From the NCBI GenBank assembly GCA_015662775.1, contig DQTL01000173.1, positions 1 through 57,611 on the forward strand: 57,611 nt of DNA, written 5' to 3'. The notes under the pieces are model-generated. The model had not been told where the DNA came from, did no database searches, and was given only the letters and a program-made list of their open reading frames with translations. This stretch comes from Lutibacter sp. Its GTDB lineage: Bacteria > Bacteroidota > Bacteroidia > Flavobacteriales > Flavobacteriaceae. The translations under genes and the position numbers were made by a program. Below, piece by piece: positions 1-57,611 of the stretch (its first letter is position 1; the number at the start of each line of letters is the position of its first letter).

Positions 1-2849
1 TAATCCATATAATCTTCAATAGGATTACAACTACAGACCAAATGTCTGTCGCCATAGGCTTCATTTACACGACGTACAAAGGGCCAAAACTTATTTTCTT
101 TGATATATTTCAAAGGAAAAGCGGCTTGTTTTCGAGTATACTCATAATTCCATTCCTCAGCTGTTAACATTTCTTGTGTATGTGGTGCGTTTTTTAAAAT
201 AGAGTTTTGATCCGTAATACTATGTGCCTCTATTTCTTCTTTTATACTTGCCATCGCTGTGATAAAACGATCTAACTCTGCTTTATTTTCACTTTCTGTT
301 GGTTCAATCATCAAAGTTCCATGAACAGGAAAAGAAACAGTTGGTGCATGATACCCATAATCCATCAAACGTTTGGCAACGTCGATCACTTCTACGCCTT
401 TTGATTTATAATCTCTAAAATCGACAATCATTTCATGACCTACAAATCCGTTTTCCCCTGTATATAAAATTGGGTAATGTTCACTCAATTTTGTTTTGAG
501 ATAATTGGCATTTAAAATAGCGGCTTCTGTACTCTTTTTTAAGCCTTCTGCTCCTAACATTTTAATATAGGCATAGGAAATAATCGTTACAAAGGCAGAT
601 CCCCAAGGCGCAGAAGATACTGGTGAAATACCTTGTTCCATTCCCGTATTTGCAATAGGATTCTTAGGCAAGAATGGAGCTAAATCTTCTGTGCAAGAAA
701 TAGGGCCAACACCTGGTCCGCCACCACCATGCGGTATAGCAAAGGTTTTATGTAAGTTTAAATGACAAATATCTGCACCGATAATAGCAGGATTTGTTAA
801 ACCTACTTGAGCATTCATATTGGCACCATCCATATAGACTAAACCGCCATTATCATGTATTATTTTAGTTATTTCCTTTATCTCACTCTCAAAAACACCA
901 TGTGTTGATGGATACGTGACCATTAAAGAAGAAAGTTTATCGGCATGTAACTCCGCTTTTTCTTTTAAATCATCAATATCAATATTTCCATTATCAGAAG
1001 TATTGACCACAACTACTTTTCCACCCGCCATTACAGCAGAAGCCGGATTTGTACCATGTGCAGAAGCAGGAATTAATACAATATTTCGATCTCCTTCTCC
1101 TTTTGATTTTTGAAAAGCACGTATCACTAACAAACCTGCGTATTCTCCTTGTGCTCCAGAGTTGGGTTGTAAAGAAGTGGCTGCAAATCCTGTTATTTCA
1201 CTTAAAGCATCTTCTAATCCTTTGATTGCAATGCCATATCCTTTGGCTTGTACTTGAGGAGCAAATGGATGCACATCACCCCAAGCATGCCAACTCATAG
1301 GAATCATTGAAGTAGCCGAATTTAACTTCATCGTACAAGAACCTAAAGAAATCATGGAGTGATTTAATGATAAATCTCTATTTTCTAACTTTTTAATATA
1401 ACGCATCATTTCTGTTTCAGAATGATAAAGTTTAAACACTTCATTGGTCATAAACTCGCTTGTACGTCTGCTATGTTGTAATATGGTTCTATCTGCTATT
1501 TGCGAATCAAATTCATTAAAATTTCCACCTTCTGCTTGAGAAAATATTTCTAAAATCTCATTTACATCTTTGAGTCTTGTCATTTCACTTATGGAAATAC
1601 CTATGTATTCTTTGCCTATATATAAAAAGTTAATTTCTTTATCTTCTGCGTACTCTTTAATATGTTTATTCTTTTTTACTTTAACTAATAAAGTATCAAA
1701 ATAAGAAGTATTTAGTTGTTCAATTCCTAAATCAGCTAGACCTTTAGCAAGGGTCACAGCCAAATTATGAATACGGTTTGCCATATATTTAATTCCATTT
1801 TGTCCATGATAAACCCCATACATACCAGCCATCACTGCTAATAATACTTGTGCCGTACAAATATTAGAGGTTGCTTTTTCTCTTTTTATGTGTTGCTCTC
1901 GTGTTTGCAATGCCATTCGTAAAGCACGGTTACCATCTACATCTTCAGTTACTCCGATAATACGACCTGGAATATTTCTTTTATACTTTTCAGAAGTAGA
2001 AAAATAAGCGGCTGCTGGACCTCCATATCCCATAGGAATACCAAAACGTTGCGTTGTTCCGACAACGACATCTGCTCCCCATTCGCCTGGAGGAGTCAAT
2101 ACTGCTAAACTCATTAAATCAGCTGCTACAACAATATTTACTTCTAATTCATGTGCTTTCTTAACAAAATCAGAATAATCATAAACAGCACCATATCTCG
2201 CAGGATATTGTAAAATAGCACCAAAATAATCTTTAGATAAATCAACTTCTTCATGATTTCCGATAACTAATTGAATCGCTAATGGTTCTGATCGTGTTTT
2301 TAAAACAGCTATAGTTTGCGGTAAAACTAATTCAGAAACAAAAAAAGTATGAATTCCTACTTTTTTTTGTTTTCGACTACGTGTGTTATACAACATAATC
2401 ATGGCTTCGGCAGCTGCAGTTCCTTCATCTAATAACGAAGCATTGGTGACTTCCATACCCGTTAAATCGGAAACCATGGTCTGATAATTAAGTAATGCTT
2501 CTAATCGTCCCTGCGAAATCTCGGCTTGGTATGGTGTATAGGCAGTGTACCATCCTGGATTTTCTAGAATATTTCGTTGAATAACACCTGGCATTTCAGT
2601 TGGGTAATATCCTAAGCCAATGTACGAAGTAAATTCCTTATTTAACACCTCTAATTCTAAAATATGTTTCATGTAATCTTGTTCGCTCAAAGCTTCAGGA
2701 AGCTTTAAGGAATTTGACATTCTTATATTTGAAGGGATGGTTTTGTCAATCAACTCATCGATTGAGGAAACACCACAAACTTGAAGCATTTCATTTTGTT
2801 CAACTTCTTTAGATCCTATGTGGCGTAATTGAAAAGAATCTGTTCGCAT
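1..2849 (-). CDS. gcvP: glycine dehydrogenase (decarboxylating), glycine-cleavage P protein; all 949 sense codons present, stop codon truncated by window edge
   Basis: Absent from the ORF track because the stop (TA-) runs off position 1. My translation from ATG 2849..2847 reads MRTDSFQLRHIGS...GLGYYPTEMPGVIQRNILENPGWYTAYTPYQAEISQGRLEALLNYQTM...NLHKTFAIPHGGGGPG (PLP-lysine motif)...CSCNPIEDYMD, colinear with GcvP. Confidence 0.95.
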   Translation of the reverse strand, partial: MRTDSFQLRHIGSKEVEQNEMLQVCGVSSIDELIDKTIPSNIRMSNSLKLPEALSEQDYMKHILELEVLNKEFTSYIGLGYYPTEMPGVIQRNILENPGWYTAYTPYQAEISQGRLEALLNYQTMVSDLTGMEVTNASLLDEGTAAAEAMIMLYNTRSRKQKKVGIHTFFVSELVLPQTIAVLKTRSEPLAIQLVIGNHEEVDLSKDYFGAILQYPARYGAVYDYSDFVKKAHELEVNIVVAADLMSLAVLTPPGEWGADVVVGTTQRFGIPMGYGGPAAAYFSTSEKYKRNIPGRIIGVTEDVDGNRALRMALQTREQHIKREKATSNICTAQVLLAVMAGMYGVYHGQNGIKYMANRIHNLAVTLAKGLADLGIEQLNTSYFDTLLVKVKKNKHIKEYAEDKEINFLYIGKEYIGISISEMTRLKDVNEILEIFSQAEGGNFNEFDSQIADRTILQHSRRTSEFMTNEVFKLYHSETEMMRYIKKLENRDLSLNHSMISLGSCTMKLNSATSMIPMSWHAWGDVHPFAPQVQAKGYGIAIKGLEDALSEITGFAATSLQPNSGAQGEYAGLLVIRAFQKSKGEGDRNIVLIPASAHGTNPASAVMAGGKVVVVNTSDNGNIDIDDLKEKAELHADKLSSLMVTYPSTHGVFESEIKEITKIIHDNGGLVYMDGANMNAQVGLTNPAIIGADICHLNLHKTFAIPHGGGGPGVGPISCTEDLAPFLPKNPIANTGMEQGISPVSSAPWGSAFVTIISYAYIKMLGAEGLKKSTEAAILNANYLKTKLSEHYPILYTGENGFVGHEMIVDFRDYKSKGVEVIDVAKRLMDYGYHAPTVSFPVHGTLMIEPTESENKAELDRFITAMASIKEEIEAHSITDQNSILKNAPHTQEMLTAEEWNYEYTRKQAAFPLKYIKENKFWPFVRRVNEAYGDRHLVCSCNPIEDYMD

Positions 2850-2919
2850 AATTTATAGCTTTATAAGTTTCAAAATTACAAAATTTAGTCAGTATTTATA
2901 TGCGTTTTTATTAGATTAT

Positions 2920-3777
2920 TTGTGTTATTTTTATCACTTGATAAAACCGACTAAAATACTTGACTTTTATATTGATTTTAATATTCATGTTGCTGTGGCA
3001 GCAGCTTGTTTAGTATTAGTAACACAAGCACATTTTGAAATTGAAATTATTGAGTTTAGTCCTTATTTTATCTTTTTCAGCACTCTATTAGGCTATCAAT
3101 TTATTAGAATATTTAATAATTGCAAATGCAATATAAAGACGATTCGTTCTAATCTTAAAAAACAAACTCCTACAGTTCTAATAGTTAGTTTGTTATCCAT
3201 ACTAGGTTCTCTTTATTTCGGAATAAAAATTGGAATTTCTTATTTATGGATTTTAATCCCTTCGTCTATTATCACAATTTGGTACACAATTCCTTTATTT
3301 AAAATAAAAGGCAATCACACTTCATTACGAAACTACCCAAGCATTAAAATATTTAGTATTGCATTGGTTTGGAGTATTAATACTGTTCTTTTTCCTTTAC
3401 AAGACTACAGCTCTGAACCACAAATTTGGTTAGAATTTTTACAACGATTTTTTTTAATAATTGTGTTACTAATTCCGTTTGACATTAGAGACATTTATAA
3501 TGATGCTACTCTTTTACAGACTTTACCGCAAAAAGTAGGTGTCTTAAACGCTAAGAAGATTGGTTTTCTTTACCTTATCTTGTTTTTTGTGTTTAGTTTT
3601 TTTAAACAACCGCTTTCGGCACACTTACTTATTTCAGAACTACTGATTGTAATCATCAGTCTTTTATTCTTAGTTAAAGCAACTACCAATCAATCGAAAT
3701 ATTATGCTTCTTTTTGGGTTGAAAGTATTCCGATATTCTGGTGGGTTGTATTATCTTTTTTTAGCTATTATCTTTAG
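2920..3777 (+). CDS. polytopic membrane protein, UbiA-prenyltransferase-like (tentative)
   Basis: 285-aa ORF with multiple hydrophobic segments. Asp-rich motif FDIRDIYND fits the DxxDxxxD second motif of the UbiA family. TTG start; the true start is uncertain. Confidence 0.5.
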   Translation: MCYFYHLIKPTKILDFYIDFNIHVAVAAACLVLVTQAHFEIEIIEFSPYFIFFSTLLGYQFIRIFNNCKCNIKTIRSNLKKQTPTVLIVSLLSILGSLYFGIKIGISYLWILIPSSIITIWYTIPLFKIKGNHTSLRNYPSIKIFSIALVWSINTVLFPLQDYSSEPQIWLEFLQRFFLIIVLLIPFDIRDIYNDATLLQTLPQKVGVLNAKKIGFLYLILFFVFSFFKQPLSAHLLISELLIVIISLLFLVKATTNQSKYYASFWVESIPIFWWVVLSFFSYYL

Positions 3778-4654
3778 CAAACAAGGTTTTAACGATCCCA
3801 TCTGCCAAACCAATTTGTGGAACTATAATACTGTCAGATTTAGACCATTTCATCGTCGCTAAATATATTTTTAGGGCAGGAACGATTACGTCGGCTCTAT
3901 CTGGATTTAAACCTATTTCTCGAATTCTTTCTTCGTAAGTGAGCTTTTTTAAGGCTTTAAACTCTTGTTGTAGATAGCATCTAGTGAGTGGTTTCCCTAT
4001 TTTAGTGCCAGAAAGTTTAAAGATTTTATTGATGTTTCCACCAGAACCAATAATAATTAGTTTATCGTACTTTTTAACCTCTTCTTTGATCCAATCTTTG
4101 GCTAACTTTTTTGTTTGTTTATAGGTTTCTTTAGAACCAAAAGATCTAACACTTCCAATTTTAAAAGATTTTGAGCTGACTTGTTCTCCTTTTGAAAAAA
4201 AAGTAAATTCGGTACTTCCACCACCAACATCTACATATAGATAATTATTTCTTTCTTCAATTACCTTATATAAATCGGTTGAAGCAATAATTTCTGCTTC
4301 TGTTTTTCCATCTATAATATCAATTTTTACTTTACTTTTCTTTTCAATTTCATCAACTATAAATTGTGAATTGGAAGCTTCACGAATAGCTGAAGTTGCA
4401 CAAGCTCTGAAATTTTCTACTTTGTGGACATCCATTAATAATTTAAAGGCTTTCATGGCTTTAATCATTCGCTTTAAACTACTATCGGAAATTTTTCCTT
4501 TTTTAAAAGTATCTGCTCCCAAACGAATAGGTACTCTGACTAAGGCAGATTTATTAAAAATTGGTGCTTTTCCATTTTTAAGAATGATATTACTGATTAA
4601 CAAACGAACTCCATTTGAACCAACATCTATAGCGGCATATTTTATTACTTTCAT
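3761..4654 (-). CDS. Ppx/GppA-family phosphatase (exopolyphosphatase-like, short form)
   Basis: N-terminal AAIDVGSNGVRLLI and DVGGGSTEF ASKHA-fold phosphate motifs typical of Ppx/GppA. Confidence 0.85.
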   Translation of the reverse strand: MKVIKYAAIDVGSNGVRLLISNIILKNGKAPIFNKSALVRVPIRLGADTFKKGKISDSSLKRMIKAMKAFKLLMDVHKVENFRACATSAIREASNSQFIVDEIEKKSKVKIDIIDGKTEAEIIASTDLYKVIEERNNYLYVDVGGGSTEFTFFSKGEQVSSKSFKIGSVRSFGSKETYKQTKKLAKDWIKEEVKKYDKLIIIGSGGNINKIFKLSGTKIGKPLTRCYLQQEFKALKKLTYEERIREIGLNPDRADVIVPALKIYLATMKWSKSDSIIVPQIGLADGIVKTLFAKDNS

Positions 4655-4775
4655 AAATATTTTGTTTTTTTACCGTTAAGAAGCTAAGAAACAAGGATTT
4701 ATTTTATCTTTAAATTGTTTTACAGGAAACAAATCATTACTTTTACCTATTAAACTTTTGCCTTTTACCCAATTG

Positions 4776-5282
4776 TTACTTATACATTTTAGGCGTTTCA
4801 AATAAAACGGTTTTTCCTTTTTTGATGGTTTTATTTTTATTGATGGTTTTCCAATGTTTGATATCAAATTGAATTCCTACAACACCACAAGTAGGCACAT
4901 GTTGTATCACTTCGCTTCCAAATTTATTAACAAAGGTATTGATGCCATGATCGTGACTAAATATAATCGCTGTATCAAAAGCATCATCTAAAGCCATGAT
5001 GGTTTTAATTAAATAGCCATCACTAAAACTGTATAAAGATTTTTTGATTTTCAAATTAGCTAAAGGATACGTGAAGTTTTCAGCAAAAATCATAGCAGTA
5101 TGTAAGGCTCTATTGGCACTACTCGAAACAAAAATATCAGGCCTAAGAATTTTCTTATTCAAAGCTTTTGAAAGCAAATGAGCATCGTTAATTCCTCTTT
5201 TTTTAAGAGGTCGATCAATATCTTTAATCCCTTCATGTACCCATGAAGATTTTGCGTGTCTAACTATATAAATTGTTTTCAT
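4776..5282 (-). CDS. sixA: histidine phosphatase family protein (SixA-like)
   Basis: MKTIYIVRHAKSSW (RHx catalytic motif), FSHDHGI second His motif, ~165 aa size. Confidence 0.8.
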   Translation of the reverse strand: MKTIYIVRHAKSSWVHEGIKDIDRPLKKRGINDAHLLSKALNKKILRPDIFVSSSANRALHTAMIFAENFTYPLANLKIKKSLYSFSDGYLIKTIMALDDAFDTAIIFSHDHGINTFVNKFGSEVIQHVPTCGVVGIQFDIKHWKTINKNKTIKKGKTVLFETPKMYK

Positions 5283-5382
5283 TTCTTAAAATTTTAATTC
5301 CAGAACGAAAGTTCCTTAAGTACTAGCCACTACTAAGTGTTTTATGTAAAGAATAAACTAAGACACCTTCAAAAAGGATTAG

Positions 5383-6315
5383 CTATCCTACTTTCACTAA
5401 CTCAACTTCAAAAATCAAAGTTGCATTTGGTGGAATAACACCACCAGCACCTCTGCTTCCATAAGCTAAATCAGATGGAATAACAAACCTTGCTTTTGTA
5501 CCTTCTTGTAACATTTGTATGCCTTCATCCCAACCAGCAATCACTTGACCGATTCCAACAGAAAAAGAAATTGGTTCACCTCTTTGATACGATGAATCAA
5601 ACACAGTTCCATCTAACAACATACCTTTGTAATGAACTGAAACGTTTTGCCCTTTATTTGGTTTTTTTCCAGTTCCTTCATTTAAAATAGTATAGAACAA
5701 ACCACTTTTGGTTTCTTGCATACCTTCAATATGTTCTTTTAATGCTTTTTTAGCCGCTGCTTTTTCTTTTTCTTCTCTTTTTTCTCTATCTCCTTCAAAA
5801 GAACGGAAAGATTCAATGGCATTAAAACTTTCTGCTTCACTTCCAAATCTTAATATTTCTATTTTCTCCAAAATATCATTTTGTTCTATGCTGTCAACAA
5901 CATCTTGTCCTTCAATCACAAAACCAAAAACAGTGTGTTTTCCATCTAGCCAAGGAGTTTCTATATGTGTAATAAAAAATTGGCTCCCATTTGTATCTGG
6001 TCCTGAATTAGCCATGGATAAAACACCGGGTTGATCGTGTTTTAAATCTGGATGAAATTCATCCGCAAATTTATAACCTGGGTCACCAGTTCCTGTGCCT
6101 AATGGACAACCACCTTGTATCATAAAATCCGCAATAACTCTATGGAATTTTAAACCGTCATAATAAGGAGTGCCTTGTGGTTTCCTTGAATTTTCTAGAT
6201 TTCCTTCAGCCAAAGCTATAAAGTTTCCTACAGTAGCTGGGGTTTTGTCAAATGTTAATTGTATTAATATTTGACCTTTTGTTGTATGTATTTTTGAATA
6301 TAATCCGTCTTGCAT
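5383..6315 (-). CDS. dual-domain peptidyl-prolyl cis-trans isomerase (N-terminal cyclophilin + C-terminal FKBP)
   Basis: Cyclophilin motifs [30 protein letters not shown] and [12 protein letters not shown]-rich linker follows, then FKBP motifs [34 protein letters not shown] and LIFEVELV. Confidence 0.92.
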
Positions 6316-6333
6316 ATTATTATTTTTAGGTTA

Positions 6334-6341
6334 CAAATGTA
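6334..6341 (-). promoter_or_regulatory. Bacteroidetes-type -7 promoter box (TACATTTG) for the PPIase gene
   Basis: Reverse complement of caaatgta matches TAnnTTTG, ~19 nt upstream of ATG 6315. Confidence 0.45.
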
Positions 6342-6444
6342 GTGTTTTTTTTGAGTAATAAACTTACTATTCGGTTTTGCTATTCTTTTGATATACTTAT
6401 AACAAGTAGCTTAAAAAAACCTTTAAACTATCTAAAGAAATATG

Positions 6445-6452
6445 TACTTTTG
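6445..6452 (+). promoter_or_regulatory. -7 promoter box TACTTTTG
   Basis: Matches TAnnTTTG. Its position argues that the ORF-track start 6442 is upstream of the transcript and that ATG 6478 is the real start. Confidence 0.5.
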
Positions 6453-6477
6453 CGTAGAATTAAATAAAGAATTCCAA

Positions 6478-7779
6478 ATGGAAACACCTAAAATTGCCAT
6501 TATTGGTTTAGGATATGTCGGTTTACCTTTAGCCGTTGCTTTTGCCAAGAAATACCCTGTTATTGGGTTTGACATCAACAAAAAAAGAATTGAGCAACTC
6601 CATGCAGGTTTCGATATGACTTTAGAAATTGAGTCTGAAAAGTTGAAAGGTGTAACAGTACCAACTTCTGATGATTTAGCTAAAAATAAATCTGGATTTT
6701 TTGCCACAGATTCTTTAGATGAAATAGCAGATGCAACTATTTATATTGTAACAGTACCTACACCAGTAAACGAACAACATAAACCTGACTTAACACCTCT
6801 TTACAAAGCTAGTGAAACCGTCAGTAAAGTATTAAAAAAAGGAGATATTGTTATCTATGAATCTACGGTATATCCTGGAGCAACAGAAGAAGAATGTGTG
6901 CCTATTTTAGAAAAAGGTTCTGGTTTAGTTTACAATACAGATTTCTTTGCTGGCTATTCTCCTGAACGTATTAACCCAGGTGACAAAGAACATACTGTTG
7001 AAAAAATACTAAAAGTAACATCTGGTTCAACCCCAGAGATTGCTGAAATAGTTGACCAGTTATATAAAAAAGTAATTCTTGCAGGTACTTTTAAAGCTAC
7101 TTCTATAAAAGTTGCAGAAGCTGCCAAAGTAATTGAAAATTCACAACGTGATATAAACATTGCTTTTGTCAACGAGCTATCTAGGATTTTTAATTTAATG
7201 GACATTGACACAAGTGAAGTCTTAGAAGCTGCCGCAACAAAATGGAACTTTATTAAATTTACTCCTGGTTTGGTTGGTGGACATTGTATTGGTGTTGATC
7301 CTTATTATTTAGCTGATAAAGCACAAAAATTAGGATATAACCCTCAAATTATTTTATCAGGAAGACGATTAAATGACAGTATGGGGCCTTTTGTAGCTCA
7401 AGAAACCGTTAAGCTGATGATTAAAAAAGATATCCCTGTAAAAAACAGCAAGGTTTTGGTCATGGGAATTACTTTTAAAGAAGATTGTCCCGACATTAGA
7501 AACTCACGAGTCATTGATGTGATTAATGAACTTAAGAGTTATGAACTAGAAATTGACGTATTTGACCCATGGGCAAGTAAAGAAGAAGTAAAAGAAGAGT
7601 ATGGAATTGATTTACTTTCTGAAAAATCTGAATTAGCAAATGATTATAATGCAATTATTTTAGCCGTTTCGCATAAAAAATTCAATGGGTTTGAATATTT
7701 AAAATTTGCTGCATCAACTTTTGTTTTATACGATGTAAAAGGAATGCTGAGTAAAGAAGAAAGTGATGGTAGACTTTAA
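6478..7779 (+). CDS. nucleotide-sugar dehydrogenase (TviB/WbpO/CapL-like UDP-N-acetylhexosamine 6-dehydrogenase family)
   Basis: METPKIAIIGLGYVGLPLAVAF Rossmann N-terminus, catalytic GGHCIG motif, ~430 aa. Confidence 0.85.
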   Translation: METPKIAIIGLGYVGLPLAVAFAKKYPVIGFDINKKRIEQLHAGFDMTLEIESEKLKGVTVPTSDDLAKNKSGFFATDSLDEIADATIYIVTVPTPVNEQHKPDLTPLYKASETVSKVLKKGDIVIYESTVYPGATEEECVPILEKGSGLVYNTDFFAGYSPERINPGDKEHTVEKILKVTSGSTPEIAEIVDQLYKKVILAGTFKATSIKVAEAAKVIENSQRDINIAFVNELSRIFNLMDIDTSEVLEAAATKWNFIKFTPGLVGGHCIGVDPYYLADKAQKLGYNPQIILSGRRLNDSMGPFVAQETVKLMIKKDIPVKNSKVLVMGITFKEDCPDIRNSRVIDVINELKSYELEIDVFDPWASKEEVKEEYGIDLLSEKSELANDYNAIILAVSHKKFNGFEYLKFAASTFVLYDVKGMLSKEESDGRL

Positions 7780-7884
7780 GTTATTAAGTCAAAAATATAT
7801 AAAGGTGAAAAGTACAGCTGTAAGTTAGTCTTTAATCATCCCTATGTAAAAAACAGTATTAATACAAAGGAAATGCTTAACATA

Positions 7885-7892
7885 TAACTTTG
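7885..7892 (+). promoter_or_regulatory. -7 promoter box TAACTTTG
   Basis: TAnnTTTG match 32 nt upstream of ATG 7924. It overlaps or precedes the TTG 7897 track start, which is therefore unlikely to be used. Confidence 0.5.
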
Positions 7893-7923
7893 CATTTTGA
7901 CTTTGCTAGAAAAACACAAACAC

Positions 7924-8967
7924 ATGAAGAATATTTTAGTTACAGGAGCAGCAGGTTTTATAGGGCATCATCTTTCTAAATTGTTGGTAGTCAATGATTA
8001 TATGGTTGTTGGAATTGACAATATCAATGACTATTACGATCAAAACTTAAAGTTAGCAAGACTTCAAGATATGGGTATCGCAACTGATAATATTCAAGAG
8101 CAAACGCCATTAAAAGGTCAGATTAACTTTATAAAAATGGATTTACGTGATAGTACAGCTATCATGGAACTTTTTAAAGAGTATCAGTTTGATTATGTTG
8201 TCAATTTAGCTGCACAAGCAGGAGTTCGTTATTCTTTAGAAAACCCTCAATCTTATATTGACAATAATATTACTGGTTTTTTAAATATCTTAGAAGCTTG
8301 TCGTAAATACCCTGTTGAACATTTATTATATGCTTCTTCTAGTTCGGTTTATGGTTTGAGTGAAGAAATTCCATTTTCTGTAGATGCGCATACCGATCAT
8401 CCGATGGCTATGTATGCCGCAAGCAAAAAAGTAAATGAAATGATGGCTCATTCTTATTCTCATTTATTTAATATTCCAAGCACTGGATTAAGATTTTTCA
8501 CCGTTTATGGACCTTGGGGTCGCCCAGATATGGCATTACATATTTTCACAAAAGCTATTGTTGAAGAAAAAGAATTTGATGTTTACAATGACGGAAACAT
8601 GAGTAGAGATTTTACCTATGTAGCTGATATTGTAGAAAGTATAAAAAGATTAATTCCTAAACCACCTCAAAAAAACAATCCTAAATTTAATGCAGAAAAA
8701 CCTTTGCCTTCCATGAGTTCTGCTCCGTATCAATTATTTAATATTGGAAATAATTCGCCTGTTGCTTTGATGGATTATGTACATGCAGTAGAAAAAGCTC
8801 TAGGTAAAAAAGGTAAAATTGTCTACAAACCTTTACAACCTGGTGATGTCCCTAAAACCTTCGCTGATGTACAAAGTTTATTTGATTATATAGGTTTTAA
8901 ACCTGAAACAACCATTGAAGTTGGTATTCAGGCTTTTGTAGATAAATATTTGGAGTTGAATAAATAG
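7924..8967 (+). CDS. NAD-dependent epimerase/dehydratase (UDP-glucuronate 4-epimerase-like)
   Basis: MKNILVTGAAGFIGHHL Rossmann motif, YAASK catalytic YxxxK, SDR-extended family length. Confidence 0.85.
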   Translation: MKNILVTGAAGFIGHHLSKLLVVNDYMVVGIDNINDYYDQNLKLARLQDMGIATDNIQEQTPLKGQINFIKMDLRDSTAIMELFKEYQFDYVVNLAAQAGVRYSLENPQSYIDNNITGFLNILEACRKYPVEHLLYASSSSVYGLSEEIPFSVDAHTDHPMAMYAASKKVNEMMAHSYSHLFNIPSTGLRFFTVYGPWGRPDMALHIFTKAIVEEKEFDVYNDGNMSRDFTYVADIVESIKRLIPKPPQKNNPKFNAEKPLPSMSSAPYQLFNIGNNSPVALMDYVHAVEKALGKKGKIVYKPLQPGDVPKTFADVQSLFDYIGFKPETTIEVGIQAFVDKYLELNK

Positions 8968-8970
8968 AAG

Positions 8971-10680
8971 CTAAAACCCAACAGCTGCATCATCACCTCT
9001 AGGATCAGCACCACCTTCTAGTTTTTCATTCGGTAAAACTAATATGGCATCTACTTTTCCTATTACTACAGAATTGCTTTCATCAATTTTATAGCCTTTG
9101 TTTTTAAGGTTACTTTTTGTTTCCTCATCAAAACCATTAGGTTCTATTTTCACAACATCTGGTAACCATTGGTGGTGAAATCTAGGTTTACTAACTGATT
9201 CTTGCATACCCATATTATATTCTGAAACATTGAGAATATTTTGTAAAACAGAAGTTATGATTGTAGAACCTCCTGGCGAACCCAAAACCATCAATAGTTT
9301 ACCATTTTTCTCGACAATCGTTGGTGTCATGGAACTTAACATACGCTTTTCTGGAGCTATGGCATTTGCCTCGGCACCAACTAGTCCGAACATATTTGGC
9401 ACACCTGGTTTGGCACTAAAATCATCCATTTCATTATTTAAAAAGAAGCCTCCTTTTTCTACATATACTTTAGAGCCATAAGCTCCATTTAAAGTTGTAG
9501 TTACGGCAATAGCATTTCCAAATTGATCTACAATGGAGTAATGTGTTGTTTCATCACTTTCGTAAGCCTTAATTTTTCCAAAGGAAATAGCTGAAGATTT
9601 ATTCGCTTGATTCCAATTAAAACTTGCCATTCTTTTTTCTAAGTAATTGTTATCTATTAAACTATCTAATGGAACAGCAACAAAATCAATATCACCTAAA
9701 TAGTGAGATCTATCGGCATAAGCACGTCGTTCTGCTTCGGTTAGTAACTGTATATATTTTTCAGAATTATGTGCATATTGTCCAATATTATAAGGTTCAA
9801 TGCTTTTAAGTATTTGAGCCATACAAATTCCACCACTTGAAGGTAATGTCATTGATGTAATCGTTAAATCTTTATAGGTAAACTGAATAGGTTTCCTCCA
9901 TTTAGCCTCATATTTATTTAAATCTTCCTGGGTAATAATTCCTCCTAATTCTTGTAGGTAATCAATCATTTCCTGACCCGTTTGACCTTTATAAAATTCG
10001 TCACGACCATTGTCTCTGATACGTTTTAATGTTTTTGCAAGAGCCAAGAACTTTATGGTATCACCTGCTTTCCAATCTTTATCTAACGCTATAGTTCTAT
10101 TATTTGCTTCTCTAAAAAGTTCTCTATATTTTTCTAATCTTTTTGCTTGTTTTACAGTAACTACAACTCCTCTATTTGCCAAATCAATGGCAGGTTGAAT
10201 TAGCTTTTCAAATGGAAGTGTTCCAAATTTTTTATGTACCGCAAACAAACCTGCTATAGTTCCTGGAACACCTATTGCAACAGCACCTAATGTGCTTTTT
10301 CCTTCAATAATTTCTTTTGCATCATTTAAATACATGTCTTTAGTAGCCGCCAATGGTGCTTTTTCACGATAATCTAAAGCCCCTGTTTTACCATCTGAAG
10401 TTCGATAAACCATAAAGCCACCACCACCAATATTTCCTGCAAAAGGATAAGCTACAGTTAATGCTAAATCAGTTGCTATCATGGCATCAAATGCTGTTCC
10501 ACCTTCTTTAAGAATATCAATCCCTATTTGAGAAGCCTCTTCTCTTGCACTGACGATTAAAGCTTTATCAGCAACATACCCTATTGTTTTTTCTTTTTTA
10601 GCACTATATTTTGTACTATTTTTACATGAAATAGTTAAAACTAGTACTGTAAAAACTAGTATATACAGTTTGGTTTTCAT
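8971..10680 (-). CDS. ggt: gamma-glutamyltransferase, probable lipoprotein
   Basis: ETTHYSIVDQFGNA (autoprocessing Thr nucleophile) and GSPGGSTIITSVLQ motifs. The internal start MKTKLYILVFTVLVLTISC gives a signal peptide with a lipobox and removes the overlap with acpH. Confidence 0.92.
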   Translation of the reverse strand: MKTKLYILVFTVLVLTISCKNSTKYSAKKEKTIGYVADKALIVSAREEASQIGIDILKEGGTAFDAMIATDLALTVAYPFAGNIGGGGFMVYRTSDGKTGALDYREKAPLAATKDMYLNDAKEIIEGKSTLGAVAIGVPGTIAGLFAVHKKFGTLPFEKLIQPAIDLANRGVVVTVKQAKRLEKYRELFREANNRTIALDKDWKAGDTIKFLALAKTLKRIRDNGRDEFYKGQTGQEMIDYLQELGGIITQEDLNKYEAKWRKPIQFTYKDLTITSMTLPSSGGICMAQILKSIEPYNIGQYAHNSEKYIQLLTEAERRAYADRSHYLGDIDFVAVPLDSLIDNNYLEKRMASFNWNQANKSSAISFGKIKAYESDETTHYSIVDQFGNAIAVTTTLNGAYGSKVYVEKGGFFLNNEMDDFSAKPGVPNMFGLVGAEANAIAPEKRMLSSMTPTIVEKNGKLLMVLGSPGGSTIITSVLQNILNVSEYNMGMQESVSKPRFHHQWLPDVVKIEPNGFDEETKSNLKNKGYKIDESNSVVIGKVDAILVLPNEKLEGGADPRGDDAAVGF

Positions 10681-10690
10681 AAAATTGTAT

Positions 10691-11296
10691 TTACTTATTT
10701 CCATAATGTTGGTGTAATGTTTTTAATGTTTTATTGGAATGTTCTTTTAGTAAAGGGAAAAAAATATTGAAATCTTCATTTAGTAAATCAAATTTCTCTT
10801 CCAAATCAATGACACCCATTGAAAGTGGAATATCATGCTTTATTATACTTTCCATACCTTTTAGTACTCGCCCAATTCCTGCTATACTTTTATAGCTAGA
10901 AAACCAATCTTTAGAAATGAGTTTAGGGATTATAATATTAATTTCATCTGGTACGGATACTTTATTGTTTAATAGGTTTTCATAGAAATTGGTGATAAAA
11001 CCATCAAGTGGTTCATTGGAATATGTACTCCAATTCACACATAAAAAGTGATCGTATAAAATATCTATAATTACGCCTGCATAATGACCGTATCTTGGGT
11101 GCAATCGTTTTTTACTTTGATGTGCAATTTTATGTACATCTGTAAAACTATCAATTTGTCTATGCAGCAATAATCCTTTTCGAATAGAAATAGGATAATT
11201 TTGATAGTCTTTACCTTTGACAGCGTCACCAATAAAATTACCTAATTGTATGTCTTTATTAGCTCCTGATAGCAATATATGAGCTAAGTAATTCAT
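10691..11296 (-). CDS. acpH: acyl carrier protein phosphodiesterase
   Basis: MNYLAHILLSG N-terminus and ~200 aa length are characteristic of AcpH. Confidence 0.8.
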   Translation of the reverse strand: MNYLAHILLSGANKDIQLGNFIGDAVKGKDYQNYPISIRKGLLLHRQIDSFTDVHKIAHQSKKRLHPRYGHYAGVIIDILYDHFLCVNWSTYSNEPLDGFITNFYENLLNNKVSVPDEINIIIPKLISKDWFSSYKSIAGIGRVLKGMESIIKHDIPLSMGVIDLEEKFDLLNEDFNIFFPLLKEHSNKTLKTLHQHYGNK

Positions 11297-12417
11297 GAGT
11301 TTTTATTTTGTGTGATTGCATCAACATTGCTTGATAATAAGGACATCATTAGGAAAGGCACACAAAAAATAAAGTACGAAATATCTATCATCTTTGTTGC
11401 TGCCTCTATTGAAAAATCATATTTATAAAACTGATAAGCAATATAAACTAGTACAGTAATAAAGAAAACGATACTCGAATAAAAAAACTTATCAGCTCTA
11501 TTTTTCACCAAAAAAGAGAATAATAAAGCTAAGCCTATAAAGATAATTGTAAAAAACTTTGGAACAAAAAATGAAGATTGAATTATAAAAGGATTCATCT
11601 CAAAAAAATCATTCTTAAAGAATAATATCAAAGGTAAAAAAGTAATACCAAAAGAGATAAAAGCTATGAATAGATACACAAATAACCGTTTAAATTTAAT
11701 CTCTTTATTTAACAAATCTGGCAAAAAAAAGAGAATATAAGCTAATACATATATACTTCTGGTTGATAAAAGAAAACCCGTTAATAATGCCAAAACGAAA
11801 AACTTATACTTTTCACCAACTTTTATATTCTTAAATTCATTAAGAACTAACAAAACCAACATCGTAAAAGTAAGTATATTACTTCTAGTTATTATTTCCC
11901 AGAACATAAAAAGAGAAGTAATACTAAAGAAGTATAAAAAATTAACATACTTAGTATTTGATTTCTTAACCACATAAAGCATTAACAAATAACCTATTGC
12001 ACTTAAAATATTTAACTCTCCTATAAAATAAAATGGCATGGCAACAAGAAAATAAGCAGGCATTGGACCTGGCAAATTCCCAACATTTGATTTGGCATAA
12101 TACGGATAATTACCATTAAATATTTCACTAATAAAAGCATCAATAATACTCCATCTATCAACATTTATTGATTCTACGGGAATTTTAAAATGAACTAAAA
12201 AAGCAAAACCAATGATGGAAATAAGAATTGAATAAAAAAAGATATTTTTTAAACTTTCAGAAAACGTAAACCTTTTCCCGTATTTATAGGCTAAAAATTG
12301 AACTATAAATAATGTACTTGCTAAAAAAATTGCAAATTCTGAATATCTAGAAGAATAAGTATAAAGAAAAATAAAGTTAATAAAAAGTAAGATAAATACT
12401 ACTGCTATATTTTTCAT
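11293..12417 (-). CDS. polytopic integral membrane protein, function unknown (GT-C-like glycosyltransferase fold possible)
   Basis: 374 aa, about 10 or more hydrophobic segments, 4-nt ATGA overlap with acpH. No catalytic motif that I can name. Confidence 0.6.
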   Translation of the reverse strand: MKNIAVVFILLFINFIFLYTYSSRYSEFAIFLASTLFIVQFLAYKYGKRFTFSESLKNIFFYSILISIIGFAFLVHFKIPVESINVDRWSIIDAFISEIFNGNYPYYAKSNVGNLPGPMPAYFLVAMPFYFIGELNILSAIGYLLMLYVVKKSNTKYVNFLYFFSITSLFMFWEIITRSNILTFTMLVLLVLNEFKNIKVGEKYKFFVLALLTGFLLSTRSIYVLAYILFFLPDLLNKEIKFKRLFVYLFIAFISFGITFLPLILFFKNDFFEMNPFIIQSSFFVPKFFTIIFIGLALLFSFLVKNRADKFFYSSIVFFITVLVYIAYQFYKYDFSIEAATKMIDISYFIFCVPFLMMSLLSSNVDAITQNKNS

Positions 12418-12518
12418 AATAATACTAACTGATATTTTTTAAACCTGTTTTTAAACAGAAAAAGATAATCTATCTAATAGTCAGTAAAAAATAATACGAA
12501 TAGAAAAAAAAGTAAAAC

Positions 12519-13640
12519 CTAGTTATTTAACATAACAGGCATTACTAACATCAATATATCTTCACCATCTTCTTTTCCATCAATTGGCGTTAAGATTCCT
12601 GCTCTATTTGGTACGGACATTTCTATCAATATTTCATCAGAGCTCAAGTTATTAAGCATTTCTAAAAGAAAACGAGAGTTAAAACCAATTTGCATATCAT
12701 CACCTTCGTAATTACATGTTAAACGTTCGTCTGCTTTATTTGAAAAGTCAACATCTTCAGCTGAAATATTCAACTCAGTTCCTGCCATTTTTAAACGAAT
12801 TTGATGTGTAGATTTACTAGAAAAAATTGAAGCTCTACGTACCGAATTTAAAAATGATGCACGATTAACAATTAATTTATTTGGGTTTTCTTTTGGGATA
12901 ACCGCATCATAATTAGGGTATTTACCATCAATTAATCTACAAGTCAAAGAGATTTCATCAAAGCTAAATTTTGCATTAGTCTCGTTATATTCTATCTCAA
13001 CATCACTTTCGGCACTCCCTAAAATTCCTTTTAAAATATTTAAAGGTTTTTTTGGCATAATAAACTCCGCAGCTTCAGTATTACTTAAATCTGTGCGTGT
13101 ATATTTCACTAATTTATGTGCATCAGTTGCAACAAAAGTTAATTCTTCTGGAGTAAATTGAAAAAAGACACCACTCATTACAGGTCTTAAATCGTCATTA
13201 CCAGCTGCAAAAACAGTATGTGTAATAGCTGTAGCCAATATATCACTTGTAATAATCGTCTTACTTGGAGACTCTAAAGTTACCGTTTGAGGAAAATCAT
13301 CTCCGTTGTAATACGCCATATCATACTTACCATGTTCTGAACTTATTTCAATTGTATTGTTTTCTTCATTGACAATAAAAGTCAAGGGTTGTTCAGGAAA
13401 TGTCTTTACTGCATCTAACAATAACCTAGCATTTAAAGCTATAATTCCCTGATATTCAGACTGCACAGAGATAGAACTACTCATTATTGTTTCAATATCA
13501 GAAACCGTAATTTTAAGTTGATCTTCTGTTAATTCAAATAAGAAATTATCTAAAATAGGTAAGGTATTATTAGTATTAACAACACCTACTAATACTTGTA
13601 ATTGTTGTAATAATTGTGAACTGGATACAATAAACTGCAT
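12519..13640 (-). CDS. dnaN: DNA polymerase III beta sliding clamp
   Basis: MQFIVSSSQLLQQLQ...LPILDNFLFEL...ATDAHKLV...LMPVMLN pattern over 373 aa. Confidence 0.95.
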   Translation of the reverse strand: MQFIVSSSQLLQQLQVLVGVVNTNNTLPILDNFLFELTEDQLKITVSDIETIMSSSISVQSEYQGIIALNARLLLDAVKTFPEQPLTFIVNEENNTIEISSEHGKYDMAYYNGDDFPQTVTLESPSKTIITSDILATAITHTVFAAGNDDLRPVMSGVFFQFTPEELTFVATDAHKLVKYTRTDLSNTEAAEFIMPKKPLNILKGILGSAESDVEIEYNETNAKFSFDEISLTCRLIDGKYPNYDAVIPKENPNKLIVNRASFLNSVRRASIFSSKSTHQIRLKMAGTELNISAEDVDFSNKADERLTCNYEGDDMQIGFNSRFLLEMLNNLSSDEILIEMSVPNRAGILTPIDGKEDGEDILMLVMPVMLNN

Positions 13641-13664
13641 TTTTATAGTTTTTTAAAAGTCTTG

Positions 13665-13672
13665 CAAATTTA
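13665..13672 (-). promoter_or_regulatory. -7 promoter box TAAATTTG for dnaN
   Basis: Reverse complement of caaattta, 25 nt upstream of ATG 13640. Confidence 0.45.
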
Positions 13673-13948
13673 ACTAAATTTCTTGATTTAGTAGAAACTT
13701 AATTTAAAAAGAGAATTAATGTTCAATAAAAAAAGACAAGACCGCTTCGCTTAAAGAATAAAGAGAAAAGACTATTCAGGCAATATTTTGAAATTGAGCC
13801 TGTTATACTACAATCTTTCTATACTATTAAAATATTTTAAAAATTAATACTATTAATTCAATATCATTACGACTTACTTAGAGATTTCAATAAACTTTTT
13901 AAAAAATATAAGTAGTCTTTAATTAAGCTAACACTTCAAAAATATCCT

Positions 13949-13956
13949 TACTTTTG
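13949..13956 (+). promoter_or_regulatory. -7 promoter box TACTTTTG
   Basis: TAnnTTTG match ending 5 nt before the track start 13961. The transcript would start at or after that ATG, which favours ATG 13979. Confidence 0.5.
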
Positions 13957-13978
13957 TAACATGCAAGAAAACTATAAA

Positions 13979-15130
13979 ATGTTAGCCACTACTCTATTCG
14001 GTTTAGAAGAGGTGTTAGCTAAAGAACTACTTATATTAGGTGCCCAACAAATTAAAGTTGGAAACAGAAATGTTTCATTTTTAGGCGATAAAGGCTTTAT
14101 GTATAAAGCTAATTTAGCTTTAAGAACTGCTGTACGTATTCTAAAACCTATTCGTAGTTTTAGTGTAGTTGATGAAAAAAGTTTATACAACAAATTAAAG
14201 AATATACCTTGGGACAAATACCTACAATCAAATGGCTCCTTTGTTATCAATGCGGTTGTTAATTCCGATAATTTTACAAGTAATTCTCATTATATTTCAT
14301 TAAAATCTAAAGATGCAATAGTCGATTTTTTTCGTGATAAATATGACGAAAGACCCGATATAGATTTAAAACATCCTGATGTAAGAATTCACGTACACAT
14401 ACAACACACTACTTGTACAGTTTCATTAGACAGCTCGGGTGATTCTTTGCATAAAAGAGGTTACAGGACTGACACAAATATTGCTCCAATAAACGAAGTT
14501 TTAGCAGCTGGTTTGGTTCTGCTGTCTGGATATGATGGTGGCACACATCTACTTGATCCTATGTGTGGTAGTGGCACTTTACTAATAGAAGCAGCAATGA
14601 TTGCTGCAAAAATCCCTGCAAATATAAATAGACCTGAGTTTGGTTTTGAAAAATGGAGAGATTATGATAATGCTTTGTTTGAACTAATTCATGATTCCCT
14701 TTTAAAACGAGTTCAAGAACCAAGATTAAAAATTATGGGCTTTGATAAAGCTCCTTCAGCTATTAGAAAAGCAAAAGAAAATATTGAAAATGCTAATTTA
14801 TCTGACTTTATTAAAACCTTTCAAATAGACTTTTTTGAATCGGAAAAACAAATAAAAGGACCTTTAACAATCTTATTTAACCCACCATACGGTGAACGTT
14901 TAAAAATAGATGTTGAAACATTTTACAAAAGCATTGGTGACACCTTAAAAACAAGTTATAAAAACACAAATGCTTGGTTTATCACTGCAAACATGGAAGC
15001 CTTAAAACATGTTGGACTTCGAACTTCTAGAAAAATTCCGTTGAAAAACGCACATTTAGATAGTAAATTTGTAAAGTATGAAATATATGAAGGAACTAGG
15101 AGATTTGGCGATAAAGAAAAGAGGTTATAG
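13979..15130 (+). CDS. THUMP-domain class I SAM-dependent RNA methyltransferase (RlmL/YpsC-like)
   Basis: MLATTLFGLEEVLAKEL N-terminus, SAM motif DPMCGSGTLLIEAA, catalytic NPPYGERL. An alternative start lies at 13961. Confidence 0.88.
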   Translation: MLATTLFGLEEVLAKELLILGAQQIKVGNRNVSFLGDKGFMYKANLALRTAVRILKPIRSFSVVDEKSLYNKLKNIPWDKYLQSNGSFVINAVVNSDNFTSNSHYISLKSKDAIVDFFRDKYDERPDIDLKHPDVRIHVHIQHTTCTVSLDSSGDSLHKRGYRTDTNIAPINEVLAAGLVLLSGYDGGTHLLDPMCGSGTLLIEAAMIAAKIPANINRPEFGFEKWRDYDNALFELIHDSLLKRVQEPRLKIMGFDKAPSAIRKAKENIENANLSDFIKTFQIDFFESEKQIKGPLTILFNPPYGERLKIDVETFYKSIGDTLKTSYKNTNAWFITANMEALKHVGLRTSRKIPLKNAHLDSKFVKYEIYEGTRRFGDKEKRL

Positions 15131-15272
15131 GCAAATGGATAAAGGAAAAAGTCAATTGTTGATAAGCCGACATGAAAATGAAATGATGAATTAATGATTC
15201 AACTAAACACATCAACGAATAAACAGATTTAAACAAGCTAAAATAGTTCATTTTTAAACAAACAATAAATCA

Positions 15273-16130
15273 TTGAATAAAAACAACATAAAAAGAAAAC
15301 CAGAATGGTTAAAGGTTAAGCTTCCAACTGGGAAAAGATATACTTCGTTGCGTAAGCTTGTTAGTGATTACAAGCTAAATACTATTTGCACAAGTGGTAG
15401 TTGCCCGAATATGGGCGAATGTTGGACAGAAGGCACGGCTACCTTTATGATTTTAGGAAATATTTGCACACGTTCTTGTGGATTTTGTGGTGTGCAAACA
15501 GGTAGACCTCATTCTGTAGATTGGTCAGAGCCCGATAAAATAGCCAAATCCATAAAATTAATGGAGTTAAAACATGCGGTGATTACTTCTGTTGATCGTG
15601 ATGATTTAGAAGATATGGGTTCTATTATTTGGGCAGAAACTGTACAAGCAATCAGACGTGAAAACCCAAATACAACTTTAGAAACACTTATTCCTGACTT
15701 TCAAGGCGTACATAAAATATTAGATCGTATTATTGCTGTTAAGCCAGAAATTGTTTCGCATAACCTAGAAACAGTCAGACGTTTAACTCGTGAAGTAAGA
15801 ATACAGGCAAAATATGATCGAAGCCTTAGCGTATTAAAATATTTAAAAGATGCTGGTTTACCTAGAACCAAATCAGGTATTATGTTGGGTTTAGGTGAAA
15901 CCCAAGAAGAAGTGCTTCAAAGCTTACAAGACTTGGCAGCTAATAAAGTAGATATTGTTACAATCGGTCAATACTTACAACCTACCAAAAAGCATTTACC
16001 TGTAGTAGAATACGTCACTCCCGAACAATTCAATTTTTACAAAAAAGAAGCCTTAAAAATGGGTTTCCGTCATGTAGAAAGTGGAGCTTTAGTTCGTTCC
16101 TCATATCGAGCACATAAGCATTTGGAATAA
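15273..16130 (+). CDS. lipA: lipoyl synthase
   Basis: KPEWLKVKLP, CTSGSCPNMGECW and radical-SAM CTRSCGFC cysteine clusters. Apparent TTG start. Confidence 0.95.
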   Translation: MNKNNIKRKPEWLKVKLPTGKRYTSLRKLVSDYKLNTICTSGSCPNMGECWTEGTATFMILGNICTRSCGFCGVQTGRPHSVDWSEPDKIAKSIKLMELKHAVITSVDRDDLEDMGSIIWAETVQAIRRENPNTTLETLIPDFQGVHKILDRIIAVKPEIVSHNLETVRRLTREVRIQAKYDRSLSVLKYLKDAGLPRTKSGIMLGLGETQEEVLQSLQDLAANKVDIVTIGQYLQPTKKHLPVVEYVTPEQFNFYKKEALKMGFRHVESGALVRSSYRAHKHLE

Positions 16131-16229
16131 TAGTGTTAGTTGTTAATCTATGGCAGAACTCCATTGACAGTCTTTGGCATTCAGGCTACAGTCTACATTT
16201 GGTTATGATGACTAGATTATAATTAAAAT

Positions 16230-16257
16230 TGAGAACTGAGAACTGAGAACTGAGAAC
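16230..16257. repeat. perfect tandem heptamer (TGAGAAC)x4
   Basis: Read directly: tgagaac tgagaac tgagaac tgagaac, intergenic, 42 nt upstream of the sigma-54 -24 element. Confidence 0.95.
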
Positions 16258-16299
16258 AAAACACCTATTTAACATCCTATTAACACATAATAATATTCT

Positions 16300-16315
16300 T
16301 GGCACATGCTTTGCA
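16300..16315 (+). promoter_or_regulatory. sigma-54 (RpoN) -24/-12 promoter, exact consensus
   Basis: TGGCAC-atgct-TTGCA equals TGGCAC-N5-TTGCW with correct spacing. Confidence 0.6.
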
Positions 16316-16325
16316 TACTAACTAA

Positions 16326-16420
16326 TACAAAGTAATTAGATTTACTTTTCATTGTAATAAATATTTGGTTAGTTAAGCAAAGCTCTCATTTTACTCAAAA
16401 GATGGGGGCTTTGTTATTTG
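16326..16420 (+). ncRNA. candidate ~95-nt RpoN-dependent small RNA, or terminated leader of the ABC operon
   Basis: Bounded by the sigma-54 promoter (predicted TSS ~16326) and a strand-specific intrinsic terminator. Internal pairings: TAACTAA/TTAGTTA and TACAAAGTAA/TTACT..TTGTA. No ORF. Confidence 0.3.
16377..16420 (+). terminator. intrinsic terminator-like hairpin, plus-strand specific
   Basis: CAAAGCTCTCAT (16378-16389) pairs with ATGGGGGCTTTG (16402-16413): 12 bp including 2 G-U pairs, which would be C-A mismatches on the other strand. 12-nt loop, followed by TTATTTG. Confidence 0.5.
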
Positions 16421-16520
16421 TGTAAACTAGTGTTAATCTGAACTTTATATAATGGTTAACAAATATTTGTAACAATCCATTTACCTTATCGTCTTATTAA
16501 AAACAAAAATTAATTATACA

Positions 16521-17420
16521 TTGGAAACAATCTTACAACTCAACCAGCTTCATAAAAATTACGGAAATGTTCATGCTGTCAATGATTTATCTTTCTCCAT
16601 AAAGAAAGGTAATGTTTATGGCATATTAGGTCCTAATGGAAGTGGCAAATCAACAACTTTAGGCATTGTTTTAAACGTCGTGAATGCCACTTCTGGAAGT
16701 TTTAGCTGGTTTGATGGAACAAAAAGCACGCATGAGGCTTTAAAAAAAGTAGGAGCTATTATTGAGCGTCCTAATTTTTACCCGTATATGACTGCTTTTC
16801 AAAATTTACAATTAGTTTGCAAAATCAAAGGGATTTCTGAAGATAGGATTGATGAAAAGTTAGAAGCTGTTAATTTATTTGAACGTAAGAATTCTAAATT
16901 TAAAACTTTTTCATTGGGTATGAAACAACGCTTAGCTATTGCCTCTGCCCTACTCAACGACCCAGAAGTTTTAATATTAGATGAACCCACAAATGGATTA
17001 GACCCTCAAGGAATTCACGAAATTAGAGCAATAATCCAAAAGATAGCATCAAATGGCACTACAATCTTACTTGCTTCACATTTATTAGATGAAGTTGAAA
17101 AAGTTTGTTCGCATGTAATTGTCTTAAGAGAAGGACAAAAATTGTATGAAGGTCGCGTTGATGAAATGACAACTACTTTTGGAATTATTGAGGTAAAAAC
17201 AGAAAATGGTTTGGAAGTTTTGGAAGAACTTCTAAAGGGATATGATGGCATAGCTTCAATTAAAAATGAAAACAACATGCTTATATGTTCATTGAATAAA
17301 AACATTACAGCTATGGAGATTAATCAATATCTGTTTAACAATGGAATTACAATTTCTCATCTTAGAAAACGTAAACCTACTTTAGAACAACAATTTTTAG
17401 ACCTTACCAAAAATAATTAG
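16521..17420 (+). CDS. ABC transporter ATP-binding protein
   Basis: Walker A GPNGSGKST, signature FSLGMKQRL, Walker B LILDEPTNGLD. TTG start. Confidence 0.92.
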   Translation: METILQLNQLHKNYGNVHAVNDLSFSIKKGNVYGILGPNGSGKSTTLGIVLNVVNATSGSFSWFDGTKSTHEALKKVGAIIERPNFYPYMTAFQNLQLVCKIKGISEDRIDEKLEAVNLFERKNSKFKTFSLGMKQRLAIASALLNDPEVLILDEPTNGLDPQGIHEIRAIIQKIASNGTTILLASHLLDEVEKVCSHVIVLREGQKLYEGRVDEMTTTFGIIEVKTENGLEVLEELLKGYDGIASIKNENNMLICSLNKNITAMEINQYLFNNGITISHLRKRKPTLEQQFLDLTKNN

Positions 17421-17447
17421 ACTTTTTCTAAACTTTAAATTCATACA

Positions 17448-18281
17448 ATGTTTCGATTACTTCAAATAGAATTAAAAAAAATACAACACAACAAAGCAAG
17501 TAAGACACTAATTATCATATACTTCTTCTTGCTTAGTTCAATTGCACTTGTTGCGGCAATAAAATTTGATATTGGTCCTATTAAATTCCATTTAGCAGAA
17601 CAAGGAATTTTTAATTTTCCATATGTATGGCATTTAAACACGTATCTAGCAGCAGGTTTTAAATTCTTTTTACTACTTGTCATTGTTTCGATGATGGCTA
17701 ATGAATACAGTAACAGAACATTAAAACAGAATTTAATTGATGGCTTAAGCAAAAAAGAATTTGTGTTGTCTAAGTTTTACACTGTTATTCTTTTTGCATT
17801 TATATCTACTTTATTTGTTGGAATAACTTCTTTAGTGCTAGGGCTTATTTATTCTGATTTTAATGAAATTGCTATCATCACTACAGATTTAGAATACCTT
17901 TTAGCCTATTTTATAAAGCTCGTTGGTTTCTTTTCTTTTGGATTATTTTTAGGAGTTTTAATTAAACGATCTGCTTTTGCGGTAGGTGCTATGCTAGTTT
18001 GGTCATTTATTGAAGCAATTGCAATGGGATTACTGAAATGGAAGTTTGATATGAAAGATTCCTACGAAAGTATTGCTCAATTCTTTCCATTAAACTCTAT
18101 GATGAATCTGATAAAAGAACCCTTTACAAGATTTAACGCAATAAAAACTGCAGCAAGTCAATTAGGTGAAGAAGTTACCAAAGATTTTTCTGTACAATTT
18201 CAAGATATTAGCATTGTACTAATCTGGACTGTAATATTTATTTATTTAAGTTATTATTTGATAAAGAAGAGAGATTTGTAA
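17448..18281 (+). CDS. ABC-2 family transporter permease
   Basis: 277 aa with six hydrophobic segments, immediately downstream of the ATPase. Confidence 0.75.
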   Translation: MFRLLQIELKKIQHNKASKTLIIIYFFLLSSIALVAAIKFDIGPIKFHLAEQGIFNFPYVWHLNTYLAAGFKFFLLLVIVSMMANEYSNRTLKQNLIDGLSKKEFVLSKFYTVILFAFISTLFVGITSLVLGLIYSDFNEIAIITTDLEYLLAYFIKLVGFFSFGLFLGVLIKRSAFAVGAMLVWSFIEAIAMGLLKWKFDMKDSYESIAQFFPLNSMMNLIKEPFTRFNAIKTAASQLGEEVTKDFSVQFQDISIVLIWTVIFIYLSYYLIKKRDL

Positions 18282-18285
18282 ACTC

Positions 18286-18975
18286 TTAATTATAACCTTG
18301 GGAAGCACGGTCTAAAGCATCTAAATCTACAATTTTTATACGTCTTCCTTTGACTTCTAGCAAACCCGATGCTTTAAAATTAGAAAGCAAACGAATAGCT
18401 GATTCTGTTGCAGTTCCAATCGTATTTGCCATTTCTTCTCTTGTTAATCTAATATCAATATAGCCTTCATCATCTGTCCCAAAGATTTCATGTAACTTTA
18501 AAAGCACGTCTGCTAATCTTTCTTTTACAGATTTTTGAGCCATCATTGAAATAGATTCATTGGCTTCATTTAATTGATGCGAAATATTTTTTATTAATTG
18601 TAATGAAAAAACAGGATTATCTTTAATCGCTTCCATTATTCTTGTTTTAGGAATAAAACAAACTTGCATATCTTCTAAAGCAGTGATTGTCAAACCAGAA
18701 GGCTCTTCACTAAGCACAGAGCGTTGTCCTAAAATATTTCCTTGACGTAAAAATTTAACAATTTGGCTTTTACCATTTGTGTTTAACTTGCTCAATTTAC
18801 ATTTACCATTCTTTAAACAGTAAATACCATTCATTACATGACCTTCTGTTACGATATTCTCCCCTTTCTTAATGTTTAAAGTTGTTTTACTTCTTGTAAA
18901 GTACTCTAACTCTTCGAATAATAGTGTACTGAATTCGTTATCGTTCTTAATAAAACAATGTTCACATGCACCCAT
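18286..18975 (-). CDS. Crp/Fnr family transcriptional regulator with N-terminal cysteines (FNR/FixK-like)
   Basis: cNMP-binding-type beta-roll followed by HTH (REEMANTIGTATESAIRLLSNF). Cys residues at MGACEHC, YCLKNGKC and QVC. Divergent from the cco cluster. Confidence 0.85.
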   Translation of the reverse strand: MGACEHCFIKNDNEFSTLLFEELEYFTRSKTTLNIKKGENIVTEGHVMNGIYCLKNGKCKLSKLNTNGKSQIVKFLRQGNILGQRSVLSEEPSGLTITALEDMQVCFIPKTRIMEAIKDNPVFSLQLIKNISHQLNEANESISMMAQKSVKERLADVLLKLHEIFGTDDEGYIDIRLTREEMANTIGTATESAIRLLSNFKASGLLEVKGRRIKIVDLDALDRASQGYN

Positions 18976-19026
18976 GTTGTTTAGTTTTTAGATTATTGTA
19001 GATTTGTTGCAAATATAATCAAAAAA

Positions 19027-19038
19027 TGATATTTATCA
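19027..19038. promoter_or_regulatory. FNR/CRP-box-like palindrome TGAT-ATTT-ATCA
   Basis: Core of TTGAT-N4-ATCAA (8/10 with flanks aTGATatttATCAg) in the fnr-ccoI divergent intergenic region. Confidence 0.4.
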
Positions 19039-19066
19039 GATTTTTTGTTTAATACAAATAAAATTT

Positions 19067-21439
19067 ATGAGTGATTCAGTATGTTACCATTGTGGACTAG
19101 ATTGCGGAAAAAGCCCTGTCGAATTTAATGACAAATGTTTTTGTTGTAATGGTTGTAAAACAGTTTATGAGATTCTTAACCAAAATGAATTGAGTTGCTA
19201 CTACGATTTAGAACAAAATCCAGGTACCATTCCTAAAGAAATACAAGGAAAATTTGATTATCTCGACAATGAAGAAATTGCCGAAAAACTTATTGAATTT
19301 ACGGATGGAACTACTAGTGTTGTTGAGTTTTACATACCTTCTATTCATTGTAGTGCCTGTATTTGGGTACTTGAAAATTTAGGAACTCTAAACCCTGCTA
19401 TTTTAAATTCATTGGTTAATTTTCCCAATAAAACAGTTCGAATTAATTTCAAATCTAAAGATACTTCGCTAAAAGATATAGTCGAACTTTTAACATCTAT
19501 TGCCTACGAACCCTACATCAGCTTAGAAGATGCCGATAAAAGCGCAAAAAAAGTTGATAAAACTTTAATGTATCAATTAGGAATCGCTGCATTTGGTTTT
19601 GGTAATGTGATGCTTTTAGCATTTCCTGAATATTTCGAAACTGAAGGTTATTGGCTTGACGAATTTAAATATATGTTTCGTTGGATGATGCTTACCTTAT
19701 CCATTCCTGTTGTTTTATACTCTGCAAAAGATTATTTTGTCACAGCTTACAAAGGACTCATAAAAGGCATATTAAGTGTAGATGTTCCCATTGCACTTGG
19801 TATTATTGTTATCTTTTTAAGAAGTAGCTATGAAGTAATTGCAGATATTGGCCCAGGTTATTTCGATAGTTTAACAGGTTTAATTTTCTTTCTTTTATTA
19901 GGAAAAGTATTTCAACAAAAAACATACAACTACCTTTCTTTTGAAAGAGATTATAAATCTTACTTTCCGATAGCAGTAACCAAAATAGTCGCTGGAAAAG
20001 AAGAAAGTGTTCCTGTTCAAGATATCAATGAAGGAGATCGCTTACTAATTAGAAATGAAGAATTAATTCCTATAGATGCCATTTTAATCAATGGAGAAGG
20101 TTTGATTGATTACAGTTTTGTCACTGGCGAATCAGAACCTGTTTATAAAGGAACTGGCGACAAAGTATTTGCAGGAGGAAAACAAACAGGTGGTGCTATA
20201 GAAATAGATGTGATTAACAAAATGTCTGAAAGTTACTTAACCGAACTTTGGAGTAATGATATTTTTAATAAAGATATTCCAAAAGATAACATTAAAAATC
20301 TCACCAATAGAATTAGTAAATATTTTACAATTACCATTGTAACAATTTCTGTAATTGCAGGTGTTTATTGGGCATTTATAGATTTAGGAATTGCCGCAAA
20401 TGTAGTGACCGCTGTTTTAATTATTGCTTGTCCTTGTGCCTTAGCTTTAGCAGCTCCATTTGCAATGGGAAATATGCTACGTATCTTTGGATATCGAAAA
20501 TTTTATCTTAAAAATGATGCCGTAATTGAAGAGATTGACAAAATTACACATATCATCTTTGATAAAACGGGAACCCTAACAACAAATGAAGCCAATGAAC
20601 TCACCTATGTAGGTGATTCTTTTACTACAAAGGAATTAGTTGCTGTAAAATCATTAATTCGTTCTTCTAATCATCCGTTGAGTAGGGCTTTAAATTCGTA
20701 TATAAAAGTAGATGCTGCAGTTGATTCTATCTTAAAATATCAAGAAGTTGTAGGAAAAGGTATTAGTGGTGAACTCAATAATTTACAGATAAAAATTGGT
20801 TCGGCTAATTTTGTGAATGCCACCAAACAAGACACTCTAAATACCACTATTTATATAAAAATAAATGAAACAATAAAAGGCTACTATAAAAGTAAGAATA
20901 TTTATCGCAAACAAGTAGCTTCAATAATTTCTGACTTAGGAACTAACTATAAATTAAGCATTCTATCAGGAGATAACGATGGAGAAAAAGCCTATTTACA
21001 AAGTATTTTCCCTAAGAAAACGAATTATTTATTCAACCAAAAACCCCAAGATAAACTAGATTATATTAAAATTTTACAAGATAAAGGAGAACAAGTAATG
21101 ATGATTGGTGATGGTTTAAATGACGCAGGAGCATTGGCTCAAAGTAATGTAGGTATTGCTATTTCTGAAGATATAAACGTCTTTTCACCAGCTTGTGACG
21201 GTATTTTAGACGCTTCTCTTTTTGAAAAATTGCCTACTTTTTTATCCTTATCTAAAAAAACGATTCGTATTATAAAATGGAGTTTCAGACTTTCCTTTTT
21301 ATATAACTTTGTGGGTATGTATTTTGCAATCACCAATCAACTGACCCCTTTGGTCGCTGCTATATTAATGCCTTTAAGTTCTATTACTATTGTTATTTTT
21401 GTTACTCTTATGACCAATTTATTTGCTAATAAAAGATAG
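19067..21439 (+). CDS. ccoI: heavy-metal (copper) translocating P-type ATPase, CcoI/FixI type
   Basis: Cys-rich N-terminus CYHCGLDC..CCNGCKTVYEIL, CPC transmembrane motif (IACPCAL), DKTGTLT phosphorylation site, GDGLNDAGAL hinge. Confidence 0.92.
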   Translation: MSDSVCYHCGLDCGKSPVEFNDKCFCCNGCKTVYEILNQNELSCYYDLEQNPGTIPKEIQGKFDYLDNEEIAEKLIEFTDGTTSVVEFYIPSIHCSACIWVLENLGTLNPAILNSLVNFPNKTVRINFKSKDTSLKDIVELLTSIAYEPYISLEDADKSAKKVDKTLMYQLGIAAFGFGNVMLLAFPEYFETEGYWLDEFKYMFRWMMLTLSIPVVLYSAKDYFVTAYKGLIKGILSVDVPIALGIIVIFLRSSYEVIADIGPGYFDSLTGLIFFLLLGKVFQQKTYNYLSFERDYKSYFPIAVTKIVAGKEESVPVQDINEGDRLLIRNEELIPIDAILINGEGLIDYSFVTGESEPVYKGTGDKVFAGGKQTGGAIEIDVINKMSESYLTELWSNDIFNKDIPKDNIKNLTNRISKYFTITIVTISVIAGVYWAFIDLGIAANVVTAVLIIACPCALALAAPFAMGNMLRIFGYRKFYLKNDAVIEEIDKITHIIFDKTGTLTTNEANELTYVGDSFTTKELVAVKSLIRSSNHPLSRALNSYIKVDAAVDSILKYQEVVGKGISGELNNLQIKIGSANFVNATKQDTLNTTIYIKINETIKGYYKSKNIYRKQVASIISDLGTNYKLSILSGDNDGEKAYLQSIFPKKTNYLFNQKPQDKLDYIKILQDKGEQVMMIGDGLNDAGALAQSNVGIAISEDINVFSPACDGILDASLFEKLPTFLSLSKKTIRIIKWSFRLSFLYNFVGMYFAITNQLTPLVAAILMPLSSITIVIFVTLMTNLFANKR

Positions 21440-21501
21440 TTATGTATTTTATTAAAATCTTACAAACAAACAATTATCATGTAATCTTCAGTAAATATTT
21501 T

Positions 21502-21509
21502 TATCTTTG
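21502..21509 (+). promoter_or_regulatory. -7 promoter box TATCTTTG for ccoS-ccoNOQP
   Basis: TAnnTTTG match 24 nt upstream of ATG 21533. Confidence 0.5.
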
Positions 21510-21532
21510 CACTATTCTATAAAGATTAAGAA

Positions 21533-21736
21533 ATGGAAGTTATATATATTACGATGGGAGTATCGGTACTACTAGGTGGTCTCTTTTTATATTTATTCTT
21601 TAGAAATGTCAAAACAGGTCAATATGATGACATTTACACGCCTTCTGTTAGAATGTTGTTTGATGACGAACTCGTTAAAGAGCCCAAAAAAGACAAAAAA
21701 CAAAAAGAAACAGTAGAAAAAAAATCTACTCAATAA
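21533..21736 (+). CDS. ccoS: cbb3-type cytochrome oxidase assembly protein CcoS/FixS
   Basis: Single TM segment followed by KTGQYDD, characteristic of CcoS; 67 aa. Confidence 0.85.
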   Translation: MEVIYITMGVSVLLGGLFLYLFFRNVKTGQYDDIYTPSVRMLFDDELVKEPKKDKKQKETVEKKSTQ

Positions 21737-21772
21737 TTATTAACCAAAACCAAATTAATTAATTAATCAAGT

Positions 21773-23929
21773 ATGGAAAAACAACAATTTTACTATGACA
21801 ACAAAATTGTAAAACTATTTTTCTGGGCAACTGTCCTATGGGGAGTAGTTGCGATGTTAGTCGGACTAATGGTCGCGTTTTTATTTCTTTATCCAAACTA
21901 CATGGCAGATATTCCATGGCTAAGTTTTGGAAGATTAAGACCTCTGCATACCAATGCAGCAATTTTTGCCTTTGTAGGTAATGGATTCTTTGTAGGAATG
22001 TATTACTCCATGCAACGGCTTTTAAAAACCAGAATGTTTAGTGACTTCTTAGGAAGAGTTCACTTTTGGGGATGGCAACTAGTGATAGTTCTAGCAGCCG
22101 TTACTTTACCTTTAGGAATGACTTCATCAAAAGAATATGCTGAGTTAGAATGGCCAATTGATATTCTAGTAGTACTAATATGGGTAGTAATGGGTATCAA
22201 CATGATTGGAACCTTACTTAAAAGACGCCAACGTCATATCTATGTAGCTATATGGTTCTATATTTCTACCTTAGTGACTATTGCAATGCTTTATATCGTA
22301 AACAATTTAGAGCTTCCTGTTTCTATGACAGGAATGAAATCTTACTCACTATATGCTGGCGTTCAAGATGCATTGATTCAATGGTGGTACGGACATAATG
22401 CGGTTGCATTTTTCTTAACAACTCCTATGTTGGGTCTTATGTACTATTTTGTGCCTAAAGCAGCCAACAGACCTATATATTCTTATAGATTATCTATCAT
22501 CCACTTCTGGACATTGATTTTCTTATATATTTGGGCAGGGCCTCACCATTTATTATATACTGCTTTACCAGACTGGGCACAAAATTTAGGCACAGTATTC
22601 TCAATAATGCTAATATTCCCATCTTGGGGTGGTATGATTAACGGATTACTAACCTTACGTGGAGCTTGGGATAAAGTTCGTGAAGATCCTATTCTAAAAT
22701 TCTTTGTAGTAGCCATTACAGCTTATGGTATGGCAACTTTTGAAGGACCAATGTTAGCCTTTAAAAACTTAAATGCTATTGCTCACTACACAGACTGGAT
22801 CGTAGGTCATGTACATATTGGAACACTAGGTTGGAACGGATTTATTATAGCTGGTATGCTGTATTGGCTCGTTAAAAAATTATATAAAACAGAATTATAT
22901 TCTATAAAATTAGCAAACTATCATTTCTGGATAGGCACCATTGGTATCTTATTCTATTCCATGCCACTCTATATTGCTGGGTTTACTCAAGCATTTTTAT
23001 GGAAACAATTTAATGAAGCAGGTGTTTTAGTTTATGGTAACTTCTTAGAAACAGTAACACAAATTATCCCAATGTACGCGATGCGTGCGTTTGGTGGAAC
23101 GCTGTATTTTACAGGTTTTTTAATCTTAGCCTATAACTTAATCATGACTGCCAAACAAGGTAGTAAAGTAGAAGATGAATTAGCAGAAGCAGCTCCTTTA
23201 GAACTCATTAGTGGAAAAAGAGCTAAGAAAGAAGCGATACACCCTTGGTTAGAAAGAAAAGTGATATTGTTTACAGTATTATCTTTTATAGCAGTTGCCA
23301 TTGGAGGAGCTATAGAAATTATACCTATGTTCCTAGTAAAATCTAATGTACCTGTTATTAAAAGTGTAAAACCTTATTCACCACTTGAATTAGTAGGTAG
23401 AGATTTATATATTCGTGAAGGTTGTAATAACTGTCACTCGCAAATGATTCGTCCATTCCGTTCTGAAGTTGAGCGTTATGGTGAATACTCTAAAGCAGGT
23501 GAGTTTGTTTACGATCATCCATTCTTATGGGGTTCTCGTAGAACAGGCCCGGATTTACATCGTATCGGTGGTAAATACAATAACAACTGGCACTTTAACC
23601 ATATGATGGAACCAGATTTAACATCTCCAGGAACCATAATGCCTAGATATTCATGGATGATTACAAATGATCTTGACTATGCAGATGTTGGAGCAAAAAT
23701 GTCAACCCTATCAGCCTTAGGTGTACCATATTCTGAAACTGAAATTGCAGGTGCTGTTGCAAGTTTAGAAGCACAAGCTAAAGAAGTTGAAGCTAGTTTA
23801 CATCAAGATCCTGAATTTGTTAAGAATTATGCAGATAGTAACATTCAGAATAAAGAAATTGTTGCAATTATTGCTTATTTACAACGAATGGGAACGGATA
23901 TTAAAGCTAATAAAACCGCACAAAATTAA
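21773..23929 (+). CDS. ccoN: cbb3-type cytochrome c oxidase, fused subunits I and II (CcoNO)
   Basis: About 470 aa of heme-copper oxidase TM core (WWYGHNAV, HHLLYT, HVHIGTLGW). After a TM segment comes the CcoO-type monoheme domain with CNNCHSQMIRP. Confidence 0.93.
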   Translation: MEKQQFYYDNKIVKLFFWATVLWGVVAMLVGLMVAFLFLYPNYMADIPWLSFGRLRPLHTNAAIFAFVGNGFFVGMYYSMQRLLKTRMFSDFLGRVHFWGWQLVIVLAAVTLPLGMTSSKEYAELEWPIDILVVLIWVVMGINMIGTLLKRRQRHIYVAIWFYISTLVTIAMLYIVNNLELPVSMTGMKSYSLYAGVQDALIQWWYGHNAVAFFLTTPMLGLMYYFVPKAANRPIYSYRLSIIHFWTLIFLYIWAGPHHLLYTALPDWAQNLGTVFSIMLIFPSWGGMINGLLTLRGAWDKVREDPILKFFVVAITAYGMATFEGPMLAFKNLNAIAHYTDWIVGHVHIGTLGWNGFIIAGMLYWLVKKLYKTELYSIKLANYHFWIGTIGILFYSMPLYIAGFTQAFLWKQFNEAGVLVYGNFLETVTQIIPMYAMRAFGGTLYFTGFLILAYNLIMTAKQGSKVEDELAEAAPLELISGKRAKKEAIHPWLERKVILFTVLSFIAVAIGGAIEIIPMFLVKSNVPVIKSVKPYSPLELVGRDLYIREGCNNCHSQMIRPFRSEVERYGEYSKAGEFVYDHPFLWGSRRTGPDLHRIGGKYNNNWHFNHMMEPDLTSPGTIMPRYSWMITNDLDYADVGAKMSTLSALGVPYSETEIAGAVASLEAQAKEVEASLHQDPEFVKNYADSNIQNKEIVAIIAYLQRMGTDIKANKTAQN

Positions 23930-24123
23930 TGTTACGTTTTATAAAACATAATGTAGATAGTATTGATGGTGTAGCGATATATCCTATCATTGCACTATTA
24001 ACTTTCTTTATTGTATTTATTGTAATGATTTTTATCGTTTTAAAAATGAATAAAAAGCATATGGATGAAATCAGTAACTATCCACTAGAAGATGATAACA
24101 ATTTAAACAACGAAAAATTATGA
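23929..24123 (+). CDS. ccoQ: CcoQ/FixQ-like small membrane subunit
   Basis: 64 aa, one TM segment, start overlaps the ccoNO stop and the 3' end overlaps ccoP. Assigned by position and size only. Confidence 0.6.
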   Translation: MLRFIKHNVDSIDGVAIYPIIALLTFFIVFIVMIFIVLKMNKKHMDEISNYPLEDDNNLNNEKL

Positions 24124-24842
24124 GTAATAACGAAAATATGGGCTTTTGGGCTAAGTTTATAAAAGCTGCAACTAAAGCCAACGATTTAGAACGTGAAGAT
24201 GAGGTGATGTTAGACCACAATTATGATGGTATACAAGAACTTGATAATGAATTACCACCTTGGTGGATATGGGGGTTTTATATCACTATAGCAATTTCTA
24301 TTCTGTATTATATACTTATCCATATTTTTGGTTGGTACGGTCAAGAAGATGAGTATCAAGCTGAGCTAGTTGCACATACAGAAAAAGTAGCTAAATATAA
24401 GGCAGAGCATCCTGAACTGTTTAAAACAGAAAATCTAGTAGCTTTTACTGATGCAGAGAATTTAGCAAAAGGTAAAGAATTATTTGCAACCAAAACATGT
24501 ACCGCTTGTCACCTTGCTGATGCAGGAGGAAGTATTGGACCTAACTTGACCGATGATTATTGGATATTAGGTGGAGGTTTCCAAAACATCTTTAACACCA
24601 TTACAAAAGGTGGTCGTCCAGGAAAAGGAATGGTTGCCTGGGAAAGTACTATTAAACAAGAAGAACGTCAACAATTGGCTAGTTACATTTTAACACTTCG
24701 TGGAACTACACCAGCTACTCCAAAAGCTGCTGAAGGTGACCTTTGGGAAGGAACTGACAAAAAAGTAGAAGAAGGTGTTGATACTCTTGAAGAAGGTGCT
24801 AAAGAAATTATTAAAGAAGTAAAAGAAGTTATTAACGAATAG
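24120..24842 (+). CDS. ccoP: cbb3-type cytochrome c oxidase subunit III (CcoP), single heme-c motif
   Basis: HNYDGIQELDNELPPWW N-terminal CcoP signature, one TM segment, one CTACH heme-binding motif. Confidence 0.85.
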   Translation: MSNNENMGFWAKFIKAATKANDLEREDEVMLDHNYDGIQELDNELPPWWIWGFYITIAISILYYILIHIFGWYGQEDEYQAELVAHTEKVAKYKAEHPELFKTENLVAFTDAENLAKGKELFATKTCTACHLADAGGSIGPNLTDDYWILGGGFQNIFNTITKGGRPGKGMVAWESTIKQEERQQLASYILTLRGTTPATPKAAEGDLWEGTDKKVEEGVDTLEEGAKEIIKEVKEVINE

Positions 24843-24896
24843 AACTATCTTTATAATTTAGTATAAGTGTGATAGCTATAACACTTTAAATTAACT

Positions 24897-24958
24897 AACG
24901 CCCTACGATAATAAACGCTGTAAGAAATGTTACTTATGGCGTTTTTTCTATTTATTAA
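24897..24958 (+). terminator. intrinsic terminator after ccoP
   Basis: AACGCC...GGCGTT outer stem extended by imperfect ATAA/TTAT pairing, followed by TTTTTT. Confidence 0.5.
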
Positions 24959-24997
24959 CCTGTGACAATAGGCACAAGTTGAAACGATTAAATTCCT

Positions 24998-25005
24998 TAT
25001 TTTTG
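24998..25005 (+). promoter_or_regulatory. -7 promoter box TATTTTTG for ccoG
   Basis: TAnnTTTG match 24 nt upstream of ATG 25029. Confidence 0.45.
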
Positions 25006-25028
25006 CCAAATAAATAATTTCAAAAATT

Positions 25029-26450
25029 ATGAGTAAACAAATTGATCAATCTTTTAGAGATACCATAGGAACTATTGACTCTGATAGTGCTAAAAGAAAT
25101 TTTATTCACCCTAAAAAGCCAAAAGGAAGATTTTATAATTACCGAACTTGGTTGAGTTGGGTATTACTTCTTATATTTGTGGTTACTCCATTTATTAAAA
25201 TTAATGGAAATCAACTATTTCTTTTTAATGTAAGTGAAAGACAATTCAATATATTTGGCTTTCCGTTTTTTCCTCAAGATTTTCACATTTTTGCGATAGC
25301 AATCGGAATTTCAGTTGTATTCATTATATTATTTACTGTAATTTTTGGTCGTATTTTTTGTGGCTGGTTATGTCCGCAAACTATATTTATGGAGATGGTT
25401 TTTCGAAAAATAGAATATGCCATTGAAGGAGATAGAGGAAAACAAATAAAATTAGACAAACAAGATTGGGATGCCGAAAAAATAAGAAAAAAAGGTTTAA
25501 AATGGTTTGTGTTTGCACTCGTATCTTTTAGTATTGCTAACATTATGTTTGCCTATATTATTGGTACTGATACTTTAATTCAACACATGAAAGATGGTAT
25601 AAGCGAGCATGCTAAAACCTTTGCTATCCTTTTAGTATTTACAGCTGTTTTCTATTTTGTCTTTGCTTGGTTTAGAGAACAAGCTTGTATTATAGTGTGT
25701 CCGTATGGTCGTTTACAAGGCGTGTTACTCGATAATAATTCTATCAATGTTGCGTATGATTTTGTTCGTGGTGAAGGCGATAAAGGTCGTGGTAAATTCA
25801 AAAAAAGTGATGACAGAACCACAACTGGTTTAGGGGATTGTGTCGATTGTAAGCAATGCGTGGTGGTTTGCCCGACAGGAATAGATATTAGAAATGGAAC
25901 ACAGCTTGAGTGTATCAACTGTACCGCTTGTATTGATGCCTGCGACGCCATGATGGATAAAGTAGGTTTTGAAAAAGGATTAATCGGTTACAAAACAGAA
26001 AATGATATTGAAAAAGGCGAGAAATTTGTATTTGGAAAAAGACATTGGTTTTATGTATTTATACTAACAATTCTCACTGCCCTACTCTTTGGTTTATTGG
26101 TATTTAGAGGAAGTGTGGAAACTGTAATTTTACGATTACCTGGTCAAATGTACACTACTGAAGGAGAACAAATACAAAACGTATATACCTATAAAGTTAT
26201 CAATAAGAGTTCTGAAACCTTAGAAAATATCACTTTTAAGATATTATCTCATAAAGCAAGCATTAAATACATAGGTGAAGAACATTTTGATGTAAATGAA
26301 CAAGAACAAAAAGAAGGTACTTTGTTTATTAAAATAGACAAAAAAGACATGCTTTCTAAAAAAGAACGCATTAAAATTGGTGTGTATTCTGGTGATGAAC
26401 TAATTGAAGAAGTAAGCACTAATTTCCCAGGACCTTTGGTGGTTAAGTGA
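25029..26450 (+). CDS. ccoG: cytochrome c oxidase accessory protein CcoG/FixG (polyferredoxin membrane protein)
   Basis: CGWLCPQ motif, two 4Fe-4S ferredoxin motifs CVDCKQCVVVCP and CINCTACIDAC, TM segments, C-terminal Ig-like region. Confidence 0.9.
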   Translation: MSKQIDQSFRDTIGTIDSDSAKRNFIHPKKPKGRFYNYRTWLSWVLLLIFVVTPFIKINGNQLFLFNVSERQFNIFGFPFFPQDFHIFAIAIGISVVFIILFTVIFGRIFCGWLCPQTIFMEMVFRKIEYAIEGDRGKQIKLDKQDWDAEKIRKKGLKWFVFALVSFSIANIMFAYIIGTDTLIQHMKDGISEHAKTFAILLVFTAVFYFVFAWFREQACIIVCPYGRLQGVLLDNNSINVAYDFVRGEGDKGRGKFKKSDDRTTTGLGDCVDCKQCVVVCPTGIDIRNGTQLECINCTACIDACDAMMDKVGFEKGLIGYKTENDIEKGEKFVFGKRHWFYVFILTILTALLFGLLVFRGSVETVILRLPGQMYTTEGEQIQNVYTYKVINKSSETLENITFKILSHKASIKYIGEEHFDVNEQEQKEGTLFIKIDKKDMLSKKERIKIGVYSGDELIEEVSTNFPGPLVVK

Positions 26451-26460
26451 AAATCAACTA

Positions 26461-26493
26461 AAAAAGGCTATCTGCATTAGATAGCCTTTTTTT
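26461..26493. terminator. bidirectional intrinsic terminator between ccoG and mutS2
   Basis: AAAAA-GGCTATCT-gcatt-AGATAGCC-TTTTTTT: perfect 8-bp stem flanked by A and T runs. Confidence 0.85.
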
Positions 26494-28696
26494 ATTTTCT
26501 CCTATTTGCTTTTACTAACTCTATTTTTTCTTTTGTGGTTTTTGTAGTAAACGTACCATAATTTATTAGAATACTTTTTTTATCAATTCGCTCAATAGTT
26601 CCTTGTGCCCTACTATCTATTAAACGCACAGTATCACCAATATTAAATATGTAGTTTGTTATTTTCTTGGCAATCTCTACCGCTTCCTTTTTCTTTTGCA
26701 CTCTTACTTTTACAACTTTATGTAAAACTTCTTTCTCTGTCTGCTTTAGAATATTCTTTTGTTTTGTCTTTTGTTGATTTTCAACTTTCTTTTCATTTTT
26801 GGTTTGCTTTTTCGGAGGATTCTTTTTAGTGTATTTTACTCGTTCCGTTTGCACCCACTTTAAAAAGTTATCATTGAGTTGTTTCTTATTGTTATTTTGA
26901 AAGTATTTATTGAGTAATTCATTAATCTCACGTCCGTATTGTAGCATTTTTTGATTGCTATCATAAAGCGTTTGAAATTGTTCTAATTTAGTCTGTATTT
27001 TTTGTTGTTTGTCAGTTAATTCTTGCGTTTTTTCTTGAGCCTTATCTTGTTCTTTATCTAAAGATTGGGTTTTACGTTGTAATTTATTCCGCTCAGTCTG
27101 TAATTTAGAAATTGTCTTATCTAATCTAATCTTAGATTGTGATACTCGCTTTTTTGCTCTATTTATAAGACTGTAAGGTATACCGTTTTGTATGGCTACC
27201 TCAAAAGTAAAGGAACTTCCCGCCTGCCCTGTATGCAACTCAAACAAAGGTTCATGACTTCGTTTATCAAATTGCATATTGGCGTTAGTCGCAAATTCTA
27301 ATTCGTCAGCTAGAGATTTTAAATTGGCATAATGCGTTGTAATGACTCCAAATGCTTTCTTATTATAGAAATCTTCCAAAAAAACTTCTGCTAAAGCTCC
27401 TCCTAATTCTGGATCACTTCCTGTTCCGAATTCATCAATTAAAAACAAAGTTCTATTGTCGCACTTTCGTAGAAAATGACCCATATTCTTTAATCGATAA
27501 CTATACGTACTCAGTTGATTTTCTATAGATTGATTGTCTCCAATATCTGTTAATATTGTTTTAAAAAATGACATTTTACTCTTTTCATCAACTGGAACAA
27601 GCAAACCACTTTGCAACATGACTTGTAACAAACCAATGGTTTTTAAAGTGATACTTTTTCCACCAGCATTAGGTCCTGAAATAACAATAATTTGCTGCTT
27701 TGTATTTAACTCGATTGTCTGAGGAATTGTTTTAATATTCTTATCCTTATTTTGTTTCCAAAGTATGGGATGATAGGCTTCTTTTAGAAAGATGGTTTTT
27801 TCTTTTACTAATTTAGGAAGCAAAGCATTCGTCGCATTTGCATATTTTGCTTTAGCTGCTGTTACATCTAAGTTTGTGAAATAGTGTTTATGTAAGATTA
27901 AGAGTTCTCGATACGGACGTAAATAATTTGTAATTTCTTTTAAAATACGAATTACTTCTTCCTTTTCTTCTAATTCTAACTCTTGTAATTCTCTAAGATA
28001 TTTTAAGGTCGCTTGTGGAGCTATGTAGACAATACTTCCTGTTTTTGAAGTTCCTAATAAAGAACCACTAATCTTTTTACGATGTTTTGCTTGAACCGCC
28101 AAAACACGTTTCCCTTCAACGACTGATTCTTTGATTACATCTAAATAATCTTTATCTAGGTATTGTTTTAAAGCTCTATTAAAACTCGCCCCAATTTGAC
28201 CTGATATTTTGTTAATTCCATTTCTGATACTTTGCAGTTCAAAAGATGCTTTATCAGCTACCTCGGCATATTTGGTGATTTTAGAAGTGATTAACTTGAT
28301 CAGTTCTTTATCTACAGCCATTTCTCTATTTTCCGTATATAAAAAAGGATAAATTTCTTTGAACTTTTTAAAGAAACGAGATAAGTCTAAAAGTGTTTGT
28401 GAGTTTACAGCAATCTCAAGTAAATCTTTGGCTTCTATAAAAGTATTTTCAATTTTTAATAAATGAATTGCATTCGAAATATCATAAAAATTATGATTGG
28501 GTATTAGATTGTTATTATCAAATGAAGAAAGATACTCATCAGTAAGATGTAAAGAATTTTCATTGGCATCTTTATCCGAAAACGGGATAATTTCATCTAT
28601 GCTAGCAATTCCTAATTCTGAAATAGCATAGGTCTTCACCTCGTCTAATACAAGATGAAATTCTAAATCATTTAATGTTTTTTTTGTTATTGACAT
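26492..28696 (-). CDS. mutS2: MutS2-family ATPase (no Smr domain evident)
   Basis: Walker A SGPNAGGKSITLKT, FLIDEFGTGSDP, TTHY. Long K/Q/E coiled region and a short C-terminal beta-rich tail. I prefer ATG 28696 (MSITKKTLNDLEFH) over the upstream TTG at 28753. Confidence 0.85.
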   Translation of the reverse strand: MSITKKTLNDLEFHLVLDEVKTYAISELGIASIDEIIPFSDKDANENSLHLTDEYLSSFDNNNLIPNHNFYDISNAIHLLKIENTFIEAKDLLEIAVNSQTLLDLSRFFKKFKEIYPFLYTENREMAVDKELIKLITSKITKYAEVADKASFELQSIRNGINKISGQIGASFNRALKQYLDKDYLDVIKESVVEGKRVLAVQAKHRKKISGSLLGTSKTGSIVYIAPQATLKYLRELQELELEEKEEVIRILKEITNYLRPYRELLILHKHYFTNLDVTAAKAKYANATNALLPKLVKEKTIFLKEAYHPILWKQNKDKNIKTIPQTIELNTKQQIIVISGPNAGGKSITLKTIGLLQVMLQSGLLVPVDEKSKMSFFKTILTDIGDNQSIENQLSTYSYRLKNMGHFLRKCDNRTLFLIDEFGTGSDPELGGALAEVFLEDFYNKKAFGVITTHYANLKSLADELEFATNANMQFDKRSHEPLFELHTGQAGSSFTFEVAIQNGIPYSLINRAKKRVSQSKIRLDKTISKLQTERNKLQRKTQSLDKEQDKAQEKTQELTDKQQKIQTKLEQFQTLYDSNQKMLQYGREINELLNKYFQNNNKKQLNDNFLKWVQTERVKYTKKNPPKKQTKNEKKVENQQKTKQKNILKQTEKEVLHKVVKVRVQKKKEAVEIAKKITNYIFNIGDTVRLIDSRAQGTIERIDKKSILINYGTFTTKTTKEKIELVKANRRK

Positions 28697-28821
28697 TGCT
28701 AATAATACCGCTAAGACGCAAAGGTGCAAAGCTCTTTTGTAAACACAGCACAAATAAACAAATAAACCTATAAACGAGTATACAAAATATCGTATTTTCG
28801 TAAATAATTAAACCTGAATAC

Positions 28822-29487
28822 ATGAATATCAATATAGAACCTAGTTGGAAAAAAGCCCTAACAAATGAATTTTCAAAGCATTATTTTACTGAGTTAATCT
28901 CTTTTGTGAAGTCTGAATACAACCAACACATCTGCTATCCCAAAGGAAAAGATATTTTTGCTGCTTTTGATAGTTGCTCAATTGATAATCTAAAAGTTGT
29001 AATAATCGGACAAGATCCGTATCATGGAGAAGGACAAGCAAACGGTTTGTGTTTTTCTGTTAAGGAAGGTATTAAGCATCCGCCTTCTCTTATAAATATA
29101 TTTAAAGAATTAGAAAAAGATATTGGAAAAGAATATCCTAAAAGTGGTGATTTATCGCATTGGGCAAAACAAGGCGTTTTATTAATCAATGCTACTTTAA
29201 CTGTACGAAATCACGAGGCAGGCTCACATCAAAAACAAGGTTGGGAGACTTTTACGGATGCTGTTATAAAACACATCTCTGACCATAAAGAAAATATCGT
29301 TTTTTTACTTTGGGGTGGTTTTGCTAAAAACAAAGGCAAACATATTGATGTAAATAAACACTTAGTTTTAAGTACAGGTCATCCTTCTCCACTTAGTGCT
29401 AACCGTGGCTATTGGTTTGGAAATAGACATTTTAGTAGGGTGAATGAGTATCTTAAAACAAACGGAATAGATGAGATTGTATGGTGA
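28822..29487 (+). CDS. ung: uracil-DNA glycosylase (family 1)
   Basis: VVIIGQDPYHG water-activating motif, GVLLINATLTV, HPSPLSA leucine-loop motif. Confidence 0.95.
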   Translation: MNINIEPSWKKALTNEFSKHYFTELISFVKSEYNQHICYPKGKDIFAAFDSCSIDNLKVVIIGQDPYHGEGQANGLCFSVKEGIKHPPSLINIFKELEKDIGKEYPKSGDLSHWAKQGVLLINATLTVRNHEAGSHQKQGWETFTDAVIKHISDHKENIVFLLWGGFAKNKGKHIDVNKHLVLSTGHPSPLSANRGYWFGNRHFSRVNEYLKTNGIDEIVW

Positions 29488-29601
29488 AGAACTTGACTTT
29501 GTCATTTTTTTTGTCGTACCTCGTTTATCAATTGATAAACACCATTGAAACGATTGTTATCCTAACGATAAACGAAAACTATAATCAGTAAAAAAAACAG
29601 T

Positions 29602-30402
29602 TTACCAAAACTTCTTCAATTTCCTTTTAGTCATATCTTGGTTAAATATCTCATCTAAAATTTGATAGAGTTCGGGATGTTTTCTTTTTAAAAGTTGCGG
29701 TCTTTCAAAAAAATACTCACTGATTACTGCGAAAAATTCGGCTCTATTAGTTGCCCCATAAGGGTTTATATCTGATTTGTTTTTATAGATTTCTTCTATC
29801 TTTTGGTTGATTAAATCTAACCAAGGAATGGTGTATTGTTTTTCTAAAAGTAAACTAGGAATACCATCAATGATATTATCAGACTTATCAATCAAATGGA
29901 CAAATTCATGAATAGCCGTATTTTTTTTATCTGATTCATTAGAAAAACCATGATGTAAAGCTGGTTTAGAAAGTATCATTTTTCCTTCCATAAAGCCTGT
30001 CCCAACCATACCAAGTGTTCTTCTCCCTTTACCTTCTGTTTGAAAATCTTCGTTAAACATAGCAGGGTACAATTGCACTACATTTAGGTTGTTATAACGC
30101 CAATTAGGGAAAGCAAAAATGGGAATAATAGCACTTGAAGCAACTAATAACTTATCTTTATCAGTGACAACTACATCAATGCCCATGATTTTATAGTTTA
30201 GTATAAATTCTTGAATTTTAAACTCAAATAGTTGTTTGTCTTTTGTGGAAAGTGATTGGTAGAAGACAACTTTTTCTTTTAAAATAGTTTTCCAATTTGA
30301 TGGGATAGACTCTTTTGGAATTTGCCATTTATTCCCGTAAAGAGATTTATAAATTACAATAAAGGATGCTACTAAAATAAGTAGTGCTATAAAACTAAAC
30401 AT
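29602..30402 (-). CDS. zinc-dependent peptidase, MtfA/M90-like, with N-terminal TM anchor
   Basis: HEFVHLID (HExxH) and downstream EFFAV motif typical of the MtfA family; ~265 aa. Confidence 0.7.
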   Translation of the reverse strand: MFSFIALLILVASFIVIYKSLYGNKWQIPKESIPSNWKTILKEKVVFYQSLSTKDKQLFEFKIQEFILNYKIMGIDVVVTDKDKLLVASSAIIPIFAFPNWRYNNLNVVQLYPAMFNEDFQTEGKGRRTLGMVGTGFMEGKMILSKPALHHGFSNESDKKNTAIHEFVHLIDKSDNIIDGIPSLLLEKQYTIPWLDLINQKIEEIYKNKSDINPYGATNRAEFFAVISEYFFERPQLLKRKHPELYQILDEIFNQDMTKRKLKKFW

Positions 30403-30470
30403 AAACTAAATTTCTAAAATAGTCCGTAAAAGTATTAATACAAACTACAAATTAAATTGGTGTAAAAAAA

Positions 30471-32078
30471 CTAGTATAAATCATCATCAAACAAAAAATC
30501 ATCTAAAAAATCATCATCGTCAAAATTATCATCCATAAAATCTTCAAAGTCTTCTAAACTAGGTTTTAATTTATCTTCATACTCAAACAAACTATTAATT
30601 GCTTCAGGTAGTAGGTTGATAATATCTGATGCCGTAAAGGTTTCCATATAACCCAAAGAGGCTGAGAAATCTGCCGTTCTCCCATGAATAAATACGCCAA
30701 ACAAGCTTGCTTGTAATGGTGTGTATGATTGTGCCAACAGACCTGTAATCAACCCTGTAAGAACATCTCCTGTTCCTGCAGTTGCTAAAGCAGGGTTTCC
30801 TGATGCATTAAAATAGAATTGGTCTTTTTTAACAACAACTGTGTTCGCTCCTTTTAAAACGACAATGCAATTGTATTTTTTTGAGAACAAAGCTATTTTT
30901 TCTAATTTGTCATAATCGTTTTTCCAATTCCCAATTAATCTTTCTAATTCTTTTGGATGTGGTGTTAGTATCGTGTCTTTTGGTAGATAATTTAGAAATT
31001 CTTTATTCTTTGAAAGAATATTTAATGCGTCTGCATCAATCACTAATGGTGTTGTATTTTCTTTTAAAAACTTCCCAAATGCTTTTGCTGTTTTATCTGA
31101 AGTTCCCATGCCTACACCTACTCCAATAGCTGTTGGTTTTACTTTGAAATTAAAAAATTCTAATTGGTCAGCTGAATCAACCTCTACCATGACTTCGGGT
31201 ATCGCCGTTTGTAAAATTGTGTAGCCACATTTTGGGATATAGGCTGTGACTAAACCACTTCCGATTTTCAAAGCTGCTTTTGTTGCTAAAACAGTCGCTC
31301 CTATTTTACCAAAACTACCTCCGATAATTAATGCGTGTCCAAAACTACCTTTATGTGAAAACCTAGTTCTATATTTAAAAAAAGATTCTATTGTTTTGGA
31401 AGTCGTGAAATGATAGTTTACTGAAATTTCATCGAGAAATTTTTCATCTAAACCTATATCAATGGTTAAAAATTCTTTTACATACTCTTCATTATCAGGC
31501 AATAAAAACGCTAATTTGGGCGATTGAAAAGTTAGCGTAAAAGCTGCTTTTACAACAACTTGATTGGCTTCTATTGGCTTATCAATATACAGACCAGAAG
31601 GCACATCTACGGAATAAACAGTTGCTCCTGATTTATTGATAAATGAAATTACCTCTTTTGCAATGCCTTTTGGTGGTTTGTTGAGTCCTAATCCAAAGAT
31701 GGCATCAATTACGATGTCGTCTTTATTTATTACTGGCATATCATCTAGTGAATGAACACTAGCAGCGTAAATTCCTGCGTCTTCTGCTCTTTGGTAATTT
31801 GTAACAAAATCATTTGACATAGTGTCTGAAAAATGTACCACAAAAGTACCTGTCATATAATCATCTTCATAAAGATATCTTGCTATTACCAGACCATCGC
31901 CTCCATTATTACCCATTCCACAGAAAACATGGATTTCTTTATCCTCAATATCTTGTTCTTCTATCCATTGCACACATCTAAAAGCGGCTCTTTCCATTAA
32001 ATCAATTGATGTTATGGGTTCATTTTTAATCGTTGCCTGATCGGCTAGTTTCATTTGTTTGGCATTGAGTATTTTCAT
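30471..32078 (-). CDS. nnr: bifunctional NAD(P)H-hydrate repair enzyme (epimerase + ADP-dependent dehydratase) with acidic C-terminal tail
   Basis: YjeF_N part: CGMGNNGGDGLVIAR. Carbohydrate-kinase part: KGSFGHALIIGGS and GNPALATAGTGDVLTG. Extra D/E/F-rich tail at the C-terminus. Confidence 0.9.
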   Translation of the reverse strand: MKILNAKQMKLADQATIKNEPITSIDLMERAAFRCVQWIEEQDIEDKEIHVFCGMGNNGGDGLVIARYLYEDDYMTGTFVVHFSDTMSNDFVTNYQRAEDAGIYAASVHSLDDMPVINKDDIVIDAIFGLGLNKPPKGIAKEVISFINKSGATVYSVDVPSGLYIDKPIEANQVVVKAAFTLTFQSPKLAFLLPDNEEYVKEFLTIDIGLDEKFLDEISVNYHFTTSKTIESFFKYRTRFSHKGSFGHALIIGGSFGKIGATVLATKAALKIGSGLVTAYIPKCGYTILQTAIPEVMVEVDSADQLEFFNFKVKPTAIGVGVGMGTSDKTAKAFGKFLKENTTPLVIDADALNILSKNKEFLNYLPKDTILTPHPKELERLIGNWKNDYDKLEKIALFSKKYNCIVVLKGANTVVVKKDQFYFNASGNPALATAGTGDVLTGLITGLLAQSYTPLQASLFGVFIHGRTADFSASLGYMETFTASDIINLLPEAINSLFEYEDKLKPSLEDFEDFMDDNFDDDDFLDDFLFDDDLY

Positions 32079-32081
32079 AAT

Positions 32082-32747
32082 TTATCTATAGGCTTTAATT
32101 AAGAATCTTTGTAAATTATTACTTACTTTATAATAATCAACTATTGTTTCTAGTAGATTGTCTTTTAGAATTATTTTGGGTGATAAAGCAGCTTCATAAT
32201 ACCATTGTTTATTATACAATAGGTTTTGTTGTTCAGCGGATTCCCTAAATTCTTTAGGAATACGTATGTGCTGCTTTCCTTTTATTATTCCATAATATTT
32301 GGTGAATTTTTTATCATTTATAATCTTGTCAAATTCTTTTGCATGAGAAATGATGTATTCTCTAGTTTGATAAACTTGTTTGGTATCTGGCATAAAAAGT
32401 CCTCCATAAACACCTAGCTTTTCTGGATTTAGCTCAATATATAATCCTGGGTAGGTTTTATCTTTTCTTCCTCCTTTAGAAATAATTGCTGAATTAAAAA
32501 GTTTATAAGGTGTCTTATCTTTTGAGAAACGCACATCTCTATTGATTCTGAATATTGCATTTTTGGGTTCTAATTGTATTTCTTTATCAATTGTTCCTAT
32601 CGCTTTTATTAAATCTCCTATAAAAAATTTGAAAGGTTCTCTTACCTCTTGTTCATATTCTTTACGGTTTTCATCAAACCAATCCTTGTGATTGTTTGCA
32701 GCAAGATTTTTAAAGAACTTTAAATATTTTTTTGTGAAGTATTTCAT
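32082..32747 (-). CDS. DUF2461 (TIGR02453) family protein
   Basis: FFKNLAANNHKDWFDENRKEYE and RINRDVRFSKDKTPYK signature stretches. Confidence 0.8.
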   Translation of the reverse strand: MKYFTKKYLKFFKNLAANNHKDWFDENRKEYEQEVREPFKFFIGDLIKAIGTIDKEIQLEPKNAIFRINRDVRFSKDKTPYKLFNSAIISKGGRKDKTYPGLYIELNPEKLGVYGGLFMPDTKQVYQTREYIISHAKEFDKIINDKKFTKYYGIIKGKQHIRIPKEFRESAEQQNLLYNKQWYYEAALSPKIILKDNLLETIVDYYKVSNNLQRFLIKAYR

Positions 32748-32792
32748 GTATTTATATTTTTAATTTATAATGAAAAGGTTTAATACAATCCC

Positions 32793-33527
32793 TTACTTTG
32801 GTGTTCCTAGTAAGTACAAGATAACACTTGGACCTGATTTAACTTTATTAATTTCCCAATCATAGCTTTTATGCTTGTCAATACTATTAACTAATTGATG
32901 CATTTCTTTGACAGAATACGTTCTTAATGAAGATACTAATCCATCCCATAAAACAAAAATCGGTACTATTGGTATTATATAGGTAAATAGTATTCTTCCT
33001 AATTTAAAAGGTCTAATAAAAGGTGTCATTAAAAGTACAGTAATCGGTGAAAAAAACATAGCGAACAAACTAATAAAACTTCTTTCTTGCCCTTCGAATA
33101 TGGCTATAGAGCTATTTGAATCAACCGCATTTTGTAAGGATAAAAACTGAGTTCGCAATCCTTTTAAATCTTTTGGCACATCCCTAGCATCGATAGGAGT
33201 TTTGATATAAGAAATATTTGATGCCTGTTTTGAAGTGTATTCAAAAGCAGTTGTATTTGGATAATAATCTGTTAAAACAATTTTAATATCAGGGTTGTTT
33301 TTTTTTAATTCTTCATTTAACCATAATAATCCACCGCCGCCACCTGAGCCTAAATCTAGGATTTGATTCATTCCTGCAACTTCTAAACCCTTTTCTAGAA
33401 CAGGAATTATAGGGTTATACATTTTTGACATATTCGATAAAAATTGTAAAAAATCAGTACCGTAATTTCTAAGGAATGATGGAAACCATTTTTGATCTTC
33501 AAATTCAAATAAATGTATTCTACTCAT
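32793..33527 (-). CDS. class I SAM-dependent methyltransferase-like protein with hydrophobic C-terminal half
   Basis: Motif I ILDLGSGGGGG. Residues ~150-200 are strongly hydrophobic (FISLFAMFFSPITVLLMTPF, FTYIIPIVPIFVLW). Confidence 0.6.
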   Translation of the reverse strand: MSRIHLFEFEDQKWFPSFLRNYGTDFLQFLSNMSKMYNPIIPVLEKGLEVAGMNQILDLGSGGGGGLLWLNEELKKNNPDIKIVLTDYYPNTTAFEYTSKQASNISYIKTPIDARDVPKDLKGLRTQFLSLQNAVDSNSSIAIFEGQERSFISLFAMFFSPITVLLMTPFIRPFKLGRILFTYIIPIVPIFVLWDGLVSSLRTYSVKEMHQLVNSIDKHKSYDWEINKVKSGPSVILYLLGTPK

Positions 33528-33578
33528 TCTGTAGTTTTTTAGATTAGTTAAAATTACTAAATTCTACAATAAGAGCGT

Positions 33579-35387
33579 CTAAAAAGTATAAGAAACTTCT
33601 GTCATAAAGTTAAAACCTGGCATGGGTACTAAGTTGGTTTCAGAATATGAGGTATTGAATATGTTATTCGCCTTTAGTTTTATTTCCCATTTATTGATTT
33701 CTGTATTTAAAGCAGCATCCAGTAAATGATAGTTTTGCCCATCTGTTCTTTCAGAATATCTATAACTAATAGTTTCACTTAAAAAAGAGAATAATTGAGT
33801 CGTAAAACTACTTACAAATTGGTGTTTATAAGAGTTAAGACTATACCTTGAAAAAAGGTATTCATTATTCTTTATTTGATCATCAATAAATGTATAGCCT
33901 ATATTTATTCTTTGAGGAAAGGAATTCAGTAGAAATTTATAACTTGATTCAAATTCAATTCCTTTTGTTTGTACTTCTGCTATGTTTTTGGCTTGCCATA
34001 AATCAATCTCTTCTGATTTTACCCAATCTATTAAATCTTTTGATGCTCTTTCGAAATAAGCCATGTTAATATTTATTTTATTGAAATTTGCATGTAATCC
34101 TACTTCTTTTGTCAGTGCTTTTTCTGGTTTTAAATTTGGGTTGCCTAGCTCAGTTCTACTGTTATAGTATAAATTTGTAAAAGTGGGAATTCTTGAAGTA
34201 TAACCCATGTCTGCATAAAGTTTAATATGATTTGAAATTTCAAATCCAATATTTAATCCTGGATAAGTAAAAAACCCAAAATCTGAATAATGAGCGATGG
34301 CAATACCAGGTGTGAAATCTAATTTGTTATCCAAATATTGAAAGCGATGTTCTGCAAATAAATTGGTTACTAATCTTTGTCTATTTCCTAAATTATTACT
34401 TTTTAGTGAAGCGTCGTAGATGTCTAAACCTAGACCTGTTGTGCCTATTTCACTATAAGAAGTAGCATTTAAACTTACTCCTAGTTTATTAGTAATATGT
34501 TTGTTTCTATAGATGCTTGGATCATTTCTAACCAACAAAAATAAATCTTGGTTTTGTCTCCAATAAACTGTGGGTTTTAACTTCCATTTCAATTTTGAAA
34601 AATTCCCTTTTACTGCAACTAGATTCGTTTGTGTTTCTTCGTATTGATCTATAAACTTAGGACTTGCATAAAAACCATTTGCTCCAAAATCTCTTTTTCC
34701 AAAAGAGGTGATTAAACTATAGTTCTTCCATTTGCCTTTTAAGAATATGTTTAAATTATCAAAATCTGTATTATACCTATAGCCTTCAGCTACTTGCTTC
34801 TGTATTTGCAATTGCAGGTCTCCTTCACCAATCTTTTGTTGCGTTTGAAATCCCACACCATAATTTTGAAATGAACCTAAGTTTAGTTTTAATTCTGTTT
34901 GATTTTGAACATAATTTTTAGTAATAATATTTATAGCCCCATTCATTGCATTTTGACCATATATCCTAGCTGCTGCACCTTTTATTAATTCTATTCGCTT
35001 GATATTATCAATATTTATCAATCCATTTAAAGTATGATGACCTGTTTGCGAATCATCCATTTTAATACCATCAATAAGCAGTAAGGTTTGATTGAAATTA
35101 CCACCTCTAATATATAAATCAGCTTGCATACCTTCAATGCCTTTTGTACGAATATCTACACCAATTACTAGTTGTAAAACCTCGGCAATAGTAGTAGCAG
35201 TAGATTTAGTTAATTCATCTGATGTTACAATTGAAATCGAGTGAGATGTTTTAGAAAAAGGAATTTCAATTCGTTGACTTTCAATTAGTACTTCTTCTAT
35301 TTTTTGAATAGAATCAATAGATTCTTGTGCAGTTAAGTTCAATTGAAATACAATAGAAAGAATAAAAATATGAAAGTATTTAAACAT
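33579..35387 (-). CDS. TonB-dependent outer-membrane receptor (small, BtuB/siderophore-receptor size)
   Basis: Signal peptide MFKYFHIFILSIVFQLNLTAQ, plug-domain motifs (IRGG, IDGIKMDD), terminal aromatic ...EVSYTF. The upstream TTG start at 35453 lies inside the rpoC-operon terminator. Confidence 0.88.
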   Translation of the reverse strand: MFKYFHIFILSIVFQLNLTAQESIDSIQKIEEVLIESQRIEIPFSKTSHSISIVTSDELTKSTATTIAEVLQLVIGVDIRTKGIEGMQADLYIRGGNFNQTLLLIDGIKMDDSQTGHHTLNGLINIDNIKRIELIKGAAARIYGQNAMNGAINIITKNYVQNQTELKLNLGSFQNYGVGFQTQQKIGEGDLQLQIQKQVAEGYRYNTDFDNLNIFLKGKWKNYSLITSFGKRDFGANGFYASPKFIDQYEETQTNLVAVKGNFSKLKWKLKPTVYWRQNQDLFLLVRNDPSIYRNKHITNKLGVSLNATSYSEIGTTGLGLDIYDASLKSNNLGNRQRLVTNLFAEHRFQYLDNKLDFTPGIAIAHYSDFGFFTYPGLNIGFEISNHIKLYADMGYTSRIPTFTNLYYNSRTELGNPNLKPEKALTKEVGLHANFNKININMAYFERASKDLIDWVKSEEIDLWQAKNIAEVQTKGIEFESSYKFLLNSFPQRINIGYTFIDDQIKNNEYLFSRYSLNSYKHQFVSSFTTQLFSFLSETISYRYSERTDGQNYHLLDAALNTEINKWEIKLKANNIFNTSYSETNLVPMPGFNFMTEVSYTF

Positions 35388-35439
35388 AGGTAGCCGTAGA
35401 TTAGAGGTAAGCAAAACTATAAAAACTAGCGTATATAAT

Positions 35440-35468
35440 AAAAAAAACACCAATAAATTATTGATGTT
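35440..35468 (-). terminator. intrinsic terminator of the rpoBC-DUF3467 transcript
   Basis: Minus-strand RNA ACAUCAAU-loop-AUUGGUGU (one G-U pair) followed by U8. On the plus strand the same position is a C-A mismatch. Confidence 0.7.
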
Positions 35469-35531
35469 TTTTTATTTTAAGACTAACAATTAGAGATTGA
35501 ATGAACAATCCATTCTTGTTTATTTAAGAAG

Positions 35532-35849
35532 CTAAGCTTGTCCTGTTGGTCCAAAATTCATGGGTATTGTAGGATGCTTGTCATAATCTTTAATTTCACC
35601 ATGTGCTTTTTCAAATTTATTAACATTATCTGCTAATGCTTTGAGTAAACGTTTGGCATGTTGTGGTGTCAAGATGATTCTTGATTTCACTTTTGCTTTG
35701 GGTCTACCGGGCATAATGGCTATGTAATCAATGACAAATTCAGTAACTGAATGATTGATAATTGCTAAATTAGAATAAATACCTTCTGCTATTTCTTCTG
35801 GTAATTCTATGTCTAATTTTCCTTCTTTTGGTTTATTTTGATTTTTCAT
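35532..35849 (-). CDS. DUF3467-family protein, co-transcribed with rpoC
   Basis: 105 aa. EIAEGIYSNLAIINHSVTEFVIDYIAIMPGRPKAKVKSRIILTPQHAKRL matches my recollection of DUF3467. Its start lies 2 nt after the rpoC stop. Confidence 0.7.
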   Translation of the reverse strand: MKNQNKPKEGKLDIELPEEIAEGIYSNLAIINHSVTEFVIDYIAIMPGRPKAKVKSRIILTPQHAKRLLKALADNVNKFEKAHGEIKDYDKHPTIPMNFGPTGQA

Positions 35850-35851
35850 AA

Positions 35852-38800
35852 TTAGTCGTTGTCCATTTCTTGAGTAATCGCATCCATTTCTGATTGTGAT
35901 CCTACAATAAGGTTATTATAATCACGCATTCCTGTACCTGCTGGTATTCTCTTACCTACAATTACATTCTCTTTTAATCCTTCTAAATAATCAATTTTAC
36001 CACTAACAGCTGCCATATTTAATACTTTAGTTGTTTCTTGGAACGATGCCGCAGAGATAAATGATTTAGTCTGTAAAGAAGCTCTTGTGATACCTTGTAC
36101 GACTTGTTCTGCAGTTGCTGGGTTAGCGTCTCTAGCATCAATTAATTCTTTATCTGCTCTACGTAAAATCGAATTAGCATCACGTAATTGACGAGCAGAA
36201 ATTAACTGTCCAACATTAATATCTTTTGAATCACCAGCACTTTCTACTATTTTCATGCCAAATATTCTATCATTTTCTTCGATAAAACTATTTTTATGAG
36301 CCAATTGATTTTCAAGGAATAAAGTATCACCAGAATCGATGATTTTAACTTTACGCATCATTTGACGTACTACTACTTCAAAATGCTTATCGTTAATTTT
36401 CACACCTTGTAAACGATATACCTCTTGGATTTCATTTACTAAGTATTCTTGTAATTTTGATGGTCCTTCAATACGTAAAATATCAGAAGGAGTAACAGCA
36501 CCATCTGACAATGGCATTCCACCTCTTACAAAATCATTTTCTTGAACTAATATCTGATTTGAAAGTTTTACTAGGTATTTTTTAATATCACCTGTTTTAG
36601 TTTCAACGATAATTTCTCTATTACCTCTTTTGATTTTTCCAAAAGAAACAACACCATCTACTTCAGAAACAGTTGCAGGGTTTGATGGATTACGTGCCTC
36701 AAACAACTCGGTTACTCTAGGCAGACCACCTGTAATATCACCTGCTTTTCCAGCAGATCTTGGTATCTTAACTAAGATCATACCAGCAACTACTTCTTCT
36801 TCTTCATCAATAGCTAAATGAGCCCCTACTGGTAAATTGTAATTCCTTAGTACTTCTCCTTTCTTGTCAACAACAAGTAGGGCAGGTATCATTTTCTTAT
36901 TCTTAGATTCTGTAATAATTTTTTCTTTAAACCCTGTTTGTTCATCAATTTCAACTTTGTAGTTGATTCCTCTTTGAATACTTTCAAACTGAACTTTACC
37001 AGAGAATTCTGAAATAATAACACCATTATGCGGATCCCATTGACAAACAATAGCTCCTTTTTTAATAGTTCTTTTCCCTTTAATGAAATATTCAGAACCA
37101 TAAGGGATATTCTTTGTACTTAATACAATACCCGTATTTGAATCGATAATTTTCATCTCAGCAGTTCTAGAGACAACCATATCTTTTTTATCACCAGATT
37201 CCTTATCTACATATTCAATAGTTTTTAACTCTGATACTTCTAATTTTCCATCATATTTAGAAACTACTTTATTTTCTTCAGAAATATTACCCGCAACTCC
37301 ACCAACGTGGAATGTACGTAAGGTAAGCTGTGTACCTGGTTCACCAATAGATTGAGCTGCAATAACACCTACTGCTTCTCCTCTTTGAACCATTTTATTG
37401 GTCGCTAAACTACGTCCATAACATTTGGCACAAATTCCTTTTTTGGCTTCACAAGTTAATGCAGATCTAACCTCAACTGTATCAATTGGAGAATCTGTTA
37501 TTTTTAAGACAACAGGGTCATCAATTAAACCACCAGATTCTACTAGTAACTCTTCAGTTTGAGGATGATATACATCGTGTAGAGAAATTCTACCTAAAAT
37601 ACGTTCACCTAAAGATTCTACAACTTCATCATTCTTTTTTAATGCTGAAACTTCTAAACCACGCAGTGTACCACAATCTTCTTCATTTACAATTACATCT
37701 TGAGATACATCAACTAAACGACGTGTTAAATAACCCGCATCGGCAGTTTTAAGTGCAGTATCGGCAAGTCCTTTACGTGCACCGTGAGTTGAAATAAAGT
37801 ATTCAAGAATCGATAAACCTTCTTTAAAGTTAGAGATAATCGGATTTTCAATAATATCTCCACCACCTGCAGTTGATTTTTTAGGTTTCGCCATTAATCC
37901 ACGCATACCTGTTAACTGACGGATTTGATCTTTAGAACCCCTCGCACCTGAATCAAGCATCATATACACAGAGTTAAATCCTTGTTGATCTTCACGTAAA
38001 CGTTTCATTGACAATTCTGTCAATTCGTTGTTTGCTGCAGTCCAAACATCAATTACTTGGTTGTATCTTTCTTTTGTACTCAATAAACCCCCATCGTGAT
38101 TCATAACAATAGCATCCACTTTTTTACGAGCTGTAGCTACCATAGATTCTTTTTCTTTTGGTATAATAATATCCCCTAAACTAAATGAGAGACCACCTTT
38201 AAAGGCAAATCTATATCCCATTGTTTTTATTTCGTCTAAGAAAGCTCCTGTAGTAGGTATATCAGTTACTTTTAAAATATTACCAATAATATCTCTTAGA
38301 GATTTCTTATTTAATACTTCGTTTATATAACCCGCTTCTTCTGGTACAACTTCATTAAATAGTACACGACCTACTGTAGTTTCAATGATTTTTGTTACTA
38401 CTTCTTTAGCTTCATTTAAATCTTTGGTACGTACTTTAATTCCTGCATTTAATTCAACTACTTTTTCATTAAACGCAATAATAACTTCCTCAGGTGAGTA
38501 GAATGTCATTCCTTCACCTTTCACTTTATAGTCTTTTGTTGATTTACGTTCTTTGGTCATATAGTATAGACCTAAAACCATGTCCTGAGAAGGTACCGTA
38601 ATTGGTGCACCGTTGGCAGGGTTTAATATACTATGTGATGCTAAAAGTAATAATTGTGCTTCAAGAATTGCTTCAGGGCCTAATGGTAAATGGACTGCCA
38701 TTTGATCCCCATCAAAATCTGCATTAAATGCAGTACATGTTAATGGGTGTAATTGTATGGCTTTTCCTTCAATCATTTTAGGTTGGAAAGCTTGTATACC

Positions 38801-40147
38801 TAATCTGTGCAAGGTTGGTGCACGATTTAGTAATACTGGGTGATTTTTAATCACATTTTCTAAAATATCCCAAACAATTGGTTCTTTACGATCAATTATT
38901 TTTTTAGCAGTTTTTACTGTTTTAACAACTCCTCTTTCAATCAGTTTACGAATTACAAAAGGTTTGTATAATTCAGCTGCCATATCTTTAGGAATACCAC
39001 ACTCATGTAATTTTAAGTTTGGTCCTACGACAATAACTGAACGAGCCGAATAATCTACCCTTTTTCCTAAAAGATTTTGACGGAAACGTCCTTGTTTACC
39101 TTTTAATGAATCAGATAAGGATTTTAAAGGTCTGTTATTTCTAGTTTTTACAGCAGATGATTTACGTGTGTTGTCAAATAAAGAATCTGTAGATTCTTGC
39201 AACATACGTTTTTCATTACGTAAAATTACTTCAGGAGCTTTAATCTCCATTAGTCTTTTTAAACGATTATTACGAATTATTACCCTTCTGTATAAATCAT
39301 TTAAATCGGAAGTTGCAAAACGCCCACCATCTAGTGGAACTAACGGACGTAATTCTGGCGGAATCACCGGAATTGCCTTCATAATCATCCATTCTGGTTT
39401 ATTTTCTCTGTTTTTTTGAGAATCACGGAATGCTTCTACTACATTTAAACGTTTTAAGGCTTCAGTTTTACGTTGTTTTGATGTTTCGTTATTTGCTTTA
39501 TGTCTTAAGTCATAAGATAAAGTATCTAAATCAAGTCTTGAAAACAAATCAATTAAACAATCTGCTCCCATTTTTGCAATAAACTTATCAGGATCCGTCT
39601 CTTCTAAATATTGATTTTCTTGCGGAAGTGCTTCCATGATATCCATGTACTCTTCTTCCGTTAAGAAATCCATTTTTTGAATAGGTTCTCCTTCTGCATT
39701 TTTAGCAATACCTGATTGAATAACTACATATCTTTCATAATATATAATCATATCTAACTTTTTAGAAGGTAAACCTAAAAGGTATCCCATTTTGTTAGGC
39801 AATGATTTAAAATACCAAATATGTGCAACAGGTACAACTAAATTTATGTGACCAACGCGATCTCTACGTACTTTTTTCTCAGTAACTTCAACGCCACATT
39901 TATCACAGACAATTCCTTTATAACGAATTCTCTTATATTTTCCACAAGCACATTCATAATCCTTTATAGGACCAAAAATACGTTCACAGAATAAGCCATC
40001 TCTTTCAGGTTTATGTGTACGGTAGTTAATTGTCTCTGGTTTAAGCACCTCACCTCTTGATTCTTTAAGAATCTTTTCAGGAGACATTAGACCAATTGAG
40101 ATTTTATTAAATTTCTTTACGATATATTGTTCGTTTCTTCTTGCCAT
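35852..40147 (-). CDS. rpoC: DNA-directed RNA polymerase subunit beta'
   Basis: Zn finger [23 protein letters not shown], catalytic [12 protein letters not shown], 1431 aa. Confidence 0.99.
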
Positions 40148-40169
40148 TTGTTTTGTCTAATTAATTAGC

Positions 40170-43100
40170 TTATTCATCTAAAGTAACATCTAAACCTAAT
40201 CCTTTCAATTCATGCATTAATACATTGAATGATTCTGGTAAACCTGGTTCAGGCATAGGTTCACCTTTAACAATTGCCTCGTATGTTTTGGCTCTTCCCA
40301 TAACATCATCAGACTTAACTGTTAAGATTTCACGTAAGATACTAGAAGCACCATAGGCTTCAAGTGCCCAAACTTCCATCTCTCCGAAACGTTGACCACC
40401 AAACTGAGCTTTACCACCCAATGGTTGTTGTGTAATCAATGAATAAGGTCCAATAGAACGAGCGTGCATTTTATCTTCAATCATGTGACCTAGTTTGATC
40501 ATATAGATAACACCTACCGTAGCTGGTTGGTCAAAACGTTCACCAGTTCCACCGTCATATAAATAAGTATGTCCGAATCTTGGCACACCTGCTTTATCAG
40601 TTAGTTCGTTAATTTGATCTAAAGATGCCCCATCAAATATTGGTGTTGCATACGTTTGACCTAATTTTTGACCTGCCCATCCTAGTACTGTTTCATATAT
40701 CTGCCCAATATTCATACGAGAAGGTACTCCTAATGGATTCAAAACAATATCAACTGGAGTTCCATCTTCAAGGAATGGTAAATCTTCTTCACGTACAATA
40801 CGTGCAACAATACCCTTATTTCCATGACGACCTGCCATCTTATCACCAACTTTTAATTTACGTTTTTTAGCTACATATACTTTGGCTAATTTTAAGATTC
40901 CTTTTGCGAGTTCATCTCCAACAGATATTGTAAATTTTGCACGTCTTAATGAACCTTGTAAATCGTTTAGTTTTATTTTATAATTGTGTATTAATTCTGA
41001 AACGAGAACATTCAATTCCTTAATAGTAGTCCATGTACCTTTTGTTAAGTGATCAAAATCTTCTACTGTACCTAACATTTTTAAGGTATATTTTTTACCT
41101 TTTGGAAGAATATCTTCTCCTAAATCATTTTGAACACCTTGACAAGTTTTTCCATTTACTAATTTGAATAGTTTGTCAATTAAACGTGTTCTTAAGTCTA
41201 CAAATTTTGTTTCAAATTGTACATCTAATTTTGCGATGTCAACTTTATCCTTAGCTCTTTTCGTTTTGTCTTTTACTGCTATTTGGAAAAGTTTTTTGTC
41301 TACCACTACTCCTCTTAATGAAGGAGAAGCTTTTAATGATGCATCTTTTACATCACCCGCTTTATCACCAAAGATTGCACGTAAAAGTTTTTCTTCTGGA
41401 GTTGGATCAGATTCACCTTTTGGTGTGATTTTTCCGATAAGAATATCACCAGGTTTCACTTCTACACCAATACGAATCATTCCGTTTTCATCAAGATCTT
41501 TTGTAGCCTCTTCACTTACGTTTGGAATGTCGTTAGTTAACTCTTCAGTACCTAACTTAGTATCACGTACATTTAGTGAATATTCATCTATATGAATAGA
41601 GGTGAAAATATCTTCACGCACTACTCTTTCTGAAATTACAATTGCATCCTCAAAGTTAAAACCTTTCCAAGGCATGAAGGCTACTTTCATATTACGTCCA
41701 AGGGCTAATTCACCATTTTCGGTTGCATAACCTTCACAGAGAACCTGTCCTTTTTTAACTCTATCACCTTTTTTAACAATAGGCTTTAAGTTAATGATAG
41801 TACTTTGATTGGTTTTTCTAAATTTTGTCAATTTATAAGTTACCTCATCTGGATCGAAACTGACGGATCTAATATCGTCTGATCTATCGTACTTAATCGT
41901 TATTTTTTCTGCATCTACATATTCAACGACACCTTTACCTTCTGCATTAATTAAAATACGTGAATCTTGAGCAACACGTCTTTCTAAACCTGTTCCTACA
42001 ATAGGAGCTTCTGGTTTTAAAAGTGGTACTGCCTGACGCATCATGTTTGATCCCATCAATGCTCTATTCGCATCATCATGTTCCAAGAAAGGAACTAACG
42101 AAGCAGATATAGATGCTATTTGATTAGGAGAGACATCCATGAAATTTATATCTTCTGGTGCAACAATAGGAAAATCACCCTCTTGTCTAGCCGTTATTCT
42201 AGAATCAACAAATTTATTATTAGCATCAATCAGTAAATTAGATTGTGCAATATTCATTTCTTCTTCTTCCTCTGCACTTAAATAGGTTGGTTCATCTGTT
42301 ATATTTACAACACCATCAACCACTTTTCTATATGGGGTTTCTATAAAACCTAGATAATTCACTTTTGCATAAACCGCAAGAGATGAAATCAAACCAATGT
42401 TTGGTCCCTCTGGAGTCTCAATTGGGCATAATCTTCCGTAGTGTGTAAAGTGTACATCACGCACCTCAAATCCTGCTCTTTCTCTTGATAAACCACCTGG
42501 TCCAAGTGCCGATAAACGACGTTTGTGAGTAATCTCAGCAATTGGATTGGTTTGATCCATGAACTGAGATAATTGGTTTGTTCCAAAGAATGAATTAATT
42601 ACAGATGAAAGTGTTTTTGCATTGATCAAATCAATTGGTGTAAACACCTCATTGTCACGCACATTCATTCTTTCTCTGATGGTACGAGCCATTCTTGATA
42701 AACCAACACCAAATTGGTTTGCTAATTGTTCTCCAACAGTTCTAACACGACGATTAGAAAGGTGGTCAATATCATCAACCTCAGCTTTAGAATTAATTAA
42801 CTCGATAAGGTATTTGATAATTGTAGTAATATCTAACTTAGTTAATACTCTTTCATCGATACCAACATCTAGTTGCAATTTTTTATTCATTCTATAACGA
42901 CCTACCTCACCTAAGTTGTAACGTTGTTCCGAGAAGAATAATTTATCAATAATTCCTTTAGCTGTTTCGTAATCTGGCGGTTCAGCATTACGTAATTGCC
43001 TGTATATATGTTCAACTGCTTCTACTTCAGAGTTTGTTGGATCTTTTTGCAATGTATTGTGAATAATTGCATAATCACCTTCTGAAGCATCTTCTTTATG

Positions 43101-43988
43101 TAAAAGAATTGTTTTAGAACCCGAATCAATAATTTCTTCAATATGTTCTTTTTCTAATATAGTATCTCGATCGAAAATAATTTCATTACGTTCAATAGAT
43201 ACAACTTCACCAGTATCTTCATCAACAAAATCTTCAAACCAAGTTTTAAGAATTCTTGCGGCAGTTTTTCTACCTAAGACTCTTTTTAAACCAGCTTTAG
43301 AAACTTTTATCTCTTCTGCGAGGTCAAATATTTCTAATATATCTTTATCACGTTCAAATCCGATTGCACGGAAAAGTGTTGTGACTGGTAATTTTTTCTT
43401 ACGATCAATATACGCGTACATGACGTGGTTAATGTCTGTTGCAAATTCAATCCATGAACCTTTAAAAGGTATTACTCTTGCAGAGTAAAGTTTAGTTCCA
43501 TTAGCATGGAACGATTGTCCAAAGAATACACCAGGTGAACGGTGTAACTGAGAAACGATGACACGTTCAGCTCCGTTGATTACAAAAGAGCCACTTTCTG
43601 TCATATAAGGTATTGCACCTAAATATACATCTTGAACAACGGTTTCAAAATCTTCGTGTTCAGGATCAGTACAATAAAGTTTTAATCGTGCCTTAAGAGG
43701 CACACTGTAAGTTAAACCTCTTTCAATACATTCTCGTATTGTATAACGTGGAGGATCAACAAAATAATCTAAAAATTCTAATACAAACTGATTACGTGTA
43801 TCGGTAATAGGGAATATTTCCGAAAAGGTTTTATATAAACCTTCGTTATCACGTTCTTCTGCTTTTGTTTGTAGTTGGAAAAAATCCTGAAATGATTTTA
43901 CTTGAATGTCAAGAAAATCAGGATATTCGGTTGTTAATTGTGCAGATGCAAAATTAATTCTTTCAGTTGCTGTAAGAGTTGCTGCCAA
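40170..43988 (-). CDS. rpoB: DNA-directed RNA polymerase subunit beta
   Basis: Rif-region [44 protein letters not shown]; 1272 aa; apparent TTG start. Confidence 0.99.
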
Positions 43989-44033
43989 TGTGAAATAGTT
44001 TTAATTAGAAAAGAACGAATATATACGCAAAAT

Positions 44034-44071
44034 GGTTTAGGTCAAAACGCTTATACGTAATGACCTAAACC
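44034..44071 (-). terminator. rplL-rpoB intergenic attenuator hairpin
   Basis: Perfect 11-bp stem GGTTTAGGTCA / TGACCTAAACC with a 16-nt loop. The minus-strand RNA is followed by AUUUUG. Confidence 0.6.
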
Positions 44072-44095
44072 TTTACTATTTAGGGTAAGAAAAGC

Positions 44096-44470
44096 TTATT
44101 TAAGCTCTACTTCTGCTCCTGCTTCTTCTAAAGATTTTTTCAAGCCTTCTGCTTCATCTTTAGTTACACCTTCTTTGATTGGTGCTGGTGCACTATCAAC
44201 AACTCCTTTAGCTTCTTTTAAGCCAAGACCCGTTAATTCTTTAACCAATTTAACTACAGCTAGTTTTGATTGTCCTGCTGCAGTAAGGATTACGTCAAAC
44301 TCAGTTTGCTCTTCTTCTCCTCCAGCTTCTCCACCAGCGGCTGGTCCTGCTACAACTGCTGCTGCAGCTGGCTCAATACCATATTCTTCTTTTAAGATAC
44401 TTGCCAACTCATTTACGTCTTTTACCGTAAGATTGACTAATTTTTCTGCGAAATCTTTTAAATCTGCCAT
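44096..44470 (-). CDS. rplL: 50S ribosomal protein L7/L12
   Basis: Ala/Gly/Glu hinge followed by [24 protein letters not shown]. Confidence 0.98.
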
Positions 44471-44546
44471 TATTCTTAGTTTTAAAATTTTGTTTATTAG
44501 TTTATTTAGTGTGTGTATTATTAATTAGAGTCAAATAGTATTACAA

Positions 44547-45077
44547 TTATTTTTCCTCTTTTTCAGATAAAGTTTTTAAGATACCTGCTATTTTACCTCC
44601 ACCTGACTGTAATGCTGATATAACATTTTTGGCTGGTGATTGTAATATACCGATAATCTCTCCGATAAGTTCTTCTTTAGATTTGATACTAACTAGTGCA
44701 TCTAGTTGGTCATCTCCTACAAAAACTGCTTCTTCAATAAAAGCTCCTTTTAATAAGGGTTTTTCTTGCTTTGCTTTTTTACGGAATTCTTTTATCACTT
44801 TGGCAGGTGCATTACCTGTTTCAGAAATCATTAAAGAAGTATTTCCTTTTAATGTATCTGACAATTCTCCAAAGTCTTTATCTGATTTCTCCATTGCTTT
44901 TGCAAGCAAGGTGTTCTTTACAACCGAAAGTTTAACATTTTTCTTAAAACATGCTCTTCTTAAATCGGAAGTGTTTGAAGCATCTAAACCTGAAATGTCT
45001 GCTAAATATATGATATTATTATCAGTCAAAACAGCTGTCAAATTTTCAATTACTTGTGATTTTTCTTCTCTTGTCAT
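44547..45077 (-). CDS. rplJ: 50S ribosomal protein L10
   Basis: Position between rplA and rplL; MTREEKSQVIENL N-terminus; 176 aa. Confidence 0.95.
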   Translation of the reverse strand: MTREEKSQVIENLTAVLTDNNIIYLADISGLDASNTSDLRRACFKKNVKLSVVKNTLLAKAMEKSDKDFGELSDTLKGNTSLMISETGNAPAKVIKEFRKKAKQEKPLLKGAFIEEAVFVGDDQLDALVSIKSKEELIGEIIGILQSPAKNVISALQSGGGKIAGILKTLSEKEEK

Positions 45078-45087
45078 TTGAATAAAT

Positions 45088-45780
45088 TTAACTTAGTGAC
45101 TTAATACTAATACCAATACTTGGGCTCATGGTACTGGCTATGAAAACACTTTTCATATAGTCACCTTTTGCCGTAGCTGGTTTTAATTTAATAATCGTTT
45201 GTAATAATTCTTTTGCATTTTCTGCAATTTTTTTAGCGTCAAAGGAAACTTTGCCAATTCCTGCATGAATAATACCAGTTTTATCAACTTTAAAGTCGAT
45301 TTTACCTGATTTTACAGCAGCTACTGCTTTACCAATTTCCATTGTTACTGTACCTGTTTTTGGGTTTGGCATTAATCCTCTAGGCCCTAAAATTCTACCT
45401 AAAGGTCCTAATTTACCCATAACGCTAGGCATTGTAACGATAACGTCAACGTCTGTCCAACCTCCTTTAATCTTAGTGAGGTATTCATCTAATCCAACAA
45501 AGTCAGCACCTGCTTCTTTAGCTTCTGCTTCTTTATCTGGAGTAACTATTGCTAATATTTTAACATCTTTACCTGTACCGTGTGGTAAGGTAACTACACC
45601 CCTTACTAATTGATCAGCTTTTCTTGGATCAACTGCTAATCTTACTGCCAAATCTACTGTGGCATCAAAATTAGTACTTGTTATATCCTTTAAAACTTTA
45701 GCTGCATCATCTAATGAGTATAATTGAGTATTATCAAGTTTAGAATAAGCTACTTTTTGTTTTTTAGTTAATTTTGCCAT
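45088..45780 (-). CDS. rplA: 50S ribosomal protein L1
   Basis: [34 protein letters not shown]; 230 aa. Confidence 0.98.
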
Positions 45781-45804
45781 TGTTAAATAACGTTTAAAAT
45801 TAAA

Positions 45805-46242
45805 TTAAAAAGGAGCTTTTCCTTTTACTTTTACACCCATAGAACGTGCTGTACCTGCCATCATTTTCATAGCTGACTCAACGGTAAATGCATTTAAATC
45901 TACCATCTTGCCTTCAGCAATTGTTCTCAATTGATCCCAAGTAACTGTTGCTACTTTGACTCTATTTGGTTCACCTGAACCTTTCTTTAGTTTTGCTGCT
46001 TCTAATATTTGGACAGCTGCAGGTGGTGTTTTTACAACAAAATCAAATGATTTGTCTTTATACACAGTAATTACCACTGGTAATACTTTCCCTTGCTTGT
46101 CTTGAGTTCTAGCATTAAACTGCTTACAGAACTCCATAATATTAACACCAGCAGCACCTAAAGCTGGACCTACAGGTGGCGAAGGATTTGCGGCTCCTCC
46201 ACGTACTTGTAATTTTACAACTTTACCGACTTCTTTTGCCAT
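45805..46242 (-). CDS. rplK: 50S ribosomal protein L11
   Basis: [34 protein letters not shown]. Confidence 0.98.
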
Positions 46243-46319
46243 TTATATTAATTATAAAAGTTATGATTCTTTCTCTATTTTGGAAGCTAAGAGATTAAAT
46301 CTTACTTGTGTAACACTTA

Positions 46320-46868
46320 TTAAATTTTTTCAACTTGCATATAACTTAGTTCTAATGGTGTTTTTCTTCCGAAAATTTTAACCATTACCTCAAGCTTACG
46401 TTTTTCTTCATGTATTTTTTCGATAGTACCTTCAAATCCATTGAAAGCTCCATCAATAACTTTAACAGATTCTCCTTCAATGAAAGGTATCATTACATTT
46501 TCATTAGCTACAGCTAACTCATCAACCTTCCCTAACATTCTGTTAATTTCAGCTTGTCTTAAAGGAACAGGATCTCCTCCTTTAACTTCACCTAACATAC
46601 CTATAACTCCAGGAATTGCTCTAATTATATGAGGAATTTCTCCACTTAAATTAGCTTCTATCATCACATATCCAGGAAAATACACACGTTCTTTATTATA
46701 TTTTTTTCCATTTCGAATTTGAATTACTTTTTCAGTTGGAACTAAAACAGTTTCGATATAGTCAGAAATATTAAGACGTGTAATTTCATTGATAAGGTAA
46801 TCTTTCACCTTATTCTCTTGACCTCCTACAGCCTTTACTACATACCATTTTTTTACGAAATCAGACAT
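46320..46868 (-). CDS. nusG: transcription termination/antitermination factor NusG
   Basis: KWYVVKAVGGQENKV NGN domain, C-terminal KOW (GESVKVIDGAFNGFEGTIEKI). Confidence 0.97.
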   Translation of the reverse strand: MSDFVKKWYVVKAVGGQENKVKDYLINEITRLNISDYIETVLVPTEKVIQIRNGKKYNKERVYFPGYVMIEANLSGEIPHIIRAIPGVIGMLGEVKGGDPVPLRQAEINRMLGKVDELAVANENVMIPFIEGESVKVIDGAFNGFEGTIEKIHEEKRKLEVMVKIFGRKTPLELSYMQVEKI

Positions 46869-46876
46869 AGGTTGAT

Positions 46877-47065
46877 TTAAAATATTTGGAATAATTGTTT
46901 CAGTAAAGTTTGGAATACTTTATCAACTCCAAATACAGCCAAAGCAAATAATACAGTAAATAAGGCTACAACAGCAGTAGATTTTTGAGCTTCTTCCCAA
47001 GAAATCCATGTCATGTTCTCTTTTAGTTCTCTAAACGATTCTTTAACGTAGGTTAGTAATTGCAT
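46877..47065 (-). CDS. secE: preprotein translocase subunit SecE
   Basis: 62 aa with a single C-terminal TM segment; the KV.WISWEEA-type motif (KENMTWISWEEAQKST); sits directly upstream of nusG. Confidence 0.9.
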   Translation of the reverse strand: MQLLTYVKESFRELKENMTWISWEEAQKSTAVVALFTVLFALAVFGVDKVFQTLLKQLFQIF

Positions 47066-47125
47066 TGGTTTCTATTTTTTTGATTTAAAAATCAGTTTAT
47101 CAATTTTGTACATACAGAGAAACTC

Positions 47126-47163
47126 ACTTCGACTCGTTCCTCGCTCAGCATAAACTTCTCGCC
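47126..47163. repeat. short interspersed repeat, copy 1 (ACTTCGACTC-N7-CGCTCRGCATAAAC...TTCTCGC)
   Basis: 26/30 identical to 48811-48840, and the terminal TTCTCGCC matches 48866-48873. Lies just 3' of tRNA-Trp. Confidence 0.7.
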
Positions 47164-47223
47164 TTGAAATTCTATCATTGTTATCAAATTCCTTTCTTTT
47201 CCCAAATCTTCCTTTTCATATCG

Positions 47224-47296
47224 CACGGGCAGAGAGGCTCGAACTCCCGACACCTAGTTTTGGAGACTAGTGCTCTACCAACTGAGCTATGCCCGT
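47224..47296 (-). tRNA. trnW: tRNA-Trp (anticodon CCA)
   Basis: Cloverleaf read by hand: acceptor ACGGGCA/TGCCCGT, D-arm GCTCAGTTGGTAGAGC, anticodon loop CTCCAAA, T-arm GGGAGTTCGAGCCTCTC. Confidence 0.92.
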
Positions 47297-47340
47297 AAAA
47301 AATACATCTTTTTAAAAAACATATTTTATTTACAACACAA

Positions 47341-47364
47341 GGTATCCTGAAAAAACAGGACACC
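47341..47364 (-). terminator. hairpin between tuf and tRNA-Trp (terminator or processing signal)
   Basis: Minus-strand GGUGUCCUG-UUUUUU-CAGGAUACC, 9 bp with one G-U pair. The following U-tract is weak (UUGUGUUG). Confidence 0.45.
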
Positions 47365-47391
47365 TTTATATTGTTTATACTTGCGTTTAGC

Positions 47392-48576
47392 CTACATCAT
47401 TTCAGTTACCTGACCTGCACCTACTGTTCTACCACCTTCACGGATAGCGAAACGTAAACCTACATTTAAGGCAATTTCTTGGTGTAATTCCACTGAGATA
47501 GTTAAGTTGTCTCCTGGCATTACCATTTCAACACCATCAGGTAACATAATTGTTCCTGTTACGTCAGTGGTTCTTACGTAGAACTGTGGACGGTAGTTGT
47601 TATGAAATGGTGTATGACGACCACCTTCTTCTTTTTTAAGGATATATACCTCTGCTTTAAATTTAGCATGAGGAGTTACAGAACCTGGTTTACAAAGAAC
47701 CATACCTCTACTAACTTGATTTTTATCAATACCTCTTAATAAAAGACCTACATTATCACCAGCTTCACCTCTATCTAATATTTTACGGAACATTTCAACT
47801 CCAGTAACGGTTGATTTTAATTTTTCAGCTCCCATACCGATAATATCAATTGCATCACCTGTTAAAGCAATACCTGCTTCGATACGACCTGTAGCAACAG
47901 TACCACGACCTGTAATCGTAAATACATCTTCAACTGGCATTAAGAAATCTTTATCAATATCTCTTTCAGGTAATTTGATCCATTCATCAACGGCATCCAT
48001 CAATTCCATAATCTTATCTTCCCATTGTGCTTCACCGTTCATCGCACCTAAAGCTGAACCTGCAATTACTGGTGTATTATCACCATCGTAATCGTAGAAA
48101 GAAAGCAATTCTCTTACTTCCATATCAACTAATTCTAATAATTCTTCATCATCAACTAAATCTACTTTGTTTAAGAAAACAACCATACTTGGAATACCAA
48201 CTTGTCTTCCTAATAAGATATGCTCTCTTGTTTGTGGCATAGGACCATCAGTTGCTGCAACCACTAAAATTGCACCATCCATTTGAGCAGCACCAGTTAC
48301 CATATTTTTCACGTAATCCGCGTGACCTGGACAGTCAACGTGTGCATAGTGACGATTTGCAGTTTGGTACTCAACGTGAGCTGTGTTAATTGTAATACCT
48401 CTTTCTTTTTCCTCTGGGGCATTATCAATTTGATCAAAGTCCATTATTTCAGACAGACCTCTTTTTGCCAATACCATTGTTATGGCAGCGGTCAAAGTTG
48501 TTTTTCCGTGATCTACGTGTCCAATAGTACCTATGTTTAAGTGCGGTTTGGACCGATCAAAAGTTTCTTTAGCCAT
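47392..48576 (-). CDS. tuf: elongation factor Tu
   Basis: [24 protein letters not shown] motifs; 394 aa. Confidence 0.99.
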
Positions 48577-48649
48577 AATTGCTTGTTTTACTTAGTTTAT
48601 ATTAGTGTTAATCTTAAAATTCTAATTCTATTCTTCTTCTTCGCTATTG

Positions 48650-48722
48650 AGCCAACGACGGGACTTGAACCCGTGACCCCATCCTTACCATGGATGTGCT
48701 CTACCAACTGAGCTACGTCGGC
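48650..48722 (-). tRNA. trnT: tRNA-Thr (anticodon GGT)
   Basis: Acceptor GCCGACG/CGTTGGC, anticodon stem CATCC/GGATG with loop ATGGTAA, T-loop GGGTTCAAGTCCC. Confidence 0.92.
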
Positions 48723-48792
48723 GAGTTTTAACAAACGAAAACACTTATACGTATAAACCTTTTACATATAAGTCCTTTTATTTGAAAAAATT

Positions 48793-48809
48793 GAGCAAGA
48801 GACCGGGCT
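48793..48809 (-). other. orphan duplicate of the tRNA-Gly 3' end (16/17 nt)
   Basis: gagcAagagaccgggct versus gagcGagagaccgggct at 48928-48944. It lies 118 nt downstream of the intact tRNA in the tRNA orientation. Confidence 0.7.
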
Positions 48810-48810
48810 T

Positions 48811-48873
48811 ACTTCGACTCCTTTTTCGCTCGGCATAAACACTTCGACTACGCTCGGTGTACCACTTCTCGCT
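48811..48873. repeat. short interspersed repeat, copy 2, with internal partial duplication
   Basis: 48811-48840 matches copy 1 at 26/30. 48841-48857 repeats ACTTCGACTA+CGCTCGG without the spacer. The end TTCTCGCT matches the end of copy 1. Confidence 0.7.
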
Positions 48874-48928
48874 TTCATCTCCTTACATAAAAAACATAAT
48901 TTATAAAAAAACTATGTCTTATAATCAG

Positions 48929-49001
48929 AGCGAGAGACCGGGCTCGAACCGGCGACAATCAGCTTGGAAGGCTGAAGCTCTACCAACTGAGCTACTCTCG
49001 C
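48929..49001 (-). tRNA. trnG: tRNA-Gly (anticodon TCC)
   Basis: Acceptor GCGAGAG/CTCTCGC, anticodon stem TCAGC/GCTGA with loop CTTCCAA, T-loop GGTTCGAGCCC. Confidence 0.92.
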
Positions 49002-49040
49002 TTTTAAAAATCACTATTTATAGTAATTTTAAGGTTTTTG

Positions 49041-49122
49041 TGGTGGGAGAAGGATTCGAACCTTCGAAGGCGAAGCCAGCAGATTTACAGTCTGCCCTCG
49101 TTGACCGCTTGAGTATCCCACC
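49041..49122 (-). tRNA. trnY: tRNA-Tyr (anticodon GTA), long variable arm
   Basis: Acceptor GGTGGGA/TCCCACC, anticodon stem GCAGA/TCTGC with loop CTGTAAA, variable arm GGCTTCGCC, T-loop GGTTCGAATCC; 82 nt. Confidence 0.92.
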
Positions 49123-49156
49123 CCTAGTTTTAAAGAACTATTATTTCATTAATTTG

Positions 49157-49230
49157 AGCCGATGGAGGGACTCGAACCCACGACCTGCTGATTACAAATC
49201 AGCTGCTCTAGCCAGCTGAGCTACATCGGC
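49157..49230 (-). tRNA. trnT: tRNA-Thr (anticodon TGT)
   Basis: Acceptor GCCGATG/CATCGGC, anticodon stem GCTGA/TCAGC with loop TTTGTAA, T-loop GGGTTCGAGTCCC. Confidence 0.92.
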
Positions 49231-49232
49231 GT

Positions 49233-49264
49233 AAAAAAAACAAACCGCTTTTTTCAAACGGTCT
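49233..49264 (-). terminator. hpf terminator-like hairpin upstream of the tRNA cluster
   Basis: Minus-strand AGACCG-loop-CGGUUU (6 bp, one G-U pair) followed by G+U8. It abuts a TACATTTG -7 box (49266-49273) that could drive the tRNA operon. Confidence 0.4.
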
Positions 49265-49325
49265 GCAAATGTAAAAAGTTTTATTTTAAGAGCAAAACTT
49301 TTTATTCTATTTTTTTATATTTCTT

Positions 49326-49628
49326 TTAATGCTTTTCTCTTTGCTTTTCTTTTAGTTTAATTAATGTCTTTTTCAAGACTGCAACTGACTGATTTAGTGC
49401 TGTTTCAAAAGAGTTTGCTGTTTTCTTTACTACGGGGTCATATCCAGGTATTCCTAACCTAATTTCTAACTCTTTATTTTCTTTTACACTGGTCTTTTGT
49501 ACTTTTAAATGAACTTGGGCGTCAATTATATTATCATAGAACTTCAAAAGACCATTTATTTTGTTTTCTATGAGATCTACTAGATCTTTATCAACGTTAA
49601 AATTTACTGCTTGAACATTTACTTTCAT
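49326..49628 (-). CDS. hpf: ribosome hibernation factor (short HPF/RaiA family)
   Basis: 100 aa; MKVNVQAVNFNVDKDLVDLIENK...LEIRLGIPG pattern of the sigma-54 modulation protein/S30EA family. Confidence 0.88.
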   Translation of the reverse strand: MKVNVQAVNFNVDKDLVDLIENKINGLLKFYDNIIDAQVHLKVQKTSVKENKELEIRLGIPGYDPVVKKTANSFETALNQSVAVLKKTLIKLKEKQREKH

Positions 49629-49697
49629 ACTTTTTATTTTTAGTTTAGAATTATACAGTAAAGTTACAAATAAACTTAGAAAAAAACAATTGTTTAT

Positions 49698-50582
49698 TTA
49701 TTTTTTATTTCTTGGATGGAAATTTTTATACACTTCTTTTAGATGAGCCAAACTACTTTGTGTATATATTTGCGTGGATGCCAAGCTTGCATGACCCAAC
49801 AATTCCTTAACTACATTTAGATCGGCTCCTTCATCTAACAAATGTGTGGCAAAGGCATGACGTAATACATGTGGACTCTTTTTCTCCTTGGTCGTAATCT
49901 GTTTAAAATACTTAGTGACTATTTTATAAACCAAAGAGTCATATAATGGTTTACCTTTATTAGTTAAGAACAATTCTTGATATTCTGAATTAAAATCATT
50001 TCTTAAAGCCATGTATTTATGTAGAAAATCAATTGTAATTTCTAATAAAGGAATATATCGTTCTTTATTTCTCTTGCCTAACACTTTAATAATTTTGTTT
50101 TCGAAACTAATGTCAGACAGTTTTAATCCTACTAACTCTGCCCTTCGCATTCCTGTTGTGTATAGCAACTCTATTATTAGATGGTCACGTACTTGTTCTA
50201 AACCTTTTGCTTCAAAGAAAAGCTCATCTAATCTTTCTAGTTCTTTTTTAGAAAAAGGGGTTATTGTTTTCTTTTGAGTTTTTAGGGAATGGTGCCCTTG
50301 AAGTGGGTTGGAATCAATATCTCCTACTTTTTCTAAAAACTTATAAAAGGATTTTAAAGCACTAATTTTTCGATTAATACTCCTATTTGATAAACCATCA
50401 TTGACTAAATTTACAATCCATGTGCGTATTTGCACATAAATCACTTCTGATAAAGTATCCGCTGAGTAGGTTTCTTGTAAAAAGGCTCTAAAAAGAAGTA
50501 AATCCTTCTTATAAGCCAAGAGGGTGTGTTTTGAGTATCCTCTCTCAAATTGCAAATACTCAATAAATTTAGAAATGGGCAT
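49698..50582 (-). CDS. tyrosine site-specific recombinase (XerC/XerD-like)
   Basis: N-terminal SAM-like core-binding domain (LQFERGYSKHTLLAYKKDL). Catalytic residues in TGMRRAELVGL, HVLRHAFATHL and LGHASLASTQIYT. Confidence 0.88.
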   Translation of the reverse strand: MPISKFIEYLQFERGYSKHTLLAYKKDLLLFRAFLQETYSADTLSEVIYVQIRTWIVNLVNDGLSNRSINRKISALKSFYKFLEKVGDIDSNPLQGHHSLKTQKKTITPFSKKELERLDELFFEAKGLEQVRDHLIIELLYTTGMRRAELVGLKLSDISFENKIIKVLGKRNKERYIPLLEITIDFLHKYMALRNDFNSEYQELFLTNKGKPLYDSLVYKIVTKYFKQITTKEKKSPHVLRHAFATHLLDEGADLNVVKELLGHASLASTQIYTQSSLAHLKEVYKNFHPRNKK

Positions 50583-50657
50583 AAAAAAACCTTAGGTGTA
50601 CAAATCTACAAAAGTAGTTTTAAAACATCTAAGGTTTAGACTTTATTTTCTAAAGAA

Positions 50658-50855
50658 CTAAGATTGTTCTTCAGCTGTTCTTCTGCGTTGCACGTATGAT
50701 GCTTTTATCATCTGAGCACGTTTGTTTACAGAAGGTTTCGTAAACTGTTTTTTGCCACGAAGCGTACGCATTGTCTTTGTTCGATCAAATTTTCTTTTGA
50801 ATCTTTTTAAAGCTCTGTCTATATTTTCTCCGTCTTTTACAGGAATTATCAACAT
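50658..50855 (-). CDS. rpsU: 30S ribosomal protein S21
   Basis: MLIIPVKDGENIDRALKRFKRKFDRTKTMRTLRGKKQFTKPS; 65 aa. Confidence 0.97.
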   Translation of the reverse strand: MLIIPVKDGENIDRALKRFKRKFDRTKTMRTLRGKKQFTKPSVNKRAQMIKASYVQRRRTAEEQS

Positions 50856-50861
50856 AGTTTG

Positions 50862-50871
50862 TCACCTCCTT
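50862..50871 (-). promoter_or_regulatory. strong Shine-Dalgarno element of rpsU
   Basis: The mRNA reads GAUGAAAGGAGGUGACAAACU-AUG. GAAAGGAGGUGA is a 12-nt complement of the canonical 16S 3' tail, placed 6 nt from the AUG. Confidence 0.85.
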
Positions 50872-50909
50872 TCATCTGTATCTTTTAAATGGTTATACTT
50901 TTAAGTGTG

Positions 50910-50917
50910 CAAATGTA
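50910..50917 (-). promoter_or_regulatory. -7 promoter box TACATTTG for rpsU
   Basis: Reverse complement of caaatgta. Predicts a ~48-nt 5' UTR containing the SD. Confidence 0.5.
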
Positions 50918-51146
50918 CTATTATTTTGTTTATTTGCTTTAATTGTAATGGAAAATAGTATTATTTTTCGTTTGTTCATAATTCTTTTTATTTATTCATA
51001 TCAAAAAGGTTGAAAAATTGTTTTTTTGCAAACATTAATTTCAACTATTTATTTAATAACCAGCATATTGAGAGTTATCTAGTCTTTGCTTAATAAAAAA
51101 TGCTGTTTTTTATTAAAAAATACTTTGTCATATTCAAAAAGGAGTT

Positions 51147-51154
51147 TATATTTG
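51147..51154 (+). promoter_or_regulatory. -7 promoter box TATATTTG for tRNA-Val
   Basis: TAnnTTTG match ending 14 nt before the mature tRNA 5' end. Confidence 0.5.
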
Positions 51155-51167
51155 CACTCCTTAAATC

Positions 51168-51242
51168 GGGCAATTAGCTCAGTTGGTTCAGAGCACCTCG
51201 TTTACACCGAGGGGGTCGGGGGTTCGAATCCCTCATTGCCCA
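51168..51242 (+). tRNA. trnV: tRNA-Val (anticodon TAC), CCA encoded at 51243-51245
   Basis: Acceptor GGGCAAT/ATTGCCC, D-arm GCTCAGTTGGTTCAGAGC, anticodon stem CCTCG/CGAGG with loop TTTACAC, T-loop GGTTCGAATCC. Confidence 0.93.
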
Positions 51243-51250
51243 CCAAACAA

Positions 51251-51281
51251 AATCCAAACATGAAAGTGTTTGGATTTTTTG
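51251..51281 (+). terminator. intrinsic terminator after tRNA-Val
   Basis: AATCCAAACA-tgaaag-TGTTTGGATT, a perfect 10-bp stem running into a T6 tract. Confidence 0.85.
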
Positions 51282-51300
51282 TTTGTGGATACTTTTAAAT

Positions 51301-51333
51301 TATTTTGGAACAGTCTCAAAAGTTGTGGGGTTT
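51301..51333. repeat. 33-nt degenerate direct repeat, copy 1
   Basis: TATTTTGGAACAGTCTCAAAAGTTGTGGGGTTT; 26/33 identical, ungapped, to 51431-51463. Confidence 0.7.
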
Positions 51334-51430
51334 TAAAAAAGTATGATATTTGTATTTATAAATATCAGCTATGCCAAGTATAGATTTATTACCGATTGTC
51401 AAATTGCTTTTACTCGAAGTTTTAGTTAAC

Positions 51431-51463
51431 TATTTTGGGACAAGTACAAAACCTGTGGGGTTT
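51431..51463. repeat. 33-nt degenerate direct repeat, copy 2
   Basis: TATTTTGGGACAAGTACAAAACCTGTGGGGTTT. A third partial match (ATTTTTGGACTCT) lies near 51481-51493. Confidence 0.7.
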
Positions 51464-51591
51464 ATAGTTTTACGCCCATAATTTTTGGACTCTAATCATC
51501 TTTCTATCTTCAATATGTGTTTTTTTATAGTATTATCTTGATTTAGATTTTTTCTACTTATGCCTAACACTGAGATAAAAACAATCAACAC

Positions 51592-52269
51592 CTACTTTTC
51601 TAAATAATCTATCGCCTTTTCCCTTAGACTTTCATCAATAAGCATGGCATTTATTTGAAAAGCATTTCCTGTTCCTCTTTCAATTTTTACAGCTTGGTTT
51701 GCAGTAAAATACGGGCAGTTTATAGCTCTTTCATAGAGTTTGTCATACAACACTTCTTTCTTTGAAATATAATTATAAACAAAAGGGTTTAAAGACTTTG
51801 CATCATTAATATATTTAATAACAAGTTTGTTGAGTTTAGAATTTGGGATGACTATTAACTCTCCTTTTTTATTAATAATTTCTGTTGAAGTTAGATTAAT
51901 ATTTTTAATTCTACCTGCGACTAAATCTGTAACTATATAATCATTTAGCCTAGGCGTATTGGAAAACTTGATACTTGCTCCTGCAAAAAAATTTGTCCAA
52001 GAACTCCAACCAGTAACCAAAACGATAAAACCAATGGCTAAGGTCAATACATGATTTGCTACTAAAAGTGAACTCAATAGAAATACAAAAAACACTACCC
52101 AAACCACTATTTGCAAACGTTGCCATAACAAAGCAACTGTACTTTCTTTTCTCAATAAAACAGGAATAATATACTTAGAAATTACATGAAAAACAAAATG
52201 CAACAAAGCTCCTATTACTAAATAAAGAAGTATTTGTTCTATGGGTAATGTGCTTAAATATTTTTCCAT
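51592..52269 (-). CDS. small MscS-like mechanosensitive channel family protein
   Basis: Three N-terminal TM segments followed by the MscS beta-domain pattern: NDYIVTDLVAGRIKNINLTSTEIINKKGELIVIPNSKL. Its start lies 3 nt after the stop of the upstream giant gene. Confidence 0.7.
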   Translation of the reverse strand: MEKYLSTLPIEQILLYLVIGALLHFVFHVISKYIIPVLLRKESTVALLWQRLQIVVWVVFFVFLLSSLLVANHVLTLAIGFIVLVTGWSSWTNFFAGASIKFSNTPRLNDYIVTDLVAGRIKNINLTSTEIINKKGELIVIPNSKLNKLVIKYINDAKSLNPFVYNYISKKEVLYDKLYERAINCPYFTANQAVKIERGTGNAFQINAMLIDESLREKAIDYLEK

Positions 52270-52272
52270 TTT

Positions 52273-55200
52273 TTAAATAATTGAAAGTGATTTTAAATGC
52301 TTTTCAATAAAAAATCTTGCCGAATTATTGAGTATATATCTTGCATCTGCTTGTTTGGTTACTAAAGTCCCTTTTTCCATTTCTTCTAATGCTTTAAAGA
52401 AATGATTCGACTCATCATTAAATAGTATTTTTACTTGTGCTTCTGATAGATTATTATGAAGAACAAATGCATAAAGCAACACTTTCCATTCTGCATTAAA
52501 TATTTTTGGCATTTTAGTAGAAACTGGCTCTGAAATACTAAGCTCATTTTCTTTATTTAAAGAAATAATTGGCAACCATTTTTGCAAAGAAACACCTATT
52601 GAACCCTCTGAAAGTATCTGTAATTTTGAAATGATTTTATTTATTTTTTTCGAATTTCTAACTAATTCATTTTTATAATAAATACTTGCTCCTCCTACTT
52701 TGTGTCTGTTTAAAATGATACTATTAATTTCTAATTTACTATAAGGTCGCATGATAATAGTGGTAATTAACTGCTTTTCTAATTGTGTTGTTTGCTTGAT
52801 AACCCCATAACTATACCGGTTTGCATTTAATATAAAGGTGTGTTTGTCACCCATTTTTTCTATCAAACTCGTTAAATGATTTAATGTTTTTACTCCATTC
52901 TCTGATCTTGTCCACCATTTTTCTAGATCATTAAACACAAATACAGCTGGTTTTATTTGTTTTAAGATACTTAAACTAGTTCCTTTTTTATTAAATAATT
53001 TTTGAAATACTTTATGTAAATCGGCATTTGTATAGGTTTGATTTGCTGGCGGATTAATATCATACTTTACTGATTTTTCTGGAATTCTTGCAATGGCATC
53101 ACTTAAAAATGTTTTTCCAGATAATGCATCACCAATAATCATTATTGCTCCATTAACTCCTGATTCTAGTCTTTTTAATGCGTCTTTCCCTTTTAAATAT
53201 TCTGGTCTTTCTTCGATACTTGTATTGACTAAATGACTTCCTGTAAATAGCTTTTTATAATAGAAAGGCAGGATTTTACTTACCTCTTTATCAATTCGTT
53301 GTTCTTGTAAGAAAGAATAAGTTTGCTCAATTTTATTGGCATATCCCTTATAAAAATCTTTTGACAATTGATTGTCTAGTTCTTGTTGTTGTTGTTGTTG
53401 ATTAACAAAAGTTTTTATCTGTTTTTTTAATATCCCAAAATCAGAAGTTTTCTTTTGTTTCCAATCTGTAAATTTTGAAGTTAATACAGTTTTTTGTGCC
53501 GATTTATCTAATAAATCTGTGGATTCTAGTATTACTCTAATAGTAAGAAGATCTTGTGTTTGATGCAGATTTGTTTTTAAATCTAACAAGAATATATCCT
53601 TTAATTTTCTGAGATTAGAAAGGTTTATGGCTATATTCTCTTGAACTTCATTTTTTAATTGTTTAGTCCCTTTTGATTCGATAGAAGTTTCATCAATTAA
53701 ATAAATTAACTTATTGGCTGTATTATAGATACCTTCAGAATTTTGATTGTATAATTCTTCCAACTCATTAATACTTTCTTGTAAAGTTCCCAAATAATTA
53801 GCCTGAATTATATGGTTTTGAACCGTGGCAAGGTTTATTTGAATATTCTCTTCCGAATCATTTTGTTTTTCGGACAACACATTAAAAGAGGTCGGATTCA
53901 TCAAACTAACAATCCTATTTGTCTTTTGCGTCAGTTGTGTGATACTTTTTTCTTCATCTTCAAATAGATTAGATAAATTAACACTAGAGATGCCTTCTGC
54001 AATTTCAATTAGGGCATCAATTGTTTGTTTGTCTAGGTTCTTTTCTTCTCCTTTTCGTAACTCAGCATCTATTTTAGAAAGAATTTTAATCTTTTCTAAT
54101 TGTGGGTTAATCATGCTTTCTGTCAAATGATTTTTAATGTTTTCATTTATATTAGAAAGTAATAATCCAGTATCCGTTAATAACCAATCCATTTCTGTTT
54201 GATTATGACATAACAATTGATTTTTATACCAATTGGTTCCAAACCAAGCCACATTATTTTTGATCGCTAAACTATCTTTCTTTGACGCTTTATTTTTAGT
54301 ATTCTGAATTTTCTTGAAAAAGTTTGGTTTCTCAATATTGTTTAGCAGTTCTATCGTTTGGTCTCTTTCAAATTGCTGAATACTATCAACAACTGTACTT
54401 TTTAAACGCTGTGCTGTTTGTAATTGTGTTTTAATCAGGCTTTGGCTATTTTCTACAAAAGTAGCAAGTGCTTGTTTATTATTTGCACTCGTATTCTCAA
54501 CAAATAATTGTGTTTCTTTCACTAATCCTTCTGTTAATGAACTCAACATTACAAAATTTTGAGCTCCAAATTGATACAGCGATTTCTGAAGATTAGGTGT
54601 TATTTTTTCAATGAAATAAAAATTTAGAATAGCTTTCCATTTAACTTTTCTATTCGTTTTAAAAGAAATATTTTTGGGTTCATTTTCAATAAAATCATAT
54701 CTAACTTTTTGAAGTTTATTGAGTTCTTTATACAAACTTTCTGAAGCCGTTGAAAGTTTATTTTCTTTAAAACTTTCAGATGTTGCAATGAGTTCTTTAC
54801 TAAAACTTTGAAGGTAAGGTATAATTTCTTTTACCTCATTTTTTTCTACTAAAGCACTCGATAAATCATCAAATTTTTGGGAAATTTCACTAATAAATTG
54901 CGAATAAGATGAAGCTATGATACGTAATGATTGTTCAGAAAAACTATTTAAGGTATCGTTTAAAACGGCATCTAGTTCTCCTACTTTACTATTGATAGTA
55001 TTATTTTCAGATAAAGGAAGTGGTTTTAACACAGATGATTCTGATAGTTCAATATTTGATTCTTGATTAACATCAAATTTCAATTCATTAAAGTTATTTG
55101 ATGCTTTGACCATTAATGTAGAACCAATGGTGTTAAATAACTGCGTTGTATTGACAATAAAATCAGCTTGTTTTTCAGTTTTAATATTCGGAATTCCCAG

Positions 55201-57240
55201 TAAAGTTAAATCGGTATTTGCAGATTGTATGGCAATAATTTTATAAAACGGTTTTTGCTCTACTCCATTATTGATGACTACAATTTCTACATTGACTCGT
55301 AAATCTTCGACAAACTTTGTAATTTTCGATTTAATTATTGAACTATCAGTATTATTATGATTTACGTAAAGCACTCGTATTTTTGCTCTATTCCAATCGG
55401 TAGATTGTGTAATAAAGCGAACAATGTTGAGCATCATTTCAGCATTTTTACTGTCTGTTTCTCTCCACCATAAATCTACACTTGATTTTTTTCCAAACTT
55501 GGCTTTTTGATCAAAATCTAGATAGAGTAAATTATAATCTAAATGCAACAGAGTTTGGGTCATCGAAGTATAATCACCTGATTTATTAAGTTTCCTAGGC
55601 CAACCCATCATTACCGTATTGGGTTCAACACCTGAAAAACCAAAAGTAGAAGCTATATTTTCAATACCTTTAAAGATATTATCTACTTTTACTTGTCTTG
55701 AAAACATGCCTAAATCTTTAAAAGAATTCTCTTTTAACACTTGCTCTGACTTTTTAAAAGGCTTGGTGTTATTTTTATCTAAGATTAATTTGAAATTAGT
55801 TACAATACCTGTTCGACCCGCTATCGTATCACTCAGTTGTAATAAGTATTTACGATGTGCACTTTCACCACTAAAAAGAATAATATTTGGGTTCCAATTG
55901 GCACTGGTATCATTTTCTTTTGTGTCTAATTTTTTCAACCCTTTAGCGACAATATTTTCCCAAACACTTTGCCATACATCACCTGTTTCTAAGGCAAGTT
56001 GTTTTCTTTGTAATAATAGATAAATACCAATAATTATAACGATGGCACCAAACATGGCAAGCATATCTAGTTTAAACATGATACCAAAACTTGCTAAAAA
56101 GCCTAATAGACCAAACCAACGGTTTACTTTAAAACTGGGCTGAAAATCGGGATTTGCCCAACTCTCTAAGAAAAAAGAAAGATTGATAAAACCATAAGCC
56201 GCTAAATAAAACATGGAAACTACACGGGCAATAACATCTAATTCACCAATTAATATACCAGCTTGTGCAATAACAAAAACTAGAATTAAGGCATTGACGG
56301 GTTCATTATTTTGTCCTTTTCCTTTTCCGAATAATTTAGGTGTTACCTTGTCGATAGACATGGCTTGTAAGATTCTTGGTCCGCCTAAAATACCACCTAA
56401 TGCCGAGGATAAGGTTGCTCCCCAAATACCAGCGACAACAGCAGGTGACCATAGGGCTATTTTCATCAAAATATTATAGTCACTACGTAATGTTTCAGAA
56501 TCAATATAATACGAAAGGAAAAATGCCAAGCCTATATAAACAACAAAACCGACTGCTATTGCGGCAATAGTACCAATAGGAAGTGACTTTTTCGGATCTT
56601 TTAAATCACCACTCATTGCTACACCTGCGGTAAATCCAGTAACAGCAGGAAAGAATATGGCAAACACCATTTCGAGTGGAACCGACTTTTCACTTGCAAA
56701 AAGAGCAACTGATTGCGGTGCAAATTCATTAGTTCCAAATCCTATAGAAACTAAAGATATCACGATAGCCGCTAAAATAAAAAATTGTGTTTTTAAAGCA
56801 AATGAAGTACTAATTAGGGCAATCACAGTCAATAAAAGAAGAGCAATAGAACCTGCAATTCGTAATCCATTAATACTCGTATCAAAACCAAAATAGCCAT
56901 TAAAACTCTCGGCAAAACCAATTAAATATAATGCAATAGAAAATGCCGTACCAATATAAAGCGTAACGCCAATTGCTCCACCGATAGGAATTCCCATACT
57001 TCTGGAAAGTATATAATAAATTCCTCCTGCTCCAACTTTTTTATCGGTAGCTATTGAAGACAAACTCAATCCTGTAGAAATAGAGATTACATGTGCTATA
57101 ACCACAATAATAATTGTACCTATTAAGCCTGCGTTACCAACTACCCAACCCATTCTCATATACATGATTACACCAAGTATAGTTAAAATAGAAGGTGTGA
57201 AAACTCCTGAAAATGCTCCGAACTTGTTTTTATCTGACAT
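52273..57240 (-). CDS. 1655-aa fusion protein: SLC12/CCC-type cation-chloride cotransporter (TM core + SLC12 C-terminal domain) + long helical linker + C-terminal P-loop NTPase/winged-helix-like module
   Basis: aa 1-~412: APC/CCC TM core (FGAFSGVFTPSILTILGVIMYMRMGWVVGNAG). aa ~430-715: CCC C-terminal domain hallmarks NWNPNIILFSGE and GVEPNTVMMGWPRK. aa ~715-1330: N/Q/K/E/S-rich helical region including Q6. aa 1370-1377: Walker A GDALSGKT. aa ~1433-1440: Walker B-like VFVFNDLE. The tail is helical and wHTH-like. Confidence 0.75.
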   Translation of the reverse strand: MSDKNKFGAFSGVFTPSILTILGVIMYMRMGWVVGNAGLIGTIIIVVIAHVISISTGLSLSSIATDKKVGAGGIYYILSRSMGIPIGGAIGVTLYIGTAFSIALYLIGFAESFNGYFGFDTSINGLRIAGSIALLLLTVIALISTSFALKTQFFILAAIVISLVSIGFGTNEFAPQSVALFASEKSVPLEMVFAIFFPAVTGFTAGVAMSGDLKDPKKSLPIGTIAAIAVGFVVYIGLAFFLSYYIDSETLRSDYNILMKIALWSPAVVAGIWGATLSSALGGILGGPRILQAMSIDKVTPKLFGKGKGQNNEPVNALILVFVIAQAGILIGELDVIARVVSMFYLAAYGFINLSFFLESWANPDFQPSFKVNRWFGLLGFLASFGIMFKLDMLAMFGAIVIIIGIYLLLQRKQLALETGDVWQSVWENIVAKGLKKLDTKENDTSANWNPNIILFSGESAHRKYLLQLSDTIAGRTGIVTNFKLILDKNNTKPFKKSEQVLKENSFKDLGMFSRQVKVDNIFKGIENIASTFGFSGVEPNTVMMGWPRKLNKSGDYTSMTQTLLHLDYNLLYLDFDQKAKFGKKSSVDLWWRETDSKNAEMMLNIVRFITQSTDWNRAKIRVLYVNHNNTDSSIIKSKITKFVEDLRVNVEIVVINNGVEQKPFYKIIAIQSANTDLTLLGIPNIKTEKQADFIVNTTQLFNTIGSTLMVKASNNFNELKFDVNQESNIELSESSVLKPLPLSENNTINSKVGELDAVLNDTLNSFSEQSLRIIASSYSQFISEISQKFDDLSSALVEKNEVKEIIPYLQSFSKELIATSESFKENKLSTASESLYKELNKLQKVRYDFIENEPKNISFKTNRKVKWKAILNFYFIEKITPNLQKSLYQFGAQNFVMLSSLTEGLVKETQLFVENTSANNKQALATFVENSQSLIKTQLQTAQRLKSTVVDSIQQFERDQTIELLNNIEKPNFFKKIQNTKNKASKKDSLAIKNNVAWFGTNWYKNQLLCHNQTEMDWLLTDTGLLLSNINENIKNHLTESMINPQLEKIKILSKIDAELRKGEEKNLDKQTIDALIEIAEGISSVNLSNLFEDEEKSITQLTQKTNRIVSLMNPTSFNVLSEKQNDSEENIQINLATVQNHIIQANYLGTLQESINELEELYNQNSEGIYNTANKLIYLIDETSIESKGTKQLKNEVQENIAINLSNLRKLKDIFLLDLKTNLHQTQDLLTIRVILESTDLLDKSAQKTVLTSKFTDWKQKKTSDFGILKKQIKTFVNQQQQQQELDNQLSKDFYKGYANKIEQTYSFLQEQRIDKEVSKILPFYYKKLFTGSHLVNTSIEERPEYLKGKDALKRLESGVNGAIMIIGDALSGKTFLSDAIARIPEKSVKYDINPPANQTYTNADLHKVFQKLFNKKGTSLSILKQIKPAVFVFNDLEKWWTRSENGVKTLNHLTSLIEKMGDKHTFILNANRYSYGVIKQTTQLEKQLITTIIMRPYSKLEINSIILNRHKVGGASIYYKNELVRNSKKINKIISKLQILSEGSIGVSLQKWLPIISLNKENELSISEPVSTKMPKIFNAEWKVLLYAFVLHNNLSEAQVKILFNDESNHFFKALEEMEKGTLVTKQADARYILNNSARFFIEKHLKSLSII

Positions 57241-57261
57241 ATATCCTTATAATGTAATTCA

Positions 57262-57269
57262 CAAAGATA
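57262..57269 (-). promoter_or_regulatory. -7 promoter box TATCTTTG for the giant transporter gene
   Basis: Reverse complement of caaagata, 22 nt upstream of ATG 57240. Confidence 0.5.
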
Positions 57270-57349
57270 AGAAATTGAACGTTACGAAATATAACGTTTA
57301 ATGGTGAAAGATGAAGGAGAAAAGTTGAGAGTATAAAAGGTAAAGGTAA

Positions 57350-57611
57350 TTAAACAACCTCAGCCACGACAAAAGTACTACCACCTACATAAATTACATC
57401 AGCTTTTGATGTATTGATTTGAGCTTGTTTTAATGCTTTGGCTACTGATTTGTAGGTTTTTCCTAATAAATTGTAAGCTACAGCCTTTTGCTGTAATATT
57501 TTTGAAGCTAAAGCTCTAGGCACATTTGCTTGACAGAAATAATAAGTAGCTTTTTTTGGAAATAGTGGTAAAATAGTCTCTAAGTTTTTATCATCAACAA
57601 CACCTAACACA
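57350..57611 (-). CDS. folC: folylpolyglutamate synthase/dihydrofolate synthase, C-terminal fragment (5' end outside window)
   Basis: The reading frame is open to the window edge. The tail VLGVVDDKNLETIL...ATYYFCQANVPRAL...VIYVGGSTFVVAEVV resembles the FolC/Mur-ligase C-terminal domain. Confidence 0.7.
   Translation of the reverse strand, partial: VLGVVDDKNLETILPLFPKKATYYFCQANVPRALASKILQQKAVAYNLLGKTYKSVAKALKQAQINTSKADVIYVGGSTFVVAEVV

What the first reader, a model, noticed from the sequence alone, without database searches (positions are those of the whole stretch)
52273..57240. Giant fusion: CCC/SLC12 cotransporter + ~600-aa helical linker + P-loop NTPase module in one 1655-aa ORF
The first ~715 aa look like a complete prokaryotic cation-chloride cotransporter. 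They carry the 12-TM APC core plus the cytoplasmic SLC12 C-terminal domain, whose hallmark strings NW(R/N)P(Q/N)..L and EPNTV.MGWP are both present. As far as I know, prokaryotic CCC homologues normally end there. Here the frame stays open for another ~940 aa. About 600 aa of low-complexity helical sequence (N/Q/K/E/S/L-rich, with heptad-like stretches and a Q6 run) comes first. A ~300-aa module follows with Walker A GDALSGKT (aa 1370-1377, nt 53110-53133), a hydrophobic-strand Walker B VFVFNDLE (D at nt 52927-52929) and a helical, winged-helix-like tail. That layout resembles the 'archaeal ATPase'/ORC-like or STAND-type P-loop NTPases. Eukaryotic CCCs are regulated through their cytoplasmic termini by kinases. 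A covalently attached NTPase switch on a bacterial CCC would be a different and, to my knowledge, undescribed regulatory architecture for ion or osmotic homeostasis.
Basis: partly seen in the sequence, partly recalled or inferred. Interest (0 to 1): 0.75.

Follow-up and report, generated by a model that had tools for sequence, protein, structure and literature searches.

The report
Salt cotransporter fused to ATPase switch
This is a real 1655-residue bacterial protein that joins a complete animal-type Na-K-Cl salt cotransporter to a large ATP-binding switch protein, is always encoded next to a small pressure-release (MscS-type) channel gene, and probably represents an undescribed way for bacteria to control salt content and turgor.

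Summary
ORF 52273-57240(-) is one 1655-aa gene, with every motif at the stated coordinates. It is not an assembly artefact: 59 independent genomes, including isolates, carry the same uninterrupted architecture. The N-terminal 715 aa form a complete cation-chloride cotransporter, and all NKCC1 Na+, K+ and Cl- side-chain ligands are invariant. The "linker" is not low-complexity filler. After a ~30-aa flexible tether it folds confidently into bundles of 45-63-residue helices with no structural relative in the PDB. The last ~340 aa form an ORC/Cdc6-/STAND-like AAA+ ATPase (core, lid, winged helix) with invariant Walker A/B residues.

Two findings change the interpretation. First, helical domain plus ATPase is an autonomous ~940-aa soluble protein that also occurs unfused, once at the same syntenic locus as a fusion. 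Second, fused or not, its gene is followed at once by a small MscS-family gene (window 51592-52269), in all but one informative locus.

So this is a two-gene Bacteroidota cassette (relatives in 410 species genomes) that usually captured a CCC, not a CCC-specific regulator. The cassette most likely acts in ion/turgor homeostasis. No publication describing it was found, and databases call it "amino acid permease".

The parts
52273..57240 (-). Whole gene: 1655-aa CCC + helical domain + AAA+ ATPase fusion, stop codon included
   Evidence: ORF. Full-length homologues at 100% coverage. Single open frame in 59 independent loci.
55996..57240 (-). aa 1-415: 12-TM LeuT/APC-fold transport core of an NKCC-type cation-chloride cotransporter
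   Evidence: PF00324 over aa 13-411 at 1e-47. NKCC1 structures are the best hits for aa 1-360. Ion-site residues S278/S279/A275, Y105, T201/P198 and Y349 align with hNKCC1 S613/S614/A610, Y383, T499/P496 and Y686 and are invariant in the family. Hydrophobic segments occur only within aa 7-409.
55096..55923 (-). aa 440-715: cytoplasmic SLC12 C-terminal domain
   Evidence: KCC structures align to aa ~699 and isolated KCC C-terminal domains (6vw9/6vwa) to aa 448-656. PF03522 is recorded in many homologues and passes the cut-off in P0091. The region is highly conserved.
55003..55095 (-). aa 716-746: poorly conserved flexible tether between the transporter and the helical domain
   Evidence: The first ~20 model residues have pLDDT < 50 and no helix appears before model residue 32. 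The standalone protein P0136 begins aligning exactly after this point.
53341..55002 (-). aa 747-1300: long-helix bundle domain (eight helices of 42-63 residues plus two small beta-hairpins), with no relative of known structure
   Evidence: AF2 pLDDT 86.5 and pTM 0.79. Foldseek against the PDB gives nothing below E 0.2. Length is conserved at 564-616 aa while identity falls to 12%; W1004 is invariant and Y779, G892, R959, Q1008 and H1012 nearly so.
52741..53283 (-). aa 1320-1500: AAA+ (ORC/Cdc6-/STAND-like) nucleotide-binding core, including the upstream PFYYKKLF motif
   Evidence: AF2 pLDDT 91.8 with a five-stranded alpha/beta core. Foldseek top hits are Cdc6/Orc1, RuvB, TnsC, CED-4 and Apaf-1 at E 1e-8 to 1e-5. 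AAA_16 is hit by 29/31 members.
53110..53133 (-). Walker A GDALSGKT (aa 1370-1377)
   Evidence: G1370, G1375 and K1376 are invariant in 36 and in 31 sequences; position 1377 is T or S.
52921..52944 (-). Walker B strand VFVFNDLE (aa 1433-1440), followed by an invariant WW
   Evidence: D1438 in 28/31, E1440 in 31/31, W1442 in 31/31 and W1443 in 30/31.
52561..52740 (-). aa 1501-1560: helical lid domain with invariant R1512-H1513 and the motif S-x-G-N-I-G-x-A-L-x-x-W
   Evidence: Model helices 207-263. Column counts. The position where clamp-loader/initiator AAA+ proteins carry the sensor-2 Arg (own knowledge) is Gly in 30/31.
52276..52518 (-). aa 1575-1655: winged-helix-like C-terminal domain
   Evidence: Helix-strand-helix-hairpin-helix topology in the model. 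The family profile hits the wHTH protein 2d1h at E 0.014. The best fold matches are AAA+ proteins with a C-terminal winged helix. Net charge is about +2.
51592..52269 (-). Partner gene: 225-aa MscS-family membrane protein, starting 3 nt after the stop codon of the fusion gene
   Evidence: PF00924 at 6e-12. The family profile hits MscS/YnaI structures at E 1e-10 and E. coli MscS residues 102-235. Junction sequence TAA-AAA-ATG. The gene is present directly downstream in all but one informative locus.

Best explanation
Shown:
- The gene encodes a complete NKCC-type Na+/K+/Cl- cotransporter.
- A flexible tether of about 30 residues joins it to what is elsewhere an independent soluble protein of about 940 aa.
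- That protein has a ~550-aa domain of very long helices followed by an ORC/Cdc6-/STAND-like AAA+ ATPase (core, lid, winged helix) with intact Walker A and B motifs.
- Fused or free, its gene is followed at once by a small MscS-family membrane protein gene. The conserved unit is therefore a two-gene cassette, and the CCC is an add-on that most lineages carry.

Inferred:
- The cassette serves ion and turgor homeostasis.
- The ATPase acts as a nucleotide-dependent switch or scaffold, changing conformation or oligomeric state on ATP binding as ORC/Cdc6 and STAND proteins do.
- It works at the membrane with the MscS-like protein.
- Tethering it to the salt importer puts uptake (CCC) and release (MscS-like valve) under one ATP-dependent controller.
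- The signal sensed, the sign of the regulation and the physical contacts are all unknown.
For: - Architecture and authenticity.
- Functional transporter: every side-chain ligand of the hNKCC1 Na+, K+ and Cl2 sites (PMC9713717) aligns with an invariant residue. The transporter is the most conserved part of the protein.
- ATPase fold and motifs.
- Structured helical domain.
- Autonomy of the ~940-aa module: 28 of the 143 listed representatives I classified (620 clusters matched in all) are 850-1050 aa, start with Met and lack CCC and TM segments. P0136 aligns end-to-end with aa 745-1687 of fusion P0112 at the same syntenic locus.
- Pairing with the MscS-like gene: after the HMM re-check it is present downstream of all 59 complete fusions and of every standalone locus except one contig (L007 = L069). 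Spacing is 3 nt or the genes overlap. No other neighbour was conserved in the eight loci with called genes.
- Housekeeping setting beside rpsU, tuf and rpoBC and no PADLOC hit fit a physiological role.
- Fusion of two proteins in some genomes, separate in others, is a classic indicator of functional linkage (established 'Rosetta stone' reasoning).
Against: - There is no experimental evidence of any kind, and no tool here could test physical interaction.
- R1512, in the lid, is the only Arg conserved at 90% or more in the whole module. The usual sensor-2 position is Gly. The catalytic mechanism is therefore unclear and the domain could bind ATP without turning it over.
- In two lineages (L002, L030) the partner lacks most of the MscS beta-domain, so it may not always be a channel.
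- One standalone locus has no partner.
- The helical domain has no known relative, so its role is pure conjecture.
- STAND-like ATPases paired with membrane proteins are also typical of defence systems.
Confidence: 0.5

Rival explanations
1. One reading: the NTPase is a dedicated, covalently attached regulatory switch of the CCC alone. It would be the bacterial counterpart of kinase control of eukaryotic CCC termini, and the downstream gene would be incidental.
For: The fusion is the majority form: 59 complete fusions against 13 standalone loci and 50 against 28 among listed representatives. The module sits directly after the regulatory SLC12 C-terminal domain.
Against: The same module occurs without a CCC and with no CCC on either strand within 5-8 kb. 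One such case is at the locus where a relative has the fusion. In the NJ tree, standalone forms sit at four or more separate positions. The link is a ~30-residue disordered tether, not a rigid interface. The MscS-like gene is the more constant partner.
Confidence: 0.15
2. The ATPase with its long helices is a mechanical, assembly or membrane-remodelling factor rather than a regulator. Examples would be a chaperone or scaffold for oligomeric membrane proteins, or a tension-responsive helical lattice. The CCC would serve mainly as a membrane anchor.
For: Many AAA+ proteins are remodelling machines (established knowledge). The helical domain consists of very long paired helices with small beta-hairpins. 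Its only, non-significant, resemblances are ClyA-family MakB and Hbl-B. The standalone form is soluble and needs some way of reaching the membrane.
Against: The fold matches are to switch or loader-type AAA+ proteins (ORC/Cdc6, STAND, TnsC), not to unfoldase rings. No conserved arginine finger was found. A mere anchor would not need every ion-site residue to stay invariant.
Confidence: 0.15
3. An anti-phage or abortive-infection system. A STAND-like NTPase senses infection and triggers membrane effectors (MscS-like pore, CCC) to collapse ion gradients.
For: Sub-threshold hits to nSTAND3, nSTAND1, NACHT and BrxC/D. Fold matches include CED-4, Apaf-1 and a plant NLR. Pairing a STAND ATPase with a membrane protein is a common defence layout (own knowledge).
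Against: No PADLOC model is hit by the fusion or the partner, and P0136 gives only a weak LeoBC hit at E 0.012. The cassette lies among housekeeping genes in the window and at a syntenic chromosomal position in related genomes. It appears once per locus in a distribution that looks vertical. The transporter is the most strongly conserved part.
Confidence: 0.07
4. A membrane-tethered DNA-binding or transcriptional regulator. The ORC/Cdc6-like AAA+ plus winged helix would bind DNA and couple transporter status to gene expression.
For: The best structural matches are the DNA-binding initiators Cdc6/Orc1. The winged-helix tail weakly matches transcription-regulator and MCM wHTH families.
Against: The winged-helix tail has a net charge of about +2, ranging from -4 to +5. 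STAND and PF01637-type ATPases carry the same winged helix without binding DNA (own knowledge). No regulated target genes are conserved nearby in the loci with called genes.
Confidence: 0.05
5. An assembly or annotation artefact that joins two or three separate genes.
For: Four of 88 loci show the gene split into two frames: L023, L044, L061 and L074.
Against: 59 independent loci have one uninterrupted frame, including isolate and complete genomes. The junction residues K712, A713, S714 and F717 are nearly invariant. The split cases are MAG contigs consistent with indel errors or pseudogenes.
Confidence: 0.01

Closest known systems
Eukaryotic Na-K-2Cl cotransporter NKCC1 (SLC12A2) and the SLC12/CCC family (TC 2.A.30)
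   Same: The 12-TM LeuT-fold core plus the SLC12 C-terminal domain. NKCC1 is the best-scoring solved structure for the transport core. The Na+ (S613/S614), K+ (Y383, T499) and Cl2 (Y686) ligands are all conserved.
   Different: There is no long N-terminal regulatory tail carrying SPAK/OSR1 phosphorylation sites; the protein starts 5 residues before TM1. It has 940 extra C-terminal residues carrying an AAA+ ATPase. Ion stoichiometry has not been tested.
Ordinary prokaryotic CCCs, for example Methanosarcina acetivorans CCC (C-terminal domain structure by Warmuth et al. 2009, cited in PMC4301019)
   Same: Transport core plus a C-terminal domain of the same family.
   Different: To my knowledge those proteins end after the C-terminal domain at about 700-760 aa. 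Here the frame continues for ~940 aa, and the gene is coupled to an MscS-like gene.
ORC/Cdc6 initiators, PF01637 'archaeal ATPase' and STAND NTPases (AAA_16, nSTAND, NACHT/NB-ARC)
   Same: AAA+ core, helical lid and winged helix in the same order. Top Foldseek hits at E 1e-8. Walker A and B conserved. Sub-threshold AAA_16, AAA_22, nSTAND3 and ATPase_2 hits.
   Different: No Pfam or NCBIfam model reaches its cut-off. Walker B reads D-[IL]-E-x-W-W. The usual sensor-2 Arg position is Gly. There are no repeat-type sensor domains (TPR, WD40, LRR). Instead a ~550-aa long-helix domain lies N-terminal to the ATPase.
MscS family of mechanosensitive channels (for the partner gene)
   Same: TM region, pore-helix-like segment, beta-domain and part of the alpha/beta domain align with MscS and YnaI structures.
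   Different: The partner is short (189-257 aa) and divergent (18-45% identity within the family). The beta-domain is deleted in some lineages. It is always encoded behind the ATPase gene, a linkage not known for MscS.
Nucleotide-binding cytoplasmic regulators of ion transporters (RCK/KTN domains of Trk/Ktr/Kef, CBS domains of OpuA and ClC). This is a functional analogy only.
   Same: The idea of a cytoplasmic nucleotide-binding module attached to, or encoded with, an ion transporter so as to gate it.
   Different: The fold is entirely different (AAA+ rather than Rossmann or CBS) and the size far larger. No evidence of gating exists yet.

Membership tests
SLC12 / cation-chloride cotransporter (CCC) | APC/LeuT-fold 12-TM core recognised by family profiles | tested here: met
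   PF00324 at 1e-47. TIGR00930 at 5.8e-113, below its full-length equivalog cut-off as expected for a distant homologue. KCC/NKCC structures at E 1e-75. Hydrophobic segments span aa 7-409.
SLC12 / cation-chloride cotransporter (CCC) | Ion-coordinating residues of the Na+, K+ and Cl- sites | tested here: met
   S278/S279/A275, Y105, P198/T201 and Y349 align with hNKCC1 S613/S614/A610, Y383, P496/T499 and Y686. All are invariant in 36 family members.
SLC12 / cation-chloride cotransporter (CCC) | Cytoplasmic SLC12 C-terminal domain | tested here: met
   KCC alignments reach aa ~699 and isolated KCC C-terminal domains hit aa 448-656 at E 2e-5. PF03522 is present in homologues. The window protein itself gave no PF03522 hit at E <= 1.
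SLC12 / cation-chloride cotransporter (CCC) | Electroneutral cation-coupled Cl- transport | not testable with these tools
   Needs flux assays.
AAA+ ATPases of the ORC/Cdc6 / STAND type | Walker A GxxxxGK[ST] and a Walker B acidic residue after a hydrophobic strand | tested here: met
   G1370, G1375 and K1376 in 31/31, D1438 in 28/31 and E1440 in 31/31.
AAA+ ATPases of the ORC/Cdc6 / STAND type | alpha/beta core followed by a helical lid and a winged-helix domain | tested here: met
   AF2 model with pLDDT 91.8. Foldseek hits Cdc6, Orc1/2, 2qen, CED-4, Apaf-1 and 6mfv at E 1e-8 to 1e-5 and probability 1.0.
AAA+ ATPases of the ORC/Cdc6 / STAND type | Passes a curated family profile (AAA_16, ATPase_2, NACHT, nSTAND, Cdc6) | tested here: not met
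   All hits fall below the gathering scores. Examples: AAA_16 28.2 against 32.6 bits in P0112 (the best bit score recorded); nSTAND3 24.7 against 27.2. NCBIfam gives none.
AAA+ ATPases of the ORC/Cdc6 / STAND type | Arginine finger and sensor-2 arginine (classical AAA+), or sensor-1 Arg plus MHD His (STAND) | tested here: inconclusive
   R1512, in the first lid helix, is the only Arg conserved at 90% or more. The canonical sensor-2 position is Gly in 30/31. N1472 and N1474 are candidate sensor-1 residues. No residue-level structural superposition was possible.
KAP family P-loop NTPases | Transmembrane helices inserted within the P-loop domain | tested here: not met
   No hydrophobic segment occurs beyond aa 409, and there is no KAP Pfam hit.
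Known anti-phage defence systems (PADLOC-DB) | Match to a defence-protein profile | tested here: not met
   No hit for the fusion or the partner. P0136 gives only LeoBC at E 0.012.
MscS family (partner gene 51592-52269) | MscS beta-domain preceded by a pore-lining TM helix | tested here: met
   PF00924 at 6e-12, above its cut-off. The profile aligns with MscS, YnaI and MSL1 structures, including the TM region.
MscS family (partner gene 51592-52269) | Heptameric tension-gated channel activity | not testable with these tools
   Needs patch-clamp recording or down-shock survival assays.

The most novel reading that the evidence does not exclude
The cassette is a self-contained bacterial cell-volume regulator. 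An ATP-driven ORC/STAND-like switch with a novel long-helix sensor domain reciprocally controls an NKCC-type salt importer and an MscS-type release valve. That would be a prokaryotic solution, built on an AAA+ switch, to the task eukaryotes solve with kinase control of NKCC and KCC. The ATPase and the MscS-like protein would form a new kind of nucleotide-gated channel complex.
Probability: 0.25. Interest if true: 0.8.

Novelty: new variant of a known kind. Interest (0 to 1): 0.62.

Why it matters
To my knowledge bacterial CCCs are almost unstudied functionally, and no regulator of one is known. Here an NKCC-like transporter with all animal ion-site residues is hard-wired to an ATPase switch and genetically coupled to an MscS-type valve. 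This holds in hundreds of Bacteroidota species, some of them cultivable (Crocinitomix, Phaeodactylibacter).

Three things become directly testable:
- how bacteria might coordinate salt uptake with emergency release;
- what an ORC/Cdc6-like AAA+ domain does at a membrane;
- what the ~550-aa helical domain, which has no structural relative, senses.

There is also a practical point. These proteins are currently annotated as "amino acid permease" or "hypothetical protein", which hides the family.

Tried and rejected
- The word-index homology search with the C-terminal 936 aa alone returned nothing, not even the protein itself. That was an artefact of low-complexity words saturating the candidate list. 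The exhaustive HMMER search found 620 clusters.
- Sequence profiles against PDB sequences gave only weak P-loop, ClpB, NSF and Cdc6 hits at E 0.003-0.06. Fold comparison was needed instead.
- Foldseek of the helical domain against the PDB found nothing significant; the best hit was MakB at E 0.2. I do not claim kinship with ClyA.
- PADLOC gave no defence assignment.
- I checked whether proteins of 1000-1450 aa carry other N-terminal domains. They are all truncated CCC fusions.
- I checked whether standalone genes sit next to a separate CCC. None is found on either strand.
- I checked whether the upstream ORF in L006 is a split CCC. It is unrelated.
- Six literature searches on CCC with AAA, bacteria, Bacteroidetes or Flavobacteria, and on MscS with AAA+ or STAND, found no description of the architecture.
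- The sigma-70 promoter and terminator scan was uninformative, with counts no higher than in shuffles. The tool does not cover organisms with other promoter types, and to my knowledge Bacteroidota are among them.
- Not used: the third indexed protein search and the viral fold library, judged unlikely to change the verdict.
Full report
**1. Observation**

The window carries a single ATG-to-TAA open reading frame at 52273..57240 on the minus strand, 1655 aa long.
- NWNPNIILF at aa 448-456;
- EPNTVMMGWP at aa 539-548;
- the Q6 run at aa 1281-1286;
- GDALSGKT at aa 1370-1377 (nt 53110-53133);
- VFVFNDLE at aa 1433-1440.

All strongly hydrophobic 19-mers fall within aa 7-409. GC content is low (26-38%) with no abrupt change across the gene or the window around it.

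**2. Not an artefact**

A search with the full protein returned more than 120 clusters of 1640-1690 aa that align over 100% of the query, at identities from 78% down to 37%. They come from Flavobacteriales, Saprospiraceae, Lewinellaceae, Aureispira, Ichthyobacteriaceae and others.

The same protein (1663 aa) is encoded on 7.9-8.1 Mb contigs of Phaeodactylibacter xiamenensis. There it is named "amino acid permease" or "hypothetical protein".

A scan of one genome per GTDB species found relatives of the NTPase module in 410 genomes. I analysed the best 80 loci from that scan together with eight loci fetched earlier, 88 in all.
- 59 have the CCC, helical and NTPase parts in one uninterrupted frame, with a median open frame of 1677 codons. 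These include Crocinitomix catalasitica ATCC 23190 and C. algicola.
- Only four loci (L023, L044, L061, L074) are split into two frames. All are MAG contigs and are most simply explained as indel errors or pseudogenes.
- The end of the CCC part (K712, A713, S714, F717) is nearly invariant.

**3. The transporter**

The family assignment rests on three results:
- Pfam AA_permease over aa 13-411 at 1e-47.
- NCBIfam TIGR00930 at 5.8e-113.
- Solved KCC and NKCC structures aligning from aa 6 to about 699 at E 1e-75. That search also hit isolated KCC C-terminal domains over aa 448-656.

For the transmembrane core alone, NKCC1 is the best match.

I read the alignment to human NKCC1 (7d10 numbering) against the published ion sites (PMC9713717):

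| hNKCC1 site | hNKCC1 residues | Window residues |
|---|---|---|
| Na+ | S613, S614, A610 | S278, S279, A275 |
| K+ | Y383, T499, P496 | Y105, T201, P198 |
| Cl2 | Y686 | Y349 |

All of these are invariant in a 36-member family alignment. The transporter and its C-terminal domain are the most conserved part of the protein. Mean column conservation is 0.6-0.9, against 0.3-0.45 for the middle and 0.4-0.56 for the NTPase.

I conclude it is a working CCC, probably Na+-coupled like NKCC. The stoichiometry is untested.

**4. The "linker"**

An AlphaFold2 model of aa 716-1300, built from 26 family sequences, is confident (mean pLDDT 86.5, pTM 0.79).
- The first ~30 residues are disordered.
- After that come eight helices of 42-63 residues and two small beta-hairpins.
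- Length is held at 564-616 residues while identity drops to 12%.
- W1004 is invariant, and Y779, G892, R959, Q1008 and H1012 are nearly so.
- Foldseek against the PDB gives nothing better than E 0.2 (MakB, a ClyA-family toxin).

So it is a folded domain without a recognisable relative, not a low-complexity spacer.

**5. The NTPase**

A model of aa 1296-1655, built from 31 sequences, has pLDDT 91.8 and pTM 0.89. It shows a five-stranded alpha/beta core, a helical lid and a winged-helix-like tail.

The top Foldseek hits are Cdc6 and Orc1/2 from yeast, fly, human and archaea, at E 1e-8 and probability 1.0. They are followed by RuvB, TnsC, the PF01637-type ATPase 2qen, CED-4, Apaf-1 and a bacterial STAND protein.

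Sequence profiles agree but stay below the curated cut-offs. AAA_16 is hit by 29/31 members, AAA_22 by 19, AAA and nSTAND3 by 11 each, and ATPase_2 by 6.

Column counts give the following picture:
- G1370, G1375, K1376, E1440, W1442 and R1512 are invariant.
- D1438 is present in 28/31 sequences.
- The motif H-x-F-[IL]-L-N-x-N follows on strand 4.
- The position of the sensor-2 arginine in clamp-loader/initiator AAA+ proteins (my knowledge of those families) is Gly in 30/31.
- No other Arg reaches 90% conservation.

I infer that the domain binds ATP and behaves as a switch or loader type rather than an unfoldase. Its exact clade is unresolved.

**6. The module is autonomous**

The exhaustive HMMER search with aa 720-1655 found 620 clusters at 50% identity (441 at E <= 1e-10).

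I classified 143 of the 150 listed representatives:
- 50 are full fusions.
- 13 are truncated fusions.
- 28 are proteins of 850-1050 aa that start with Met and have no CCC.
- 52 are other fragments.

The standalone-length proteins checked for hydrophobic segments have none. No other N-terminal domain was found.

Standalone P0136 (941 aa) aligns from its residue 3 to its end with aa 745-1687 of fusion P0112 at 41% identity. The two genes occupy the same syntenic slot: SiaC, OmpH, DUF4924, lipid A acyltransferase, DinB, then the gene in question, then MscS-like, Pyr_redox, Fer4, GT2.

No CCC lies on either strand within the 5-8 kb flanks of any standalone locus.

In a neighbour-joining tree of NTPase modules, standalone forms appear at four or more separate positions. 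One is nested inside the Crocinitomix fusion clade. The tree has no support values, so this is only indicative. It suggests the CCC part has been gained or lost repeatedly.

**7. The constant partner**

In the window a 225-aa gene (51592..52269, minus strand) starts 3 nt after the stop codon of the fusion gene, with the junction TAA-AAA-ATG. It carries the MscS beta-domain (PF00924, 6e-12).

A profile of eight partners aligns with MscS, YnaI and MSL1 structures, including the TM region and E. coli MscS residues 102-235 (E 1e-10).

By phmmer the partner was found downstream of 56 of the 59 complete fusions and 9 of the 13 standalone loci. A family HMM then recovered it in L002, L030, L064, L051, L052 and L061. 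Among loci with room downstream, that leaves only one contig without it (L007 and L069 are the same contig).

No other neighbour was conserved in the eight loci with called genes. In the window the cassette ends before a convergent tRNA-Val and rpsU. It lies in a core region with a tyrosine recombinase, a tRNA cluster, tuf and rpoB/rpoC.

**8. Interpretation**

What is shown is a conserved two-gene cassette, restricted to Bacteroidota apart from a few MAGs with other labels: a ~940-aa helical/AAA+ protein plus a small MscS-family protein. In most lineages the first gene has acquired a complete NKCC-type transporter at its N-terminus through a flexible tether.

What is inferred is the function. 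One component imports salt and the other resembles an osmotic release valve. A fusion that is split elsewhere is a standard signal of functional linkage. The most economical reading is therefore ion/turgor homeostasis. In that reading the ATPase is a nucleotide-dependent switch or scaffold acting on the membrane partners. I put this at about 0.5.

The other rivals stand as follows:
- **Defence system.** It remains possible because of the STAND-like fold. Against it are the absence of PADLOC hits, the housekeeping and syntenic context, and the strong conservation of the transporter.
- **DNA-binding role for the winged helix.** The near-neutral charge of that domain does not support it.
- **Remodelling or assembly role.** This cannot be excluded.

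**9. Novelty**

Every component belongs to a known superfamily, so this is not a categorically new kind of system. What appears undescribed is the domain architecture, the obligate pairing of ATPase with MscS-like protein, and the helical domain without structural relatives. Six full-text searches found nothing, and databases label the proteins "amino acid permease" or "hypothetical".

It is half met: the family is common but not characterised.

Noticed in passing
window 51592-52269 (-): A small MscS-family gene starts 3 nt after the giant ORF. It is conserved in that position in all but one informative related locus, making it the most constant partner of the ATPase module.
   Followed up: yes
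L008:5380-8205, L006:1469-4240, L037, L041, L043, L047, L051, L052, L063, L080, L083: Standalone proteins of about 920-1000 aa (helical domain plus AAA+, no transporter and no TM segment), most followed by the MscS-like gene. L008 is syntenic with the fusion locus L005.
   Followed up: yes
L002:11015-11584 and L030:8041-8682: In these Lewinellaceae/Saprospirales loci the partner protein matches the family HMM at both ends but lacks HMM positions ~100-160, most of the MscS beta-domain. It may not be a conventional channel there.
   Followed up: partly
L061:6695-8815; also L023, L044, L074: In L061 the NTPase and the MscS-like protein lie in one 707-codon frame while the CCC is in another frame. 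Three other MAG loci split the giant gene in two. These are probably indel errors or pseudogenes, but a natural triple fusion in L061 was not excluded.
   Followed up: partly
L007 = L069 (contig CAZNYR010000031.1), gene 8001-10952: This is the only informative locus without an MscS-like gene. The standalone 983-aa gene overlaps the end of priA and is followed by a convergent aspartyl-tRNA synthetase gene.
   Followed up: no
L022, L024 (records titled Pyrinomonadaceae) and P0067 (labelled Acidobacteriota): A few fusion genes sit in MAGs labelled Acidobacteriota, although they are 36-52% identical to the window protein. This is either mis-binning or horizontal transfer.
   Followed up: no
L020:1915-2844 and L001:1017-2261: Additional, larger MscS-family genes (a 310-codon frame and a 414-aa gene) lie just upstream of the fusion gene in two loci.
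   Followed up: no
L082:212-5713: An unusually long fusion (1834 codons). The CCC part spans about 800 residues instead of ~715, which suggests an insertion in the transporter or its C-terminal domain.
   Followed up: no
window 35852-50855: The cassette's neighbourhood is core housekeeping: rpoC (35852-40147), rpoB (40170-43988), tuf (47392-48576), five tRNA genes (47223-49230), a XerC/D-type tyrosine recombinase (49698-50582), rpsU (50658-50855) and a convergent tRNA-Val (51168-51245).
   Followed up: partly
L002:2067-3689: A CHAT / gasdermin-protease-type gene, a defence-like element, lies 2.3 kb upstream of the fusion gene in one Lewinellaceae genome. It is not conserved in the other loci with called genes.
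   Followed up: no
(method note): The word-index homology search with the N/Q/K/E-rich C-terminal 936 aa returned no hit at all, not even the identical database protein. Low-complexity words saturated the 8000-candidate list. Negative results from that tool on such sequences are unreliable.
   Followed up: yes
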